52,911 bases of DNA, taken from assembly GCA_041486265.1 (NCBI GenBank), contig JBGPLF010000001.1, positions 1 through 52,911 on the forward strand, in the 5' to 3' direction. The stretch comes from a bacterium. GTDB lineage: Bacteria; Sysuimicrobiota; Sysuimicrobiia; Sysuimicrobiales; Humicultoraceae. Positions 1-52,911 of the stretch are shown one piece after another. A program made the translations under genes and the position numbers. The notes under the pieces were generated by a model. That model was not told the DNA's origin and did no database searches. It worked only from the letters and a program-made list of their open reading frames with translations. The first letter of the stretch is position 1, and every line of letters starts with the position of its first letter.

Positions 1-449
1 CCGTTCGCCAGTTCGGCAAGGCCGAAAAGGAGAAGGTCGTCGCCTTCTTCGGCGGAGATCCGCCGCTCTGCGTCTTCTGCGGCGCTACGCCCATTCAACG
101 GTGGGACCACCTGACTCCGGTCTCTAGAGGCGGGGACACTGTATTGGGCAACATTGTCCCTGCTTGTGCCAGGTGCGATGATTCCAAGCGCGATCTGCCG
201 TTCGAGGTCTGGGCGGTCAGCAACGCGCCGAACTCGCCCCGGACGCGCGGTATCCCCGATCTTGATTACCGGCTTTCGAGGATCCGGGAGTACGTAGCAA
301 GATACGCGTACGAGCCGCGCATGCCCGAGAAGCGGCTCAACAGAGAGGAGCTTCGCCAGTTCGGTCTTCTTCGCGAAGACCTTCGCAGACTCCGCAGAGA
401 CTTCGATGCCTTCATCGCGCTCTTCCGTCAACGCACGGGCCTCAAGTAA
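1..449 (+). CDS. HNH endonuclease (5' end outside window)
   Basis: Frame 3 is open from the window edge. The translation ...PPLCVFCGATPIQRWDHLTPVSRGGDTVLGNIVPACARCDDSKRD... shows the CxxC...H...N...CxxC HNH (beta-beta-alpha-Me) pattern. The ORF track lists only the part after the internal Met at 144. Confidence 0.8.
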   Translation, partial: VRQFGKAEKEKVVAFFGGDPPLCVFCGATPIQRWDHLTPVSRGGDTVLGNIVPACARCDDSKRDLPFEVWAVSNAPNSPRTRGIPDLDYRLSRIREYVARYAYEPRMPEKRLNREELRQFGLLREDLRRLRRDFDAFIALFRQRTGLK

Positions 450-701
450 CCGGCGCGGCTCGCCGGCTAACAACCGGATGGGGCTGACTGAGTACCTCCC
501 CCAACAAAGTGGACACCCGAACCTAACGATTGAGGGGGGTGTCCGATGCGAAGCGAGGCGTCAAGCGCCGCAGCTTGGGCGTTAGGCGATCGCCATCCGG
601 TAGTGTCCTAATTTTAGGGGAACAGGAGTAACCCCCTGCGCGTTCTACCGAGTGTGGGCGATAGCAGGAAGAGGAGGGGAGCGAGGTAGAAACCTCCAGT
701 C

Positions 702-1040
702 GTGGCGGCGGCTGGCGACGAGGAGGTATGGAGGGTTACTGATCGCCTCGGGCACACCGTGGTTCTCACGCAGCGTCGCTGGGCACACATTCTGGAACGT
801 CGCCGATTCTTTCGACAACTTGCCGGAGAGCTTCGTCTCACTTGTTCCAAGTCCGAGTGCATCACGGCCGAGGACAACGACGTCTACTACTATCGCCAAG
901 TGGGGAAAAGGTATCGGAGGTACAAAGGTCAGTACATCCTGGCCTGTGCCGAAGATGGTAGCCCGCGCAGGGTGATAACTGCGTATCTCGTTGATCGGTT
1001 TCGCAAGGGGGAGGTCGTGATTTGGCCAGAGACGCCGTAA
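702..1040 (+). CDS. small toxin-like protein (DUF4258-like, paired with DUF2283)
   Basis: 112-aa ORF with a GTG start that overlaps the next ORF by 19 nt. Its size, the ...RRVITAYLV... C-terminal strand and toxin-first order fit the DUF4258/DUF2283 pairing. Family assignment is by eye only. Confidence 0.5.
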   Translation: MAAAGDEEVWRVTDRLGHTVVLTQRRWAHILERRRFFRQLAGELRLTCSKSECITAEDNDVYYYRQVGKRYRRYKGQYILACAEDGSPRRVITAYLVDRFRKGEVVIWPETP

Positions 1041-1297
1041 GAGTTCAAGTATTCTACGATCGGGAGGCTGATATTCTGGAGGTCATGCTTGCAGGGCGTG
1101 ACCCATCGCGGCCATACGTGAGCCGTGAAACAACGCACGGCGTATTCGCCCATGTTGATCCTAAAACCAAGAAGGTTATTGGGTTCGCGCTTCATCATTT
1201 CTCTCAGGACTTCTCCAAGAAGCCATTATCGGTACCTTTGCCTGTGTCCTTTCAATCCCTAAGGATGGTCGAACGCGACCTAGTGCCCGCTAGATAG
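1022..1297 (+). CDS. DUF2283-family antitoxin-like protein
   Basis: 91-aa ORF with a TTG start about 9 nt after GGGGGAGG. The N-terminal VQVFYDREADILEVML matches the YDxEADxLyi hallmark of DUF2283. Confidence 0.6.
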   Translation: MARDAVRVQVFYDREADILEVMLAGRDPSRPYVSRETTHGVFAHVDPKTKKVIGFALHHFSQDFSKKPLSVPLPVSFQSLRMVERDLVPAR

Positions 1298-1402
1298 TTG
1301 CTGTAGCCTCTAGCAATTTAGACAGCGTCCAAGTGCAAGTTTCAAGACCTGCCGCCAGAGCCGGGGCCACCCGAAGTGTGGAATGCACCGCACCTTGTCC
1401 TT

Positions 1403-1798
1403 GATCCCACCCTCCGCCTCAACTATCCTTCCGAGTATGGCGAAAGAGCCGTCGCCTCCCAGCATCCACCCCAACGAAATTCGCTTCGTGTTCGTCCGTG
1501 CCTCGGGCCCGGGCGGCCAGAACGTGAACAAGGTCGCTACGGCGGTCCAGCTTCGGTTTGATCTGCGTCATTCGCGCTCGCTCGACGCCGCGGTCAAGGA
1601 TCGGCTGATGCGGTTGGCCGCGAGCCGGATCACGGCCGGCGGCGAGTTGGTCATAGAGGCAAAACGCTTTCGAACCCAGGAGCGCAACAGACAAGACGCG
1701 CTGGAGCGGCTGCTGCGGCTTATCGAAAGCGCAAGCGTTCCTCCCACGGTCCGGCGCAAGACGAAGCCGTCAGCAGCCTCGAGGCAACACCGCCTGCA
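1403..1798 (+). repeat. direct repeat copy 1 (arfB 5' region plus most of the CDS)
   Basis: Aligns without gaps to 2357-2752. I counted 24 mismatches over 396 positions by eye. Confidence 0.9.
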
Positions 1799-1805
1799 AG
1801 CATGA
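1437..1805 (+). pseudogene. arfB: 3'-truncated copy of peptidyl-tRNA hydrolase ArfB (lacks C-terminal basic tail)
   Basis: MAKEPSPPSIHPNEIRFVFVRASGPGGQNVNK... carries the GGQ motif. It ends ...SRQHRLQA*, where the intact copy continues ...RLQSKRHRAVTKRLRSRTLSRDE. The ArfB C-terminal tail is needed for ribosome binding in characterised homologs. Confidence 0.7.
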
Positions 1806-1881
1806 TGGATGGCCTATGGTGCTGGGGTAAGTTTCGGGGTATCCTGAGCCTGCTGCCGAGGGCGCAGCGTGGGAGGGGTCG

Positions 1882-2064
1882 ATGTCAGGGAGCACCGCCA
1901 AACAGAAGGTTCTCGAGGCGATCGAAAAGCTGCCAGCGGATGCGACGCTCGAGGATGCCATAGAGCGGCTGGTTTTCCTGGCCAAGGTTGAGCGGGGGTT
2001 GGCGGAACTGGACGCCGGAAAGGGCGTCGACCACGCCGAGGCGAAACGACGACTTCTCCGGTGA
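1882..2064 (+). CDS. ParD/RelB-like antitoxin (cassette 1)
   Basis: 60-aa ORF with ATG after GGGAGGGG. ...LEAIEKLPADATLEDAIERLVFLAKVERGLAELDAGKGV... is a paralog of the 3033-3221 product. Its stop overlaps the toxin start (GTGA). Confidence 0.7.
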   Translation: MSGSTAKQKVLEAIEKLPADATLEDAIERLVFLAKVERGLAELDAGKGVDHAEAKRRLLR

Positions 2065-2347
2065 CCCGGGTCATCTGGGCACCTCAAGCGATCGAGGACG
2101 TCCAGGCGATACGAACATACGTGGCGCGCGACTCGGCTCACTACGCCGACCTCGTAGTGGAGCGTATCCTAGCCGCGGTTGTACGCCTCGAGAGCCACCC
2201 GCTATCCGGACGGTCGTACCCGAGGTTGCCGACGAATCACTCCGCGAGGTCATCCGGGGTAACTACCGAATTGTGTACCGCCTGAAGCGCGATGTTGTCG
2301 AGATTGTCACGGTATTTCACGGTGCCCGCTTGTTTCAGCTCGACTGA
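2061..2347 (+). pseudogene. frameshifted ParE/RelE-family toxin
   Basis: The N-terminal half (MTRVIWAPQAIEDVQAIRTYVARDSAHYADLVVERILAAVVRLESHPLSGR) is in one frame. The C-terminal half (TVVPEVADESLREVIRGNYRIVYRLKRDVVEIVTVFHGARLFQLD) is in another. Joined, they align along the intact toxin at 3206-3496. The frame change is near 2205-2215. Confidence 0.75.
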
Positions 2348-2356
2348 GACAGCGGC

Positions 2357-2752
2357 GATCCCACCCTCCGCCTCAACTATCCTGCCGAGTATGGCGAAAG
2401 AGCCCGGGCCTCCCAGCGTCCACCCCAACGAAATTCGCTTCATGTTCGTCCGTGCCTCGGGCCCGGGCGGCCAGAATGTGAACAAGGTCGCCACTGCGGT
2501 TCAGCTTCGGTTTGATCTGCGCCATTCGCGCGCTCTCGACGCCGCGGGCAAGGATCGGCTGAGGCGGTTGGCCGCGGGCCGGATCACGGCCGGCGGCGAG
2601 TTGGTCATAGAGGCAAAGCGCTTTCGAACCCAGGAGCGCAACAGACAAGACGCGCTGGGACGCCTACTGCGGCTTATCGAAAGCGCAAGCGTTCGTCCCA
2701 CGGTCCGGCAGAAGACGAAGCCGTCAGCAGCCTCGAGGCAACACCGCCTGCA
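2357..2752 (+). repeat. direct repeat copy 2 (arfB)
   Basis: See copy 1. The repeat starts immediately after the ParE pseudogene stop. Confidence 0.9.
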
Positions 2753-2816
2753 GTCAAAGCGTCACCGCGCTGTCACGAAGCGACTCCGCAGCCGAACCCT
2801 ATCCCGGGACGAGTGA
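2391..2816 (+). CDS. arfB: ribosome-rescue peptidyl-tRNA hydrolase ArfB (YaeJ), intact
   Basis: 141 aa from MAKEPGPP. It has the GGQ motif (RASGPGGQNVNK) and a full basic C-terminal tail, and is colinear with E. coli ArfB as I recall it. The ORF-track start at 2292 lies inside the upstream pseudogene and is rejected. Confidence 0.85.
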   Translation: MAKEPGPPSVHPNEIRFMFVRASGPGGQNVNKVATAVQLRFDLRHSRALDAAGKDRLRRLAAGRITAGGELVIEAKRFRTQERNRQDALGRLLRLIESASVRPTVRQKTKPSAASRQHRLQSKRHRAVTKRLRSRTLSRDE

Positions 2817-3032
2817 TCTTGTGCTCATGGCAGCCGTATTCAGCGGCTTTCTCGGCGCGTTCTGGTATTCGCCCGCCATGTTGCTCCGCCCGTGGGCGGT
2901 CATGCGGCCGACAGCCTTCGGCCGCGGCCAATGCCGAACGTTCCAGACGACCGGCCCCTCGTCTACAAGTGGCCGATGGGTAGCTGGTGGACCGTTGAGA
3001 TTCCCGGTAGAGTGGTGGCATGGAGGTCGACC

Positions 3033-3221
3033 ATGAAGACTGCCAAAGATGACGTTCGCGAGCTACTTGAAGGGCTACCCGATGACGCTTCTCTGGAGGA
3101 TATTCAGTATCACATCTACGTGCGCCAGAAGGTCCAGAAGGGCTTGGAAGCTGCCAGAGAAGGGCGAACGCTGACGCACGAGGAAGTGACCCGTCGGATG
3201 TCTCGGTGGCTCGAGAAGTAG
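3033..3221 (+). CDS. ParD/RelB-like antitoxin (cassette 2)
   Basis: ATG at 3033 is preceded by GGAGG. MKTAKDDVRELLEGLPDDASLEDIQYHIYVRQKVQKGLEAAREGRTLTHEEV... overlaps the toxin start. Confidence 0.75.
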   Translation: MKTAKDDVRELLEGLPDDASLEDIQYHIYVRQKVQKGLEAAREGRTLTHEEVTRRMSRWLEK

Positions 3222-3496
3222 TCTGGACGGAGCCCGCCTGGGAAGATCTCGAGGCGGCTGCAGAGTACATCGCTCGCGACTCGGAGTACTATGCTGCCGC
3301 GTTCGTGCGAGAAGTGAGGGAAGCGGCGGAGTCACTCAGCGAGTTTGCAGAGCGCGGCCAGATTGTCCCAGAGTTTCGCGACCCCGCTATCAGAGAACTG
3401 CTCGTTCGCCCGTACAGGTTGATCTACGGGTTGAGTTCCTCCCGGGTTACGATCATTGCGGTGATCCATGGTGCGCGCAGGGCGTGGCGACAATGA
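3206..3496 (+). CDS. ParE/RelE-family toxin, intact
   Basis: 96 aa with a GTG start. ...VVWTEPAWEDLEAAAEYIARDS...RPYRLIYGL...VTIIAVIHGAR is a typical ParE_toxin (PF05016-like) pattern. Confidence 0.8.
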   Translation: MAREVVWTEPAWEDLEAAAEYIARDSEYYAAAFVREVREAAESLSEFAERGQIVPEFRDPAIRELLVRPYRLIYGLSSSRVTIIAVIHGARRAWRQ

Positions 3497-3546
3497 ACGC
3501 CGATGCCGGATAACATGCGGCTGGCCGCCTCGAGGGCTGCGCGTCT

Positions 3547-3855
3547 TTAGGCGACCTTGGCGCGGCGTCTTGAGGGCGTGAGCACGAACCTCACGCGGGT
3601 GCCAAGACGTGCCAGCAGGTCGATGAGGCCGTCCGTGCTGAAGAGGTCGATGCGTCCCCTCATTAGATCGCTGACCCTCGGCTGCGTTACTCCAAGCAGC
3701 CTCGCCGCTTCTGCCTGCTTCAGGCGGCGCTCTCCGATCGTCTTCTGCAGCTCGATGAGCAGGTCCGATCGGATCCGCAGATGCTCGGCTTCCTCTGGCG
3801 GGAAGCCGAGGTCGCGGAACACATCCCCGGTCGAGCGTGTGACCTTGAGTCTCAT
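3547..3855 (-). CDS. higA: HigA-type XRE/HTH antitoxin
   Basis: MRLKVTRSTGDVFRDLGFPPEEAEHLRIRSDLLIELQKTI...LKQAEAARLLGVTQPRVSDLMRGRIDLFSTDGLIDLLARLG is the HTH_37-like antitoxin pattern. The ATG at 3855 is preferred over the TTG at 3861. Confidence 0.85.
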   Translation of the reverse strand: MRLKVTRSTGDVFRDLGFPPEEAEHLRIRSDLLIELQKTIGERRLKQAEAARLLGVTQPRVSDLMRGRIDLFSTDGLIDLLARLGTRVRFVLTPSRRRAKVA

Positions 3856-3862
3856 GACCAAG

Positions 3863-4186
3863 TTACCTCCATCCTCGCTCCCGTTCCTGCAGAAGCAGCC
3901 TCAAACGGCGTCTTGCGATCTCCAACTCCCGCTGAGGCGTTTTCCACGAACGCTTCTGGAACGCAACATACAAGTATCAGCATACAGTGTCAAGGAGCGC
4001 CGAGACGGGTCGCCCGACGGTCTGGATCGCCCTCCCCGAGAAGGCGCGGCGCCCGCAGCTCGATGGTCCGCGCCTGCGCGTCACGCGCTTCTCCGGCGCA
4101 GCGCTCACCGCGGGGATTGAGACGCGCAGGCGCGAAGGCGTCCACGTTCGCATCTACTCCCAGACCGTTGACGGCGCTCCAACCAT
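3863..4186 (-). pseudogene. higB: decayed HigB/RelE-like toxin
   Basis: The C-terminal 37 codons (YLYVAFQKRSWKTPQRELEIARRRLRLLLQERERGWR*) match the ...YVLHAFQKKsqkTp..elelA.rRl... tail of HigB-type toxins. An in-frame TGA (3977-3979) sits directly upstream. N-terminal similarity (MVGAPSTVW..., ...VDAFAPAR..., ...TIELR...) is spread over other frames. Confidence 0.55.
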
Positions 4187-4257
4187 TATTTATAGTTAGC
4201 CTATAAGACTTAATAGAAGTCTGACCTGTGATGCTCCGCTGAATAGGGGGGCTTGCG

Positions 4258-5421
4258 ATGCAGCGCGGCGCGACGGGTAAGTTCGACGTGGTCACCGTGG
4301 GCGGCGAGCGCGTCCGTGCCTTCGTTCCCCATCCACTGCCGCCGAAGTCGCCCATCATGCTCGACGGCTCGTTGCAGGCGCTGCTTGAACAGGCGGTCCT
4401 GGCCCTCGGGCGCCTGGATAGCATAGCCACGCTCCTGCCCGACACTGCCCTGTTCCTCTACACGTACGTCCGGAAGGAGGCGGTGCTCTCGTCGCAGATC
4501 GAGGGGACCCAGTCCTCGCTCGCGGATCTCCTGCTGTTCGAGTTGGAAGAGGCGCCCGGCGTCCCTGTTGACGACGTGGTCGAAGTGTCCAACTATGTCG
4601 CGGCAATGGAGCACGGCCTGCGGCGGCTGAGGGAGGGCTTTCCGCTCAGCAACCGCCTCATCCGCGAGATCCACGGCATCTTGCTTTCCCGCGGCCGCGG
4701 AAGCCACAAGGACCCTGGCCACTTCCGGAAGTCGCAGAACTGGATCGGAGGGACTCGACCCGGCAATGCCGCCTTCGTTCCGCCGCCACCCCATGCTGTC
4801 GCCGACTGCATGTCCGAGCTAGAGAAGTTTCTTCATGCCGACAGCAGCGCGTTTCCCATTCTTGTGAAGGCCGGACTGGCGCACGTCCAGTTCGAGACGA
4901 TCCACCCGTTCCTGGACGGCAACGGGCGCATCGGCCGGCTGCTGATCACGTTCCTGCTCTGCCATGCCGGCGTGCTGCAGGAGCCGATCCTCTACCTGAG
5001 TCTGTTCTTCAAGCAGCACCGCGACGATTACTACCGGTCGCTCGACGAGGTTCGAAAGACCGGCGACTGGGAAGCGTGGTTGGGCTTCTTCCTGGAGGGG
5101 GTGCGAACCACGGCCGCGGGCGCGGTGTCAACGGCCCAACGGCTTGTCGGCCTGTTTCAGGAGGATGGCAACCGCATCCAGCAGCAGGGTCGGGTCGCAG
5201 GTTCGGCGCTCCGCGTGCACCAGGTATTGAAGGAGCGCCCGATCATGACGCTGCAAGAGGCCCGCCGGCGCGCGGGACTCTCATTCCCTGCGGCCTCCTC
5301 GGGCATGAAGGTGCTGACTGATCTGGGGGTCGCCAGGGAACTCACGGGGAGGCGGCGCAACCGCCTGTTCGGATATGATCGGTACATGGCGATCCTCAAT
5401 GAAGGAACGGAGCCACTGTAG
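4258..5421 (+). CDS. Fic family protein (AMPylase-type, class II with N-terminal inhibitory helix)
   Basis: 387 aa. The Fic motif HPFLDGNGRIGR is at 4903-4938. The inhibitory [ST]xxxE[GN] motif SSQIEG is at 4489-4506. The C-terminal region looks winged-helix-like. Confidence 0.9.
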   Translation: MQRGATGKFDVVTVGGERVRAFVPHPLPPKSPIMLDGSLQALLEQAVLALGRLDSIATLLPDTALFLYTYVRKEAVLSSQIEGTQSSLADLLLFELEEAPGVPVDDVVEVSNYVAAMEHGLRRLREGFPLSNRLIREIHGILLSRGRGSHKDPGHFRKSQNWIGGTRPGNAAFVPPPPHAVADCMSELEKFLHADSSAFPILVKAGLAHVQFETIHPFLDGNGRIGRLLITFLLCHAGVLQEPILYLSLFFKQHRDDYYRSLDEVRKTGDWEAWLGFFLEGVRTTAAGAVSTAQRLVGLFQEDGNRIQQQGRVAGSALRVHQVLKERPIMTLQEARRRAGLSFPAASSGMKVLTDLGVARELTGRRRNRLFGYDRYMAILNEGTEPL

Positions 5422-5524
5422 TCTGAGGACGCGATGCGGCGCCGGAGGCTGAAGTGTTGAGCCCGGCGCCTGCACACGGCGAATCTCTTCGCCGTGGTGC
5501 GCCAGCTCCAGCTCGCCACTTGGC

Positions 5525-5553
5525 TTGACGGATGACGATTCCCTACGTATATT
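5525..5553 (+). promoter_or_regulatory. putative sigma70-type promoter of mazEF with overlapping imperfect inverted repeat
   Basis: TTGACG (5525-5530), a 17-nt spacer, then TATATT (5548-5553). The arms ACGTATAT / ATATCCGT flank the -10, giving a possible MazE operator. Confidence 0.45.
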
Positions 5554-5578
5554 CATTGTATATCCGTCGGGAGGATGT

Positions 5579-5821
5579 ATGCAGACCAAGATTCAGAAGT
5601 GGGGAAACAGCCTCGGGCTTCGCATCCCGCGGTCCTTTGCTGCCGAGGCGCAGGTCGGGGAAGGGTCAACGGTGGATGTGTCGGTTGAAAACGGATGCCT
5701 CCGGATCCGTCCTGTTCGGGCTCGGAGGTACGTGCTGCGGGAACTCCTCAAGGGAATCAGGCCGCGGAACTTGCATGCTGAGGTTCCGAGCGGAGGACCG
5801 GTTGGCAGGGAGGCGTGGTAG
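5579..5821 (+). CDS. mazE: MazE/AbrB-SpoVT family antitoxin
   Basis: ATG at 5579 follows GGGAGGA. MQTKIQKWGNSLGLRIPRSFAAEAQV... is the classic MazE N-terminus. Confidence 0.85.
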   Translation: MQTKIQKWGNSLGLRIPRSFAAEAQVGEGSTVDVSVENGCLRIRPVRARRYVLRELLKGIRPRNLHAEVPSGGPVGREAW

Positions 5822-6177
5822 TGGCGCCCTCCTACGTCCCAGAGCGAGGGGATCTCGTTTGGCTCCAGTTCAACCCGCAGGCAGGCCATGAGCAGGCGGG
5901 TCATCGGCCAGCCTTGGTGGTCTCTCCGAGATCGTACAACCGTCGGGTCGGTCTGGCGCTTTTCTGCCCGATCACGTCGCAGGTCAAAGGCTATCCTTTT
6001 GAGGTGCTTCTTCCGAAAGGCCTCGCTGTCGACGGAGCGGTGCTGTCAGATCAGCTGAAGAGCCTGGACTGGCGGGCCCGCAAGGCGAAGCGCGTCGGGC
6101 GGTTGCCAGACGACGCGATGGCCGAGACGGTGGGCAAGATCCTCGCCCTGATCGACCCCGATGACGAGGCTCGCTAG
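5815..6177 (+). CDS. mazF: MazF/PemK endoribonuclease toxin
   Basis: The GTG start overlaps the mazE stop. ...YVPERGDLVWLQFNPQAGHEQAGHRPALVVSP...LALFCPITSQVKGYPFEV... is the PemK pattern. Confidence 0.9.
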   Translation: MVVAPSYVPERGDLVWLQFNPQAGHEQAGHRPALVVSPRSYNRRVGLALFCPITSQVKGYPFEVLLPKGLAVDGAVLSDQLKSLDWRARKAKRVGRLPDDAMAETVGKILALIDPDDEAR

Positions 6178-6516
6178 CAACGCCATCCGTCGTCGTCCAC
6201 TGCTACACCACTCCCGACGACATCGAGGACGAGGACAACCTCGACCAGCTCGGCGCCTTTTGCCGGAAGATGGAACGGAAGACCTACCTAGGGTGTCCCA
6301 CGCCTCGTTGCGATACGGATGCGTTCCTGACGCGAAGGTCGGGTTGCGGGTGTTGTCCGCCTGCGGTGGTAGACTGCTCAGGCCGGAGAGCCCTTTCCGG
6401 GGCCGCAGGCGTCGAGGAGCTTTGTGGCGGGGCGACGCCCGCGCGCCGTCCACGGTTGTATTCTGGCGTACCAGGGGCACGACCTGGGGGTTGACCCAAG
6501 TTGCCCGTACCCCCCA

Positions 6517-6876
6517 TCAGGGGTGGCCGATATTATAACGATTACAACCCGAAACGGGCTGAAAATCAGTCCAGATGCGGGTTCGGCAACGTGGACGCAT
6601 ACGGAACTGGACAGGGACACCTCGACGCGGCCCAACGGGAACGTCTTGCGAGGATCGGGTCCATTGCCGAGCGGAGGGCCTCCCGTCGATCGGGTCGGTG
6701 GCGATGTTGAGCCGGGCGCCCCACCCCAATGTTGCCACTATGTCCTCGTCGGATGCCGCCCTGACGATCCTGATGTTGCGTTTCAGCACATTTGCTGCCG
6801 CGTCTTCGGATTTGAAGCGACCCGCGGCCTTCACTACCTCGGGGCACTCATCGATGGAACGCATCCCAGATGAACC
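6517..6876 (-). pseudogene. truncated, frameshifted paralog fragment of the 7951-8811 gene
   Basis: FIWDAFHR (one frame) followed by PEVVKAAGRFKSEDAAANVLKRNIRIVRAASDEDIVATLGWGARL (next frame) aligns to FIWDAFHRWMPDVVKAAGHLKTEDAAASVLKRYIRIVGVAELPDIQATFGWQARI of the full gene. The fragment has one extra nt near 6846-6852. No N-terminal part is present. Confidence 0.7.
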
Positions 6877-6952
6877 TGGGTCAAGTGAGTTGCCAGTGTC
6901 TGAGATCGGTGCCGGCCCGGAGACGTTGGCAACAGGAACGTCTTTGGAAGCG

Positions 6953-7336
6953 TCACCGCATCAGACGGACTTCCACGCCTATCTGCAACCGCGCCCATGC
7001 CCGATCCATTGTGAGGACGGGCGAGCCTCTCTTCTGAGCCAGCGCCAGACACGCGCGATCCCCGAGCGAGAGCCCCACGGCTTTCGTCTGCGGCCGCAGC
7101 AATCCAGCCAGGTAGGCCTGGCCGGCGTCAAAGGCTACAACCTCAAGGCCTAATGGGTCGAGCGCCGATCGGATCTCGGCCTCGGGCATCCCCGCTTCGG
7201 CCAGTTTGGCCACAACCTCTGACAGGTTCACGGCGCTCATCGTGGCGTCTTTGAGAACCACCGGTCGGCGCTCCGCTTTGCCCTCTTGGCTGAGCAGAGC
7301 GAGGAGGGCCGAGGCGTCAACTACCAGATCGGTCAC
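6953..7336 (-). CDS. vapC: VapC PIN-domain toxin
   Basis: 127 aa with a GTG start. The acidic PIN residues are in VVDASALL, NLSEV, LSLGDRACLALA and LTMDR. It overlaps vapB by 20 nt. Confidence 0.9.
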   Translation of the reverse strand: MTDLVVDASALLALLSQEGKAERRPVVLKDATMSAVNLSEVVAKLAEAGMPEAEIRSALDPLGLEVVAFDAGQAYLAGLLRPQTKAVGLSLGDRACLALAQKRGSPVLTMDRAWARLQIGVEVRLMR

Positions 7337-7826
7337 GCCGGGCCTCCTGTCGCCTCTCCTCGATCAACTCGTCGGCGAGCGACCGACCGGCTGGCACGTA
7401 CCGGCTGACGAGTTCTTGTGCACGCCGCAGGGCCTCCTGAGGTGTCAAGAGGCGCAGTTCGCCACCGGCCAATTGCATGATGATTTCATCACCCTCATGC
7501 AGATTGAGCGCCTGCCGGTAGGAGGCGGGAATCACGACTCTACCGCCCTCACCGATGGCCACCCGCTCCACCGGGCGCACGCTTCCGCTGCGCGCGGCCT
7601 CCTTGATGCCAGGTAGGCCCAGCGCCTTGCGGACGCCCCGCGCGTACCACACGACGTCCGCCTTGATTGCCTCGCGCGGCTGGTTGACGTCGAGCTCCGC
7701 ACAGTACTCGCTCAGAGCGTCGGTAGTCTCGTCCAGCGTGGCCTTCCCGCGGACGAACTTCTCCATCAGCGCCTTCACCTTGTCGTCCTCGGTCCAGAAC
7801 CCCGCCGGCTTGCGAGAAGTGCCCAT
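7317..7826 (-). CDS. vapB: VapB antitoxin, AbrB/SpoVT domain with ~85-aa N-terminal extension
   Basis: ATG at 7826 follows GAAGGAGGAAAGA. The SpoVT-AbrB core is ERVAIGEGGRVVIPASYRQALNLHEGDEIIMQLAGGELRLL. The preceding ~85 residues have no family I recognise. Confidence 0.8.
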   Translation of the reverse strand: MGTSRKPAGFWTEDDKVKALMEKFVRGKATLDETTDALSEYCAELDVNQPREAIKADVVWYARGVRKALGLPGIKEAARSGSVRPVERVAIGEGGRVVIPASYRQALNLHEGDEIIMQLAGGELRLLTPQEALRRAQELVSRYVPAGRSLADELIEERRQEARRDRSGS

Positions 7827-7890
7827 TCTTTCCTCCTTCTGCCAGTGAGTGAGTTGCAGCACACGACCTGCAAGATGGCTCACTGTCAGA

Positions 7891-7919
7891 ATTATGGCAA
7901 TATCTTATAGCTATGTCAA
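7891..7919 (-). promoter_or_regulatory. near-consensus sigma70-type promoter of vapBC in an AT-rich patch
   Basis: The minus strand reads TTGACA, a 17-nt spacer, then CATAAT. It is flanked by repeated CTATG(T/A)CA motifs that are candidate operators. The surrounding 7884-7950 is markedly AT-rich in a GC-rich context. Confidence 0.55.
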
Positions 7920-7950
7920 TATAGTAATTCTATGACATAAAGACTATAAT

Positions 7951-8811
7951 TCACCACATCTGGGGACATGTGTCAATACGACTCCAAGTGGCCAACGCTC
8001 GGCGCCGACAGTCCCAGAGCTTCGGAGCCGTCCACACCTGGCGGCCCTTCACGAGCACTTCCTCGAGCTCGCACCGCTCGATCGCCAGCCCCGCAATGCG
8101 AGCTTGCCATCCAAACGTCGCCTGAATGTCGGGCAACTCCGCGACCCCGACGATCCGGATGTAGCGTTTCAGCACGCTTGCGGCCGCGTCTTCAGTCTTC
8201 AGGTGCCCCGCGGCCTTCACCACGTCCGGCATCCACCGATGGAACGCATCCCAGATGAACCCGTTCCGCCATTCCTCTTCCTCGCCGACCTTTGCCACCA
8301 GAAACCGCTCCTGCAAATCGTCCAGGGCCCGGTGGAACCGCGATCCGCTCTCGCCCCGCGGCACGAACTGCCGGCGGAGTGTCCACGTCGAGACGGGTCC
8401 CGAGGCCAGGATCTGCTCGTAGAGCATTTTGGAGAGCAGGCTGAGCCGCCCCTCATGGTACGCCTGCAGGTAGTCGTCGGGCTCGCCGACGTTGCCCGAG
8501 AGGGCATAGAACGCCGGGAGCATCGTTAGCGACACATAGGAGGGTTTGCGACGGATGATCTTGCCGTAGTACGCGCGGCGGGCCGTCGCCAGTTCGTCCT
8601 TCCACTGCCAGGCCCAGTTCCACATCCGGCGCATGCTGCGCGTGTCCAGCACGTCGAAGAGGCCGGGGATCCCGCCGGGTCCTCCGGTGAAGGCGTGGCA
8701 GAATCCGAGGGCGTTGATGAAACGCAGCGCCCCCTGCCGGGTCCGGACGCGATAGGGGCGCAGCACGGCGCGGCGGTATCGCGCGACGGCGGCGGGGGTC
8801 AGGGTGGGCAT
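7951..8811 (-). CDS. hypothetical protein, possibly winged-helix AlkZ/YcaQ-like
   Basis: 286-aa ORF with balanced, Trp-rich composition, unlike the Arg/Pro-rich antisense ORFs. General resemblance to HTH_42/AlkZ-like proteins is by eye only. Confidence 0.6.
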   Translation of the reverse strand: MPTLTPAAVARYRRAVLRPYRVRTRQGALRFINALGFCHAFTGGPGGIPGLFDVLDTRSMRRMWNWAWQWKDELATARRAYYGKIIRRKPSYVSLTMLPAFYALSGNVGEPDDYLQAYHEGRLSLLSKMLYEQILASGPVSTWTLRRQFVPRGESGSRFHRALDDLQERFLVAKVGEEEEWRNGFIWDAFHRWMPDVVKAAGHLKTEDAAASVLKRYIRIVGVAELPDIQATFGWQARIAGLAIERCELEEVLVKGRQVWTAPKLWDCRRRALATWSRIDTCPQMW

Positions 8812-8943
8812 CTCCTTTCGGGATACGCGGTGCGGCGGCGCGGCTCCTGGCCTCCAGAAGGGGAGAGTTCATGGCGGCACGAACCTACAAAGGCCTCGCG
8901 CCCCGGCAACGCTTCGGGCCCTTCACCGATGAGGAGTGATCGC

Positions 8944-10242
8944 ATGCAGGATGTGTACGCCTCCACGCTTCCCAACGGGCTGCACATGCTCATCCAGGAG
9001 TCGCACACCGCGCCGGTCGCTACGTTCATGCTCTGGTACCGGGTGGGAAGCCGCAACGAGACCGCGGGATTCACCGGCATCTCACACTGGGTCGAGCACC
9101 TGCTCTTCAAAGGGACACCGTCGCATCCGGCCGGCACACTGACGCGCCTCATCGACCGGCTCGGCGGCCGCTGGAACGCGTTCACCTGGAAGGACTATAC
9201 GGCGTACTTCGAGGTGCTGCCGGTTGAGCACATCGACGTGGGCATCCGCCTCGAAGCCGACCGGATGCAGAACACCATCTTCGATCCCGACGTCATCGCC
9301 GGTGAGCGTACGGTCATCATCACGGAGCGGGAGGGGGCGGAGAATTATCCTGCCTACTACCTGCGCGAAGAGGTGGAGGCGCTCGCGTTCAAAGCGCATC
9401 CCTACCGGCAGCCGGTGATCGGATGGAAAGACGATCTGCGCGCCATCACGCGCGACGACCTGTACCGGCATTACCGTACGTTCTATCATCCGTCGAACGC
9501 CACCGCCGTGGTGGTGGGGGATGTTGACATCAGACGTGTGCGCGGGGCCATCGAAGAAGCATTCGGCTCGATCCCACCAGGCGAGCCCGTCCCGCCCGTG
9601 CGTTCCGTGGAGCCAGAGCAGTCGGGCGAGCGGCGCGTTGCGCTGCGGCGTCCCGGCGGCGCCACGGCCCAGTTGCTCATGGCTTTTCACGTCCCTGCGG
9701 CGGGACATCCCGATCTGCCTTCGCTCATGGTGATGGACGGCTTCCTGTCCGGCTTCAAAGGGGTGGCGCCCTTTGACGGGGGTGGTGGAGGCCGCAGCAG
9801 CCGCCTCTATCGCGCGCTGGTGGACCGGGGCCTGACGACAGACGTGGGCAGCGGCCTGACGCCGAGCACCGATCCCACGCTCTTGCGGATCAGCGCGACC
9901 GCACGCAGCGGCGTGGATCCCGCGGCTATTGAAGCCGCGGTGCACGCCGAGATCGCGCGGCTGCAAGATGAGCCGGTGCCGCCCGCCGAGCTGAACAAGG
10001 TCAAGCGGCAGGCCCAGGCGCAGTTCGTCTATCTGCACGACGGCGTATTCCGGCGGGCGATCGCGCTCGGCGCCTTTGCCTCGGTCGACCGGCCTGAGAC
10101 CTTTTATGCTCTCGCAGACGGCGTGGCCCGCGTGAGCGCCGACGACGTCGTCCGGGCCGCGCGCACCTACCTGGTGGACCGCCACCGGACGGTCGGGTGG
10201 TACGTACCCGGGGATGGCACGCGGAAAGAGGTGGCGGCATGA
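8944..10242 (+). CDS. M16 (pitrilysin/insulinase) family zinc peptidase, catalytic subunit
   Basis: ATG at 8944 is 7 nt after GAGGAG. The inverted zinc motif HxxEH is present in ISHWVEHLLFKGT. The ORF-track start at 8695 adds a Gly/Arg-rich extension overlapping the divergent gene and is rejected. Confidence 0.9.
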   Translation: MQDVYASTLPNGLHMLIQESHTAPVATFMLWYRVGSRNETAGFTGISHWVEHLLFKGTPSHPAGTLTRLIDRLGGRWNAFTWKDYTAYFEVLPVEHIDVGIRLEADRMQNTIFDPDVIAGERTVIITEREGAENYPAYYLREEVEALAFKAHPYRQPVIGWKDDLRAITRDDLYRHYRTFYHPSNATAVVVGDVDIRRVRGAIEEAFGSIPPGEPVPPVRSVEPEQSGERRVALRRPGGATAQLLMAFHVPAAGHPDLPSLMVMDGFLSGFKGVAPFDGGGGGRSSRLYRALVDRGLTTDVGSGLTPSTDPTLLRISATARSGVDPAAIEAAVHAEIARLQDEPVPPAELNKVKRQAQAQFVYLHDGVFRRAIALGAFASVDRPETFYALADGVARVSADDVVRAARTYLVDRHRTVGWYVPGDGTRKEVAA

Positions 10243-11507
10243 CGCCGCCGATCACGGCCGCTCAAGTCACGCGGGTGGTATTGCCGAATGGCCTGACATG
10301 TCTCGTCAAGCCATCGCGCGGTTCGGGGGCGGTGGCCCTCCATGGATACGTGAAGGTGGGATCGGCCTTCGACGCCGGCCGGCCGGGACTCGCGCGGTTC
10401 GTCGGGTCCATGCTGATCCGCGGGACGAGCCGCCGAACCGCCCAGCAAATCGCCGAAGACCTCGACGCGATGGGTGCCGTGCTCTCCGTCGCGTCGGGGA
10501 TTGAGGCGACGCTCGTCTCGGCCCGATCCCTCGCGGATGATCTCCCCGCGCTGCTGGCGACGGCCGCGGAAGTCTTGATGGAGCCCGCCTTTCCCGCCGA
10601 CGAGGTCGAGAAGGTGCGTGGTGAGTTGATGACGGCCGCGCGGATGAACGCCCTCGACACACGGCAGGTGGCGGAGCGGACCTTCCGCCGGCTCGCGTAT
10701 CCCGAGGGCCATCCCTACAGACAGAGTCCCGACGGTGATGAGGCGGTCCTGGCGGCGCTTGCGCCCGATGACCTGCGCGCATTTCATGCGCGACACTTCC
10801 GCCCTGAGGCGGCGATCATGGTCGTCGTCGGCGACGTGGACCCCCGCCCGGCCGTCGATCTGGTCGCCGGGGTGTTTGAGGCGTGGCCCGCGCACGGAGC
10901 CTGGGCGCTGCCGCACATCCCGGCACTCGCTCAGGCTGATGGCCTCCGCCGCGAAGAGGTCGTGGTGCCGGGGAAGACGCAATCCGATCTTGCGCTTGGG
11001 GCGCCAGGCATCGCGCGGAGCGATCCCGACTACTACGCCGTGATGATCGCGAACATGCAGCTGGGCCAACTCGGGATGATGGGGCGCATCGGGGAGAACG
11101 TCCGCGAGCGGCAGGGCATGGCCTACTACGCGCACAGCGACCTGCGGGCCGGGCTGCTGGCCGGTCCCTGGTGGGTGCGGGCTGGTGTCAATCCCGCCAA
11201 TGTGGACCGCGCGGTGGAGGCGATCGTGCATGAGATCACACAATTTCAAGAACAGGGTCCAACCGGCGATGAACTGGCCGATGCCCGGACGTTTCTGATC
11301 GGCTCGCTCGCGGTGCGGCTCGAGACGCAGCAGGGCATGGCGCAGATGCTGGCCGACATGGAATTGTACGGCCTGGGCCTCGATTATCTCGAACGCTATC
11401 CCGCGATCATCGCGGGCGTTGACCGCGATGCGATCGTGCGCGCAATCCGGCGCTTTCCCGCCGACGGCTATACCCTGGCCGTCGCCGGGCCGGAGCGACC
11501 CGCATGA
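10239..11507 (+). CDS. M16 family peptidase, non-catalytic partner subunit
   Basis: ATGA overlap with the upstream gene. The M16 fold pattern is present but the HxxEH motif is missing (VALHGYVKVGSAFD). Confidence 0.85.
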   Translation: MTPPITAAQVTRVVLPNGLTCLVKPSRGSGAVALHGYVKVGSAFDAGRPGLARFVGSMLIRGTSRRTAQQIAEDLDAMGAVLSVASGIEATLVSARSLADDLPALLATAAEVLMEPAFPADEVEKVRGELMTAARMNALDTRQVAERTFRRLAYPEGHPYRQSPDGDEAVLAALAPDDLRAFHARHFRPEAAIMVVVGDVDPRPAVDLVAGVFEAWPAHGAWALPHIPALAQADGLRREEVVVPGKTQSDLALGAPGIARSDPDYYAVMIANMQLGQLGMMGRIGENVRERQGMAYYAHSDLRAGLLAGPWWVRAGVNPANVDRAVEAIVHEITQFQEQGPTGDELADARTFLIGSLAVRLETQQGMAQMLADMELYGLGLDYLERYPAIIAGVDRDAIVRAIRRFPADGYTLAVAGPERPA

Positions 11508-12154
11508 CGCGGCTGGCCATCCTGGGAGGCACCGGCACCCTCGGGTTCGGACTCGCCATCCGGTTTTGCGCCTCGGGCCATGACGTCGTGATCGGCTCAC
11601 GGGATGCCGCCCGCGCCACCGCCGTCGCCGAGCGATTGAAACTGCACAACGCCACCGGCGCCGCCAACGTCGACGCCGCCCGCTCAGCCGAGATCGTGGT
11701 GCTGGCCGTCCCCCACGAAGGCCATGCGGACCTGGTACGCAGCCTCGCCGGGGTGCTCGCGGGCAAGATCGTCGTGGATGCCACGGTGCCCATGGGGCCG
11801 GGGAACACGTACACACCACCGCCTGCGGGATCGGCCGCGGCGGAGGCGCAGGCCCTGGTCTCCGGTGCGCGGGTGGTGGCGGCGTTCCACACGCTGTCCG
11901 GACGCCTGTGTGCCGACAAGGAACGGCCACTCGATCAGGACGTCCTGGTCTGCGGCGACGACCCCGACGCCCGCGCGCGGGTCATCGATCTCGTGAACTC
12001 GATCGGCGCCCGCGGCGTGGATGCGGGCAGGCTGGCGTATGCGTCAACGATCGAGGCGCTGGCCGTCCTCGTCATCGCCCTCAATATCCGGTACCGGCGG
12101 CGGAATCTCGGTATCAGCATCGCCCACCTCCCGCCCGATGCCCGCCCGCGATGA
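11504..12154 (+). CDS. npdG: NADPH-dependent F420 reductase
   Basis: MTRLAILGGTGTLGFGLAIRFCASGHDVVIGSRD... is a Rossmann N-terminus. The protein is 216 aa and has an ATGA overlap with the upstream gene. Confidence 0.8.
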   Translation: MTRLAILGGTGTLGFGLAIRFCASGHDVVIGSRDAARATAVAERLKLHNATGAANVDAARSAEIVVLAVPHEGHADLVRSLAGVLAGKIVVDATVPMGPGNTYTPPPAGSAAAEAQALVSGARVVAAFHTLSGRLCADKERPLDQDVLVCGDDPDARARVIDLVNSIGARGVDAGRLAYASTIEALAVLVIALNIRYRRRNLGISIAHLPPDARPR

Positions 12155-12906
12155 AGGCGCTGCTGGCCTGGGCGCCCGAACCGTTTCCCGAGATCCGTCC
12201 CGGAGACGATCTTGCGGCCGCCATTGCTGCTGCTCTCCGCGGCGCGGGATTGCTTCCCGAGCCCGGCGACGTCGTCGTCGTGGCGCACAAGGTCGTCTCC
12301 AAGGCTGAGGGCAGCGTCGTGGATCTCCGCGAGGTCACGCCCAGTCCGGCCGCGACCGCGCTGGCCGTCGAAGCGCAGAAGGATCCACGGATGGTGGAGG
12401 TCATCCTCCGCGAATCTCGGACCATCCGCCGCGTGCGCCCCGGGCTGATCATCGCCGAGCACCGGCTGGGGTTCGTCTGCGCGAACGCCGGGGTGGACCA
12501 CTCCAACGTCGGCCTCGGGGATGAGGTGATCGCGCTGCTGCCCAGGGATCCCGACGCCTCGGCCGAGCGTCTCCGGTCGCGGCTTCTGGAAGTCTTCGGT
12601 GTGGATGTCGCCGTGATCATCAACGACAGCCACGGCCGGCCGTTCCGCCACGGCACGACCGGTGCGGCGATCGGGGCTGCAGGCCTGCGGGTGCTGAAGT
12701 CCTACGTTGGCGAAGAGGATCGGTATGGCTACGTGCTCCGGGTATCGGTCGAAGCGGTCGCGGATGAACTGGCGGCGATGGCGAATCTCCTGCAGGGGCA
12801 GGCGGCCGAAGGCACGCCGCTGGTGTTGATCCGCGGGGCGGAGTATGCGGGCGAAGAAAAGGCCGCCGAGCTGCTGCGGCCTGAAGGGGAAGATTTGTTC
12901 AGGTAA
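12151..12906 (+). CDS. cofE: coenzyme F420-0:L-glutamate ligase (CofE/FbiB N-domain type)
   Basis: ATGA overlap with npdG. ...VVVAHKVVSKAEG...IIAEHRLGFVCANAGVDHSNV...VIINDSHGRPFRHGTTGAAIG... is the CofE pattern. The upstream part of ORF 11908 is rejected. Confidence 0.85.
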   Translation: MKALLAWAPEPFPEIRPGDDLAAAIAAALRGAGLLPEPGDVVVVAHKVVSKAEGSVVDLREVTPSPAATALAVEAQKDPRMVEVILRESRTIRRVRPGLIIAEHRLGFVCANAGVDHSNVGLGDEVIALLPRDPDASAERLRSRLLEVFGVDVAVIINDSHGRPFRHGTTGAAIGAAGLRVLKSYVGEEDRYGYVLRVSVEAVADELAAMANLLQGQAAEGTPLVLIRGAEYAGEEKAAELLRPEGEDLFR

Positions 12907-13205
12907 CCCCGGGCATGTGTGGTGTTTGCAGCGGCTTCCTGCTATGGTGACGGCGGTGAACTAACATGGCCAGGACTCACCGCGGCGGTCGACCACTCCC
13001 AAGAGAGGCGCGCTCGGTCCAAGAGTCGAAGCGGCAGGGTCTGGAGGACAAATGGCCTTCCGCCGATCAGATTGATCTCTCAGCTATGGTCGACCTCTTC
13101 GCGGGACCCGCCGACCTGTCAACACATCACGACCACTATCTGGCCGCCGGACGACCCCGCCCTTTCCGCAGGAGGAGATGAAGCCATGACCATCGAGGTG
13201 ATCAC

Positions 13206-14528
13206 ATGATCGTCATTGCGACCGGCGTTTCCGGCAGCGGCAAACTGAGTGAAGCCGGCGGCGGGCTCGGCTACCTCGTCCGGCTGATTGAAGAAGGGAC
13301 GCAGCGGATTGCGCAGGAGCAGCGCGAGGGCCGCTGGGCCTCGCCCATCAAGCGGCTGCGCTATATTGACATGGGCCGCCTGATGCTCGACCGCGCGCGC
13401 GACCTGGGGCTGGTCGTTCGTACCGAGACGATCCTCGACATGGCGCCCGAGGCGCTGCAGGAACTCCGCGCCATCGCCTTCACCGAGGTCGCCAACGATC
13501 CGGACCTGTGGGATCCTGACCTCTGCACGATCCTGGTGACCCATGCGTGCTTCTGGTGGAAGGGACACCTGATCCCTGGGCTCGATACACACTACCTCAA
13601 GCTCCTCTTCGACGAAACGCGCCGGCGCATGCCCCCGCCGGATCAGGCGGCGGTTCAGGAAACGCTCCCCGGGCTGCGCCTGGCGCCGCCGGTACGGCCC
13701 GAGGGGATCTTCTACGCCACGATCGTCGACAGCGTCTATCAGATCCAGCGGAGGCTGAGCGAGACGGAGCAGTGGAGGGCAAAGCTCACTCCTGCCGACG
13801 TCATCGCCTGGCAGGAGCAGGAAGTGTTCGTCTCCAAGATGTTCGCTGCCTATGAGCGTGTGCCGCACTACCTGATCGCGCATGACGAACCGGTCAGGAC
13901 CCTCTTCGACCTCATCTGCTTTAAAAGGTCCCGCATCTACGTAGGCTATCCCATTACCAATCTGCGCCGTGAAGGGCAGGCGCGGTTGATCGAGATGGCG
14001 CGCGAGTTCGGCCAGCGGCTGCGCGACCACTTCGTGGTCTTTGACCCCTTGTCGGTCAAGGACGAGGAAGCGGCCGCGTTTGCGAAGATTGGAGAAGCGG
14101 AGTTCGAGCAGCAGTTCTCGGCTGAGCAGCGGGCGGAGATCCTGGCCTGGGCCGGATCACTGGAGCAGGTGCGATCGTGGGCGCAGAGCCTGGACGACCA
14201 CACGCGGCTACAGCTCGGCCGCGCGACCGTCATCCGCGACCTGCGCCTGATCGATCAGTCGGACATGAACGTCGTCTTCTATCCCACGAGCCAGATGTCG
14301 TTCGGCGTCCTCTCCGAGATGATCCACGCGCGCACCACCGGCAAGAAAGTGTACATCCTCTACCCGTTCAAGAGTATCTCGCCGTTCCTCGAATTTTACG
14401 CAACGGGTGTCCACACGCCCAAGGCCGACGAGCCCGATCCGCAGACAGATTACGAGGTCGAGGCGTTTATGCACCGGGCGGCCGGAGAGGTCGAGGCCGC
14501 GCTCTTGGGGGAGTCCGGCCCGGCCTAG
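13206..14528 (+). CDS. fusion protein: archaeal-type adenylate-kinase-like P-loop domain + DNPH1/nucleoside 2-deoxyribosyltransferase-like domain
   Basis: 440 aa. The Walker A motif is VIATGVSGSGK (13224-13244). ...VTHACFWWKGHLIPGLD... and ...IVDSVYQIQRRL...AWQEQEVFVSKMFA... resemble AdkA-type kinases. The C-terminal RIYVGYPIT...DLRLIDQSDMNVVFYPTSQMSFGVLSEMIHARTTGKKVYILYP resembles the NDT/DNPH1 Rossmann-like fold, with a conserved Glu at 14316-14318. Confidence 0.6.
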   Translation: MIVIATGVSGSGKLSEAGGGLGYLVRLIEEGTQRIAQEQREGRWASPIKRLRYIDMGRLMLDRARDLGLVVRTETILDMAPEALQELRAIAFTEVANDPDLWDPDLCTILVTHACFWWKGHLIPGLDTHYLKLLFDETRRRMPPPDQAAVQETLPGLRLAPPVRPEGIFYATIVDSVYQIQRRLSETEQWRAKLTPADVIAWQEQEVFVSKMFAAYERVPHYLIAHDEPVRTLFDLICFKRSRIYVGYPITNLRREGQARLIEMAREFGQRLRDHFVVFDPLSVKDEEAAAFAKIGEAEFEQQFSAEQRAEILAWAGSLEQVRSWAQSLDDHTRLQLGRATVIRDLRLIDQSDMNVVFYPTSQMSFGVLSEMIHARTTGKKVYILYPFKSISPFLEFYATGVHTPKADEPDPQTDYEVEAFMHRAAGEVEAALLGESGPA

Positions 14529-15238
14529 TAGGTGAACACCACCGTGAGCTGCGCGGTCACGATGACGTTCCCCGGCTCGATCGGCGTGGACCCCGGAGCC
14601 GTTTGCGCCGCCCGCATCTCGCGGACCTGGACCGCGACGTTCCCTTCAACGATCCGGTCGATGCCGCGGATGCGCAGACCCGCCGCCGCCGCGATGGCCT
14701 CAGCCTTCTGCCGCGCCTCCCGCACCGCCATGGCCAGGGCCTCAGTGCGGGACGAAGAGGAATCCCGCAACCCGAAGGTGATGCCCTGCACGACGTTGGC
14801 GCCGGCCGCCATCGCCGCGTCGATTGATGATCCCACCAAGTTCATGTTGTTTAGCGTCACCGTCAGCGCGTAGGACGCCCGGTATCCTGTGATTTGCGGT
14901 GCGCCTTCGCGCGGAGCGTTGTAGATTGGGAAGACCTGCACGGACGACGTCCGGATGTCCTCTCGACGAATCCCGAGCTGCTGCCACCGGGCCAGGATCT
15001 GATTGGCGGTCCGGCCGACCTCGGCCATCGCCTCGGCGGCGTTGGCGTGCTGGGCCTGCGCGCCGACGCTGACCGTCGCCTGATCCGGGGCAACCGTCAC
15101 GGTGCCGTTGCCCGATGTGACGATCTGGTTGTGGTCGCCTTCGGGAGTCTGCGCCGCGGCCGGCGTGACCACAGGCGCCATCGCAGGGATCAGGGCGAGC
15201 ACGAGCAACATGATCGGGGTGGCAACGATCCATCGCAT
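14525..15238 (-). CDS. SIMPL (DUF541) domain secreted protein
   Basis: ATG at 15238 follows GAGGTG. A signal-like N-terminus MRWIVATPIMLLVLALIPAMAP precedes ...GNGTVTVAPDQATVSVGAQ...ITGYRASYALTVTL..., which is typical of SIMPL proteins. Confidence 0.8.
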   Translation of the reverse strand: MRWIVATPIMLLVLALIPAMAPVVTPAAAQTPEGDHNQIVTSGNGTVTVAPDQATVSVGAQAQHANAAEAMAEVGRTANQILARWQQLGIRREDIRTSSVQVFPIYNAPREGAPQITGYRASYALTVTLNNMNLVGSSIDAAMAAGANVVQGITFGLRDSSSSRTEALAMAVREARQKAEAIAAAAGLRIRGIDRIVEGNVAVQVREMRAAQTAPGSTPIEPGNVIVTAQLTVVFTY

Positions 15239-15322
15239 GGGAAACACCTCACGCGTGTGTGGTGTGGAGCCATCAAGAGTACGTCGAAAGGGAGGGGAGG
15301 GTTCCGAAACGAAAGGCACAGC

Positions 15323-16339
15323 ATGAACCTGGATCGTCTGCCCCGTGTTTCGCTTGCACGGCTCCCCACCCCACTGGAAGAGGCTCCGCGGCTGGCCGCC
15401 GCTGTCGGCATCGCCCGGCTCCTGGTCAAGCGCGATGATCTGACCGACCTGGCGCTGGGCGGGAACAAGGTGCGCAAGCTGGAGTTCCTGCTCGGCGACG
15501 CGAGGGCGCAAGGGGCGGATGTGATTGTTACCACGGCCGCCGCTCAGTCGAACTTCCTACGCCTGACCGCGGCGGCTGCGCGGCGGGTGGGGATGCAGCC
15601 CGTGTTTGTCGTGCGCGGGCGGCCCGATGCGCCTTCGGAGGGGAACCTCCTGCTCATGCGGCTCTTCGGGGCGGAGATCCACTACGTGGCAACCCAGGAT
15701 CCGTACGCCGAGTCCACGATTGCGCTGATGCGCGAGATCGGCGAAAACGTCCGCAGCCGCGGGGGCCATCCCTACCTCGTGCACCTGGCGACCTTCTCGG
15801 GCGGCCTCGCCGCTGTGGGATATGTGCCCGCGGCGTTCGAACTGGCGGAGCAACTGACGTCCCTGAATGCGCGCTGCGATCACGTGGTCCTCGCCGTGGG
15901 ATCGGGGACGACCCACGCGGGATTGCTGCTCGGGCTGCGACTGGCCGGTCTGGATGCCCATGTGCTTGGCACCTCGGTCAACACCGCGGCCGGCGTCCTG
16001 CGCGGTTATGTGAAGGCGCAGATCGGGGCCGCGGCGGAGATCCTTGGTGTGGCGTCACCGGTCCGTGACGATGAGATCGACATTACCGACGCCCACGTTG
16101 GGCCCGGGTATGCCATTCCAACCGAAGACAGCGTCAACGCGGTCCGGGTCGCCGCTCGGACCGAAGGGCTGTTGTTCGAGCCCACCTACACCGGGAAGGC
16201 ATGGGCGGCGTTGAGTCATGCGGTGCGGACCGGCGCCATCAGCCGGGACGCGACGGTCGTTTTCATGCACACGGGAGGCGCGCCGATCGTGTTCACGCAG
16301 GCCGCCGCACTCGCGCCGCCGGTCCCCGCTCCGGCATAG
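15323..16339 (+). CDS. PLP-dependent D-cysteine desulfhydrase / ACC deaminase family enzyme
   Basis: MNLDRLPRVSLARLPTPLEEAPRL...KRDDLTDLALGGNKVRKLEFLL contains the PLP-lysine motif. The ORF-track start at 14894 is rejected. Confidence 0.85.
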   Translation: MNLDRLPRVSLARLPTPLEEAPRLAAAVGIARLLVKRDDLTDLALGGNKVRKLEFLLGDARAQGADVIVTTAAAQSNFLRLTAAAARRVGMQPVFVVRGRPDAPSEGNLLLMRLFGAEIHYVATQDPYAESTIALMREIGENVRSRGGHPYLVHLATFSGGLAAVGYVPAAFELAEQLTSLNARCDHVVLAVGSGTTHAGLLLGLRLAGLDAHVLGTSVNTAAGVLRGYVKAQIGAAAEILGVASPVRDDEIDITDAHVGPGYAIPTEDSVNAVRVAARTEGLLFEPTYTGKAWAALSHAVRTGAISRDATVVFMHTGGAPIVFTQAAALAPPVPAPA

Positions 16340-16383
16340 TCGCGTGAACCGCCACATGAATCTTTCGGGAGGAGTTCGCGTCC

Positions 16384-17043
16384 ATGGTTGATATCCCGAT
16401 CGAAGAGCTCTGCGCCCGGTACCGGCGACTGTACACCGCCGCCGTTGCCGACGCCCTCGATGACAAGGGGTTGTGGCATCAGATTATTGACCGCCGTATC
16501 CAGCCGCTGACCCTCGAGATGCGCGTGGCGGGGCCGGCGTTCACGATGCTGGGACGTCCGGAACGCAGCACCGATCGCGCGATCCGCAAGGGCGTGAAGG
16601 CCGTGGACGCGCTGCGACCCCATACCGTGGCGGTGATGGACTGCTCGGGCGAAGAGATCACCGGACACTGGGGCGAACTGCTGACGAACGGTTCCCTGGT
16701 CCGGGGTTGCACCGGAGCCGTGATTGACGGCGGTACCCGCGATGTGGCCGTCATCCTCACACTGGGATTCCCGGTCTTCTGCAAGTTCCGGTCGCCGGCC
16801 GATGCCAAGGGGCGGTGGAATGTGGTGGACTTCGACTGTCCGGTCACCATCGGTGGCGTGGCGGTCGCGCCGGGGGATTTCATCGTCGGCGACTGCGACG
16901 GCGTGGTCGTCGTGCCCCGGGATCTCGTCGTTGAGGTCTTGTTGGAGGCCGAAGAGGTGGTCAAGGCTGAGACCGAGATTCGCCAGCGCGTCCGCGACGG
17001 GCAGTCGCTCGCGACACTCTACATGGAGTACAAGCGGTTCTAG
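16384..17043 (+). CDS. RraA-family protein (HMG/CHA aldolase / oxaloacetate decarboxylase-like)
   Basis: 219 aa. ...GELLTNGSLVRGCTGAVIDGGTRDV...GFPVFCKFRSPADAKGRW... is the RraA fold pattern. Confidence 0.8.
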   Translation: MVDIPIEELCARYRRLYTAAVADALDDKGLWHQIIDRRIQPLTLEMRVAGPAFTMLGRPERSTDRAIRKGVKAVDALRPHTVAVMDCSGEEITGHWGELLTNGSLVRGCTGAVIDGGTRDVAVILTLGFPVFCKFRSPADAKGRWNVVDFDCPVTIGGVAVAPGDFIVGDCDGVVVVPRDLVVEVLLEAEEVVKAETEIRQRVRDGQSLATLYMEYKRF

Positions 17044-17066
17044 CCTGAGAGGCACCGCTGCCAACC

Positions 17067-18194
17067 ATGCGCATCGAATCCGTCCGCGCCATCCCCCTGC
17101 TCGTGACGCTGGACAGGCCTCAACGCACGGGCGTTGCCGCGTACACGACACTGGGGATCGCGCTGGTGGAAGTCCGCTCCGACACCGGGCTCGTGGGGTA
17201 CGGCGAATGTCTCGCCCGGTACACCCCGCGCATCTGGGCCGCGATCGTGGACGACCTGCTGGCGCCATTGGTGATTGGCGCCGATCCCTTCGACACCGAG
17301 CGGCTGTGGATGAGCATGTTCCGCGACCTGCGCTCCTTTTCCGGGCACAGCCGCGGGATGCTCGTGGAAGCCATCGCCGGGGTCGACACCGCGCTGTGGG
17401 ACCTGAAGGGCAGGGCGACGGGCCTGCCCCTGTACGCCCTGCTCGGCGGCGCCACTCGAACCCGTCTCAATGCCTACGCATCGTCGATCATGCAGCGGGA
17501 CCTCTCTGCGATGGAGTCCGAGGCCGCGTCGCTGGTCGAGCGCGGATTCCGGGCGATCAAGATCAAGGTCGGGGTAGGGGTCGAGCAGGACGTCAAGACG
17601 GTCCGGGCCATCCGCCGCGTCGTGGGCGACGGCATCGACCTCATGCTCGACGCGAACGGCGGTTATGAGGCACCGGAGGCGATCGACCTGGCGCGCCGCA
17701 TCGTCGATTATCGCATCACCTGGTTTGAGGAGCCGGTCGTCTCAGACGACCTCGAGGGCTACGAGCGTATCCGCGCAGCCACCACCATCCCGCTCGCCGG
17801 CGGCGAGGCGGAGTTCACGCGGTTCGGCGTCCGCGACCTCCTCGCGCGCAAGGTCATCGACGTGATCCAGCCCGACGTCGCGCGGTCGGGCGGGGTCAGC
17901 GAGACGAAGAAGATTGCCGACCTTGCCAGCGCCCATCACGTCGCGTACGCGCCGCACGTGGGTTTCTCAGGAGCGGTCTGCGTCGCGGCCACTCTGCACC
18001 TGGCCGCGGCGGCGACGAACTTTCTCACATATGAATGCATCTATACTGAGAACCCGCTGCGCGAGCGACTGACGGTCACCCCGGTCGGCGGGCCGGGGCA
18101 GTTAGTGGACGGCCAGATCCCGATCCCCGGCGGTCCGGGGCTGGGGATCGAATTGGATCCCGAGGTGCTCCGGCGCTACACGGTGAGACCCTAA
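17067..18194 (+). CDS. enolase-superfamily enzyme (mandelate racemase/muconate lactonizing family)
   Basis: The KIKVG, LMLDANGGY, WFEEP, LAGGE and IQPDVARSGG motifs appear in canonical order. Confidence 0.9.
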   Translation: MRIESVRAIPLLVTLDRPQRTGVAAYTTLGIALVEVRSDTGLVGYGECLARYTPRIWAAIVDDLLAPLVIGADPFDTERLWMSMFRDLRSFSGHSRGMLVEAIAGVDTALWDLKGRATGLPLYALLGGATRTRLNAYASSIMQRDLSAMESEAASLVERGFRAIKIKVGVGVEQDVKTVRAIRRVVGDGIDLMLDANGGYEAPEAIDLARRIVDYRITWFEEPVVSDDLEGYERIRAATTIPLAGGEAEFTRFGVRDLLARKVIDVIQPDVARSGGVSETKKIADLASAHHVAYAPHVGFSGAVCVAATLHLAAAATNFLTYECIYTENPLRERLTVTPVGGPGQLVDGQIPIPGGPGLGIELDPEVLRRYTVRP

Positions 18195-18207
18195 AGCGAG
18201 GACCGAC

Positions 18208-19374
18208 ATGATCATCATCGATCCATCTGCCGGTGTGACCGAGGCCTCGCTGCGCGCGAGGCGCGGGAACAAGTGGGGCAAACATGGCGAGGGCGTGCTC
18301 CCGGCCTGGGTGGCCGACATGGACTTCACGGTCGCCGAGCCCATTCGCGACGTCATCGCGTGGTCCGCTGATCACTCCGCGTTCGGCTATGGCCCGCCGG
18401 AAGACCATGAGGAACTGTTCCGGGCCGCCTCGGGATGGATCGCCGCCCGTCACGGGTGGGAGCCGGATCCGGCTTCCTTTGCGGTGCTGGGCGATGTCGT
18501 CCAGGGCATCCTGGTGGCGATTCACACCTTCACCGACCCCGGCGATGGGGTCATCGTCCAGGGGCCGATCTATCCGCCGTTTCTCACCTCCATTGAGGAG
18601 TTGCGCCGCCGGATCGTGGACAACCGGCTCGTCGACGCCTGCGGCGCCGCGGCCCTCGACCTTAACGGCCTGCGCCAGGTGGCCGGCGATCCCCGCACCA
18701 GGCTCCTGCTGTTCTGCAACCCGCACAATCCCTCAGGGCGCGTGCTGCGCCGCGACGAACTCGAGGCTATCGCCGCGATCGCGATCGAGCGTGACCTGGT
18801 GGTGGTCGCCGACGAGATCTGGATGGATGTCGTCTATCCGGGCCACCGGCACATCCCCTTTGCCACCCTCGGCCCGGACGTCGCTGCGCGCACGATCACC
18901 CTGACCTCGCCGACCAAGTCCTTTAACCTCGGCGGAATGCGGTGCGCCGTCGCGATTTTCGGGAGCGAGGCGCTGCGGGCGCGATTCGACGCGCTGCCGG
19001 CCCGCATGCGCGGGGTCCCCAGCGTGCTCGGCATCCGGGCATCCATTGCCGCGTGGCAAGAAGGTGGACCCTGGTTTGACGCCGTCATGCGGCAGCTCGA
19101 CGCGAACCGCCAGGCGCTGGGCACATTCGTCCGCGAGCGGCTGCCCGCAGTCCGCCACCGCATGCCCGACGGGACCTACCTGGCCTGGCTCGACTTCGCC
19201 GCGCTCAACCTGGATCGCCCGGCCTCCGCTTTCTTGCTCGACCGGGCCGGCGTGGCCCTCAACGACGGCAACGACTTCGGCGGCGACGGGCACTGCGCCC
19301 GGCTCAACTTCGCGACGCCGCCGGCGATTCTCGCTGAGGTCTGCGAGCGCATCGCGCGGGCGGTCGGCGGGTGA
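18208..19374 (+). CDS. PLP-dependent aminotransferase, MalY/PatB C-S lyase type
   Basis: ...WVADMDF...FGYG... with the PLP lysine in LTSPTKSFNLGGMRCA. The protein is 388 aa. Confidence 0.85.
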   Translation: MIIIDPSAGVTEASLRARRGNKWGKHGEGVLPAWVADMDFTVAEPIRDVIAWSADHSAFGYGPPEDHEELFRAASGWIAARHGWEPDPASFAVLGDVVQGILVAIHTFTDPGDGVIVQGPIYPPFLTSIEELRRRIVDNRLVDACGAAALDLNGLRQVAGDPRTRLLLFCNPHNPSGRVLRRDELEAIAAIAIERDLVVVADEIWMDVVYPGHRHIPFATLGPDVAARTITLTSPTKSFNLGGMRCAVAIFGSEALRARFDALPARMRGVPSVLGIRASIAAWQEGGPWFDAVMRQLDANRQALGTFVRERLPAVRHRMPDGTYLAWLDFAALNLDRPASAFLLDRAGVALNDGNDFGGDGHCARLNFATPPAILAEVCERIARAVGG

Positions 19375-19398
19375 CGGACTCGCCCTGCGCCCGAGCCT

Positions 19399-20301
19399 CT
19401 AGTAGCCGAACCGCGGATCGAGGTAGTCCCTGACCGCATCCCCGAAGAGACCGACGCAGAGCACGGTGATCGTCATGACCGCGCCGGGGATCGTGGCGAT
19501 CCACCAGGCGTTGTTCAGGTAGTCGCGTCCCTGGCTGATCGTCACGCCCCACGAGGGCAGGGGATAGGGGATCCCCAGGCCCAGGAAACTGAGCGCCGCC
19601 TCGGCCAGCATTTGCAGCGCGATCTGCAGCGTCGCCAGGATCACGATCGGCGTCAGGATGTTGCGCAGGATGTGTCGCGCCATGACGCGCGCGTGCCGGG
19701 CCCCCAGGGCCCTGGCGGCCTCCACGAACTCCTTCTCGCGCAGCGAGAGGACCGAGCCGCGCACCAGCCGGGCGAAGACCGCCCACCGGATCACGGAGAG
19801 CGTGAGGATGACGTTGCCCACCGAGGGTCCGATCATCGCGGCGATGAGGATGGCCAGCAGCAGCGGCGGGAACGCCAGTTGGAGATCCACCAGACCCATG
19901 AGCACGGTGTCGATCGCGCCGCCGTAGTAGCCGGCGAGCAGACCCAGCGCGGTCCCCGTGCTGCCCGCGATGACGACGGTGCTGGCGGCGACCAGGATCG
20001 AGACGCGCGCGCCGTGGATCACCTGCCCCACCAAATCACGCCCCAACTGGTCCGTGCCGAACCAGACCACGCGGCCGTCAGACAGCGCCGATCCCGGCGG
20101 TTTGAGGCGCTCCTCGAGCCGCACTTCAAGCGGATTGTAGGGTACCACCGCTGGGCCCAGCAGGCCGACCAGGGTGACGAAGACGACGGCGATCCCGGTG
20201 ACGACGACCCGGCGGCCCTTGCGCGTCGCGGTGATCGGCCGGCTCGCCCGGACCTCAGGCTCGGCCGGTCTCGCGGAAAGGGTGGAGGCGTCGCCGCTCA
20301 T
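19399..20301 (-). CDS. ABC transporter permease (DppC/OppC type)
   Basis: 300 aa, multi-TM. ...VGQVIHGARVSILVA...MARHILRNILTPIVILATLQ... is a BPD_transp_1 pattern. It has a 4-nt overlap with the upstream permease. Confidence 0.9.
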   Translation of the reverse strand: MSGDASTLSARPAEPEVRASRPITATRKGRRVVVTGIAVVFVTLVGLLGPAVVPYNPLEVRLEERLKPPGSALSDGRVVWFGTDQLGRDLVGQVIHGARVSILVAASTVVIAGSTGTALGLLAGYYGGAIDTVLMGLVDLQLAFPPLLLAILIAAMIGPSVGNVILTLSVIRWAVFARLVRGSVLSLREKEFVEAARALGARHARVMARHILRNILTPIVILATLQIALQMLAEAALSFLGLGIPYPLPSWGVTISQGRDYLNNAWWIATIPGAVMTITVLCVGLFGDAVRDYLDPRFGY

Positions 20302-21218
20302 GCGTACCGGATCCGTGGATCGAGATAGGCGTACGCAACGTCGACGAGCACATTGAGCAGCACGACCGCGAGCGCTGCAAAGGTCACGGCAGCCTGGACC
20401 ACCGGGTAGTCGCGGTTGTTGATCGCGGTGACGATCAACCGGCCCAGACCCGGCCAGGCGAACACGGTCTCGAGGACGACCACGCCGCCGAACAAGGCCC
20501 CGAGCTGGAGTCCCAGCATCGTGATCACCGGGATCATCATGTTGCGGTAGACGTGGTGGGCGAGGACGGCCGCCTCGGCGACTCCCTTAGCCCGCGCGGT
20601 CCGCACGAAGTCCTGACCCATGGTCTCGAGGATCCCGGCCCGGATGAGGCGCGTCATCACGCCGATGAACTGCACCGACAGCGTGACGGTGGGCAGCACG
20701 AGGTGCCAGAACGTATCCCGGCCGAACGACGGGAGCCAGTGCAGCCGGCGTGCGAAGATCAGGATCAGGACCAGTCCCAGCCAGAAGTTGGGAATGGCCT
20801 GCCCGATGAGCGACAACGTGCCGATGGCCTGGTCGACGGGGGACTGCACCCACCGAGCGGCGATCGATCCCAACACGAAGCTCAGCATCGTCGAGAGGAC
20901 GATCGACGCCGCCGCGAGCTCCATCGTCGCGGGCAGCCGCTCGACGACCAGCGGGAACGCGTCTTTCCCTTCGTGGTAAGAGCGGCCCCAGTCGCCCAGG
21001 AGTGCCTGGCGGACGAACAGGCCGTATTGCGTCACGAGCGGGCGGTCCAGCCCCATCTTCGCCCGCTGCTCAGCCAGCAGCTCGGGCGTGGCGAAGGTGC
21101 CGAGGAGCACCGACGCCGGATCGCCCGGGATGACCCGGACGACCAGGAAGATGATCGTGATGACGCCCAGGATGACCAGCAGCGCGGCCAGACCCCGGCG
21201 CAGCAGATACCGTCCCAT
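20298..21218 (-). CDS. ABC transporter permease (DppB/OppB type)
   Basis: MGRYLLRRGLAALLVILGVITIIFLVVRVIPGDP... and ...DFVRTARAKGV...HVYRNMMIPVITMLGLQLG.... Confidence 0.9.
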   Translation of the reverse strand: MGRYLLRRGLAALLVILGVITIIFLVVRVIPGDPASVLLGTFATPELLAEQRAKMGLDRPLVTQYGLFVRQALLGDWGRSYHEGKDAFPLVVERLPATMELAAASIVLSTMLSFVLGSIAARWVQSPVDQAIGTLSLIGQAIPNFWLGLVLILIFARRLHWLPSFGRDTFWHLVLPTVTLSVQFIGVMTRLIRAGILETMGQDFVRTARAKGVAEAAVLAHHVYRNMMIPVITMLGLQLGALFGGVVVLETVFAWPGLGRLIVTAINNRDYPVVQAAVTFAALAVVLLNVLVDVAYAYLDPRIRYA

Positions 21219-21282
21219 GCGGGTTTAGCCGAACACGCGAGGGTGGGAGGCCGCGCGGCCTCCCACCGGTATCGTCCGACGC

Positions 21283-22788
21283 CTACGGTGACACGGAGAC
21301 ATCAGACAGATCGAAGATCTCGGTGGCCGGCGCCTTGAATCCCTGAATCCGCGTGCGATACGCGTAGGCCTCCAGCTGGTCGAACAGGTAGATCGCGGCG
21401 ACGTCGTCCCAGAGGATTTCCTGCGCCTTGCGATAGAGCGCGCACCGCTTGTCGAGATCGATCGTCGCAGCGGCCTCATCGGTCAGGCGGTCGATCTCGG
21501 CGCTCGTGTAGAGCGTGCGCTTCGCGCGCGAGTGATACAGGCGCCGCAGCGTGAAGTCCGGATCGCCTGTCCCGCCCCCGGTCGAGACCAGTTCCAGGTC
21601 CCAGTTGAGCTTGAGCAGGTCGTCCAGCCAGATCGCGAACGCCTGCTGCGTATTCTGCACGCGCACGCCGAGCAGGGCGAACTGCCCCGTGATGGCGTCC
21701 GCGATCTCCCGCTCCTTCGGATTACTCTCGGTCCATTTGAGCGAGGTGTCGAAGCCGTTCGGATAGCCGGCCTCGGCGAGCATCTTCCTCGCCAATGTGG
21801 TGCTGTAGGCGTTGGGTTTCATCTTCGCGTAGCACAGCACATTGGTTGCGATCGACGACGTGGCCGGCGTCGCGATCCCCGCGACCAGGGAGGCTGTGAT
21901 GGCGTTGATGTTGATGGCGTGGCTGAGGGCGCGCCGGACCTGGAGGTTGTTGAGCGGGCTTCCCGGCCGGGGATTGATCCACATGATGCGCGTCAGCGTG
22001 GTCTGCCCGATGTCGACCTTGAGGGCCGGGTTCTGGCGCAGGCGCTTGATCTCTTCGGGCGGGAGCCCGACCGCCATGTCGATCTCGCCGGTCTCCAGCG
22101 CCGTGGCCCGGGCCGAGATCTCGGGGATGTCGACGAAGATCAGGCGCTGCAGCTTCGGTGCGCCCTGGCGCCAATAGTTCGGGTTCGCGTCGAGCACGAC
22201 GCGCGTGTCCCGCACGAACTCGGCAAATTTGAACGGTCCGGTACCGATCGCCCGGTCGACGATCTCCGTCATCGGCGTCCCTGCCGGGACGATCGAGAGG
22301 ATCGTCAGGTTCGACATGAGGGTTCCCATCGGGTCACGGGTCTTGATCACGACCCGGTAGGGGTCGGGCGTTTCGACGGACTCGACGGGCGCAAAGAGGG
22401 GCGCGAGCGGCCCGCGCAGCCCGATGACCCGCTCAATCGACGTCTTCACGGCCGCCGACGTGAACTCGGTCCCGTCGTGAAACTTCACCCCCCGGCGCAG
22501 CTCGAACTCCCACGTGGTGGGGGTCGGGTTCTGCCAGCGCAGCGCGAGTTCCGGCTGGAACTTTTTCGTCTCCGGATCCAGGGCGACCAGCCTGTTGAAG
22601 AGATGGCGGCTGACGATCCAGGTGATCCGCGCTGCGCCCGAACTCCCATGAGGATCAAGAGAGAGAATGCGCTGGAGATAGGCGACGCGCACGGTTCCGG
22701 GTGGGATGGCCGGGCCTGCCTGGCCCACCGTGACGACCACCGTCAGGATCGCGATCACCAGGGAAACCGTCACCCGCTGTCGTTGCAT
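21283..22788 (-). CDS. ABC substrate-binding protein, family 5 (peptide/opine/nickel type)
   Basis: 501 aa with a signal-like N-terminus. ...LDPHGSSGAA...WEFELRRGVKFHDGTEFTSAAVKTSIER... is the family-5 pattern. Confidence 0.9.
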   Translation of the reverse strand: MQRQRVTVSLVIAILTVVVTVGQAGPAIPPGTVRVAYLQRILSLDPHGSSGAARITWIVSRHLFNRLVALDPETKKFQPELALRWQNPTPTTWEFELRRGVKFHDGTEFTSAAVKTSIERVIGLRGPLAPLFAPVESVETPDPYRVVIKTRDPMGTLMSNLTILSIVPAGTPMTEIVDRAIGTGPFKFAEFVRDTRVVLDANPNYWRQGAPKLQRLIFVDIPEISARATALETGEIDMAVGLPPEEIKRLRQNPALKVDIGQTTLTRIMWINPRPGSPLNNLQVRRALSHAININAITASLVAGIATPATSSIATNVLCYAKMKPNAYSTTLARKMLAEAGYPNGFDTSLKWTESNPKEREIADAITGQFALLGVRVQNTQQAFAIWLDDLLKLNWDLELVSTGGGTGDPDFTLRRLYHSRAKRTLYTSAEIDRLTDEAAATIDLDKRCALYRKAQEILWDDVAAIYLFDQLEAYAYRTRIQGFKAPATEIFDLSDVSVSP

Positions 22789-22886
22789 GCTGATTCCACC
22801 TCCTGTTGGGTCCGACGCGCTACGGATTGACGCACCGGGGACAAAACATTACAGCGGTGCTTGATGCGGGGATTGGCGACCGAGGC

Positions 22887-24365
22887 TCAGTGTCCTGCAT
22901 CCTTGGAGGCGAGGCTGATCACCGGGTGGAGCGAGGTGAGCCGATGGAAGTCGCGCAGCACCAGATCGATGACGTCCGCGCGGCGGCCCTCGGACAGCGT
23001 TGCCCGGGTCATTTCCGTAAATTTGGTCACCAGATCTTCGTCGGTGAACCGCATCTCGGGAGGCCCCCACATATCGCCGTAGGTGTGATCGGTCCGCCGG
23101 TGGTATCGTTTTCCAGATGCCTCGACCTCAATCTCGCCAGGTGCGCGCTTCAGCAGATCGGCCAACTCCCGGCCCGTCCACGGCCGGTACGTGATCTCCG
23201 CCGTCGATGGGTTGCCTTCAACAGTGACCTTCTGCATGTACCGGCGCAGGGTGGGGTCGTCCGCGAGCGTCAGATCCGCCCAGCGGGGTCCGGCCGGAAT
23301 GCCTCGCAGCACGAGCGCGACGGTGTAGGGTGCGCTCATGTGCACCGCCTCCTGCGTCTCGGGCAGCCCGCCCGTGTACGGCCGATCCGCGCCGGCCGGC
23401 GCGTGCATCCGCAGGGTGATCCGGTCGATGGCATCTGGATGCAATCCTTCCTCGCGGCACAGCCGGTCGAGCAGCCAGAGGTGGGGACGGTAAAGATTGC
23501 ACACCGGCTGGGGCTTGTAGGTCAACCAGCGCACGCTCTGCCAGTCCCGGCCGAGACCGTCGAGCAGGTACTCGGGCTCAAACCGGTCACTCCCCCATAG
23601 ATGCATGACGCTCTGGCGCGAATCCAGAACGCTCGTGTCTGCCGTATACCCTTTCGCCGCCAGGAGCGCCGCGGTCATGCCGGCCTGAGCCGTCCAGCCC
23701 ATGGGCGCGTACTTGACCATGCTGAGCGGTGAGGCGCGCAGCCAGGCCAGCACACTCGGAACCGGGCTGTAGTAGGCGGCCAGCCCGAGCCCATGGGCCA
23801 TCCGTTCCGCGTCAAGATCGAGGAGCCGCCCGACGCCGGCCGCGACGCCCAGCGCCGCGAACCCGTAGCCGAGCACCGGTCCGATGACGTGTCGGGTCTG
23901 GACGCCGTCGGAGCCTTCAAGCACGGGCGTGATGGCCATGGTGAGCCGGGCCGCGAGTTCTTGGCCGACGGCGATGGCCTCGAGCGTTCGCGCGCCCCCG
24001 CACCCCACGGCTTCGGCGGCGGCGAGCACCCCCGGGACGATGCTGGGGACGACATGCGAGATGTTCAGGAACACGGCGTCCGCGTCCAGGGCGTTGGCCA
24101 GTTCGGCGTTGGCGAAGGCCGCATGGTCCACCCCGACCCTGCACGACGTGCCCAGGATCGTCGCCTGCGGCGCGCCACCCAGATCCTGGGCGAGCCCTGC
24201 CGCGAGCCGGCCCTTCGTCGTCGCCCAGCCGCCGATAATGCAGCCGAGGGTGTCGAGCACGAGGCGCTGTGTTTCGACGCGCACGGCCTCGGGGATGTCA
24301 ACCTCTCGCTGCGCCGCGAACGACGCCAGCGTCCGCGTCAGTCCCGGCCATTCTGCACATGTCAC
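22887..24365 (-). CDS. MmgE/PrpD family protein (2-methylcitrate dehydratase-like)
   Basis: 492 aa with a GTG start. ...LVLDTLGCIIGG...HAAFANAELANALD... is typical of the MmgE/PrpD N-terminal domain. Confidence 0.85.
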   Translation of the reverse strand: MTCAEWPGLTRTLASFAAQREVDIPEAVRVETQRLVLDTLGCIIGGWATTKGRLAAGLAQDLGGAPQATILGTSCRVGVDHAAFANAELANALDADAVFLNISHVVPSIVPGVLAAAEAVGCGGARTLEAIAVGQELAARLTMAITPVLEGSDGVQTRHVIGPVLGYGFAALGVAAGVGRLLDLDAERMAHGLGLAAYYSPVPSVLAWLRASPLSMVKYAPMGWTAQAGMTAALLAAKGYTADTSVLDSRQSVMHLWGSDRFEPEYLLDGLGRDWQSVRWLTYKPQPVCNLYRPHLWLLDRLCREEGLHPDAIDRITLRMHAPAGADRPYTGGLPETQEAVHMSAPYTVALVLRGIPAGPRWADLTLADDPTLRRYMQKVTVEGNPSTAEITYRPWTGRELADLLKRAPGEIEVEASGKRYHRRTDHTYGDMWGPPEMRFTDEDLVTKFTEMTRATLSEGRRADVIDLVLRDFHRLTSLHPVISLASKDAGH

Positions 24366-24405
24366 GCGACAATCCCCCGGTCAGTGAGATGCGGTCAAGG
24401 AAGGA

Positions 24406-25653
24406 TTGGTGAGGAAGCGCCCGAAAGCCTCTCCGGGTTCGACTTTGGTGACCCTCGCAGAGACTGCCCGGGTGGATCAGGGCGTGCGTATCACAGACAT
24501 CGAGACGGTGACGGTCAACATCCCATTCAAAGCGACGAACCGGTCCGCGGGCCGCGTGGGACGCGGGGTGACCAGGACCATTGTGCGGGTCCACACCGAC
24601 GAGGGCGTGACCGGTTTGGGCGAGACGCTCCATGCCCAATCGAAGCACGTGATCGACCACGTGCTGGCGCCCGCCGTCGTCGGCGAGGATCCGGTGGACA
24701 TCACCGGGTTGAGGGCGAGGTGCCTGGTCGGCAGGGGGATATACGGCGCCCCGGGCCGCGCCTGGGAGACCGATCCCTGGGCGTACAGTGGCGTTGAGAT
24801 GGCCCTCTACGACATCGCGGGCAAAGTGCGCGGCATGCCCGTGTCCGGTCTCCTCGGTGGGACCCACCGCCAGCGGGTTCCGTTCGTCGCCTACTTTTAC
24901 CCCCAGTCAAGCCGCATGATGCCAGCGGAGATCGCTCAGGATTGCGCGGCGCTGATGGCCTCCACCCGCGCGCACACACTGGAGCTCAAGGTGGGCGTGC
25001 TGGACCCCCTCCAGGATGCGGACACTATCCGGAGGATCAGAGACGCGGTCGGCCCTGACCTCGCCATCAGGATTGATGCGAACAACGCGTGGTCTGTCGA
25101 GTCGGCCGTCCGGACGTTGAACATCATGCAGGAGTCAGATCTTGCCAACGCGGAGGAACCTTGCCGCGGTCTGACCGCCCTCGCCCGCGTCCGGAGCCGC
25201 GTTTCGACGCCTGTATCGACGCACTGCGCCGATGTCGCCGTGGTCGCAGGCCTCGGGGCCGCCGACAACATCGTGTTCGACCTCCCCTCTGAAGGAGGGA
25301 TCGACTCGGTTCGAGAGGCCGCCGCCGAAGCGGAGGCCGCCGGGCTTGGGGTCTGGATGCGGAGCACGGGCGAACTCGGGATCGGCACCGCGGCGATCCT
25401 CCACCTGGCGGCGGCGACGCCCGCCATGACCCACGCAAACCAGACCGTGCTGCACATGCTGGCCGACGACGTTGTGACGAAGCCGCTGCGCATCCGCGAA
25501 GGGTATGTCGACGTGCCGGACGGACCGGGGCTCGGGGTCGAGCTCGATGAAGAGAAGGTGAAGACTTATGCCAGGCTGCACGCCGAGGAGGGGACGTACT
25601 GGTTCTGGGGACCGCGTCACCAACCCGGCTGGACGCCGCCCCGGACCTGGTGA
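24406..25653 (+). CDS. enolase-superfamily enzyme, glucarate-dehydratase-like
   Basis: ...RVHTDEGVTGLGET...LELKVG...IRIDANNAW...ANAEEP..., with a C-terminal ...YWFWGPRHQPGWTPP tail reminiscent of GlucD-type members. The start is TTG/GTG at 24406/24409 after AAGGAAGGA. An alternative GTG is at 24484. Confidence 0.8.
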   Translation: MVRKRPKASPGSTLVTLAETARVDQGVRITDIETVTVNIPFKATNRSAGRVGRGVTRTIVRVHTDEGVTGLGETLHAQSKHVIDHVLAPAVVGEDPVDITGLRARCLVGRGIYGAPGRAWETDPWAYSGVEMALYDIAGKVRGMPVSGLLGGTHRQRVPFVAYFYPQSSRMMPAEIAQDCAALMASTRAHTLELKVGVLDPLQDADTIRRIRDAVGPDLAIRIDANNAWSVESAVRTLNIMQESDLANAEEPCRGLTALARVRSRVSTPVSTHCADVAVVAGLGAADNIVFDLPSEGGIDSVREAAAEAEAAGLGVWMRSTGELGIGTAAILHLAAATPAMTHANQTVLHMLADDVVTKPLRIREGYVDVPDGPGLGVELDEEKVKTYARLHAEEGTYWFWGPRHQPGWTPPRTW

Positions 25654-25665
25654 GCGCGAGACCTT

Positions 25666-27171
25666 CTACGGCCCGACGGACACCTCGTTGAGGTCGAAGA
25701 TCTCGCTCGGTGGCACCGTGAAGCCCTGGACCCGTGTGCGGTACGCGTAGCTCTCCAGCGACTCGAACAGGAAGACGGCGGGGCCTTCCGTCCAGAGGAT
25801 CTCGTTGACCCGGCGGTAGAGCTCGCACCGCTTCTTCGTGTCCACCGAGGCCGCCGCCTGGTCGAGCAGCGAATCCACCTCCGAATTGGTATACCCGGTG
25901 CGCTTCGCGCGGGAGTGGTAGAGGCGACCCAACGTGTAGTCGGCGTCGCCCGTGACCGCGCCGGTGCCGAGCAGGTTCAGGTCCCAGTTCAGCTTGAGCA
26001 GGTCGTCCAACCAGATGGCCCGCGGCTGCAGCGTATTCTTGACGCGGATACCAACGAGGGCCAGCTGGCCGGTGATCGCGTCGGCGACCTCACGCTCGCG
26101 CGGGAGTGCGTCGTTCCATTTGAGTTCGGTGTCGAATCCGCGCGGATACCCCGCCTCGGCGAGCAGCCGGCGCGCGAGCGTCGTGTTGTAACCATAGGGC
26201 TGGAAGTCGGTCGCGCAGAGCACGTTGCTGGCGATCGGCCCCATGGCCGGTTTCGCGATCCCGGCGACGAGCGAGCTGGTGATGGCGGGGATGTTCAGCG
26301 CATGCTGGAGCGCCTGCCGCACCTTCACATCGTCCCACGGCTTGTGCGTGGGGTTGATCCACAGGAATCGCGTGTAGAACGTCGGCCCAATGTCGACCTT
26401 GATCGCCTGGTTCCCTTTGAGCCGCTTGATATCTTCGGGTGTCAACTGCACGGTCATGTCGATCTCGCCGGTCTCCAGCGCGGTCATGCGGCCGGACAGC
26501 TCCGGGATGTCAACCCAGATCAGGCGCTGCAGCTTCGGGATCCCACGGCGCCAGTACGTGGAATTGGCCTCGAGGACCACTCGCGTGTCGCGGACGAACT
26601 CGACAAACTTGAACGGGCCGGTCCCGATGGGACGGTCGCCGAATGCCGCCGTCGCCGGCGTGCCCGCCGGGACGATGTACAGCAGGGTCAGGTTCGAGAG
26701 CAACGTCCCCATGGGTGTCCGGGTCTTGATGACGACCCGGTACGGGTCTGGAGTCTCGACCATGGCCACGGCGGCGAAGAGCGGCGTGATCGGCCCGCGG
26801 ATCGTCTGGGTCCGCTCGATCGATGTCGCTACGGCGGCGGAGGTGAACTCCGATCCGTCATGAAAGCGGACACCGCGCCGCAGCGAGAACTCCCAGGTCG
26901 TGGGGTCGATCGCGCGCCAGCGCTCGGCCAGCGCCGGCTGGAACTTCTTCGCCACGGCGTCCCAGGCGACCAGCGTGTCGAAGAGATGCCGGCCCAGGAT
27001 GATGGTCATGCGCTCGGCTGCCGCGGTCCCCTGTGGGTCGAGGTTAATCACCCTTTGGGGATACGAGATGCGCAGCGTCCCCGGAGAGGTCGCCGGACCG
27101 GCCTGCCCGATGCTCGTAGCGACGAACAGTGCGCTGACAAATGCCGCGACCCTTAGCCATCGCCGAAACAT
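25666..27171 (-). CDS. ABC substrate-binding protein, family 5 (paralog of 21283-22788)
   Basis: 501 aa and colinear with the other binding protein along the whole length (for example ...WEFSLRRGVRFHDGSEFTSAAVATSIER...). Confidence 0.9.
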   Translation of the reverse strand: MFRRWLRVAAFVSALFVATSIGQAGPATSPGTLRISYPQRVINLDPQGTAAAERMTIILGRHLFDTLVAWDAVAKKFQPALAERWRAIDPTTWEFSLRRGVRFHDGSEFTSAAVATSIERTQTIRGPITPLFAAVAMVETPDPYRVVIKTRTPMGTLLSNLTLLYIVPAGTPATAAFGDRPIGTGPFKFVEFVRDTRVVLEANSTYWRRGIPKLQRLIWVDIPELSGRMTALETGEIDMTVQLTPEDIKRLKGNQAIKVDIGPTFYTRFLWINPTHKPWDDVKVRQALQHALNIPAITSSLVAGIAKPAMGPIASNVLCATDFQPYGYNTTLARRLLAEAGYPRGFDTELKWNDALPREREVADAITGQLALVGIRVKNTLQPRAIWLDDLLKLNWDLNLLGTGAVTGDADYTLGRLYHSRAKRTGYTNSEVDSLLDQAAASVDTKKRCELYRRVNEILWTEGPAVFLFESLESYAYRTRVQGFTVPPSEIFDLNEVSVGP

Positions 27172-27323
27172 GCCGGGCTACCTCCCCGATGCGGGTCGAT
27201 GTTGCGCGTTCAGGAGAATCTACGCCGCGTATGTGCCCCGTCCTGCCCGGTGGACGCCCTCGCCATAGGAGAACGCGTCGCAGCGAGAGAAACAGACCTC
27301 CGGATTTGATATGTGGGACACCC

Positions 27324-28001
27324 GTGCTGATTGAGGTCACCCCGGAGTTTCGTGCGGCCTTCCCCGGCGGGATCTTTGGGGCATTACTTGTCCGCGGGTG
27401 CGCCAACCGGCCGCGCCCAGTCTCGTTACAGGCCGAGCAGCGTGCGGTCGAGGAAGTCCTGCGCGCGCGCTTTCCGCGTGACAGCATCGACACCGATCCG
27501 GTCGCCAGGGCCTACGCCGGCTACTTCAAGCGCTTCGGCGCACGCTATCCCGTCGTGCATCAGGCGAAAACGATTCTCTCCGGACGGCCGATCGAGAGTC
27601 CTTCGGCGCTGGTCGAGGTGATGTTCACCGCCGAAGTGGACAGCCTGATGCTGACCTCCGGCCACGACCTGGGTATGATCAGCGGCTCGCTGCGGGTGGA
27701 CGTGGCCCGGGAAGGCGACATCTACACGAAGATCTCCGGCAGAGACCAAGGGCTGAAACCCGGCGACATGGTCGTGCGCGACGCCGAAGGGATCATCGCC
27801 TCCGTGCTGTACGGTCCTGATTTCCGCACCCGGCTGCGAGCTGAGTCGCGTGCCGCCCTGTACGGCACATGGGCTCCGGTCGGGCTGACCGTCGCCACGG
27901 TGGAAGTCCATCTGGAGACGCTGACGCGGCTGCTGCGCCGCGAGTGGCCCGAGGCGGTCATCGAGCCTCCGCGGATTCTCACCGCGGCCGTTGGAGCCTA
28001 G
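27324..28001 (+). CDS. B3/B4 tRNA-binding-domain protein (PheT B3_4-like, stand-alone)
   Basis: VLIEVTPEFRAAFPGGIFGALLVRGC...YKRFGARYPVVHQAKTILSGRPIESPSALVEVMFTAEV... The GTG start at 27324 is preferred, with TTG at 27306 possible. The longer ORF from 27141 overlaps the divergent gene. Confidence 0.65.
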   Translation: MLIEVTPEFRAAFPGGIFGALLVRGCANRPRPVSLQAEQRAVEEVLRARFPRDSIDTDPVARAYAGYFKRFGARYPVVHQAKTILSGRPIESPSALVEVMFTAEVDSLMLTSGHDLGMISGSLRVDVAREGDIYTKISGRDQGLKPGDMVVRDAEGIIASVLYGPDFRTRLRAESRAALYGTWAPVGLTVATVEVHLETLTRLLRREWPEAVIEPPRILTAAVGA

Positions 28002-28021
28002 AGGGGCCGGCCGAACCGATC

Positions 28022-28999
28022 ATGCCTGCGAACCTGACCCCCCAATACATGGCCGCCGACAAGAAGTTCAAGGAGGCGACCACGCCCCAGCACAAGCTCG
28101 AGGCGCTCGAAGAGATGCTGTCGACGATCCCCAAGCACAAGGGGACCGAGAAGATGCAGGCCGACCTGAAGCACCGCATTGCCAAACTCCGGGAGGAGAC
28201 GCAGCGTCGAAAGGGCGCGGCGCGCTCGCGGCCGTTCTACCAGATCGAGCGTGAGGGGGCCGGGCAGATCGTCCTGGTGGGTGCGCCAAACGCCGGTAAG
28301 TCCTCGATCCTGGGGGCACTCAGCCACGCCGAGCCCGAGGTCGCCGACTACCCATTCACGACGCGGGCTCCGCTGGGGGGAATGGCCTCGTTCGAGGATG
28401 TCCAGATCCAGCTCGTGGATCTGCCGCCGATCAGCGAGGAGTCTGCAGAAGGGTGGCTCTACGGCATCATCCGGATCGCGGACGGCGCGCTGTTCGTGGT
28501 CGACCTGGCCGATCTGGACATCCTGGGCTCAACCGAGCACGTGTTCTCGCTGCTGGCGGCGGCCAACCTGACTTTGATCCCGCCCGGGCAGTTGCGAGAG
28601 GCCAACAAGGTGCCGGCTCTCTTCGTTGCGGCCAAGCTGGACGCGCCGGGCGCGCGCGACACCCTCGAGGTCTTCAAGGAGTTCTACGGCAGCCGGCTTC
28701 CGGTGCTGTCCATGTCGGCCGAGCAGGACGTCAACCTGGGCGAGCTGCGCAAGACGATGTTCGACATGCTGAAGATCATCCGTGTCTATAGCAAGAAGCC
28801 CGGCAAGAAGCCCGATCTGACGGTGCCGTACATCGTGAAGCAAGGCACCACAGTGCTGGAGGCCGCGGCGGTTGTCCACAAGGACTTCGCTGAGCGCCTG
28901 CGGTTTGCGCGGCTATGGCGGCGAGACGCGATTGAAGGGCAGATGATCGGGAGGGATGACGCGCTGGAAGACGGAGACATCCTCGAATTGCACGCGTAG
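28022..28999 (+). CDS. DRG/Obg-like GTPase with C-terminal TGS domain
   Basis: ATG at 28022. The P-loop is VLVGAPNAGKSS, followed by YPFTT and LVDLPP. The C-terminal ...VPYIVKQGTTVLEAAAVVHKDFAERLRFARLW...GDILELH is TGS-like. Confidence 0.85.
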   Translation: MPANLTPQYMAADKKFKEATTPQHKLEALEEMLSTIPKHKGTEKMQADLKHRIAKLREETQRRKGAARSRPFYQIEREGAGQIVLVGAPNAGKSSILGALSHAEPEVADYPFTTRAPLGGMASFEDVQIQLVDLPPISEESAEGWLYGIIRIADGALFVVDLADLDILGSTEHVFSLLAAANLTLIPPGQLREANKVPALFVAAKLDAPGARDTLEVFKEFYGSRLPVLSMSAEQDVNLGELRKTMFDMLKIIRVYSKKPGKKPDLTVPYIVKQGTTVLEAAAVVHKDFAERLRFARLWRRDAIEGQMIGRDDALEDGDILELHA

Positions 29000-29018
29000 A
29001 ATGCGAGCCAAACAGAGA

Positions 29019-29044
29019 GAGGGCGGGGCAGGGGCCCCGCCCTC
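29019..29044. terminator. GC-rich hairpin between convergent genes
   Basis: GAGGGCGGGGC - AGGG - GCCCCGCCCTC: an 11-bp perfect stem with a 4-nt loop. It lies 20 nt after the GTPase stop and 23 nt after the VOC gene stop. There is no clear U-tract. Confidence 0.5.
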
Positions 29045-29066
29045 GGCCACACCTGACCCCCACACA

Positions 29067-29447
29067 CTACATCGGCAGTCCGGTCTGCCGCGCCGGCGCC
29101 CCGGGCTGGTAGAGGAAGAGCACTGCGCCCTGATTGTCGGCGAAACTGGCCCACGTGCCCATGCCGCCGCCGATCTCGGTCTTAGGCTTCAGCACTTTGC
29201 CCCGCGCCTTCTTGATCTCCTTGAGTTTCGCGTCAACATCCTCGACCTCGATGTACGCGTTGACCACGGGTTTCGTCGGCACCTTCTTCAACTTCATGAT
29301 GCCGCCGCCGACCCCGCCTCCCGGGATCTGGAACAGCGTGTATGCCTTGCCGTAGTCCTGGAACGTCCAGCCGAAGACTTTGCCGTAGAATACCTTCGCG
29401 CGCTTGAGGTCGCGCGTGGGAACCTCGATATGAACGAACCCGTGCAC
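29067..29447 (-). CDS. VOC/glyoxalase-family protein
   Basis: GTG at 29447 is 8 nt after AAGGAGG. HGFVHIEVPTRDLKRAKVFYGKVFGW...AYIEVEDVDAKLKEIKKARGKVL... is the glyoxalase fold pattern. Confidence 0.8.
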   Translation of the reverse strand: MHGFVHIEVPTRDLKRAKVFYGKVFGWTFQDYGKAYTLFQIPGGGVGGGIMKLKKVPTKPVVNAYIEVEDVDAKLKEIKKARGKVLKPKTEIGGGMGTWASFADNQGAVLFLYQPGAPARQTGLPM

Positions 29448-29572
29448 TATTCCCACCTCCTTTTGTCGCTGCGCGATGAGAGTTCTCTCGGCCCCGCGCG
29501 GGCTCCTCTTCCAGACCACCTCGGGCTTTCCCGCCGCGCTGCCCTCGCTACACCCTCCCGCCAGCCCCCGGC

Positions 29573-30238
29573 CTAGCGCTGCAGCGTGGATCGGATGCGC
29601 TCCAGCAAGACCAGAATCAGCCCGGCGCTCAGCCCCACCAGCCCGACGGAGACCCCGCCGACGACCATCCCGGCCGCCATGAACACCGCGTCCCGGTTGA
29701 GGAGGCCCATCCCGATCAGCATCACCGAGATGGCCGGAAGGGTGTTCAGAAAGGGCAGGGGACTCACCAGAATCACGCCCATCAGGAAGACCATGATCCC
29801 CGCCAGCAGCAAGACCACCCGCTCGTTGAGCCAGATGCCCCTCGGTCGGGAGAACCGCTCGGCAGTCCGGATAATCGGGAGGCCGCGGGTGCGGAGGACG
29901 GCGACCGTGTGAGGTGCGAGCACGTGGTCGCGCAGCCGCGCCGGTACCCAGGGATGCCTGGTCCCTTTCAGCATCTGGACCGCGAAGATCGCGTAGATCG
30001 GCCCAACGATGGTGGAGGATCCCGGCGGCAGGACCGGGATGAGCATGGGCAACCCGAGAATGAGCATGAGCAGGCCGAAACCCCGTTCCGCGGTCCTGTC
30101 GATCAACTCTCCCAGGGTGACGGGTTGCGCGCCCGCTTCCCGGAGGACTGCCTCAATGAGGTCGGACAGGGGAATCTCCAGGTTGTCCGCGCCTGCCGGC
30201 TCCGCCGCCACTGCCGCCCGCGCTCGCCTCTGCCGCAC
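29573..30238 (-). CDS. exoD: ExoD-family membrane protein
   Basis: ...LGELIDRTAERGFGLLMLILGLPMLIPVLPPGSSTIVGPIYAIFAVQMLKGTRHPWVP... is the ExoD (PF06055-like) pattern. The GTG start abuts the stop of the upstream permease. Confidence 0.8.
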   Translation of the reverse strand: MRQRRARAAVAAEPAGADNLEIPLSDLIEAVLREAGAQPVTLGELIDRTAERGFGLLMLILGLPMLIPVLPPGSSTIVGPIYAIFAVQMLKGTRHPWVPARLRDHVLAPHTVAVLRTRGLPIIRTAERFSRPRGIWLNERVVLLLAGIMVFLMGVILVSPLPFLNTLPAISVMLIGMGLLNRDAVFMAAGMVVGGVSVGLVGLSAGLILVLLERIRSTLQR

Positions 30239-31132
30239 CTATCCCAGCTTCATGCGGGGGTCCAGCGCATCCCGGAGCCCGTCGCCGAGCAGGTTGAACG
30301 CCATCACGGCCAGGAAGATCGCGATGCCGGGAAACGTGGCGATGTACCAGGACGAAAAAAGATAGGTCTGGCCTTCGCCGAGCATCGTGCCCCATTCCGG
30401 GGTCGGCGGCCTGATGCCCAAGCCGAGGAAGCCGAGCCCCGCAGCCGTAAGAATCGCGGTCCCCAACTGCAAGGTTGACTGGACAATCACGGGCGCCAGG
30501 CAGTTGGGCAACACGTGGCGCGCGACGATCCGCGCCTCCGGCACGCCGAGGGCCCTCGCCGCCTCGATGTACACCTGCCCTTTGATGGACAGTGCCACCC
30601 CTCGGACCAGGCGCACGTAGACCGGCGCGGTCGCCAGGCCGACCGAGACCACGACGTTGGTGACGCCGACCCCGAGCACGGCGATGAGCGTCAGCGCCAG
30701 CAGGAACCCAGGAAAGGCCAGCATCAGGTCCACCAGCCGCTGCGTGACCAGGTCCACGATACCGCCCCGGTACCCGGAGATCAGGCCCACTGGTACCCCG
30801 AGCAGCGCCGACATCCCCACAGCCAGGATTCCGATGAGGAACGAGACCCGCGCCCCATAGACGATGCGCGTCAGCAGGTCGCGGCCGAGTTGGTCCGTTC
30901 CCAGCGGGTGCCTGGGAGATGGCCGCAAGAGCACGTGATCGAAATCGGCGGCGTTCGGGTCGTAGGGTAGGATCGCCGATGCCAGCGCCGTCGCGGCGAT
31001 AAACGCCGCCAGGACGGCCAGGCCGACAACGGCGGTGCGGTGCCGCCGGAGCCGCAGCAGCACCCCGGGCCGCCGCCGGACCGCGACTTCCGGGACCCAC
31101 CTAACCGTAGTGGATGCGCGGGTCAACATACG
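30239..31132 (-). CDS. ABC transporter permease (DppC/OppC type)
   Basis: ...LGTDQLGRDLLTRIVYGARVSF...VARHVLPNCLAPVIVQSTLQLG... The start is uncertain. The ATG at 31132 gives a 32-nt overlap with the upstream permease, and the ORF-track start is 31180. Confidence 0.85.
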   Translation of the reverse strand, partial: RMLTRASTTVRWVPEVAVRRRPGVLLRLRRHRTAVVGLAVLAAFIAATALASAILPYDPNAADFDHVLLRPSPRHPLGTDQLGRDLLTRIVYGARVSFLIGILAVGMSALLGVPVGLISGYRGGIVDLVTQRLVDLMLAFPGFLLALTLIAVLGVGVTNVVVSVGLATAPVYVRLVRGVALSIKGQVYIEAARALGVPEARIVARHVLPNCLAPVIVQSTLQLGTAILTAAGLGFLGLGIRPPTPEWGTMLGEGQTYLFSSWYIATFPGIAIFLAVMAFNLLGDGLRDALDPRMKLG

Positions 31133-32033
31133 CGTAGAGGACGTCGACCACCAGGTTGACGCCGGCAAACAGCAGCGCAAACATCAGCACGATCCCCTGG
31201 ATGACGGGATAATCGCGGGACGAGATCGCGTTCACCAGCAGGCGTCCCATCCCCGGCCAGGCAAACGTGGTCTCGGTGAGGATCGCGCCGCCCAACAGCG
31301 CCCCGAACTGTAGCCCGATCACCGTAAGAATCGGAATGAGGGCGTTCTTCAGAGCGTGGCGGAGGATGACCGCCGGCTGCCGCACGCCCTTGGCCCGGGC
31401 GGTCCGCACGTAGTCCTGATTGAAGGTCTCCAGCAGGCTGCTGCGCGTCATCCGCGCGATGATGGCGATCGAGAAGGCCGCCAGCGCGATCGTCGGCAGC
31501 ACGAAGTGCGCCGGGCCGCCGAACCCGCCGGCGGGCAGCCAGCGCAGGTACACCGAAAACAGCAGCATGAGCATCAGGCCCAGCCAGAAGACCGGGATCG
31601 ACACGCCGAACAGCGCCACACCCATGACGACGTAGTCTACAGTGGAGTACTGCCGGGTGGCGGAGACGATGCCGGCGGTCAGCCCGATCACGGTGGCCAC
31701 CACGATGCTGGAGATCGCCAGTTCGACCGTCGCCGGCATGCGCAGCCCGATCTCCTCGGCGACCGGCGCGCGTGTCACCGCGGAGATCCCGAGATTCCCG
31801 TGGAAGAGCTGTTTGAGGAAGATGCCGTACTGCACGTGGATCGGCCGCGTCAGCCCCAACTCGACGCGGATGCGCTGGACCTCTTCTTCTGAGGCGGTGA
31901 GGCCTGCGATGACGCGGGCCGGGTCGCCCGGGATCGCGCGGATGAGCAGGAAGATGAGGATGGTGACTCCGAGCAGCGTAGGGATGGCCAGCGCCACGCG
32001 GCGCAGGAGGTAGAGGCCCAGTGAGGAGGGCAT
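31101..32033 (-). CDS. ABC transporter permease (DppB/OppB type)
   Basis: MPSSLGLYLLRRVALAIPTLLGVTILIFLLIRAIPGDP... and ...DYVRTARAKGV... Confidence 0.9.
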   Translation of the reverse strand: MPSSLGLYLLRRVALAIPTLLGVTILIFLLIRAIPGDPARVIAGLTASEEEVQRIRVELGLTRPIHVQYGIFLKQLFHGNLGISAVTRAPVAEEIGLRMPATVELAISSIVVATVIGLTAGIVSATRQYSTVDYVVMGVALFGVSIPVFWLGLMLMLLFSVYLRWLPAGGFGGPAHFVLPTIALAAFSIAIIARMTRSSLLETFNQDYVRTARAKGVRQPAVILRHALKNALIPILTVIGLQFGALLGGAILTETTFAWPGMGRLLVNAISSRDYPVIQGIVLMFALLFAGVNLVVDVLYAYVDPRIHYG

Positions 32034-32112
32034 CAGATCAACACAGGTTGGGAAAACGTGCGTGGGGACCGTCGCCCGTCGGCTACAGCCCCCACGCCTG
32101 CAATTCTATCCT

Positions 32113-33684
32113 CTACGGCTTCCACGTGGCGTTGGACGTGTCCCACTTCTCGATCGGAAGCACCCGAACGCCCTCCAGATTCTTGACCGTGGCCACGTAC
32201 CACTTCTGGGTCCAGAGGAAGACCCAGGGCGCATCGTTCCAGATGAGCTGCTGGGCTTCCTTGTAGAGCGCCTTGCGCTTGGCGTCATCGATCGTGCTCC
32301 GGGCGTCGTTCAGGAGCTGATCCACTTTCTCGTTCTTGTAGTATGCGGGCCCCAGGCCCGTTGGCGGGTGCGCGACCGCGGAGTTGAACTGGCCATACAG
32401 GGCCCCGTCACAGTCGAGCACCGGCCAGGCCCACCCCAAGACGATCATCTGGACCCGCGTTCGGTCCGGCGGGGTCAGGATCATCCCGACGTACGATGGC
32501 CAGTCCATGGTGCTGACGTTGGCGCGGATGCCGACATTCTGGAGCTGCGCCGCAGCCGCCTGGGCGAACTGGAAGTCCTGGATGTAGCGGCCGGTCGGCG
32601 CGAAGAAGTTGACCTCGAAACCGTCCTTGTAACCCGCTTCGGCCAGGAGTTGTTTCGCTTTGATGGGATTATACGGCCAGCCGCCCTCTTGCACCGGGGT
32701 GCCGCCGAACATCATCGGCGGGCACGGCGATACCGAGACCGTGCCGAGATCGAACAGGATACTCGAGAGGATCGCCTTCTTGTTGAGCGCGTAGTTCATC
32801 GCCTGCCGCACCCGCACATCCTTAAACGGTCCCCACTGGTTGTTCAGCACCAGGAAGACCGTGCGATCGGTGGCTGCCTCCACCACATTCACACGGGGAT
32901 TCTTGCGCAACCCCTTGACATCGGGCGCCGGAGGGAGCATGGCCATGTGGACGTCTCCGGCCAGCAACTGCGCGAGCCGCGTGCCCGCGTCGGGCACGAC
33001 CCGGAAGAGCACCTCATCGAAGATGGGCTTCTTGCCCCAGTAGTTGGGGTTCCGCTCGACCAGGATGCTCTCGCCGCGCCGCCACTCCTTGAACATGTAC
33101 GGACCCGTCCCGGCGCCGGCGGGCGCCACCGAGAACCGGTCCCCGGCTCGCTGCACGGCCGCCGGCGAGAGCACCCCCGCGGTCGTCGTGCCGAGCCCGC
33201 TCAGGACGAACGGACTGGGCTGGCTCAGGGTCAGGCGGACGCTCAGGTCGCCGGACGTCTCCACGGACTTGATGGGCGCGTAGAGGTACCGGTTGGGGTT
33301 CCGCACCTTTGGGTCGAGCAGCCGCTCGATCGTGAACTTGACTGCCGCGGCATTCATCGGTGTGCCGTCGTGGAACGTGACGCCGCGCCGCAACTGGAAC
33401 GTGATGCTCAGGCCGTCTCGTGAGATCTCCCAGCGCTCGGCCAGTTTCGGTTTGATCTCGCCCGGCGCCGACTCGATATCGACGAGGGTCTCATAGAAGT
33501 AGTCCACCATGTTGTTGACGGTCGTGGTCGTTCCCCCGACCGGGTCGAGCGTGTCGGCGTCGATTCCGACGGCGATGCGCAACTGCTTGGGGACCGCCTG
33601 TGCGCCGGCCGGTGTGCCCTGGACCGAAAACAGGGCGGCCACCAGCGCGAGGACCATCCCCACGCGTGTGAGGCTTTTGATCAC
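32113..33684 (-). CDS. ABC substrate-binding protein, family 5
   Basis: 523 aa with a GTG start after GGAGGGGGG and a signal peptide-like N-terminus. ...ITFQLRRGVTFHDGTPMNAAAVKFTIERL... Confidence 0.9.
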   Translation of the reverse strand: MIKSLTRVGMVLALVAALFSVQGTPAGAQAVPKQLRIAVGIDADTLDPVGGTTTTVNNMVDYFYETLVDIESAPGEIKPKLAERWEISRDGLSITFQLRRGVTFHDGTPMNAAAVKFTIERLLDPKVRNPNRYLYAPIKSVETSGDLSVRLTLSQPSPFVLSGLGTTTAGVLSPAAVQRAGDRFSVAPAGAGTGPYMFKEWRRGESILVERNPNYWGKKPIFDEVLFRVVPDAGTRLAQLLAGDVHMAMLPPAPDVKGLRKNPRVNVVEAATDRTVFLVLNNQWGPFKDVRVRQAMNYALNKKAILSSILFDLGTVSVSPCPPMMFGGTPVQEGGWPYNPIKAKQLLAEAGYKDGFEVNFFAPTGRYIQDFQFAQAAAAQLQNVGIRANVSTMDWPSYVGMILTPPDRTRVQMIVLGWAWPVLDCDGALYGQFNSAVAHPPTGLGPAYYKNEKVDQLLNDARSTIDDAKRKALYKEAQQLIWNDAPWVFLWTQKWYVATVKNLEGVRVLPIEKWDTSNATWKP

Positions 33685-33804
33685 CGAGATCCCCCCTCCA
33701 CGACTTGGATCCTGGTACGGGATGAAGATTGCCTGAACAGTTACGGCACGGCCTGCCGGTTCCCTCTATGTGCGGCTGCCCCGGCCCGCGATCGGGCACA
33801 AACG

Positions 33805-33834
33805 GGCGAGGGCGGTCGCAAGACCGCCCTCGCC
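33805..33834 (-). terminator. hairpin downstream of the cupredoxin gene
   Basis: GGCGAGGGCGGTC - GCAA - GACCGCCCTCGCC: a 13-bp perfect stem with a GNRA-type loop. It lies 28 nt after the stop at 33862. On the minus strand it is followed by CGTTTGTG. Confidence 0.55.
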
Positions 33835-33861
33835 ATCCTCAGGCCCCCCGTCGCTCAGTGT

Positions 33862-34287
33862 CTACGGTGCCCCGATGAAGAACGCGCCGACCATACCATT
33901 GTCGGCGTGGTTGAACAGGTTGCAGATAAAGGCGGCCGAGCCGCGTCCCTTGGCCACGAATTCCACCTCGGCAGTCTTGCCGGCCTCCACGCGCACTCCC
34001 TTGCGGCCCTCGAAGGCCGACTCCGACCCGTCCCCGCGTACCATCACCGGAATGTTCGCCAGCCAGGTTGAGGCGAGATTGTGCGGGCGTCCGCGCTGAT
34101 CCACATTGATCAGCCTGAGGACGACCGTGTCGCCTTCGTTGAACTTGATCTGACTCGGCTCGAACTTGAACGAATCCATCTTGACCTCAATGACGACCTT
34201 CCGGGGCGTCTGCGCGGGCACCGCCGTGGAAAGGCCCAGCGTCAACACCGCGATCAGTACCCCACCCAGCGCCAGTCTGCGCAGCAT
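33862..34287 (-). CDS. cupredoxin (type-1 blue copper protein-like), secreted
   Basis: ATG at 34287 follows GGGAGGGAAG. There is a signal-like N-terminus. The copper ligand pattern is His in RGRPHNL plus C-x4-H-x4-M in FICNLFNHADNGM. Confidence 0.8.
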   Translation of the reverse strand: MLRRLALGGVLIAVLTLGLSTAVPAQTPRKVVIEVKMDSFKFEPSQIKFNEGDTVVLRLINVDQRGRPHNLASTWLANIPVMVRGDGSESAFEGRKGVRVEAGKTAEVEFVAKGRGSAAFICNLFNHADNGMVGAFFIGAP

Positions 34288-34442
34288 ACACTTCCCTCCC
34301 TTGACCTTGGTCGCGGACGAACCGGTATTTCCCTTCTTGGTACCAAGGGATTGTATCAAACGTGTCACGGTCCGGCGAGGATTCCCTGCTCGCGTCTATG
34401 GCGCAGTGGTCACTGGCCCGGGGATCATTAGCGCGGTGGCCA

Positions 34443-35372
34443 CTACGGCGCGACGATCCGGTTCCGCAGGACCCCGATCCCCTCGATCTCGGCCTCCACG
34501 ACGTCGCCCGGTCGCAGCCAGGGCGGCGGCGTGCGGCCCATCGCCACGCCCTCCGGCGTGCCCGTGGCCAGGATGTCGCCGGGTTCAACGGTCATCCCCG
34601 CCGAGAGCGCCGAGAGCAGTTGCGCGACGGTGAAAACCATATCGCTGGTGGACGCGTCCTGTCGCACCTCGCCGTTCACCCGCATCCGCAGCCGCATCTT
34701 CTGGGGATCGGGAATCGCCGAACGGTGGACAACCGCGGGTCCCATTGGCGCGAACGTGTCCAGCGACTTGCCCTTGAACCACTGCTCGTGACGCCGCTGC
34801 AGGTCACGCGCCGTTACGTCGTTCATGATCGTGTAGCCGAACACGTGGTCGAGTGCGCGCTCAACCGGGATATTGCGGCCGCGCTTGCCGATGATGACCG
34901 CGAGTTCGACCTCGTAATCCAGTTGCTGGGTCACGGCATGATGGACAACAAAAGCATCCGGCGCGACCACGCACGTCGGCGGCTTGGTGAAGAACACTGG
35001 GACGGTGGGCACGCTGCCGCCGCTCTCTTTTGCGTGCGCCGCGTAGTTGCGGCCCATGCAGAAGATGTTCTTGCGCGGGCGTGGGATCGGCGCCAGCAGC
35101 CGGACCTTCGAGAGCGGGAGCACGTGCTCGCGCGCCTTGCCGTCTTTCAAGAGCCGCCTGCCGAGGACCAGCGCGGCGCGGGCCTGGGCCAGCGTTCCGC
35201 GCTCGATGAACGACACCAGGTCATCGGGCACGTCAACCGGCGCGGCCCGTCGCTTTCTGCGATCTTTGCTACGGGCGGCGAGCCGGGCGAGCGCCGCCAG
35301 CAGCAACACGTGGTCACCGTCCAGGAGGCCCAGATGCGGCCTCCCGCCGGTCTCCACGGTGACAAATCGCAT
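34443..35372 (-). CDS. fumarylacetoacetate hydrolase (FAH) family protein
   Basis: 309 aa, with ATG after GGAGGTGG. ...IFCMGRNYAAHAKE...LDYEVELAVIIGK...GYTIMNDVTARDLQ...GDILATGTPEGV... is the canonical FAH pattern. Confidence 0.9.
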   Translation of the reverse strand: MRFVTVETGGRPHLGLLDGDHVLLLAALARLAARSKDRRKRRAAPVDVPDDLVSFIERGTLAQARAALVLGRRLLKDGKAREHVLPLSKVRLLAPIPRPRKNIFCMGRNYAAHAKESGGSVPTVPVFFTKPPTCVVAPDAFVVHHAVTQQLDYEVELAVIIGKRGRNIPVERALDHVFGYTIMNDVTARDLQRRHEQWFKGKSLDTFAPMGPAVVHRSAIPDPQKMRLRMRVNGEVRQDASTSDMVFTVAQLLSALSAGMTVEPGDILATGTPEGVAMGRTPPPWLRPGDVVEAEIEGIGVLRNRIVAP

Positions 35373-35517
35373 GCCCCACCTCCGACAGAAGTCCAGCTCG
35401 ACACAGGGTTCACTTTCTCAGTGCATTCTCCTGTTCCCCTGCGCTCCTGCCGCCCGGGCAGGAATTCCGCCGCAGGCAGTCGCATCAGACTCCACAAAGC
35501 CACGGAGGTCCAGACGC

Positions 35518-35847
35518 ATGGAACCCTCGATCTGGGACGCGTTCGAAGTCGTGAAGACCATCGATCGGTCGGCGCAGCAGTTTCACCGGATCCTGGAGCG
35601 GCCGGGTCTGGTCGTCGGCGTGCTCCGCGTGAGGGCCGGTGGCGTGGACACCCAGGGCGCGCACGATGAGGATGAAGTGTACGCCGTCGTCGGCGGGACC
35701 GGGCTCATCCGGCTTGGGGACGTCGATCACCCGGTGGCGCCGGGTTCGGTCGTCTTCGTCCCCAAAGACCTGCCGCACCACTTCCACGGCAACAAGGAAC
35801 TGCTGACCGTCGCCTACATGTTGGTTCCCCCAGTTCAGAGAGGATGA
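35518..35847 (+). CDS. cupin-domain protein
   Basis: ATG at 35518 is 9 nt after GGAGG. ...GAHDEDEVYAVVGGTGLIRLGDVDHPVAPGSVVFVPKDLPHHFHG... is a cupin_2-like two-motif pattern. It ends 6 nt before the CHAT gene. Confidence 0.75.
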   Translation: MEPSIWDAFEVVKTIDRSAQQFHRILERPGLVVGVLRVRAGGVDTQGAHDEDEVYAVVGGTGLIRLGDVDHPVAPGSVVFVPKDLPHHFHGNKELLTVAYMLVPPVQRG

Positions 35848-35853
35848 ACTGAG

Positions 35854-38800
35854 ATGTACACGCACGTCATGCTCCCCGTGAAACCGGCGGTGGCTGCCGT
35901 CCCGGCGCGAATGCCGCTGCGCATCATGCTCGCCTTGCCGGACAACGTGGCGGTGGAAGGCGAGGTGCCGATCTTCAATGTTCCCGGCGCGGTGGCAGCC
36001 CTGCTCGGCCGCTTCGGCTGGGAGCGCGCGGTGAAGATCTTGAGCCCGGTGGTCTGGGCACCCGGGTGGGACGACAGTCAACTTGAAGAATTCGTCAAGG
36101 CGCCCCTCCTGGGCAACCCCTGGCCGTTTCCAGAGGTGTCTGCGCCGAATCTGCGCGCCAGCGAATTTCCCGGCCACGGCGCCCTTGCGGATCTGGGCCA
36201 GCCCGACTATCCGCAGTACGACGTGATCCATGTCGTCGGCCACGTGGAGAGCCCGGCGGGCGACCCTGTGCTGCGTCTTGCGTCGACGGGTCGCGGACTG
36301 CTGCCGTCTGGAATCCTGCGGGATGCGCTGGTGGCTGCCCGGACGCGCCTGCTGATCCTGCATGTCCCGCTGTCGGAGTCCGAGGACGCGGCACGGCTGG
36401 CCCAGCTCGTCGCCGGAGGGGGTGGTCCGGCCGCTCTCTCTGTGGCGGCCGGCTCTATCTTCCAGGTAGGCATAGCCAGCAGCGGCTTCCTGCGTGTTAT
36501 GCACAAGACGCTGCGCCCGCTTCCCCCGGATCCGGAACAGGCAGGCGTTCTCGACGCCTACTTCTTCAATCTCTATGCCAACATCGTGCACAACCTGCCG
36601 CTGCCCCAGGTGATGGCAGCCGAGGGCGGGCAGGAGGCGCGTTTGATGCTCCGCCTGTTCTACGGTGAGTCCGCCGGGGATCTGCTTCAGTTCGACCGCT
36701 GCATGGATGAGCTGCAGGAGCGGTTGGAGAGCATGCGCCAGAACGTCGGTGGCCAGGCGCAGCAGTTTGGTGAGGTCCGGCGCCGGGCGGCGCGTCTGCT
36801 GCCGGTCGAGCATGCGGTGGACCTGGCGGAGGCTGCAAAGACCGGGGAAGACGCCGTCAACGCTCGTGGATTGCTGATCGACGAGCAGGCGCAGACGCTC
36901 GCGAACATCCGCCACATGACATGGCATCACGAGAGCGAGGGCGCCGTCCCCCTCCCGCATATCGCCGACGCGACCGAGATGCTCGAGGCGGCGGAGCAGC
37001 ATGGCCCAGAGCCGGCGCGGCGCGGCCTGAGGGCGGAGCCGCGTGGCCTGGGGGCGGCCCCCTCTCCTCCGGGCGCGGCCCCCGCTCCCCCGGCCGCGGC
37101 TGAACTGGAGCGGGAGCTTGCTGCGCGGGCCGCTCGCGCGCCGCGCGTCCTCAACGCCAACTTCGCCGATCCAGGCGCAGGCTCGGTGCTCAACCCGCGC
37201 CAGGCGCTGGCGGCCGCTCGCGCGTACGACCTGCTGGTAGACATCGGGCCGCGCTGGGATAAACAGAAGAGCCTGGTCACGGGGAACGCCGGCTTTCCCG
37301 AAGAGGCGCTACCGCCCGGCAAGGAGGGCTGGGATGTTCAGGCCGTACTGGTCAGCGACGACTTCACACCCAACCTGGTCTCGGCGCACCTCTGGGTACC
37401 GGCCGGCAGCGGCCGAAGCTTCCCGTTCAACGACGGAGTCCCCGCGCGGGATTCAGGCCCGGTAGCTCTTCGTGTGAACGCACCGGCGTTTCTTGAGAAC
37501 ACCGAGGCGCAGGTCATCGAGGCGCGCGGCCGGTTGCTCCTCTACTACGAGAACAACCTGCTACAGGCGGCGGTCGTCAAGGTGGGCGTCGCGCGCAGCC
37601 CGGACGTCGCGCTGGACAAGGATAACGCGGTAGAGGTGGACTTCGTCCTCAGCGGGACCTTTCAAGATGTGGACCGCCTGACGGCGCGCCGCGTGCAGCT
37701 CGTCTCCGGCGAGGAGTCCGCAGGCCATCGGGTTGCCGTGAATCTCACGCTCAACGACGATGGCGCGGTCGGCCATCGCCTGCTGGTCAAGGATGCTCCG
37801 GACGTGCCGCCGGGCTGGATCGCGTACGATCCGTTTGCGGCCAAGCAGACGCTCGACAACGTGCGCAGGCAACTGGCCGACTGCTTCTGGACCCGAGACG
37901 GGACGAACGGCACCGTCGTCACGGACTGGCGGGGCACGCCGAAAGACGGCCTGAGGCAGAATAACGGCAAGTCCCGCGATCAGTTTCTGGTGGATCTGTC
38001 GGTCCTCGCCCAGGCGGGTGAGCAGCTCTACAACATGATCATCACCCAGGTGAACACGGGCGACGGCGGGGGCGCGTGGAAGCAGTGGGACGAGGCGCTG
38101 CGGAAGGCCCTGGCGACCACGGCCGTGATCCAGGCGGCGCGCACCACGACGGTCCCGCCCTCGTATGTCTTCCCCTGGGCCCTGGTGTACGACTACCCGC
38201 TGCCCGACAAGTCCAGGCTGCGGTGGTGTGATGTCGTCAACGAATGGTCGGACGACGGCGTCCGCACCCTGCCGCCGGAACCCCAGTGTCCATTTCACGA
38301 CAGGGATTGGCATCAGAAGAACGTGCTCTGCCCCTACGGCTTTTGGGGCCTGAAGCACATCATCGAGCAGCCTCCCTCCGGGCTCTGCTCGCGGGACGGC
38401 AGCGTGCAGGTCTGCGATACCGCCAGGAAGGTGCTCATGGGCCCGAAGCTGGCCCTCGCCATCGGCGTCACGAGCGACGCCAGTCTCGATCCCAATGCGA
38501 TTGCGGGCCATCTGGAACGGCTCAGGAACATCCAGGACGTCGCGATCGCGCCGCCCGACCCCGCGGACGACTGGGCGAAGGTCTCTACGGCCCTCCAGGC
38601 TCCGGAGATCGTTTACTTCCTCTGTCATGGTGAATTCGATGCCGGTAAGAACGAGCCGTACCTCGGCGTCGGCCTGCGTGATGACAACCTGGATCACCGG
38701 GTCTATCCGAGCAGCCTGACCGCCTGGGCTCGGACGCAGGACCTCACGGCGTGGGAGAAGCAGCGCCCGCTCGTGTTCATCAACGGCTGTCACACCGCCA

Positions 38801-39072
38801 ACCTCGAGCCGGGCCAGGTGCTGAACTTTGTGACGGTCTTTACGAGATTCTGGGCGGGCGGCGTCGTGGGCACTGAAGTGAGCATCCGGCTGCCTCTCGC
38901 CATCGAGGTCGCCGAGAGGCTGCTGGACAAGATCATCCACCACACCCCCCGCATCCCTGTGGGGCAGGCGGTGCGGGACGTTCGCTGGGAGCTGGCCAAC
39001 AAAGGCAACCTGCTCGGCCTGGCGTACACGCCGTATTGCCTGGCTGACCTCCAGGTCGTACAGGATGGCTAG
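35854..39072 (+). CDS. 1072-aa CHAT-domain protein (C-terminal caspase-like protease; N-terminal Cys-less CHAT-like module)
   Basis: C-terminal dyad: His in EIVYFLCHGE (38626-38628) and Cys in LVFINGCHTA (38788-38790), followed by ...FWAGGVVGTEVSI.... The N-terminal YDVIHVVGHVE...RLLILHVPLS looks like the same fold without the Cys. A Pro/Ala-rich linker sits around aa 385-430. The Arg-rich antisense ORFs 35485-37002 and 37561-39576 are rejected. Confidence 0.8.
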   Translation: MYTHVMLPVKPAVAAVPARMPLRIMLALPDNVAVEGEVPIFNVPGAVAALLGRFGWERAVKILSPVVWAPGWDDSQLEEFVKAPLLGNPWPFPEVSAPNLRASEFPGHGALADLGQPDYPQYDVIHVVGHVESPAGDPVLRLASTGRGLLPSGILRDALVAARTRLLILHVPLSESEDAARLAQLVAGGGGPAALSVAAGSIFQVGIASSGFLRVMHKTLRPLPPDPEQAGVLDAYFFNLYANIVHNLPLPQVMAAEGGQEARLMLRLFYGESAGDLLQFDRCMDELQERLESMRQNVGGQAQQFGEVRRRAARLLPVEHAVDLAEAAKTGEDAVNARGLLIDEQAQTLANIRHMTWHHESEGAVPLPHIADATEMLEAAEQHGPEPARRGLRAEPRGLGAAPSPPGAAPAPPAAAELERELAARAARAPRVLNANFADPGAGSVLNPRQALAAARAYDLLVDIGPRWDKQKSLVTGNAGFPEEALPPGKEGWDVQAVLVSDDFTPNLVSAHLWVPAGSGRSFPFNDGVPARDSGPVALRVNAPAFLENTEAQVIEARGRLLLYYENNLLQAAVVKVGVARSPDVALDKDNAVEVDFVLSGTFQDVDRLTARRVQLVSGEESAGHRVAVNLTLNDDGAVGHRLLVKDAPDVPPGWIAYDPFAAKQTLDNVRRQLADCFWTRDGTNGTVVTDWRGTPKDGLRQNNGKSRDQFLVDLSVLAQAGEQLYNMIITQVNTGDGGGAWKQWDEALRKALATTAVIQAARTTTVPPSYVFPWALVYDYPLPDKSRLRWCDVVNEWSDDGVRTLPPEPQCPFHDRDWHQKNVLCPYGFWGLKHIIEQPPSGLCSRDGSVQVCDTARKVLMGPKLALAIGVTSDASLDPNAIAGHLERLRNIQDVAIAPPDPADDWAKVSTALQAPEIVYFLCHGEFDAGKNEPYLGVGLRDDNLDHRVYPSSLTAWARTQDLTAWEKQRPLVFINGCHTANLEPGQVLNFVTVFTRFWAGGVVGTEVSIRLPLAIEVAERLLDKIIHHTPRIPVGQAVRDVRWELANKGNLLGLAYTPYCLADLQVVQDG

Positions 39073-39110
39073 TAGAACGCTTGCCGGTGCCCGGAGCCCC
39101 GGTGGAAACC

Positions 39111-39449
39111 TCAGCCCGGCCGTGTTGGCCGGGGCGGGATGGGGACGCCGCCGCCGCCCGGGCTCGAGCCTGGCTCCGCGCCCAGCCAGTCCGGCGCACC
39201 AGGCCTGACCGCGACGATCAGGTAGCCGAAGAACCCGACGGCCAGCCCGACGCAGTAGGCTCCGAACGCGCCCGTCTCCTTGGGGAAGAGACCCGTCACC
39301 GTGGCTCCCCCGATCGCCCCGATCACCGTCGTAAGGTCGGTAAGACTGTTGCGCTGGGCGCGGCGCAGTGTCCCATAGGTAATCCAACCCACGACCACGC
39401 CGAACAGCAGCGCGCCAATCAGAGTGACCGCTGCTATGGATCCCGTCAT
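39111..39449 (-). CDS. small integral membrane protein (about 3 TM helices, Gly/Pro-rich tail)
   Basis: 112 aa. The hydrophobic segments are IAAVTLIGALLFGVVVGWI, VIGAIGGATVTGLF and FGAYCVGLAVGFFGYLIVAV. It lies 29 nt downstream of thyX on the same strand. I recognise no family. Confidence 0.55.
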   Translation of the reverse strand: MTGSIAAVTLIGALLFGVVVGWITYGTLRRAQRNSLTDLTTVIGAIGGATVTGLFPKETGAFGAYCVGLAVGFFGYLIVAVRPGAPDWLGAEPGSSPGGGGVPIPPRPTRPG

Positions 39450-39478
39450 CGCGCCTCCTCCTATTGCGGGAATTTGCG

Positions 39479-40990
39479 CTAGCGCGTGCTGGGCGTCGGG
39501 ATCCGCGCCCGGCCCGCGGCGACCTCCGAGAAGAACCGCGCCTCCAGCTCCGCCCCCGTAGGCGGCTCGTAGCCAAACTGGACGTGGGCCACGAGCGCGG
39601 GGTGCACCGCGCGTACCGCTTCGTAGACGAGCATCGCGATCCGCCGGTAGGAGAAGTGCCCGGCCTCGCGTGCGCGCACCGGCACGAGGCTGTAGAGTTC
39701 GCGGAGGTTCATCGTTGCCAGGAAGCGCCGGTTGTGGGCATTCGTCACCAGGTAGGCCGCTTCACGGGGGAAGTCGTGCGCGATGGCGCGCGCGGCATCG
39801 GTTGCCCGGTCGATCGCATCGCGGAACCGATCGCCGAAACCCGCCTCGTCAATCGCCCGCGGGACCGCATACCCAAGCTCCACCGTGGGAGCCTGCGGAC
39901 TCTGCGTCATCATGCGGTGCCGCTTGAGATCGAAGTAGGCGCCCTGGTCGCACACAACGTCGAAGGTATACGATGTGTGCTCCAATTCGCGCAGCGGCGT
40001 GTCGTGTCGCTCCAGGCGTCCGAGCGTCGCTTCGATGACCCTCAATCGCTCAGCCGGGGACATGCCCGAGACCTGCGTCCAGGCCTCTGTGTACGGTACC
40101 CCGCTGTGGCGGTAGAGACTGGCCGCCGCGATCCGCGTCTCCGCGTCGCGGTCGTAGTGGATCAGGCGGACGCTCGTCGTCTCGGCTGTCTCGTCCGGCG
40201 AGCCGGCCTGGCCGATGACTTCGCTGGCCGCGGCTTCCAGCGCGCCGGACGTCTCCATGAGATAGCGGTTCGGGTTGGCGTACTTGACCAGCGTCGGGAC
40301 CTCGGTCTGCGCCACCTGCTTGATCTCCATCCCGATCGTGCGAACCTCATCGAGCGGATGTGAGAGCATCTTGGTGATCGCGTGCTCAAGGGCCCGCGCG
40401 TTCGCGGTCATCCCGACGTTGGCCACCGTTGCGCACGGCAGCAGGAACCGGCAGACGTCGACGTACTTCGAGCGGAGCCGCGATGCGTGGGCCCGCTCGA
40501 CCTCGTCCCCCCGGCGCGGGTACCAGGCTTCGATCACCCGGCGCACCGGCTCGAGGCTGGCATGATAGGTCTCGAAGAGTAGCCGGCAGGTGGCCACGTA
40601 TCGGTCGGCGTGGACCGATGCCGCGATCGCCTCGGGGACGTAGAAGGTGTCGAAGATCTGATACCGGGTGGACTTCTCCGTGTACGAGCAGAGGCGGTTG
40701 CTCTCGAGGCATTCAATCGCCAAACGCGACAGATTCTCCAAGGCCAGGTGCAGGACGGCATGTTCAGCCACCGAGGCGTGGCCGTAACCCAACACCCACT
40801 TCTCATGGAACTCGCTGGACTGCGCCTCGCTGAGTTCGGCCGCGATCTCCCGGAACGGCTTGGGGCTTCGCGAGGTCTTGGCGAAGGCCACGGCTATAAC
40901 CTCAGGGGGAAGGAGCCTGGGGCTAAGGAGGTAGATGTCGCGAAGTCGCTGCGATGGAGTTCCGTCTACGGAGGCGAACTGTGGGTGCAT
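39479..40990 (-). CDS. thyX: tandem-domain FAD-dependent thymidylate synthase ThyX-like protein
   Basis: ATG at 40990 follows GGGGGAAGG. The first half has GHASVAEH and SNRLCSYTEKSTRY (40661-40702), so the SxxxxSxRY part is kept and RHR is degenerate. The second half has FDLKRHRMM (RHR at 39914-39922) without SxRY. Confidence 0.75.
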   Translation of the reverse strand: MHPQFASVDGTPSQRLRDIYLLSPRLLPPEVIAVAFAKTSRSPKPFREIAAELSEAQSSEFHEKWVLGYGHASVAEHAVLHLALENLSRLAIECLESNRLCSYTEKSTRYQIFDTFYVPEAIAASVHADRYVATCRLLFETYHASLEPVRRVIEAWYPRRGDEVERAHASRLRSKYVDVCRFLLPCATVANVGMTANARALEHAITKMLSHPLDEVRTIGMEIKQVAQTEVPTLVKYANPNRYLMETSGALEAAASEVIGQAGSPDETAETTSVRLIHYDRDAETRIAAASLYRHSGVPYTEAWTQVSGMSPAERLRVIEATLGRLERHDTPLRELEHTSYTFDVVCDQGAYFDLKRHRMMTQSPQAPTVELGYAVPRAIDEAGFGDRFRDAIDRATDAARAIAHDFPREAAYLVTNAHNRRFLATMNLRELYSLVPVRAREAGHFSYRRIAMLVYEAVRAVHPALVAHVQFGYEPPTGAELEARFFSEVAAGRARIPTPSTR

Positions 40991-41196
40991 AGCCTTCCCC
41001 CTGGGGTCTCCCACTGATTCCGCATGGACCGGCGAACTCCTGCTCGGTTTCTCAGCATCTTGTGGCGGTGACTCGATCGTTCCTCAAGATGTCGTAGGGG
41101 GCGACCGAGGATCGCCCCCTGGCCGCGGCGGGCGGTGCGCCCCCGGCGCGCGTCCCGCGGGCAGGAGACCGCCGTCCCCGCGGCCAAGAGCACCGC

Positions 41197-41784
41197 GTGG
41201 ACCCGTTGCGCTCACTCAAGGAGCGCCTGGCTGCCGGGCGCGCCCGCGATCTTCCTCCGCATCCCCATCGCCGCGCGGCGGTGCTGATCCCCATCTTCGT
41301 TGACGGCGGTGCGCCGCACCTGCTACTCACCAAGCGGACCGAGACCGTCGAGCATCACAAAGGACAGATCTCGTTTCCCGGAGGCGGTGAGGAGCCGGAG
41401 GACACCGACCTCATGGAGACGGCACTGCGCGAGACCCATGAGGAGATCGGCCTGCCTCCGGCGTCCGTCGAAGTTTGGGGCCGTTTGGACGAGGTGGAAA
41501 CCGTCGTGTCGGGATTCGCGGTCACTCCATTCGTCGGCCTCATCCCGCCGCCGATCGGGCTGCGTCCCAATCCCAACGAGATCGCGGACATCGTCACCGT
41601 GCCGCTGGCCGTGTTCCTGGACCCGGCCAACGTCCGCACCGAGCACATGCAGCGGGACGGCCGCCTGCGCGAGGTGCTCTTCTACGACTACCCGCCCCAC
41701 GTGATCTGGGGGCTGACCGCCTACATCATCAACAGCCTGGTGGGTCTGCTCACCGCCGAGGGCCTGAAAGGACCTGGTCGATGA
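41197..41784 (+). CDS. Nudix hydrolase, CoA pyrophosphatase-like
   Basis: The Nudix box is GGGEEPEDTDLMETALRETHEEIGL, preceded by ...RTETVEHHKGQISFPGG as in NudL-type enzymes. The start is GTG. Confidence 0.85.
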   Translation: MDPLRSLKERLAAGRARDLPPHPHRRAAVLIPIFVDGGAPHLLLTKRTETVEHHKGQISFPGGGEEPEDTDLMETALRETHEEIGLPPASVEVWGRLDEVETVVSGFAVTPFVGLIPPPIGLRPNPNEIADIVTVPLAVFLDPANVRTEHMQRDGRLREVLFYDYPPHVIWGLTAYIINSLVGLLTAEGLKGPGR

Positions 41785-42461
41785 AGGTTGCCGTTTTTTC
41801 TGATGTCCATGGGAACGCCATCGCGCTAGACGCGGTGCTGCGGGACATCGACGCGCAGCGGCCCGACCGGATCATCTGTGGGGGCGACCTGGCGTTCGGC
41901 GGGCCCGAACCCGAAGCCGCCGTCGCCCGCATCAGGACGCTGGGCATCCCTTGCATCCGTGGCAATACCGACGAATGGCTGACGCCGGAGACCTCCCGAA
42001 GCGAAGCGATCGTCACCTGGACGCGCCGGACGCTGAGCGCGGAGTCGCGCCAGTACCTTGCCAGCCTGCCGTTCGACCATCGGCTCGACAGCATGCTGGT
42101 AGTGCACGCGACGCCCTGGAGTGTGTCCGACCTGGTGCCAAAGGATGCGGACCTGGCCACGATGCGCCGCGTCCTGGCCGAAGCCCGCGCGGCGGCCGTC
42201 GTCTACGGCCACATCCACCTGGGATGGATCGGCCAGGTGCCCGGCGTGGGGCTGGTCGTCAACACCGGCAGTGTCGGCTTTCCCTTTGATGGAGATCCCC
42301 GGCCCAGTTACGCGCTGCTCGAGCCCGGCCCCTCAGGGTGGACCGCGCAACTGCGGCGGATCGCCTACGATGTCAAGCGTGCTGCGGCCGCCTTCCCGGC
42401 CGACCATCCTGATCGCGCCGGCTGGGCGGCGAGGATGCGCGCCGGGCTCCAGCGTCCGTAG
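41781..42461 (+). CDS. metallophosphoesterase (YfcE/MJ0936-like)
   Basis: ATGA overlap with the Nudix gene. MKVAVFSDVHGN...ICGGDLAF...RGNTDEW...VVHATP...VYGHIH... are calcineurin-like phosphoesterase motifs. Confidence 0.85.
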   Translation: MKVAVFSDVHGNAIALDAVLRDIDAQRPDRIICGGDLAFGGPEPEAAVARIRTLGIPCIRGNTDEWLTPETSRSEAIVTWTRRTLSAESRQYLASLPFDHRLDSMLVVHATPWSVSDLVPKDADLATMRRVLAEARAAAVVYGHIHLGWIGQVPGVGLVVNTGSVGFPFDGDPRPSYALLEPGPSGWTAQLRRIAYDVKRAAAAFPADHPDRAGWAARMRAGLQRP

Positions 42462-42509
42462 GACACGTCCCATCGACCCCATCGCACGGTCTGAGTGGGG
42501 GAGGAGATC

Positions 42510-43184
42510 ATGTTTCTCGGCCACTACGCGGTCGCCTTCGGCGCCAAGAAGGCAGTCCCGACGATCTCGTTGGGAACGCTATTGCTCTCGGCCCAACTGG
42601 CCGATCTGCTCTGGCCTGTCTTCTTGCTGATGGGCCTCGAGCACGTGCGCGTCGCCCCCGGGACCACGGTCGTCTCGCCGCTCGACTTCTACGATTATCC
42701 CATCACCCACAGTCTCGTCGGGGCACTGGGGTGGTCGGCGCTGTTCGGCCTGATCTACTTTGCGGCCCGGCGGTATCCAAAGGGCGCCTGGATTCTGGCC
42801 GCGGGCGTGTTCAGCCACTGGGTGCTCGATCTCATCGTGCACCGGCCCGACCTGCCGCTCATCCCCGGCGGGACACTCGTCGGCCTCGGCCTGTGGAACT
42901 CCCTCCCCGGGACGCTGGTGGTGGAACTCGGCCTCTATCTCATCGGGATCATCCTCTACGTCCGCACGACACGCGCGACGGACGGCGCTGGACAGTACGC
43001 CCTCTGGGCCTTCGTGGCGCTGCTGCTGTTTCTGTACGTAGGGAGTGTATTTGGCCCGGTCCCGTCGAGCGATCGGGCAATAGCGATCGCCGGGGTGGGA
43101 CAGTGGCTCTTCGTCCTGTGGGCGTACTGGATCGACCGGCACCGCACCGCCGCGCCGGCGACACCCGCCACGCAGCCGGCCTGA
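42510..43184 (+). CDS. integral membrane protein, possibly YdjM/DUF457-like metal-dependent hydrolase
   Basis: ATG at 42510 follows GGGGAGGAG. It is multi-TM with conserved-looking His in ITHSLVG and FSHWVLDLIVHRPD. The family call is tentative. Confidence 0.6.
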   Translation: MFLGHYAVAFGAKKAVPTISLGTLLLSAQLADLLWPVFLLMGLEHVRVAPGTTVVSPLDFYDYPITHSLVGALGWSALFGLIYFAARRYPKGAWILAAGVFSHWVLDLIVHRPDLPLIPGGTLVGLGLWNSLPGTLVVELGLYLIGIILYVRTTRATDGAGQYALWAFVALLLFLYVGSVFGPVPSSDRAIAIAGVGQWLFVLWAYWIDRHRTAAPATPATQPA

Positions 43185-43198
43185 CTCAGGTCACCGCG

Positions 43199-44386
43199 TC
43201 ACCGTGGGAGCGGGCTGGCGCCGGTGGCCGACAGCGTGTAGACGCCGCCGCTCAAATCAATGATATAGAGCTCCCCATTCTGGTCCTCGCCGAACGAGCT
43301 GATATTGAGCCCGGTCTGCAGTACCAGTGCCTGCGTCCATCTGGTCAGCATGGATCCCGCGAACGACCAGATCCGTCCGCTGCAATAGTCGCCGAACAGA
43401 TACCGGCCAACAAGCTCGGGCAACCGGCTGCCCCGATACACATAGCCGCCGGTCACGGCACATCCTACCGAATGATCGTACTCGGTGACTGGAAGTGTCA
43501 GCCCTGCGATGCTGCACGAGGCCCCCGGAGGGTAACAGTGGGTGCCTTCCATGATGTTCCAGCCGTAGTTCCTCCCCGGCCCGCCGAGATCGATTTCCTC
43601 CCACGAATCCTGACCCACGTCGGCGATGTACATCTGGCCGGTGGATCGATCGAACGAGAACCGCCAGGGATTCCGGAGGCCGTAGGCCCAGATCTCCCCG
43701 CGCGCCCCTGGAGTGTGGACGAAAGGATTGTCAAGAGGGACGGCATACGGCGACCCGGAGTTGACGTCGATCCGGAGGATCTTGCCGAGCAGCGTGCTCA
43801 GCCGCTGCCCGTTGCCCTGCGGGTCGCCTGCGCCGCCGCCGTCGCCGAACCCGATGTAGAGCATGCCGTCGGGGCCGAAGAGATTGAGTCCGCCGTTGTG
43901 ATTAGTGAACGGCTGCGCGACGGTCAAGAGCACAGTCTCGGTTGTGTCGGCGATGTCTGGGTTGCCCGCCGACACATGGTACTCTGCGATAACCGAGTGC
44001 AGACCGCCTGTCGGCGACGTGTAGTTCACAAAGAATCGTCCGTTGCTGGCGTAGTTCGGATGGAAGGCGACGCTGAGCAGTCCCTCTTCACTGCCCGACG
44101 CGACCCGGCTCCTGATGTCGAGGAACGGCGTGGAGAGCAGGCCGACGCCGGGACGGAAGATCCGGATCACACCGGCCTGTTCGACGATGAAGAGCCGTCC
44201 CGAACCATCCGCCGGCTGGGCGACATAAACTGGCGCGGTCAGCCCGGTGACCACGCTCTGCAGAACGATGAGGCGGTGCGGCGCCGCGAGGGAGGCCGGA
44301 CCGGTCCGCGCTGCACCGCCAAAACCGGCAACTCCCAGCAGCGCAACCGCGAGGCCGTGGCAGAAGAACCAGAGAAACCGCCGCAT
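43199..44386 (-). CDS. PQQ-dependent soluble sugar dehydrogenase (YliI/sorbosone dehydrogenase-like beta-propeller)
   Basis: ...RLFIVEQAGVIRIF...HNGGLNLFGPDGMLYIGFGDGGGAGDPQGNGQ...LLGKILRIDV...IWAYGLRNPWRFSFD... The signal-like start MRRFLWFF at 44386 is preferred over 44467. Confidence 0.85.
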   Translation of the reverse strand: MRRFLWFFCHGLAVALLGVAGFGGAARTGPASLAAPHRLIVLQSVVTGLTAPVYVAQPADGSGRLFIVEQAGVIRIFRPGVGLLSTPFLDIRSRVASGSEEGLLSVAFHPNYASNGRFFVNYTSPTGGLHSVIAEYHVSAGNPDIADTTETVLLTVAQPFTNHNGGLNLFGPDGMLYIGFGDGGGAGDPQGNGQRLSTLLGKILRIDVNSGSPYAVPLDNPFVHTPGARGEIWAYGLRNPWRFSFDRSTGQMYIADVGQDSWEEIDLGGPGRNYGWNIMEGTHCYPPGASCSIAGLTLPVTEYDHSVGCAVTGGYVYRGSRLPELVGRYLFGDYCSGRIWSFAGSMLTRWTQALVLQTGLNISSFGEDQNGELYIIDLSGGVYTLSATGASPLPR

Positions 44387-44517
44387 GCGAACCGCCCCCT
44401 TTGCGGGTCCGTCGAGCATGCCGGCAGTCCGGCCTCTGCCGTTCATACACTGCTCGAAGTGTACCACGCGGCAGACCGGCGGGGCTGGCAGGCCTGAAGC
44501 AGTATAATGGCGGGAGT

Positions 44518-45699
44518 ATGGTTGCGACCACGCCGGGCGGCGCTTCGCGCGACATCTACCTCGATTATGCGGCGACCACGCCGGTCGATCCCCGCGTGTT
44601 CGCCGCCATGCAGCCGTACTTCACCGAGCATTTCGGGAACGCGGGCAGCGTGCATCAGTTCGGCCAGAGCTCCCGGGCGGCGGTTGATGCCGCGCGGTCA
44701 GCAGTGGCCCGGCTGATCGGCGCCGAGGCGAAAGAGATCGTCTTTACGGCCGGCGCCACCGAATCCAACAACGCGGCGATCTTTGGTGTGGTGCATGCGC
44801 GCGGCCTGACGGACGGGCACATCATCACCACGGCGACGGAGCACCACGCGGTGCTCGAACCGTGCCGCGCCCTGGCAGACCGCGGCATCGCCCTGACGGT
44901 GTTGCCGGTGGATCGCTACGGCCTCGTCGATCCCGACGCGGTGCGGCGCGCGATCCGGCCCGAGACGGTCCTCATCTCGATCATGCACGGCAACAACGAG
45001 ACCGGCACCCTTGGTCCCGTCGCCGAGATCGGGGCCATCGCGCGCGAGCGCGGCGTCCTCTTCCATACCGATGCGACGCAGAGCGCTGGGATTGTGCCGG
45101 TGGATGTCCGGCAGCTCAACGTGGACCTGCTCTCGCTCTCGGCACACAAACGGTACGGGCCCAAGGGGATCGGCGCGCTCTACGTCCGCACGGGCGTGAA
45201 GATCGAGCCGCTTCTGCACGGCGGCAGCCAGGAGCGAGGCCGCCGGGGCGGCACCGAGAACGTTCCGGGCATCGTCGGGTTCGGTGAAACAGCCCGCCTG
45301 GCGTTCGAGGGCATGGCCGAAGAGGCCACACGCCTGCGCGCGCTGCGTGATCGGTTGGCCGGCGGGCTGGGCGCGATCGACGGCGCGCACCTCAACGGGC
45401 ACCCGACCATACGCCTGCCCGGCATCGTCAACGTATCTTTTGCCTATGCCGACAGCGAATCGCTGCTGCTGGGACTCGACCTGGAGGGGATTGCCGCGTC
45501 GAGCGGATCGGCGTGTACCTCAGGCAGCCTGGAGCCGTCGCACGTCATCGCGGCGCTCGGCCTTCCGGCGGACCTCGCGGCCGGCACCTTGCGATTCTCG
45601 CTCGGCCGCTGGACTACCGCCGGTGAGATCGATCGCGTGCTCGAGGTGCTGCCGCGAGTGCTCACGTCGATCCGGCGCGCGATGATGCCCAGGGCGTGA
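44518..45699 (+). CDS. cysteine desulfurase (NifS/IscS family)
   Basis: ...IYLDYAATTPVDPRV...FTAGATESNN...SAHKRYGPKGIGALYV (PLP Lys)...SSGSACTSG (catalytic Cys loop). ATG at 44518. Confidence 0.9.
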   Translation: MVATTPGGASRDIYLDYAATTPVDPRVFAAMQPYFTEHFGNAGSVHQFGQSSRAAVDAARSAVARLIGAEAKEIVFTAGATESNNAAIFGVVHARGLTDGHIITTATEHHAVLEPCRALADRGIALTVLPVDRYGLVDPDAVRRAIRPETVLISIMHGNNETGTLGPVAEIGAIARERGVLFHTDATQSAGIVPVDVRQLNVDLLSLSAHKRYGPKGIGALYVRTGVKIEPLLHGGSQERGRRGGTENVPGIVGFGETARLAFEGMAEEATRLRALRDRLAGGLGAIDGAHLNGHPTIRLPGIVNVSFAYADSESLLLGLDLEGIAASSGSACTSGSLEPSHVIAALGLPADLAAGTLRFSLGRWTTAGEIDRVLEVLPRVLTSIRRAMMPRA

Positions 45700-45710
45700 C
45701 CCCCGCGCGG

Positions 45711-45739
45711 TTGACACCCCTGGGGGGCTCTGCGATGAT
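45711..45739 (+). promoter_or_regulatory. candidate promoter of the nuo operon
   Basis: TTGACA (45711-45716), a 17-nt spacer, then GATGAT (45734-45739), about 50 nt upstream of the nuoA start. The -10 matches TATAAT at only 4 of 6 positions. Confidence 0.35.
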
Positions 45740-45787
45740 GTTCAAGAGCCTGCGACGCAGACAGGATCAGGCTTCGCGCCTCTGACG

Positions 45788-46150
45788 ATGACCCCAGTGG
45801 TTGATTACCTCCCTGTGTTTGTGCACTTCGCACTCGTTGTCGGCCTCACCGTCGCCCTCCTCGCCGCCCACGCGTTGCTCGGCGGCAGCAAGCCCAGCCT
45901 GGCCAAACAGGAGCCCTACGAGTCGGGTGTGTGGGCTATCGGTTCGGCCCGCGAGCGCATCCCGATCCGGTACTACGTGATCGCGATGCTCTTCATCCTT
46001 TTTGATATCGAGACGGTGTTCCTGTTCCCCTGGGCGGTGATCTACCGGCGGCTCGGGACCTTCGGCCTGGCCGAGATGCTGGTGTTCATCGGTGTGCTGG
46101 GCGTGGGCCTGATCTACGCGTGGAAGCGGGGGGCCCTGGAATGGCAGTAG
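45788..46150 (+). CDS. nuoA: NADH-quinone oxidoreductase subunit A
   Basis: 120 aa, 3 TM. ...PYESGV...[23 protein letters not shown]... Confidence 0.9.
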
Positions 46151-46653
46151 CCGGGCCCGCGGCTGAGCGTGCGGCGGCCGACGGCGAGGCGGCCCAGTTC
46201 GAGAAGCGCGTGCTGACCACAACCGTAGACCGCATGGTCGCGTGGGCCCGGAGGGGGAGCATCTGGCCTGCGCAGTTCGGCCTGGCCTGCTGCGCGATCG
46301 AGATGATGGGCGCCGCGGCCGCCCGGTTCGACATGGCGCGCTTCGGCAGCGAGTTGTTCCGCGCCTCGCCGCGCCAGGCCGATCTCCTGATCGTGTCGGG
46401 CCGCGTTTCGCAGAAGATGGCGCCGGTGTTGCGGCACATCTACGATCAGATGCTCGAGCCCAAGTGGGTCATCGCAATGGGCGACTGTGCGTCCTGCGGC
46501 GGGGTCTTCAACAACTACGCGCTGGTCCAGGGCGTGGACAAGATCGTCCCTGTGGATGTGTACGTGGCCGGCTGCCCGCCGCGTCCCGAGGCGCTGTTGT
46601 ACGGGTTCATGAAACTGCAGGAGAAGATCACGCGGACCGCAGGCCGCCGGTGA
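46141..46653 (+). CDS. nuoB: NADH-quinone oxidoreductase subunit B
   Basis: ...[15 protein letters not shown]...[16 protein letters not shown]...[12 protein letters not shown]...[10 protein letters not shown]... The start is 46141 or 46120. Confidence 0.9.
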
Positions 46654-47177
46654 GCCGCGCCGCGGAGTTGGCCGCGCAGGTGCGGGGCCGCCTTGCGGAG
46701 ACCGACTTGCAACTCGTCGAATTTCGTGACGAGACGACCGTCATCGCACCAGCGGAGCAGATCATCGACGTCCTGCGAACCTTCCGTGATGCGCCGGATG
46801 GTACGCCGGTGCTGACCGATCTCACCGCCGTAGACCGGTTTCCGGCCGAGCCCCGTTTTGAGGTGGTCTACCTGCTCACCGGCTACGCGCCGCCCGTGCG
46901 TGTGCGCGTCAAGGCGCGCCTGGCCGGCGACACGCCGTCCATTGCGAGCGCGACTGCGCTGTGGCCTGCTGCGAACTGGCTCGAGCGGGAGGTGTACGAT
47001 CTGTTCGGCATCCGGTTCGAGGGGCATCCGAACCTGACGCGCATCCTGTTGCCCGACGATTGGGGAGGTCATCCTCTGCGGAAGGACTTCCCGTTGACGG
47101 AAGAGCCGGTCCAGTTCATCAATCACGTGCCGAGGATACCGGGCGCGATCATTCCCAAGACGCCGCCGCGCCCCTAG
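46650..47177 (+). CDS. nuoC: NADH-quinone oxidoreductase subunit C
   Basis: GTG at 46650 overlaps the nuoB stop. ...[42 protein letters not shown]... Confidence 0.9.
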
Positions 47178-47205
47178 GCGGCCCCGAAGGTTTGCCCGCT
47201 ACGCG

Positions 47206-48402
47206 ATGGAAACCGAAATTACCACCCCCGAGGCGCGAACCGAGACCCTGACGATCAACATGGGGCCGCAGCACCCATCGACCCATGGAGTGCTGCGCCT
47301 CGTCCTCGAACTTGAGGGCGAGGTCATCATGGGGACCACACCGGTCATCGGGTACCTTCACACCGGGTTCGAGAAGGAGATGGAGAACCGCACCTACCAT
47401 CAGAACATCGTCTTCCCGGCACGTATCGAGTACCTGGCGACGTTCATCGAAGAGACGGCGTACTGTCTCGCGGTTGAAAAGCTGCTGGGGATCACGCCGC
47501 CGCCGCGGGCTGAGGTCGCGCGCGTCATCCTCTCGGAGTTGTCACGCATCGCAAGCCATCTGCTCTGGCTGGGATCGAGCGCCCTGGATCTCAATGTCAG
47601 CAGCCTGTTTCTGTACACCTTCCAGGACCGGGAGGAGATCCTCGACATTCTGGAGATGGTCACCGGCCAGCGCATGATGCACGGCTACGTCCGCATCGGC
47701 GGCCTGCAGTGGGACATGCCCGATGGGTTCGAGGCACGTGTCCGCCGGTTCATCGATCACCTTCCCGGGCGGCTCGACGAGTCCGACCGTTTGTTGACCG
47801 ACAATCTGATCTGGCGGAAGCGCACCGAGGGGATCGCGCTGCTCACGAAGGACGACGCGCTGCGGTACGGCTGCACCGGGCCGATCGGCCGTGGATCCGG
47901 GGTGAACTACGACGTCCGCAAGACGTTCCCGTACAGCGGGTACGACCAGTACGAGTTCGACGTCCCGCTGGGGAAGAACGGTGACGCGTTCGATCGCTAC
48001 CTGGTGCGCATGGAGGAGATGCGGCAGAGCCGCCGCATCATTCAGCAGGCGCTCGACCGACTGCCGGGCGGTCCCGTCCTCGTTGATGACCGCAAGGTCG
48101 CGCTGCCCCCCCGCGCCGAACTCGTCCGCAGCATGGAAGCGGTCATCCACCAGTTCAAGCTCGTAAGCGAAGGCCTGCATCCTCCGGTTGGGGAGGTCTA
48201 TGCCGCGGTGGAGGCCCCGCGCGGCGAAAAGGGCTACTATGTGGTCAGTGATGGGAGCAACCGGCCGGTGCGTGTCAGGGTGAGGTCGGGGTCGTTCAAC
48301 AACCTGCAGGCGCTGCCGGTGATGGTCTACAAGGGGTACATCTCCGACGTCGTCGTCGCCGTGGCCAGCATCGACATCGTGTTGGGAGACGTTGACCGTT
48401 GA
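47206..48402 (+). CDS. nuoD: NADH-quinone oxidoreductase subunit D
   Basis: ...INMGPQHPSTHGVLRL...GYLHTGFEK...IDIVLGDVDR. Confidence 0.95.
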   Translation: METEITTPEARTETLTINMGPQHPSTHGVLRLVLELEGEVIMGTTPVIGYLHTGFEKEMENRTYHQNIVFPARIEYLATFIEETAYCLAVEKLLGITPPPRAEVARVILSELSRIASHLLWLGSSALDLNVSSLFLYTFQDREEILDILEMVTGQRMMHGYVRIGGLQWDMPDGFEARVRRFIDHLPGRLDESDRLLTDNLIWRKRTEGIALLTKDDALRYGCTGPIGRGSGVNYDVRKTFPYSGYDQYEFDVPLGKNGDAFDRYLVRMEEMRQSRRIIQQALDRLPGGPVLVDDRKVALPPRAELVRSMEAVIHQFKLVSEGLHPPVGEVYAAVEAPRGEKGYYVVSDGSNRPVRVRVRSGSFNNLQALPVMVYKGYISDVVVAVASIDIVLGDVDR

Positions 48403-48893
48403 CCACAACCGACCCCGCCGGCGCGCCGGCGCTGAGCGAGGCCGCCCGCGACGAGATCCGCCGCCTGGCCGCGCTCTACGAACACCGCCAATCGGCCCTG
48501 CTTCCGGCGCTATTCGTCGCGCAGCAGGAGGCAGGCTATCTCCCGCCGGCCGCACTGGCCGCGGTGGCTGACGCCCTTGATCTCCCGGTGAGCGAGGTGA
48601 CGTCGGTCGCGACCTTCTATAGCCTGCTCTACCTCGAGCCGGTCGGTCGCCACGTGGTGCAGGTCTGTACGAACATCTCGTGCATGCTGAACGGCTGTCA
48701 GGCGGTCGTGCAGCAGTTGCAGGATCGCCTGGGCGTCACCCCTGGACACACCACGGCCGACGGTCGCTTCACGGTGCGCGCGGTCGAGTGCCTGGCGGCG
48801 TGCGAAGAGGCGCCGGTGATGTTAGTGGATCAGGACCGGTGGCCCAAAGTGACGCCCGAGTCCGTCGAGCGTGCGCTGGAGCAATATCGCTGA
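48399..48893 (+). CDS. nuoE: NADH-quinone oxidoreductase subunit E (2Fe-2S)
   Basis: The TTG start overlaps the nuoD stop. The Cys pattern is VCTNISCML...VECLAACEEAP. Confidence 0.9.
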   Translation: MTTTDPAGAPALSEAARDEIRRLAALYEHRQSALLPALFVAQQEAGYLPPAALAAVADALDLPVSEVTSVATFYSLLYLEPVGRHVVQVCTNISCMLNGCQAVVQQLQDRLGVTPGHTTADGRFTVRAVECLAACEEAPVMLVDQDRWPKVTPESVERALEQYR

Positions 48894-48901
48894 GTCCGCC
48901 C

Positions 48902-50185
48902 ATGAGCACCCAGAGGCCGCAGGGCGGGACGCCAATGTCTGACTCGATCATCCTCCGGTGGGCTCGAACCGAGGGAATGCAGGACCTGGAGATCTACCGC
49001 CGCGCCGGCGGCTATGAGGCCGCTCGCCGCGTGGCCGCGGGGGAATGGACGCAGGATCAGGTGATCGAGATCATTGCGGCCTCTGGCCTTCGCGGCAAAG
49101 GCGGGGCGGGCTTCCCGGCCGGCCAGAAGTGGAAGTTTATCCCGCGCCGGGCGCCGGTCAAGTATGTCGTGGTCAACGCCGACGAAGGGGAGCCCGGTAC
49201 ATTCAAAGACCGAACGCTCATCGAGGGCTGCGCGCACTTGCTCATCGAGGGGATCCTCATCGCCGCGATGACGATCGGCGCGCGGAAAGCCTATGTCTAC
49301 CTGCGCAAGGAGTTTTATCACGGCCGACGCCTGCTGGACGCGGCGCTCGCCCAGGCCCGCGCCGCGGGCTTCGTCGGTGACCGCGTCTTCGGCAGCGACC
49401 ATTCGGTGGAGATCGTCGTGCACTCCGGCGCCGGCGCGTACATCGCCGGTGAGGAGTCGGCGCTGCTTGAATCCCTGGAGGGGCGCCGCGCGCTCCCGCG
49501 ACTGCGGCCGCCGTTCCCGGCGCAGGCGGGACTCTACCAGAAGCCGACGCTGCTCAACAACGTCGAGACGCTGTGCCATGTCCCCGTCGTTCTGACCCTG
49601 GGGGCGGACCGCTACAAATCCTACGGCCCGCCGGCGTTGTTCTCGGTGAGCGGCAGCGTCGTGAATCCCGGCGTCTACGAGGCGCCGCTGGGGGTGACGC
49701 TGCGGTCGCTGATCTTCGCGTATGCCGGGGGACTGCGGCCGGGCCGGCGGTTCAAGGCGGCGTTTCCCGGCGGGTCGTCATCGATGATCCTGACCGAGGC
49801 CGACCTGGACGTGAAGATGGATTACGACAGCCTGCACCGGGCGGGGTCCATGCTGGGCTCAGCGGCGGTGATCGTGATGGACGACAGCGCCGACATGGTG
49901 GAGGTCATCGCCCGCACCGTGGAGTTCTACCGCGAAGAGTCGTGCGGCAAGTGCACGCCCTGCCGGGAGGGAACGGTCTGGATCACGCAGATCTTCGAGC
50001 GGATTTTGCATGGCCGCGGCCGCATGGAGGATCTGACGTTGTTGGAAAGCATCGCCAGGGGGATGACCGGCACCTGCTTTTGCCCGCTCGGCGAGAGCGT
50101 ACCGCCCAGCCTGGTGGCCTCGCTGCACCAGTTCCGCACCGAATACGAACGGCGCATCAATCCAGCGATGACCCATGGCCACTGA
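48902..50185 (+). CDS. nuoF: NADH-quinone oxidoreductase subunit F (FMN, 4Fe-4S)
   Basis: ...GLRGKGGAGFPAGQKWKF...VVNADEGEPGTFKDR...ESCGKCTPCREG... The start is 48902 (or 48935). The upstream part of ORF 48680 overlaps nuoE in another frame and is rejected. Confidence 0.9.
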   Translation: MSTQRPQGGTPMSDSIILRWARTEGMQDLEIYRRAGGYEAARRVAAGEWTQDQVIEIIAASGLRGKGGAGFPAGQKWKFIPRRAPVKYVVVNADEGEPGTFKDRTLIEGCAHLLIEGILIAAMTIGARKAYVYLRKEFYHGRRLLDAALAQARAAGFVGDRVFGSDHSVEIVVHSGAGAYIAGEESALLESLEGRRALPRLRPPFPAQAGLYQKPTLLNNVETLCHVPVVLTLGADRYKSYGPPALFSVSGSVVNPGVYEAPLGVTLRSLIFAYAGGLRPGRRFKAAFPGGSSSMILTEADLDVKMDYDSLHRAGSMLGSAAVIVMDDSADMVEVIARTVEFYREESCGKCTPCREGTVWITQIFERILHGRGRMEDLTLLESIARGMTGTCFCPLGESVPPSLVASLHQFRTEYERRINPAMTHGH

Positions 50186-52610
50186 GATCAAAGCCGAGAT
50201 GGTCACGCTGACCATCGACGGCCGGATCATGACGGTGCCCAAGGGCACCACCGTGTACCAGGCGGCCCGATCGGCCGGGATCGAGATCCCCGTGTTCTGT
50301 TACCACGATCGGATGCCGCCACTGGGCGCCTGCCGCATGTGCTTCGTCGGTGTGGAGAAGATGCCCAAGCTGCAGACGTCGTGCACGCTGTCTGCCGGCG
50401 ACGGCATGGTGGTGGACACCATCGGTCCGGAAGTGAAGGCGGGTCAGGAAGCCATCCTCGAGTTTCTGCTCATCAATCACCCGCTCGACTGCCCCATCTG
50501 CGACAAGGGCGGCGAGTGCCCTCTCCAAGACCAGACCTATCGGTGGGGTCCGGGCCGCAGCCGGTTCATCGAACCCAAGCGCGATTTCGCCAAGCCGGTC
50601 TCGCTCGGCCCGATCCTGGCGCTTGATCGGGAGCGGTGCATCCTCTGCTGGCGCTGCGTGCGCTTCGGCGAGATCATCGCGGGTGACGACGCCCTCAAGG
50701 GCTTCGAGCGCGGCTTCACCAGCGAGATCAATACGCCGTTCACGCTGCCGGTCGAGTCCAAGTTCATCGGCAACACGATCGCGATCTGCCCGGTGGGCGC
50801 GCTGACCAGCCGGTCGTACCGGTTTCGCGCGCGCCCGTGGGACAACCAGCCCGTCGCGTCGACCTGCACCCACTGCGGGCTGGGATGCGCGATCTGGCAC
50901 GATGTGCGCGGGGGCGAGATTCTGCGCACGCGGGCGCGCGAGGAGCGGGCGATCAACGACATCTGGCTCTGTGATTTGGGGTTCTTCGGGCACGACTACG
51001 TCGGGGCAAAGGACCGATTGACCGCCCCGCTGGTTCGCCGCAACGGCCGGCTCGAAGAAGCCACGTGGGAGGAAGCGGTCGGTCTGGTCGCCACCCGATT
51101 GCGGGCCTCCCGGGAGCGCGGGCGCGGCCGGGTCGCCTTCCTGGGCGGCCGGCGGCTCTCCAATGAAGACGCGTTCATCGCCTCGCGTTTTTTCAGGGAT
51201 GTCATTGGGACGCCGCACCTCGACCACCGGGTCGACGCGCCTCCCGGCAGCGCCAGCCTGGAGGTCCCATGGGGTCTGCGCTCATCGATCGACGAGATCA
51301 GCCGCGGCGACGTGTTCGTTCTGATCGGCTGCGACCTCACCGAGGAGTACCCGGTCCTCTGGCTCCGGATCAAGCAGGCTGTCGATCGCGGGGCCACGCT
51401 CATCGCGGTGCACGCTAAGCATCTGGAGATCCGCCGGCACGCCAGGCATGAACTGGTCGTCCGCTACGATTGCCTGGCGGCCGCCGTCGAGGAACTCGAA
51501 GCGGCGGTCGTCAAGGCCGGCGCCGAGGCTCCGCCGATGGCTGCGGCGATTGCCGCGGGCGAGCGCGTACACATCTTTCTGGGACGGGCGGCGCTGGACG
51601 CGCCTGGTGGTCGGGCGCTCCTGCGGGCAGCCAGCCGCATGGCCGCTCCCACGAACGGCATGCTGCACGTCGCCCGCGGGCGCGGCAACGACATCGGCGC
51701 GCAGCAGTTCGGGCTGACACCGGGCGAAGGCGGGTGGGCTGCACCGGAGATCCTGAGAAGAGCCGCCGCCGGAGAGATCGATGTGCTCTACGTGGCCGGC
51801 AGCGATCCGGCCACCGCGGTCACCGATCATGCCGCCTGGGCCGCCGCCCGCCGCGGCGCAGGGTTCCTCGTCGTGCACGACGCGTTCTTCTCAGCAACGG
51901 CGCAGGCGGCCGACGTGGTCCTGCCCGCTCTGGTGCTGCCCGAGAAGGACGGCACCACGACCAACCTGGAAGGCCGGACGCTTCCGCTGCACGGAGCCGT
52001 GGCCGGGCCGGGGCATGCCCGGGCGGACCGTGAGATTTTCGCCCTCCTGGCCGCGCGCCTGGGGACGACGATGACCTACGCGACAGGTGAAGATCTGCTC
52101 AACGAGATGCGTCGAATGCTGCCTGATCTAGCGGTCGGGGCTATCTCGTCCATCCGGCCTGTCCCTGCGGCGGTTGAGCCTGTTCCAGCCGTCGCCGAGA
52201 CAGTCTCCGCAGCATCCCGCCGCGCCGATGGCGCCGTGGGGCAAGAGGGTTCCCCGCGTGGCGAATCGCCCGCCCTGCTGCTGGTGCCGGTCGATCATCT
52301 CTTTGCCCACGGCAGCATGACCGGGCGGTGCCGGGGTGTGGCAGACCTGGCCGGTGCGCCCCACTGCCTGGTGCATCCCGACGACGCGGGCCGTCTCGGC
52401 ATCCTCGACCGCCGTCTGGTCGAACTGGTCACCGCGCACGGCTCGGCCGTCCTGCAGGCGCGGCTGAGTGACGTCACCGTGCCCGGTCAGGTGCTCGTGC
52501 CTCGCGGCTATGAGGGCGTAGCAATCAACGCCCTGCTCCGCTGGCCCCATGCCTTCATCGAGGTCGAAGTTCGTCCGCTCGTGCTCGCCGCGGCGGGAGG
52601 CGGGTTGTGA
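50175..52610 (+). CDS. nuoG: NADH-quinone oxidoreductase subunit G
   Basis: 811 aa. The N-terminal 2Fe-2S/4Fe-4S Cys clusters are ...CYHDRMPPLGACRMC...HPLDCPICDKGGECPLQD...RCILCWRCVR..., followed by a molybdopterin-oxidoreductase-like body. Confidence 0.95.
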   Translation: MATEIKAEMVTLTIDGRIMTVPKGTTVYQAARSAGIEIPVFCYHDRMPPLGACRMCFVGVEKMPKLQTSCTLSAGDGMVVDTIGPEVKAGQEAILEFLLINHPLDCPICDKGGECPLQDQTYRWGPGRSRFIEPKRDFAKPVSLGPILALDRERCILCWRCVRFGEIIAGDDALKGFERGFTSEINTPFTLPVESKFIGNTIAICPVGALTSRSYRFRARPWDNQPVASTCTHCGLGCAIWHDVRGGEILRTRAREERAINDIWLCDLGFFGHDYVGAKDRLTAPLVRRNGRLEEATWEEAVGLVATRLRASRERGRGRVAFLGGRRLSNEDAFIASRFFRDVIGTPHLDHRVDAPPGSASLEVPWGLRSSIDEISRGDVFVLIGCDLTEEYPVLWLRIKQAVDRGATLIAVHAKHLEIRRHARHELVVRYDCLAAAVEELEAAVVKAGAEAPPMAAAIAAGERVHIFLGRAALDAPGGRALLRAASRMAAPTNGMLHVARGRGNDIGAQQFGLTPGEGGWAAPEILRRAAAGEIDVLYVAGSDPATAVTDHAAWAAARRGAGFLVVHDAFFSATAQAADVVLPALVLPEKDGTTTNLEGRTLPLHGAVAGPGHARADREIFALLAARLGTTMTYATGEDLLNEMRRMLPDLAVGAISSIRPVPAAVEPVPAVAETVSAASRRADGAVGQEGSPRGESPALLLVPVDHLFAHGSMTGRCRGVADLAGAPHCLVHPDDAGRLGILDRRLVELVTAHGSAVLQARLSDVTVPGQVLVPRGYEGVAINALLRWPHAFIEVEVRPLVLAAAGGGL

Positions 52611-52647
52611 CCGCCGGCTCTCCGGGCGCCGCGCAGGGGGCCCGGCC

Positions 52648-52911
52648 ATGACGGGGCTGCTGCTGGGCGCGGCGGTCAAGAGCGCCATCATGCTGGCCAT
52701 GCTGCTGACGGCCTGCATGTACATGACCCTGCTCGAGCGGCGGCTGATTGCCCGCTTCCAACTGCGCTACGGGCCCAACCGGGTGGGTCCCGGTGGCCTC
52801 CTCCAACCCCTGGCCGACGGCCTGAAGCTCATCTTCAAGGAAAGCTTCATGCCCGCCAGCGCCGACGTCCTCGTCTACTGGATTGCGCCGGCCATCACGA
52901 TGATCGCGGCC
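52648..52911 (+). CDS. nuoH: NADH-quinone oxidoreductase subunit H (3' end outside window)
   Basis: It is not in the ORF track because it runs off the window. Translation from ATG 52648 gives MTGLLLGAAVKSAIMLAMLLTACMYMTLLERRLIARFQLRYGPNRVGPGGLLQPLADGLKLIFKE..., the canonical NuoH N-terminus. Confidence 0.9.
   Translation, partial: MTGLLLGAAVKSAIMLAMLLTACMYMTLLERRLIARFQLRYGPNRVGPGGLLQPLADGLKLIFKESFMPASADVLVYWIAPAITMIAA

Follow-up and report, generated by a model that had tools for sequence, protein, structure and literature searches.

A large prokaryotic protein family that fuses an archaeal adenylate-kinase-like domain to a DNPH1-like domain, proposed to act as a (deoxy)nucleoside-5'-monophosphate N-glycosidase

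Deoxynucleotide cleavage of the DNPH1 type is well studied in mammals, in connection with nucleotide-pool sanitation and as a PARP-inhibitor target; to our knowledge, it has almost no described prokaryotic counterpart. DNPH1 (Rcl) is a 2'-deoxynucleoside 5'-phosphate N-hydrolase and a 5-hydroxymethyl-dUMP N-hydrolase, and MilB and BlsM are N-glycosidases that act on CMP and hydroxymethyl-CMP in nucleoside-antibiotic pathways. The E. coli AMP nucleosidase Amn and PpnN (LOG family) are allosterically controlled NMP nucleosidases that contain both catalytic and nucleotide-sensing domains. The latter two are analogous in concept only to the protein described here, with catalytic and regulatory folds that are unrelated to those of the fusion. 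In DNPH1, Y24, D80 and E104 form the catalytic triad, S98 and, from the partner subunit, S128' contact the phosphate, and E55 is proposed to activate water (PMC10603095). MilB has a Phe in place of the DNPH1 Y24 and accepts ribose, and the F17Y substitution moves its preference to deoxyribose (PMC10603095). For the archaeal adenylate kinases (AKs), the reference used here is OdinAK, in which K13, R51, H85, R124, R134 and R137 are active-site residues; the role of the active-site His (H85) is also taken from that work (PMC9635829).

The window analyzed here is a 52,911-nt stretch of bacterial DNA (contig JBGPLF010000001.1, positions 1 to 52,911). It contains, at 13206..14528 on the + strand, an ORF that encodes a fusion of an AdkA-like domain and a DNPH1-like domain, with a product of 440 a.a. 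beginning MIVIATGVSGSGKLSE and a TAG stop codon at 14526-14528. The same length and the same start are found in about 60 homologs at 70-92% identity, indicating that the ORF is a real gene. The AF2 model of the 440-a.a. protein has a pLDDT of 90 and a pTM of 0.89, the latter suggesting that the two packed domains are held in a fixed mutual orientation. In a viral structure library, the matches were only single-domain NDTs or kinases, plus two poor two-domain alignments.

A reading made earlier from the sequence only had described the fusion as an orphan, which is not the case: the family comprises 448 clusters at 50% identity and is carried by at least 170 species-level genomes, distributed over Chloroflexota, Planctomycetota, Caldisericota, Acidobacteriota, Bacteroidota and several archaeal phyla. 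Nearly all of the carrier genomes found are metagenome-assembled. The same reading knew of no characterized protein with this architecture, and we concur, since no Pfam or NCBIfam family was assigned to the fusion above threshold and a literature search for the kinase-like/DNPH1-like architecture returned nothing relevant. Family members currently receive the automatic label 'adenylate kinase'. In the bacterial family to which the window belongs, the gene belongs to the single-copy core, with 31 of 33 genomes carrying it; it is absent from the sister families, and the tree of the protein family largely tracks the major lineages.

The neighbors in the window are an F420-dependent oxidoreductase, CofE and a convergent SIMPL gene, just as had been noted from the sequence. 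The gene had also been regarded as monocistronic behind a 300-bp leader, and here the comparison gave a different result. The upstream spacer (12907..13205, no strand assigned) occurs in this genome alone and lies outside the conserved unit: 14 related genomes contain nothing homologous to it, and in these a cofE or MR_MLE gene comes to an end -4 to 30 nt before the family gene. Rfam models gave no match, either when the whole window was scanned at the gathering threshold or when 12880-13240 was scanned at E<=5, and a search of the 300 bp for promoter-like or terminator-like sites was also negative. On these results, a conserved leader or RNA element was rejected. A functional link to F420 was likewise rejected: cofE and Fno adjoin the gene only within this one bacterial family, and the adjacency was therefore judged to be local synteny.

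To survey the neighborhood across the family, ORFs were called in 85 loci and clustered, and Pfam was run on the representatives of the 117 neighbor clusters. No conserved partner across lineages emerged, with no Pfam family occurring in more than 2 of the 117 clusters. Those upstream genes that are conserved inside a single lineage are mutually unrelated, being tmk, DedA/VTT membrane proteins and, on the opposite strand, NagB. In Anaerolineae, the family gene (X) is translationally coupled to tmk, in the arrangement tmk-X-darA. Elsewhere in its own genome, the fusion is accompanied by DeoC and by a canonical DNPH1-like gene fused to CYTH, so that a plain DNPH1 function of the fusion would be redundant here.

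The C-terminal domain (a.a. 238-404; 13917..14417, +) has the DNPH1/Rcl/NDT fold and is homologous to these enzymes, as the sequence-only reading had proposed. PF05014 matched the query with an E-value of 0.002, at 16.1-19 bits against a gathering score of 28.8 bits, and matched all 19 of the 19 family C-domains tested (best E 1.2e-6). With a core-motif profile built from 46 sequences, the 19 best PDB matches were all MilB, NDT or DNPH1/Rcl (E 0.0045-0.9). The alignment of the domain with human DNPH1 by hhalign covered 106 columns at an E-value of 1.6e-4, and Foldseek of the AF2 model identified DNPH1 (8rpt; E 1e-3, probability 1.0, TM(target) 0.63) as well as the NDTs 9ezk and 1f8x. Taken one by one, the PF05014 scores of the C-domain (16-19 bits versus 28.8) and its alignments to PDB sequences (E 0.005-0.02) are weak.

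The residues with a catalytic role in DNPH1 have counterparts in the family, for which conservation was counted in 122 members. In the hhalign alignment, Y245 of the beta1 motif Y245-V-G-Y-P-I-T251 (13938..13958, +) corresponds to DNPH1 Y24, and D280 to DNPH1 E55. HMM alignment to the PDB DNPH1 chains places D345 at D80, S365 at S98 and E371 at E104. These three residues lie in the nearly invariant catalytic core R344-D345 ... Q351-S-D353 ... S365-F-G-V-L-S-E371 (14235..14318, +), which aligns with DNPH1, MilB and NDT. Y245 is present in 122/122 members, D345 and E371 in 120/122 each, and S365, which precedes the nucleophilic Glu by six residues as S98 does in DNPH1, in 107/122. The Glu of SFGVLSE, which had been assigned to the catalytic Glu position from the sequence, also aligns with the MilB Glu and with NDT E98. 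The DNPH1 base-recognition residues are not kept, since hhalign aligns T251 with R30 and no His with H56. The S392-P-F motif (14379..14387, +; S 101/122, P 116/122, F 114/122) is a candidate equivalent of DNPH1 S128', proposed from its conservation and not from a tool alignment.

Compared with DNPH1/Rcl (PDB 8rpt, 4p5e, 9da1), the domain thus has the same fold and the same Tyr/Asp/Glu triad, a Ser aligned with the phosphate-binding S98, and an Asp where DNPH1 has E55; it differs in the variable helical insert, the attached archaeal-AK-like domain, a PF05014 score below the cut-off and an identity of ~18-20% in the structural alignment. MilB (PDB 4jen, 4jem, 4ohr), considered together with BlsM, is the best core-profile match (E 0.0045) and shares the Asp...Ser-x-Gly...Glu pattern, but has a Phe where the family has the invariant Tyr, at the position that sets the ribose/deoxyribose preference (PMC10603095). 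MilB also uses R23 for the phosphate, has no kinase-like domain and, unlike this gene, is encoded in antibiotic clusters. The NDTs (PDB 1f8x, 7m5h) belong to the same superfamily and have the same nucleophilic Glu. The position of NDT D92, which contacts the 5'-OH, is occupied here by Ser365, as in the 5'-phosphate enzymes DNPH1 and MilB, and by a Gly in the engineered phosphodeoxyribosyltransferase 4hx9.

Two inserts, both suspected from the sequence, were delimited by gap patterns. The first, in the kinase-like domain (a.a. 136-168; 13611..13709, +), is clade-specific, with gaps in 113-118 of the 122 members; the AF2 pLDDT falls below 50 at a.a. 150-163, and the mean column conservation within the clade is 0.84. 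The second is a helical insert in the C-domain (about a.a. 286-333; 14061..14204, +), recognized also from the DSSP helices in the model, whose length varies across the family (about 20-50 a.a.) and which is expanded in the clade of the window's gene. At the position of this insert, one relative carries a helix-hairpin-helix (HhH) motif, a hint that at least some members may bind nucleic acids, and one relative carries a C-terminal NUDIX domain.

The N-terminal domain (a.a. 1-237; 13206..13916, +) is homologous to the archaeal trimeric adenylate kinases and has their fold, in line with the AdkA-like character ascribed to it earlier. The single sequence matched NCBIfam PRK04040 (archaeal adenylate kinase) with an E-value of 1e-3, at 16.3-18.7 bits against an equivalog cut-off of 155 bits. 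The family profile matched the archaeal AKs 6ln3, 6pjw, 1ki9, 1nks and 3h86 in the PDB with E-values of 4e-16 (6ln3) to 7e-13, and archaeal AKs were the top Foldseek matches of the AF2 model (E 1e-8, TM(target) 0.72-0.81). The P-loop glycines, the His of 'TH', the PD motif and the acidic beta-strand motif are shared with AdkA (PDB 6ln3, 6pjw, 1ki9, 1nks, 7owe), whereas the domain lacks the AMP-site Arg, has retained the LID arginines only in part and varies across the family at the Walker Lys, which no Ser/Thr follows.

In the window's protein, the atypical P-loop T6-G-V-S-G-S-G-K13 (13221..13244, +) is followed by Leu instead of Ser/Thr, and S/T follows position 13 in 0/122 family members. 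Position 13 itself is R in 50/122 and K in 42/122 (K or R in ~75%), and position 12 is G in 56/122, D in 16/122 and E in 10/122 (D or E in 26/122). The sequence-only reading had tied its case to the conservation of both the Walker A Lys and the Glu of the SE motif; the Glu is conserved and the Lys is not invariant across the family. His113 (13542..13544, +) aligns with the active-site His of the archaeal AKs (OdinAK H85; ..ntHacFrW.. versus ..DTHA..) and is kept in 105/122 members, with the Asp of the AK 'DTH' motif replaced by N, S, A or V. The AMP-site Arg (OdinAK R51; AK 'DRD..R' motif) is absent, its place in the alignment being taken by E74 and by L77, which is invariant. Regarding the LID arginines, R183 is found in 58% and R/K191 in 48% of the family, and W190 occupies an AK Arg position. 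The clade of the window's gene, for which 54 members were counted, retains K13 (50/54), H113, R182/R183 and R191, and within it the column conservation of the N-domain core equals that of the C-domain (0.90 versus 0.90). A canonical bacterial Adk is encoded elsewhere in the same genome, and the fusion protein is not the cell's adenylate kinase.

Our best explanation, which we hold with somewhat better than even confidence, is that the protein is a cytoplasmic enzyme from a large family without a name, with one domain acting as an N-glycosidase on (deoxy)nucleoside 5'-monophosphates and a second, kinase-derived domain that binds a nucleotide and is probably regulatory; its role would be a housekeeping one, in turning over or cleansing the pool of (deoxy)nucleotides. 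In favor of a housekeeping character are the canonical Adk and DeoC of the genome, the single-copy presence in 31 of 33 genomes, the tmk coupling in Anaerolineae, the NUDIX domain of one relative and the negative searches for defence, phage and plasmid signals. Homology, fold, residue matches, distribution and context are what the analysis shows, whereas the enzymatic activity, a preference for deoxy substrates, regulation by the N-domain and the oligomeric state are inferred. The C-domain would most likely hydrolyze a 2'-deoxynucleoside 5'-monophosphate to the free base and deoxyribose 5-phosphate (dR5P), by a double displacement through a covalent Glu371-sugar intermediate. Tyr245, Asp345 and Glu371 are the predicted catalytic triad and Asp280 the predicted water activator, and the 5'-phosphate may be held by Ser365, perhaps together with Ser392 of a partner subunit. 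Since R30 and H56 are not kept, the preferred base presumably differs from that of DNPH1. The dR5P released could enter DeoC. The N-domain has a glycine-rich P-loop and the archaeal-AK His but neither the AMP-site Arg nor a canonical GK[ST]; its most likely function is nucleotide binding as a regulatory and/or oligomerizing module, and it would be at most a weak, atypical kinase. A more specific form of this proposal, which we offer only tentatively, is that the family constitutes a previously unrecognized prokaryotic class of dNMP N-glycosidases, gated by a pseudo-adenylate-kinase domain that senses the adenylate/dNTP status; the enzyme may be a trimer-of-dimers hexamer and would feed dR5P to DeoC.

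The kinase-like domain could instead be catalytic, as the sequence-only reading had supposed, in which case an active atypical (deoxy)nucleoside or NMP kinase would hand its product or substrate to the DNPH1-like domain, either in a sequence such as nucleoside + ATP -> NMP -> base + (d)R5P or by sorting dNMPs between phosphorylation and destruction. The conserved P-loop glycines and archaeal-AK His, the fixed domain packing predicted by the model and the tmk coupling in Anaerolineae are consistent with such a bifunctional enzyme. Given the equal constraint on the two domains and the retention of K13, R182/R183 and R191 in the clade, a working kinase fits as well as a sensor. Furthermore, the methanococcal AKs are active without the Walker Lys (GVPGVGGTT in 6pjw and 1ki9), so an imperfect P-loop is compatible with catalysis. 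On the other hand, E74 and L77 occupy the AMP-site Arg positions, the Asp of 'DTH' is replaced, about a quarter of the members lack K/R at position 13, with D/E at position 12 in 26/122, and the LID arginines are only partly kept, with W190 for an AK Arg. We regard such a bifunctional enzyme as rather unlikely, and retain the glycosidase with a nucleotide-binding, probably regulatory domain as the preferred reading.

We give a low probability to a natural phosphodeoxyribosyltransferase, in which the Glu371-deoxyribosyl-5-phosphate intermediate would be resolved by an incoming base, salvaging or exchanging a (modified) base at the dNMP level. The NDTs share the covalent-intermediate chemistry, the best PDB matches include the engineered phosphodeoxyribosyltransferase 4hx9 (E 0.02), and the DNPH1 base-recognition residues are replaced in a C-domain covered by the family-specific helical insert. 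Against transfer, D280 aligns with the proposed water activator E55 of DNPH1 and no recurrent base-salvage genes lie beside the gene; the sequence by itself holds no feature that separates transfer from hydrolysis.

The absence of the DNPH1 base-recognition residues is also a counterpoint to the preferred reading in another respect, in that something else than free dNMPs could be the substrate. The candidates are NMN/NaMN, some modified nucleotide and the terminal nucleotide of DNA or RNA, and the loss of R30 and H56, the HhH DNA-binding motif in the C-domain of one relative and the canonical DNPH1-like gene already in the genome fit this idea, as do an NMN adenylyltransferase directly upstream at one archaeal locus and an endonuclease III at another. 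However, the HhH, NMN adenylyltransferase and endonuclease III cues are each confined to a single lineage, S365 and the SPF motif suit a 5'-phosphate mononucleotide, and Tyr245 counts against ribonucleotides such as NMN (PMC10603095). We consider a substrate of this kind improbable.

The sequence-only reading had raised a defence-like role; that the protein is an effector destroying the nucleotide pool on infection is highly improbable: defence systems do include NDT/TIR-like N-glycosidases as well as kinases, and an Mrr-like gene adjoins two acidobacterial loci, but the gene is a single-copy core gene in its own family (31/33) and absent from the sister families, its synteny is stable and housekeeping in character with no Pfam family recurring in more than 2 of the 117 neighbor clusters, the PADLOC defence models matched none of 5 family members, no phage or plasmid homologs were found, and the branching of the family is for the most part that of the major lineages.

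Taken together, the full DNPH1 catalytic set is placed here on a new architecture, in a family that has no name, Pfam model or literature, and the gene in the window is one further member, from a divergent clade with several conserved inserts. Knowledge of the family's activity would fill in a step that is missing from deoxynucleotide turnover or salvage in these organisms, would reveal the role of a kinase-derived domain welded to a glycosidase, and would correct the automatic label 'adenylate kinase'. If the N-domain does gate the glycosidase, bacteria and archaea would have their own form of DNPH1-type pool sanitation in this family, one in which allosteric control is built into the enzyme.

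The fusion ORF (13206..14528, + strand; 440 a.a., N-terminus MIVIATGVSGSGKLSE) can be taken as a real gene, since a homologue search returned ~60 proteins of similar length (435-449 a.a.) that are 70-92% identical to its product, mostly from MAGs labelled Armatimonadota by NCBI and some carrying the JGI automatic name 'adenylate kinase'. As a single sequence, the protein matched the NCBIfam archaeal adenylate kinase (AK) model PRK04040 (E 1e-3, a.a. 50-132), AAA_17 (E 0.01) and PF05014 Nuc_deoxyrib_tr (E 0.002, a.a. 333-386); these matches are weak, yet they lie in the direction given by the sequence-only reading, which had proposed an archaeal AK-like N-domain fused to a DNPH1/NDT-like C-domain. 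A profile built from 49 diverse members of the family matched the archaeal trimeric AKs 6ln3, 6pjw, 1ki9, 1nks and 3h86 over profile positions 3-140 (E 4e-16 to 7e-13). The AlphaFold2 model, built from a 66-sequence alignment, had a mean pLDDT of 90 (<50 only at a.a. 150-163) and a pTM of 0.89. In a Foldseek search of the PDB with this model, the top matches were archaeal AKs (E 1e-8, TM on target 0.72-0.81); next came human DNPH1 and bacterial NDTs, with a probability of 1.0, E 1e-3 and a TM on target of ~0.6. PF05014 was matched by 19 of the 19 family C-domains tested (best E 1.2e-6), and the 19 best PDB matches of a catalytic-core profile (46 sequences) were all NDT-superfamily enzymes, with E values of 0.0045 for the CMP N-glycosidase MilB, 0.02 for the engineered phosphodeoxyribosyltransferase 4hx9 and 0.021 for DNPH1/Rcl. 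Both domain calls are thus correct.

In DNPH1, Y24, D80 and E104 form the catalytic triad, with E104 carrying the covalent deoxyribose-phosphate intermediate; the phosphate is held by S98 and S128', water is activated by E55, and the base is recognised by R30 and H56 (PMC10603095). HMM alignments to DNPH1 PDB chains placed R344-D345 on Q79-D80, S365 on S98 and E371 on E104. An hhalign comparison of the C-domain profile with human DNPH1 (E 1.6e-4, 106 columns), with a DNPH1 sequence whose numbering fits all residues named in PMC10603095 and the aligned PDB fragments, paired Y245 with Y24 and D280 with E55, put T251 at the position of R30 and contained no equivalent of H56. Y245 is present in all 122 full-length representatives of the family, D345 and E371 each in 120 and S365 in 107; near-invariance also extends to R344, K380 and the S392-P-F motif. 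The Glu of SFGVLSE (E371) therefore occupies the catalytic position that had been assigned to it, and S365 lies six residues ahead, where true NDTs have Asp92 and DNPH1/MilB the phosphate-binding Ser. Judged by these correspondences, the C-domain is equipped for catalysis and phosphate binding in the manner of a DNPH1-type enzyme, but its base pocket differs from that of DNPH1. MilB has Phe at the Y24 position to accept ribose (PMC10603095); the invariance of Tyr245 argues for a 2'-deoxy substrate.

In one trimeric archaeal AK the active site comprises K13, R51, H85, R124, R134 and R137, and the His is typical of archaeal AKs (PMC9635829). This His is kept as H113 in 105 of the 122 family members; the P-loop glycines are kept too. 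At P-loop position 13, 50 of the 122 have Arg and 42 have Lys, position 12 is Asp/Glu in 26, and position 13 is never followed by Ser/Thr. Within the window's clade, the N-domain core (a.a. 50-135) is as conserved as the C-domain catalytic core (0.90 each), which by this measure marks the N-domain as clearly functional. The protein is not the cell's adenylate kinase, since an ordinary bacterial Adk is encoded elsewhere in the genome. A serious rival is that the N-domain is an atypical kinase: the clade retains K13 (50/54), R182/R183 and R191, and active methanococcal AKs lack the Walker Lys themselves (GVPGVGGTT). Across the family, however, position 13 is variable, the AMP-site 'DRD..R' arginines are replaced (E74 and invariant L77), and the LID arginines have counterparts only in R183 (58%) and R/K191 (48%); the Asp of the AK 'DTH' motif is N, S, A or V. 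We consider the N-domain most likely to be a nucleotide-binding module, regulatory and/or oligomerising.

The homology, residue correspondences and distribution of the family are direct observations; from here we infer activity, deoxy preference, regulation and oligomeric state, the most likely mechanism being that of a glycosidase. The C-domain would hold a (deoxy)nucleoside 5'-monophosphate with its phosphate on S365 (probably also on S392 of a partner), D345 would protonate the leaving base, and E371 would attack C1', giving a sugar-phosphate ester bound covalently to the enzyme. D280 would then activate a water that releases deoxyribose 5-phosphate, which could be cleaved by DeoC, encoded in the window's genome. 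In the AlphaFold2 model the kinase-derived domain packs against the C-domain; it would bind nucleotide and adjust activity or assembly.

The fusion had been called an orphan, a description overturned by an exhaustive representative search, which gave 448 clusters (50% identity) at E <= 1e-3 and 199 at E <= 1e-10, mostly of 330-380 a.a. and covering both domains. A pattern scan with one genome per species found the family in at least 170 genomes, a lower bound because the pattern leaves out the window's own clade; the listed genomes are nearly all MAGs. They span Anaerolineae, Dehalococcoidia, Planctomycetota, Caldisericota, Acidobacteriota and Bacteroidota/Ignavibacteriota, and the archaeal Brockarchaeota, Nitrososphaeria, Geothermarchaeota, Micrarchaeota and Hermodarchaeota. 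The family tree matches major lineages fairly well apart from the window's clade, which sits on a long stem branch and has extra conserved segments (a.a. 16-22, 35-49, 136-168, part of 293-333, 405-413 and the C-terminal tail). Variant architectures were also seen: six representative-library proteins of ~600 a.a. (P0101, P0103, P0112, P0122, P0208 and P0132) have two tandem kinase-like domains preceding the DNPH1-like one, P0153 carries a NUDIX domain at its C-terminus (E 1e-12), and in P0179 the variable helical region of the C-domain is interrupted by a helix-hairpin-helix motif (HHH_3, E 9e-14). Two uncharacterised phage proteins in BFVD (A0A8D9FPZ4 and A0A8S5VIY1; ~300-350 a.a.) aligned 300-420 columns to the whole model with poor TM (0.22-0.35) and could be two-domain kinase+NDT proteins with another domain arrangement.

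In the window, the gene is flanked as first described: CofE and a gene resembling F420-dependent NADP oxidoreductases lie upstream, and a convergent SIMPL gene lies downstream. Beyond the SIMPL gene is one for a PLP-dependent enzyme. Its TAG stop (+) overlaps the SIMPL stop (-) in a CTAG palindrome (14525-14528), leaving no space for a terminator between them. The synteny M16-M16-CofE-(MR_MLE)-fusion-SIMPL is retained in a 72%-identical relative. The gene-free 300-bp spacer that separates cofE from the fusion gene (12907-13205), previously read as a leader, has no Rfam match and no promoter-like or terminator-like site. It is private to the window's genome, since it has no counterpart in 14 related genomes of the family, in which the fusion gene starts -4 to 30 nt after the end of cofE or of an MR_MLE (enolase-superfamily) gene. 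A lost MR_MLE gene or a rearrangement may have left the spacer behind as a scar.

A survey of 94 genomes from the window's phylum-level group showed a single copy of the gene in 31 of the 33 that belong to the window's own family and none in the other families, save one weak partial match. In Anaerolineae, the family gene sits between tmk and darA, the gene for the c-di-AMP receptor, with remA-gmk nearby. At loci L001-L004 and L006-L015, it splits the Bacillus-type tmk-darA pair and begins within the stop of tmk (ATGA-type coupling), and a zinc-ribbon gene, remA, gmk and a Memo-like gene lie further on. No neighbour is common across lineages: no Pfam family occurred more than twice among 117 neighbour-cluster representatives, which are ordinary housekeeping genes. 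These surroundings, the single-copy distribution and the lack of matches in PADLOC, phage and plasmid searches suit a stand-alone housekeeping enzyme and speak against the proposed defence-like role.

The fusion protein would resemble DNPH1/MilB in its working, but lacks the DNPH1 base-recognition residues and falls below the PF05014 threshold; its N-domain is related to AdkA, but lacks the AMP-site Arg and falls below the NCBIfam threshold. Its Ser in place of Asp92 excludes it from the NDTs proper. Elsewhere in the window's genome, another fusion of a different kind also joins a phosphate-handling domain to a nucleotide glycosidase (contig C224, L104:922-1914, + strand; 330 a.a.): here a CYTH (triphosphate tunnel) domain, matched by PF01928 at E 9e-10, is linked to a DNPH1-like domain that exceeds the PF05014 cut-off (35.8 bits). 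Its canonical DNPH1 motifs (YFCGAIRGGR, LTAHV and PSLGVGIELA), including the R30 and H56 equivalents, suggest that the two fusions have different substrates. Our literature search found no paper on the AdkA-like/DNPH1-like architecture, in line with the initial statement that no characterised protein was known to have it. The family merits enzymological study, to which the window contributes one further, somewhat divergent, member.

Follow-up and report, generated by a model that had tools for sequence, protein, structure and literature searches.

A CHAT protease and a small membrane protein form a widespread two-gene module

Introduction

The EACC1-caspase system, which is itself a computational prediction, is a two-gene unit found mainly in Actinobacteria. 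Its membrane gene lies 5' of the protease gene, in the same direction, and encodes a protein with a single transmembrane (TM) helix that has its own Pfam family. The protease carries its caspase domain at the N-terminus and variable domains at the C-terminus. The TM protein has been proposed to sense a signal at the membrane and activate the protease. In bacterial gasdermin systems, Johnson et al. (bioRxiv 10.1101/2021.06.07.447441; Science 2022) describe neighbouring proteases that remove a short inhibitory C-terminal peptide from the gasdermin. The transmembrane anti-sigma factor DdvA, which contains a CHAT domain, regulates defence loci (PMC11506125); it combines this domain and a TM helix in one polypeptide and partners with an ECF sigma factor. 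The eukaryotic protease separase works without a membrane partner and is controlled by securin and CDK.

Here, we analyse a locus of a bacterial genome in which the gene of a CHAT protease adjoins that of a small membrane protein (SMP). The two genes are a widespread and previously undescribed two-gene module.

Results

Genes at the locus

The locus lies in the window, i.e. the whole stretch of 52,911 nucleotides that was analysed, and involves three consecutive genes:

35518..35847, plus strand: cupin gene (Cupin_2), 109 aa, identified by a Pfam match; it adjoins the CHAT gene here only
35854..39072, plus strand: gene of a multidomain CHAT cysteine protease (clan CD, caspase-like), 1072 aa, from the ORF and its translation
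39111..39449, minus strand: SMP gene, 112 aa, the conserved partner, from translation, hydropathy and alignments

The 1072-aa ORF is a real gene: its GC3 is 0.83 and it has full-length homologs, at 38-47% identity. A profile search with the CHAT protein retrieved 1321 representative clusters at E < 1e-30, and its AF2 model has a mean pLDDT of 77.5. The SMP gene is convergent with it, with 38 nt between the stop codon and the SMP gene. The genes around the pair have core housekeeping functions (the nuo operon, ThyX and ABC transporters). In line with the initial annotation of this DNA, there are no genes for TPR proteins, NTPases, Cas proteins or cyclases within about 10 kb of the CHAT gene; the CHAT protein is without the customary TPR, NTPase or Cas partners. 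There are also no cas genes among the genes scanned in the 52.9-kb window, no Csx30/31 genes near the CHAT gene, and no TPR repeats in the CHAT protein (Pfam scan). We rejected a type III-E TPR-CHAT identity on the lack of TPR matches and of cas genes among the genes scanned.

The end of the cupin gene and the ATG of the 1072-aa ORF are 6 nt apart, an arrangement correctly described before, and the cupin matches Pfam Cupin_2 (PF07883) at 34.2 bits (cutoff 27.2). The initial annotation took the cupin for the only coupled gene, with an adjacency expected to recur in homologs, and inferred a ligand-gated or self-contained module without recognisable partner system. The comparison of loci gives a different picture. 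Searches with tblastn found the cupin at 0 of the other loci, and there is none among 17 Pfam-annotated upstream neighbours. Being missing from every other locus examined, it was rejected as a member of the module; it is an unrelated bystander, and a ligand-gated mechanism based on it is therefore without comparative support. The strictly conserved partner is instead the membrane protein encoded at 39111-39449 on the minus strand, which had been overlooked.

The conserved core of the CHAT protein

The C-terminal part of the protein contains the following features:

37141..37833, plus strand: beta-sandwich (Ig-like) region, aa ~430-660, all-beta in the AF2 model; first part of the conserved core
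37951..39069, plus strand: CHAT protease domain, aa ~700-1072, from Pfam CHAT and Foldseek
38227..38358, plus strand: Cys-rich insert CDVV...CPFHDRDWHQKNVLCPYGFWGLKH inside the CHAT domain, a candidate zinc site from its conservation
38626..38628, plus strand: codon of the catalytic His925 (FLCHGEF), invariant in 52 full-length relatives
38788..38790, plus strand: codon of the catalytic Cys979 (INGCHTA), invariant in 52 full-length relatives

The last ~370 aa make up a CHAT protease of caspase fold whose dyad is intact. The His and Cys had been placed correctly from the DNA alone, and both are invariant in the 15-sequence and the 52-sequence alignments alike. In the AF2 model H925 is within strand 919-929 and C979 ends strand 973-979. 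The Pfam CHAT model (PF12770) matches aa 906-1048 of the window protein at 18.7 bits (E = 1.2e-3), below the 24-bit cutoff, which is exceeded by unambiguous full-length or core homologs (P0045, 24.2; P0065, 27.7; P0073, 30.2; P0145, 36.8; P0149, 44.0; P0133, 83.4 bits); the N-terminus has no match. Foldseek searches of the PDB returned 24 matches at E ≤ 1e-3, all of them separase, Csx29/TPR-CHAT, SAVED-CHAT or DdvA, with probability 1.00. The best is separase (SPD, 5fby; E = 3.5e-8, 609 aligned columns); E is 1.4e-7 for Csx29, 1.6e-6 for SAVED-CHAT and 1.8e-6 for DdvA. Judging from the invariant dyad and the fold matches, the protease looks active.

The Cys-rich insert comprises C792, C812, H820, C826 and H835. 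The three cysteines are invariant and the two histidines are kept in at least 90% of the 52 full-length relatives, a pattern suggesting that the insert may bind a metal, with zinc as the candidate. For the beta-sandwich region, Foldseek gives weak matches to the Ig folds of fusexin and pilus chaperones, and the region contains invariant motifs, e.g. RVLNANF and GPRW. The core of the profile-search matches starts at this region (aa ~430). Hence, the conserved unit consists of aa ~430-1072, i.e. the beta-sandwich and the CHAT domain with its Cys3-His insert, plus the SMP.

A swappable N-terminal module

Three further features precede the core:

35854..36678, plus strand: N-terminal alpha/beta domain, aa 1-275, family-specific (AF2 pLDDT 87, pTM 0.88)
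36694..36999, plus strand: long helical (coiled-coil-like) region, aa 281-382, with helices 281-315, 318-353 and 366-382 (DSSP on the AF2 model)
37006..37086, plus strand: disordered Pro/Ala-rich linker, aa 385-411, pLDDT < 50, a gap in homologs

The protein had initially been read as a double CHAT, with an inactivated module at its N-terminus separated from the active one by helices and a linker. The strand motifs behind this reading, YDVIHVVGHVE (aa 122-132) and TRLLILHVPLSE (aa 164-175), are present, and so are the helices (281-382) and the Pro/Ala-rich linker (385-411), the latter a lineage-specific insertion that homologs lack. The C-terminal CHAT assignment holds (Foldseek, dyad), but the N-terminal module has no significant profile or structural match to caspases. 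The domain (aa 1-275) has no Pfam match, and Foldseek gives nothing below E = 1e-3 in PDB or BFVD. Among sub-significant matches, MALT1 is at rank 6 in the PDB (E = 0.068) and four of the top ten in BFVD are giant-virus caspase-domain proteins (E 0.018-0.17); Rossmann-type dehydrogenases match equally well. hhalign aligns the domain with the C-terminal CHAT so that the catalytic strands coincide, at sub-significant values (P = 0.016, probability 2.8%); the control, CHAT against a genuine C14 domain, reached no better than P = 0.049. Across the 52 full-length relatives R165 does not vary and H126 hardly does. Neither of the two catalytic residues is conserved in the domain, which may be a degenerate caspase-like fold devoid of the catalytic dyad.

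The N-terminal module occupies a swappable slot. In relatives this slot holds TIR (4 proteins), TIR-STAND-TIR, trypsin, Ser/Thr kinase, WD40 or LysM/SH3 domains and, in one relative, a genuine Peptidase_C14 domain. Many relatives keep the core and the SMP with the module missing or swapped, and it is therefore no obligatory part of the protease mechanism. Some 500 residues lie between the N-terminal and C-terminal modules.

The small membrane protein and its pairing with the protease

Hydropathy analysis of the SMP shows three hydrophobic segments, corresponding to three TM helices of the glycine-zipper type, with a loop carrying an RR (positive-inside rule) and a predicted cytosolic C-terminal tail. 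The tail contains one conserved motif:

39180..39188, minus strand: W88-L-G90 motif of the SMP tail, with W88 and G90 invariant in the alignment

In short-form systems, to which the Streptomyces locus L024 belongs, the protein stops 2-3 residues past this motif, while long forms continue with a variable Gly/Pro tail of 9-43 aa. The SMP has homologs in at least 1767 clusters and is under strong purifying selection, its conservation exceeding that of the protease. When 45 SMP members were compared with Pfam, the matches were just sub-threshold ones to generic TM segments, with none at E ≤ 1 to EACC1 or to Transgly_assoc (GlsB/YeaQ/YmgE). Membership of the EACC1-caspase system was rejected on this result and on the three TM segments, and a GlsB/YeaQ/YmgE identity on the missing Pfam match. 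JGI labels some SMPs GlsB/YeaQ/YmgE, without a match to the Pfam family.

Starting from the CHAT gene, 26 independent loci were reached, and in 24 of them the SMP gene adjoins it; all five loci reached from the SMP have a CHAT gene next to it. Overall, the adjacency is found in 31 of 33 loci, with L018 and L027 being the CHAT loci that lack an adjacent SMP. The pair occurs in Acidobacteriota, Chloroflexota, Planctomycetota, Proteobacteria, Actinomycetota (including a Streptomyces isolate) and one Thermoplasmatota archaeon, a patchy distribution that crosses domains. Its orientation varies by lineage (convergent, or same-strand with the SMP upstream or downstream) and is mostly convergent. That adjacency is kept while orientation changes argues for a link between the two at the protein level. 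At one locus (L023) a CHAT core protein carries, fused to its N-terminus, an SMP-like segment with three TM helices (hhalign P = 1.1e-4).

Everything beyond the pair differs between loci, and we found no third conserved gene in the neighbourhoods examined, nor a linked sigma factor or regulator. Several loci are close to transposases, T4SS genes, HicA, or DUF87 and PLD genes, although these cases are anecdotal. At L001 and L006, as in the window, the pair lies among genes of core metabolism or the ribosome. Searches with the 5027 models of PADLOC-DB v2.0.0 gave no match for the CHAT protein, the cupin, two SMPs or nine tested neighbours; in fused relatives the TIR or STAND parts match and nothing else does.

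Discussion

Possible functions of the pair

The initial annotation suggested a role of the CHAT protein in conflict or regulated proteolysis, and this is plausible. We put at about an even chance that the CHAT protease and the SMP make up a membrane-coupled caspase-type conflict module, akin to bacterial immunity or cell-death systems, a reading drawn from sequence, structural models and analogy. The protease would be cytoplasmic and the SMP would oligomerise in the inner membrane, where the [W/F]-[L/M]-G tag at its cytosolic C-terminus would dock the protease. The SMP could then act as a membrane-embedded regulator or sensor of the protease, and infection or membrane perturbation, for example, might trigger the His925/Cys979 dyad. 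Once active, the protease would cut its own linker between the domains and so set the N-terminal module free, or else cleave the SMP or cellular targets, with growth arrest or cell death as the end result. Fusions to TIR, STAND, caspase and trypsin domains are typical of conflict systems. Together with the mobile-gene neighbours and the patchy spread, the N-terminal fusions give the family the signature of a conflict system. The PADLOC nulls, the housekeeping surroundings in the window, which is not a defence island, and the SMP-less loci L018 and L027 count against this reading.

The roles could also be reversed, with the SMP as the output. The N-terminal or beta-sandwich modules of the CHAT protein would sense an invader, the protease would cut the SMP tail, and the SMP helices would form a lethal pore, as in gasdermin systems. 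A system reduced to its conserved minimum, the core and the SMP, requires an output, and small glycine-zipper TM proteins, which the SMP resembles, are typical membrane-disrupting effectors. The WD40, STAND and LysM fusions of relatives look like sensors, which fits the SMP as output rather than sensor. Yet the TIR, caspase, trypsin and kinase fusions are apparent effectors already present on the protease, and the SMP is already integral in the membrane and more conserved than the protease; we regard this scheme as rather unlikely. A cut at or near the W-L-G-x-E-P motif of the cytosolic tail, freeing the glycine-zipper helices, is similarly doubtful. The 9-43 aa tail of long forms does recall the inhibitory C-terminal peptide of bacterial gasdermins, but short forms end 2-3 residues beyond the motif and have no tail to cut off. 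A motif at the extreme C-terminus is more easily explained as a docking tag than as part of an inhibitory tail that is cleaved off.

A housekeeping role, in which the pair performs regulated membrane proteolysis in envelope or stress signalling or in development (cf. DdvA, HetF), seems unlikely as well. It would explain the core metabolic or ribosomal neighbours in the window, L001 and L006, the lack of PADLOC matches, the presence of DdvA among the top Foldseek matches and the strong purifying selection on the SMP. It is harder to reconcile with a neighbourhood that is not conserved beyond the pair, a patchy distribution that includes an archaeon, the mobile-element genes adjoining several loci, the TIR, STAND, caspase and trypsin fusions, and the lack of a linked sigma factor or regulator. 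Finally, the model of the initial annotation, where the cupin binds a ligand and gates a double-CHAT protein whose N-terminal pseudo-protease imitates the second subunit of a caspase dimer, is largely refuted by the comparative data and very improbable: the 6-nt gap suggests co-transcription in this genome, and the sub-significant caspase hints (hhalign, BFVD, MALT1) and the relative with Peptidase_C14 would fit it, but the cupin is missing at every other locus, and the N-terminal module, without significant caspase match or conserved catalytic residues and ~500 residues from the C-terminal one, is lost or replaced in relatives with core and SMP, so that protease activation does not require it.

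Comparison with described systems

Separase shows that an active caspase-like module can be accompanied by a degenerate one. Its pseudo- and active domains are contiguous, whereas here the candidate pseudo-domain is ~500 residues upstream and dispensable in relatives. Csx29 of the type III-E Craspase and the SAVED-CHAT proteins of type III CRISPR/CBASS-like signalling share the protease fold and the His/Cys dyad with the window protein. However, the window system is without TPR, SAVED, cas, cyclase or Csx30/31, its accessory parts differ (beta-sandwich, Cys3-His insert) and its partner is a membrane protein. DdvA likewise places the CHAT fold in a membrane setting, but the module described here is without a linked sigma factor, and its TM element is encoded separately, as a protein with three TM helices, except in the L023 fusion.

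Bacterial gasdermin systems also have a caspase-like or CHAT protease beside a membrane-acting protein, tying proteolysis to the membrane. The module described here is without gasdermin fold: the only conserved neighbour of the CHAT gene is the SMP, an integral protein of ~110 aa with three TM helices, and the PADLOC bGSDM models gave no match. Moreover, short forms have the tail motif at the extreme C-terminus, unlike the removable gasdermin peptide.

Among described systems, the predicted EACC1-caspase system is the closest analogue. Both are two-gene units of a small, conserved, Gly-rich TM protein and a caspase-superfamily protease, and both proteases are fused to many variable domains (TIR, peptidases, STAND, repeats). 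This reflects a shared logic, not homology: the SMP has three TM helices instead of one and does not match EACC1. In our module the CHAT domain follows the beta-sandwich at the C-terminus, the variable domains occupy the N-terminus, and most of the gene pairs are convergent. In contrast to the mainly actinobacterial EACC1, it comes chiefly from Acidobacteriota and further phyla of soil bacteria.

The CHAT gene and its protease domain

The CHAT gene and the features within and around it are as follows.

35518-35847 (+): cupin gene, 109 aa (Cupin_2, 34.2 bits against a Pfam cutoff of 27.2)
35854-39072 (+): CHAT gene, 1072 aa, its ATG 6 nt after the cupin stop codon
36460-36525 (+): insertion in the CHAT protein, aa 203-223
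37006-37086 (+): insertion in the CHAT protein, aa 385-411
37561-39576 (-): antisense open reading frame, 671 aa
38227-38358 (+): Cys-rich insert inside the CHAT domain, ...CPYGFWGLKH
38626-38628 (+): His925, within FLCHGEF
38788-38790 (+): Cys979, within INGCHTA
39111-39449 (-): gene of the small membrane protein (SMP), 112 aa, three transmembrane (TM) segments
39180-39188 (-): codons of the W-L-G motif of SMP

The coordinates and sequence strings of the initial annotation were correct, including the cupin gene and its distance to the 1072-aa frame. The latter has a GC3 of 0.83 and the codon-position GC pattern of real genes, in a window of about 66% GC, and homologs exist over its full length. 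The antisense frame runs across the 3' portion of the CHAT gene and all of the SMP region; it is rich in Arg, Gly and Pro and looks like a high-GC shadow of the coding strand rather than a gene.

Both ends of the protein had been read as CHAT-like modules. Pfam retrieved only the C-terminal one (aa 906-1048), and this at 18.7 bits, below the cutoff of 24. The segments searched separately (aa 1-249, 250-429, 430-769 and 770-1072) gave nothing else in Pfam and no match in NCBIfam, and a profile search against PDB sequences returned only coiled-coil noise. Despite the sub-threshold score, the assignment of the C-terminal CHAT protease is secure, because three lines of evidence agree. Homologs of the core (the beta-sandwich region and CHAT) exceed the Pfam cutoff, with 24 to 83 bits. 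A Foldseek search of the PDB with the AlphaFold2 model (mean pLDDT 77.5) gave 24 matches at E ≤ 1e-3, all at probability 1.00 and all to separase, Csx29/TPR-CHAT, SAVED-CHAT or the CHAT-containing anti-sigma factor DdvA (top match 5fby, E = 3.5e-8). Finally, neither His925 nor Cys979 varies among full-length relatives, first in a set of 15 and then in one of 52.

The Cys-rich insert is a candidate zinc site, judging from its residues: C792, C812 and C826 are invariant among the 52 relatives, and 90% or more of these have H820 and H835. Such a site is not known to be usual in CHAT domains. The Pro/Ala-rich linker was also found as described, disordered in the model (pLDDT < 50 for aa 385-411) and falling in a gap of the homologs. 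It coincides with one of two lineage-specific insertions of low confidence, the other being aa 203-223 (pLDDT < 50 as well); both are missing from most homologs. One relative, P0017 (798 aa), is a frameshifted P0008, identical over about 485 aa and out of frame afterwards, and looks like an assembly or sequencing artefact, not a separate architecture.

The N-terminal domain

The strings YDVIHVVGHVE and TRLLILHVPLSE both lie in the N-terminal part of the protein, which was initially taken for an inactivated protease mimicking the caspase dimer partner. Modelled alone, this domain reaches a pLDDT of 87 and a pTM of 0.88, and Foldseek found nothing below E = 1e-3 in the PDB or BFVD. The PDB list consists mainly of Rossmann-type dehydrogenases and the integrin beta-I domain, with the MALT1 paracaspase sixth (E = 0.068) and a legumain-like ligase 29th. 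In BFVD, four of the ten top matches are caspase-domain proteins of giant viruses (E 0.018-0.17). Aligned with hhalign, the N-terminal and C-terminal CHAT profiles gave P = 0.016 (probability 2.8%), with the His strand, the PxLxLG segment and the strand after it in register; as a control in the same set-up, comparison of the true CHAT profile with a bona fide C14 domain reached only P = 0.049. Neither catalytic position is conserved: H130, which aligns with H925, varies among homologs, as does the equivalent of Cys979, which is Pro172 in the window. The conserved residues are H126, R165, G190-P192 and H246. A word-indexed search for the domain elsewhere, with alignment A5, retrieved four fragments of the same family only and was uninformative.

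A degenerate caspase-like fold is plausible here, with about equal weight for and against. The initial annotation was right that the Cys position is not Cys. On comparison of the relatives, the module cannot be an obligatory pseudo-dimer partner of the active CHAT domain, because it is absent or replaced in many of them.

The partner gene

Loci of relatives came from three sources: exact-protein lookup, a scan of one genome per species (22 loci) and searches that started from SMP. The cupin had been named as the only coupled gene, with conserved adjacency in homologs as a check. The claim did not survive the comparison: tblastn of the cupin against 32 loci gave nothing better than E = 1.1, and Pfam found a cupin in no upstream neighbour of the relatives' CHAT genes. 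These upstream genes all differ, and include an aminotransferase, a TPR protein, MerR, DUF4177, a PMT glycosyltransferase, M1 and S51 peptidases and a transposase, among others. On this comparison of neighbourhoods, we regard the cupin as a bystander. A cupin-CHAT 'operon' is thus a tempting but wrong inference, here corrected for annotation.

The SMP gene, convergent with the CHAT gene and 38 nt beyond its stop codon, adjoins CHAT in 31 of 33 loci (24/26 independent loci from the CHAT side and 5/5 from the SMP side). All-against-all clustering of the open reading frames of the 33 loci revealed no third conserved gene; beyond the CHAT and SMP clusters there were only shadow frames. SMP is better conserved among relatives than the CHAT protease (46-65% identity vs 38-47%), and its family comprises at least 1767 clusters at 90% identity.

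In two loci the convergent genes share 4 nt at their 3' ends (L007:9315-9318 and L015:2949-2952), and in other relatives the gaps are of 0-90 nt. Because of this, the two transcripts must overlap in antisense, which could allow mutual regulation.

A conserved core and an exchangeable N-terminus

An exhaustive search with the family profile returned 4767 representative clusters with E ≤ 1e-3, of which 1321 reached E ≤ 1e-30. Many matches cover only profile positions ~375-1016, corresponding to aa ~430-1072 of the window protein, i.e. the beta-sandwich region and CHAT. The N-terminal regions of these core-only matches are diverse: TIR (P0073, P0087, P0108, P0115), in P0087 as TIR-STAND-TIR, WD40 (P0099), LysM (P0047), a trypsin-like peptidase (P0113), a Ser/Thr kinase (P0123), Peptidase_C14 (P0145) and SH3 (P0115). 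Short forms of 690-840 aa occur in Actinomycetota (including a Streptomyces isolate), Chloroflexota, Proteobacteria and one Thermoplasmatota archaeon. They also adjoin SMP, which in many cases lies upstream or downstream in the same orientation. Because the short forms keep SMP next door while the N-termini vary, what is constant in these sequences is CHAT with the beta-sandwich region, plus SMP. An exchangeable slot is filled in the window protein by the alpha/beta domain and coiled coil, one of several occupants.

In one Acidobacteriota metagenome-assembled genome (L023:4396-9262), a 715-aa CHAT-like gene, an SMP gene (6577-6900) and a CHAT core gene (6917-9262) stand in tandem on one strand. 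The CHAT core protein carries at aa ~45-110 an SMP-like three-TM segment (hhalign P = 1.1e-4 over 65 columns, a type of score that TM segments inflate). This is possibly a gene fusion with local duplication of the module. Such a fusion would hint, in the manner of a Rosetta stone and with the same caution about TM segments, at a physical association of the two proteins.

Features of the small membrane protein

SMP contains three hydrophobic stretches in which small-xxx-small (glycine-zipper-type) spacing is frequent, an invariant Arg-Arg after the first helix and an invariant Asp where helix 2 begins. By the positive-inside rule, the Arg-Arg places the N-terminus presumably outside and the C-terminus inside. 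The predicted cytosolic tail holds an invariant W-x-G, with the consensus DWLGxEP.

The forms of SMP and CHAT co-vary, as seen in the SMP tails of alignment A6 and in loci L019-L026. Long-form CHAT (with the alpha/beta domain and coiled coil) pairs with SMPs having a variable Gly/Pro-rich tail of 9-43 residues (median 26) beyond the motif, the window included, and the genes are convergent. Short-form CHAT pairs with SMPs that stop 2-3 residues beyond the motif (e.g. ...EWLGSGD, ...NWMGDV), and the genes are often co-directional.

SMP matched no Pfam family and no PADLOC model. We considered EACC1, Transgly_assoc/YeaQ/YmgE and holins, and rejected them: none had a supported Pfam match, and 45 members gave sub-threshold TM noise only.

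Genomic context and proposed function

The surroundings of the pair in the window are of the housekeeping kind. Its neighbours are genes for FAA hydrolase, cupredoxin, peptide ABC transporters, ExoD, ThyX, a NUDIX hydrolase, a cysteine desulfurase-type aminotransferase and the nuo operon, and the window carries core chromosomal genes. As first noted, no TPR, NTPase, cas or cyclase gene is found near the CHAT gene. Rfam and ARAGORN detected no regulatory RNA, tRNA or integration site in the window, and consensus scans for promoters and terminators around the pair stayed at background level. Further features of the region are:

21283-22788 (-): family-5 peptide/nickel solute-binding protein, inferred from size and position
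25666-27171 (-): the same, confirmed by Pfam
30239-32033: ABC permease genes
32113-33684 (-): third solute-binding paralog, confirmed by Pfam
39479-41014 (-): ThyX (Thy1), 511 aa, just beyond SMP

The three solute-binding paralogs (two of 501 aa, one of 523 aa) lie within 13 kb, in what is a transporter-rich core region, not a defence island. ThyX has about twice the usual length and two Thy1 stretches, and may be tandem-duplicated or fused.

Some loci of relatives are mobile or defence-like, with TraG/T4SS and AAA_5, transposases with HicA and SNase, an rve integrase, DUF87 with PLDc_2, or a C14 caspase with a TPR-CHAT gene. In the last (L007:1-5125), a Peptidase_C14 gene (at least 709 aa) and a 1253-aa TPR-CHAT gene lie directly upstream of the CHAT protein P0009, giving three caspase-superfamily genes in a row, and a subtilisin (S8) gene lies downstream of SMP; PADLOC matched neither the TPR-CHAT nor the S8 gene.

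The pair combines a constant Gly-rich SMP, a constant caspase-superfamily protease, an exchangeable N-terminal slot, a patchy spread across phyla and domains, and neighbourhoods that have only the pair in common. Together, these features typify the conflict systems of prokaryotes, by which we mean those of abortive infection or of programmed cell death. In the model that we adopt, SMP would use its C-terminal W-L-G tag to hold the protease against the inner side of the membrane and to regulate it there; the His925/Cys979 dyad would fire on a signal from the membrane or from an infection; and the output would be proteolysis of the protease's own linker, its N-terminal module or cellular targets. 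We give this tether-and-fire model, taken whole, an even chance. Somewhat more tentatively, the family, with more than 1300 clusters (50% identity) in bacteria and archaea, may be an undescribed and widespread system of immunity or programmed cell death, in which the three-TM SMP controls, or is controlled by, the CHAT protease via the W-L-G tag, with TIR, caspase, trypsin, kinase and STAND as exchangeable N-terminal modules. If true, the family would represent a new axis of membrane-to-caspase signalling, separate from the caspase systems that involve gasdermin, EACC1, CRISPR or Thoeris.

A role outside conflict, in membrane proteolysis or signalling, would fit the housekeeping context of the window and the results of PADLOC, which identified no known defence system among the components and nine neighbours; set beside the typical conflict features of the pair, we consider it unlikely. 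We judge it equally improbable that, in the manner of gasdermin systems, the protease cuts off the tail of SMP and so unleashes a pore; long-form SMPs have a tail to cleave, but short-form ones have none past the motif, which speaks against this scheme. The cupin-gated double CHAT protein originally proposed is scarcely credible with a cupin that never recurs. Overall, the initial observation was largely right; its interpretation was partly right on the protease and wrong on the partner, and the pseudo-protease is unproven. We conclude that this large uncharacterised two-gene family of CHAT plus a three-TM protein is best classed as a membrane-associated, caspase-type conflict system.

Comparison with known systems

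It is becoming clear that bacterial immunity relies on caspase-family proteases as central executioners, as in Craspase, SAVED-CHAT cascades, type IV Thoeris and gasdermin activation. The CHAT-SMP module would add a version in which a very small integral membrane protein is the one partner that stays constant, which points to a direct coupling of membrane state to caspase-type proteolysis. This makes the finding more interesting than a lone orphan CHAT protein. The family is large and occurs mostly in soil bacteria; PADLOC lacks it, and no Pfam family matches its partner protein. It offers a simple two-gene test system, with H925, C979 and SMP W88/G90 to mutate and a named Streptomyces isolate (locus L024) as carrier.

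We found no description of a CHAT and three-TM pair in the literature, our coverage of which is incomplete, so a prior description is possible. The only published analogue that we found is the EACC1-caspase system, itself a computational prediction, in which, as proposed, a Gly-rich protein with a single TM helix perceives a signal at the membrane and switches on a caspase, which in turn sets fused effectors free (PMC7159879). The CHAT-SMP module would follow the same logic with different parts: SMP has three TM helices instead of one and does not match EACC1, the protease domain is a CHAT placed at the C-terminus, accompanied by a beta-sandwich region and bearing a Cys-rich insert, the exchangeable modules sit at the N-terminus, and the genes are mostly convergent.
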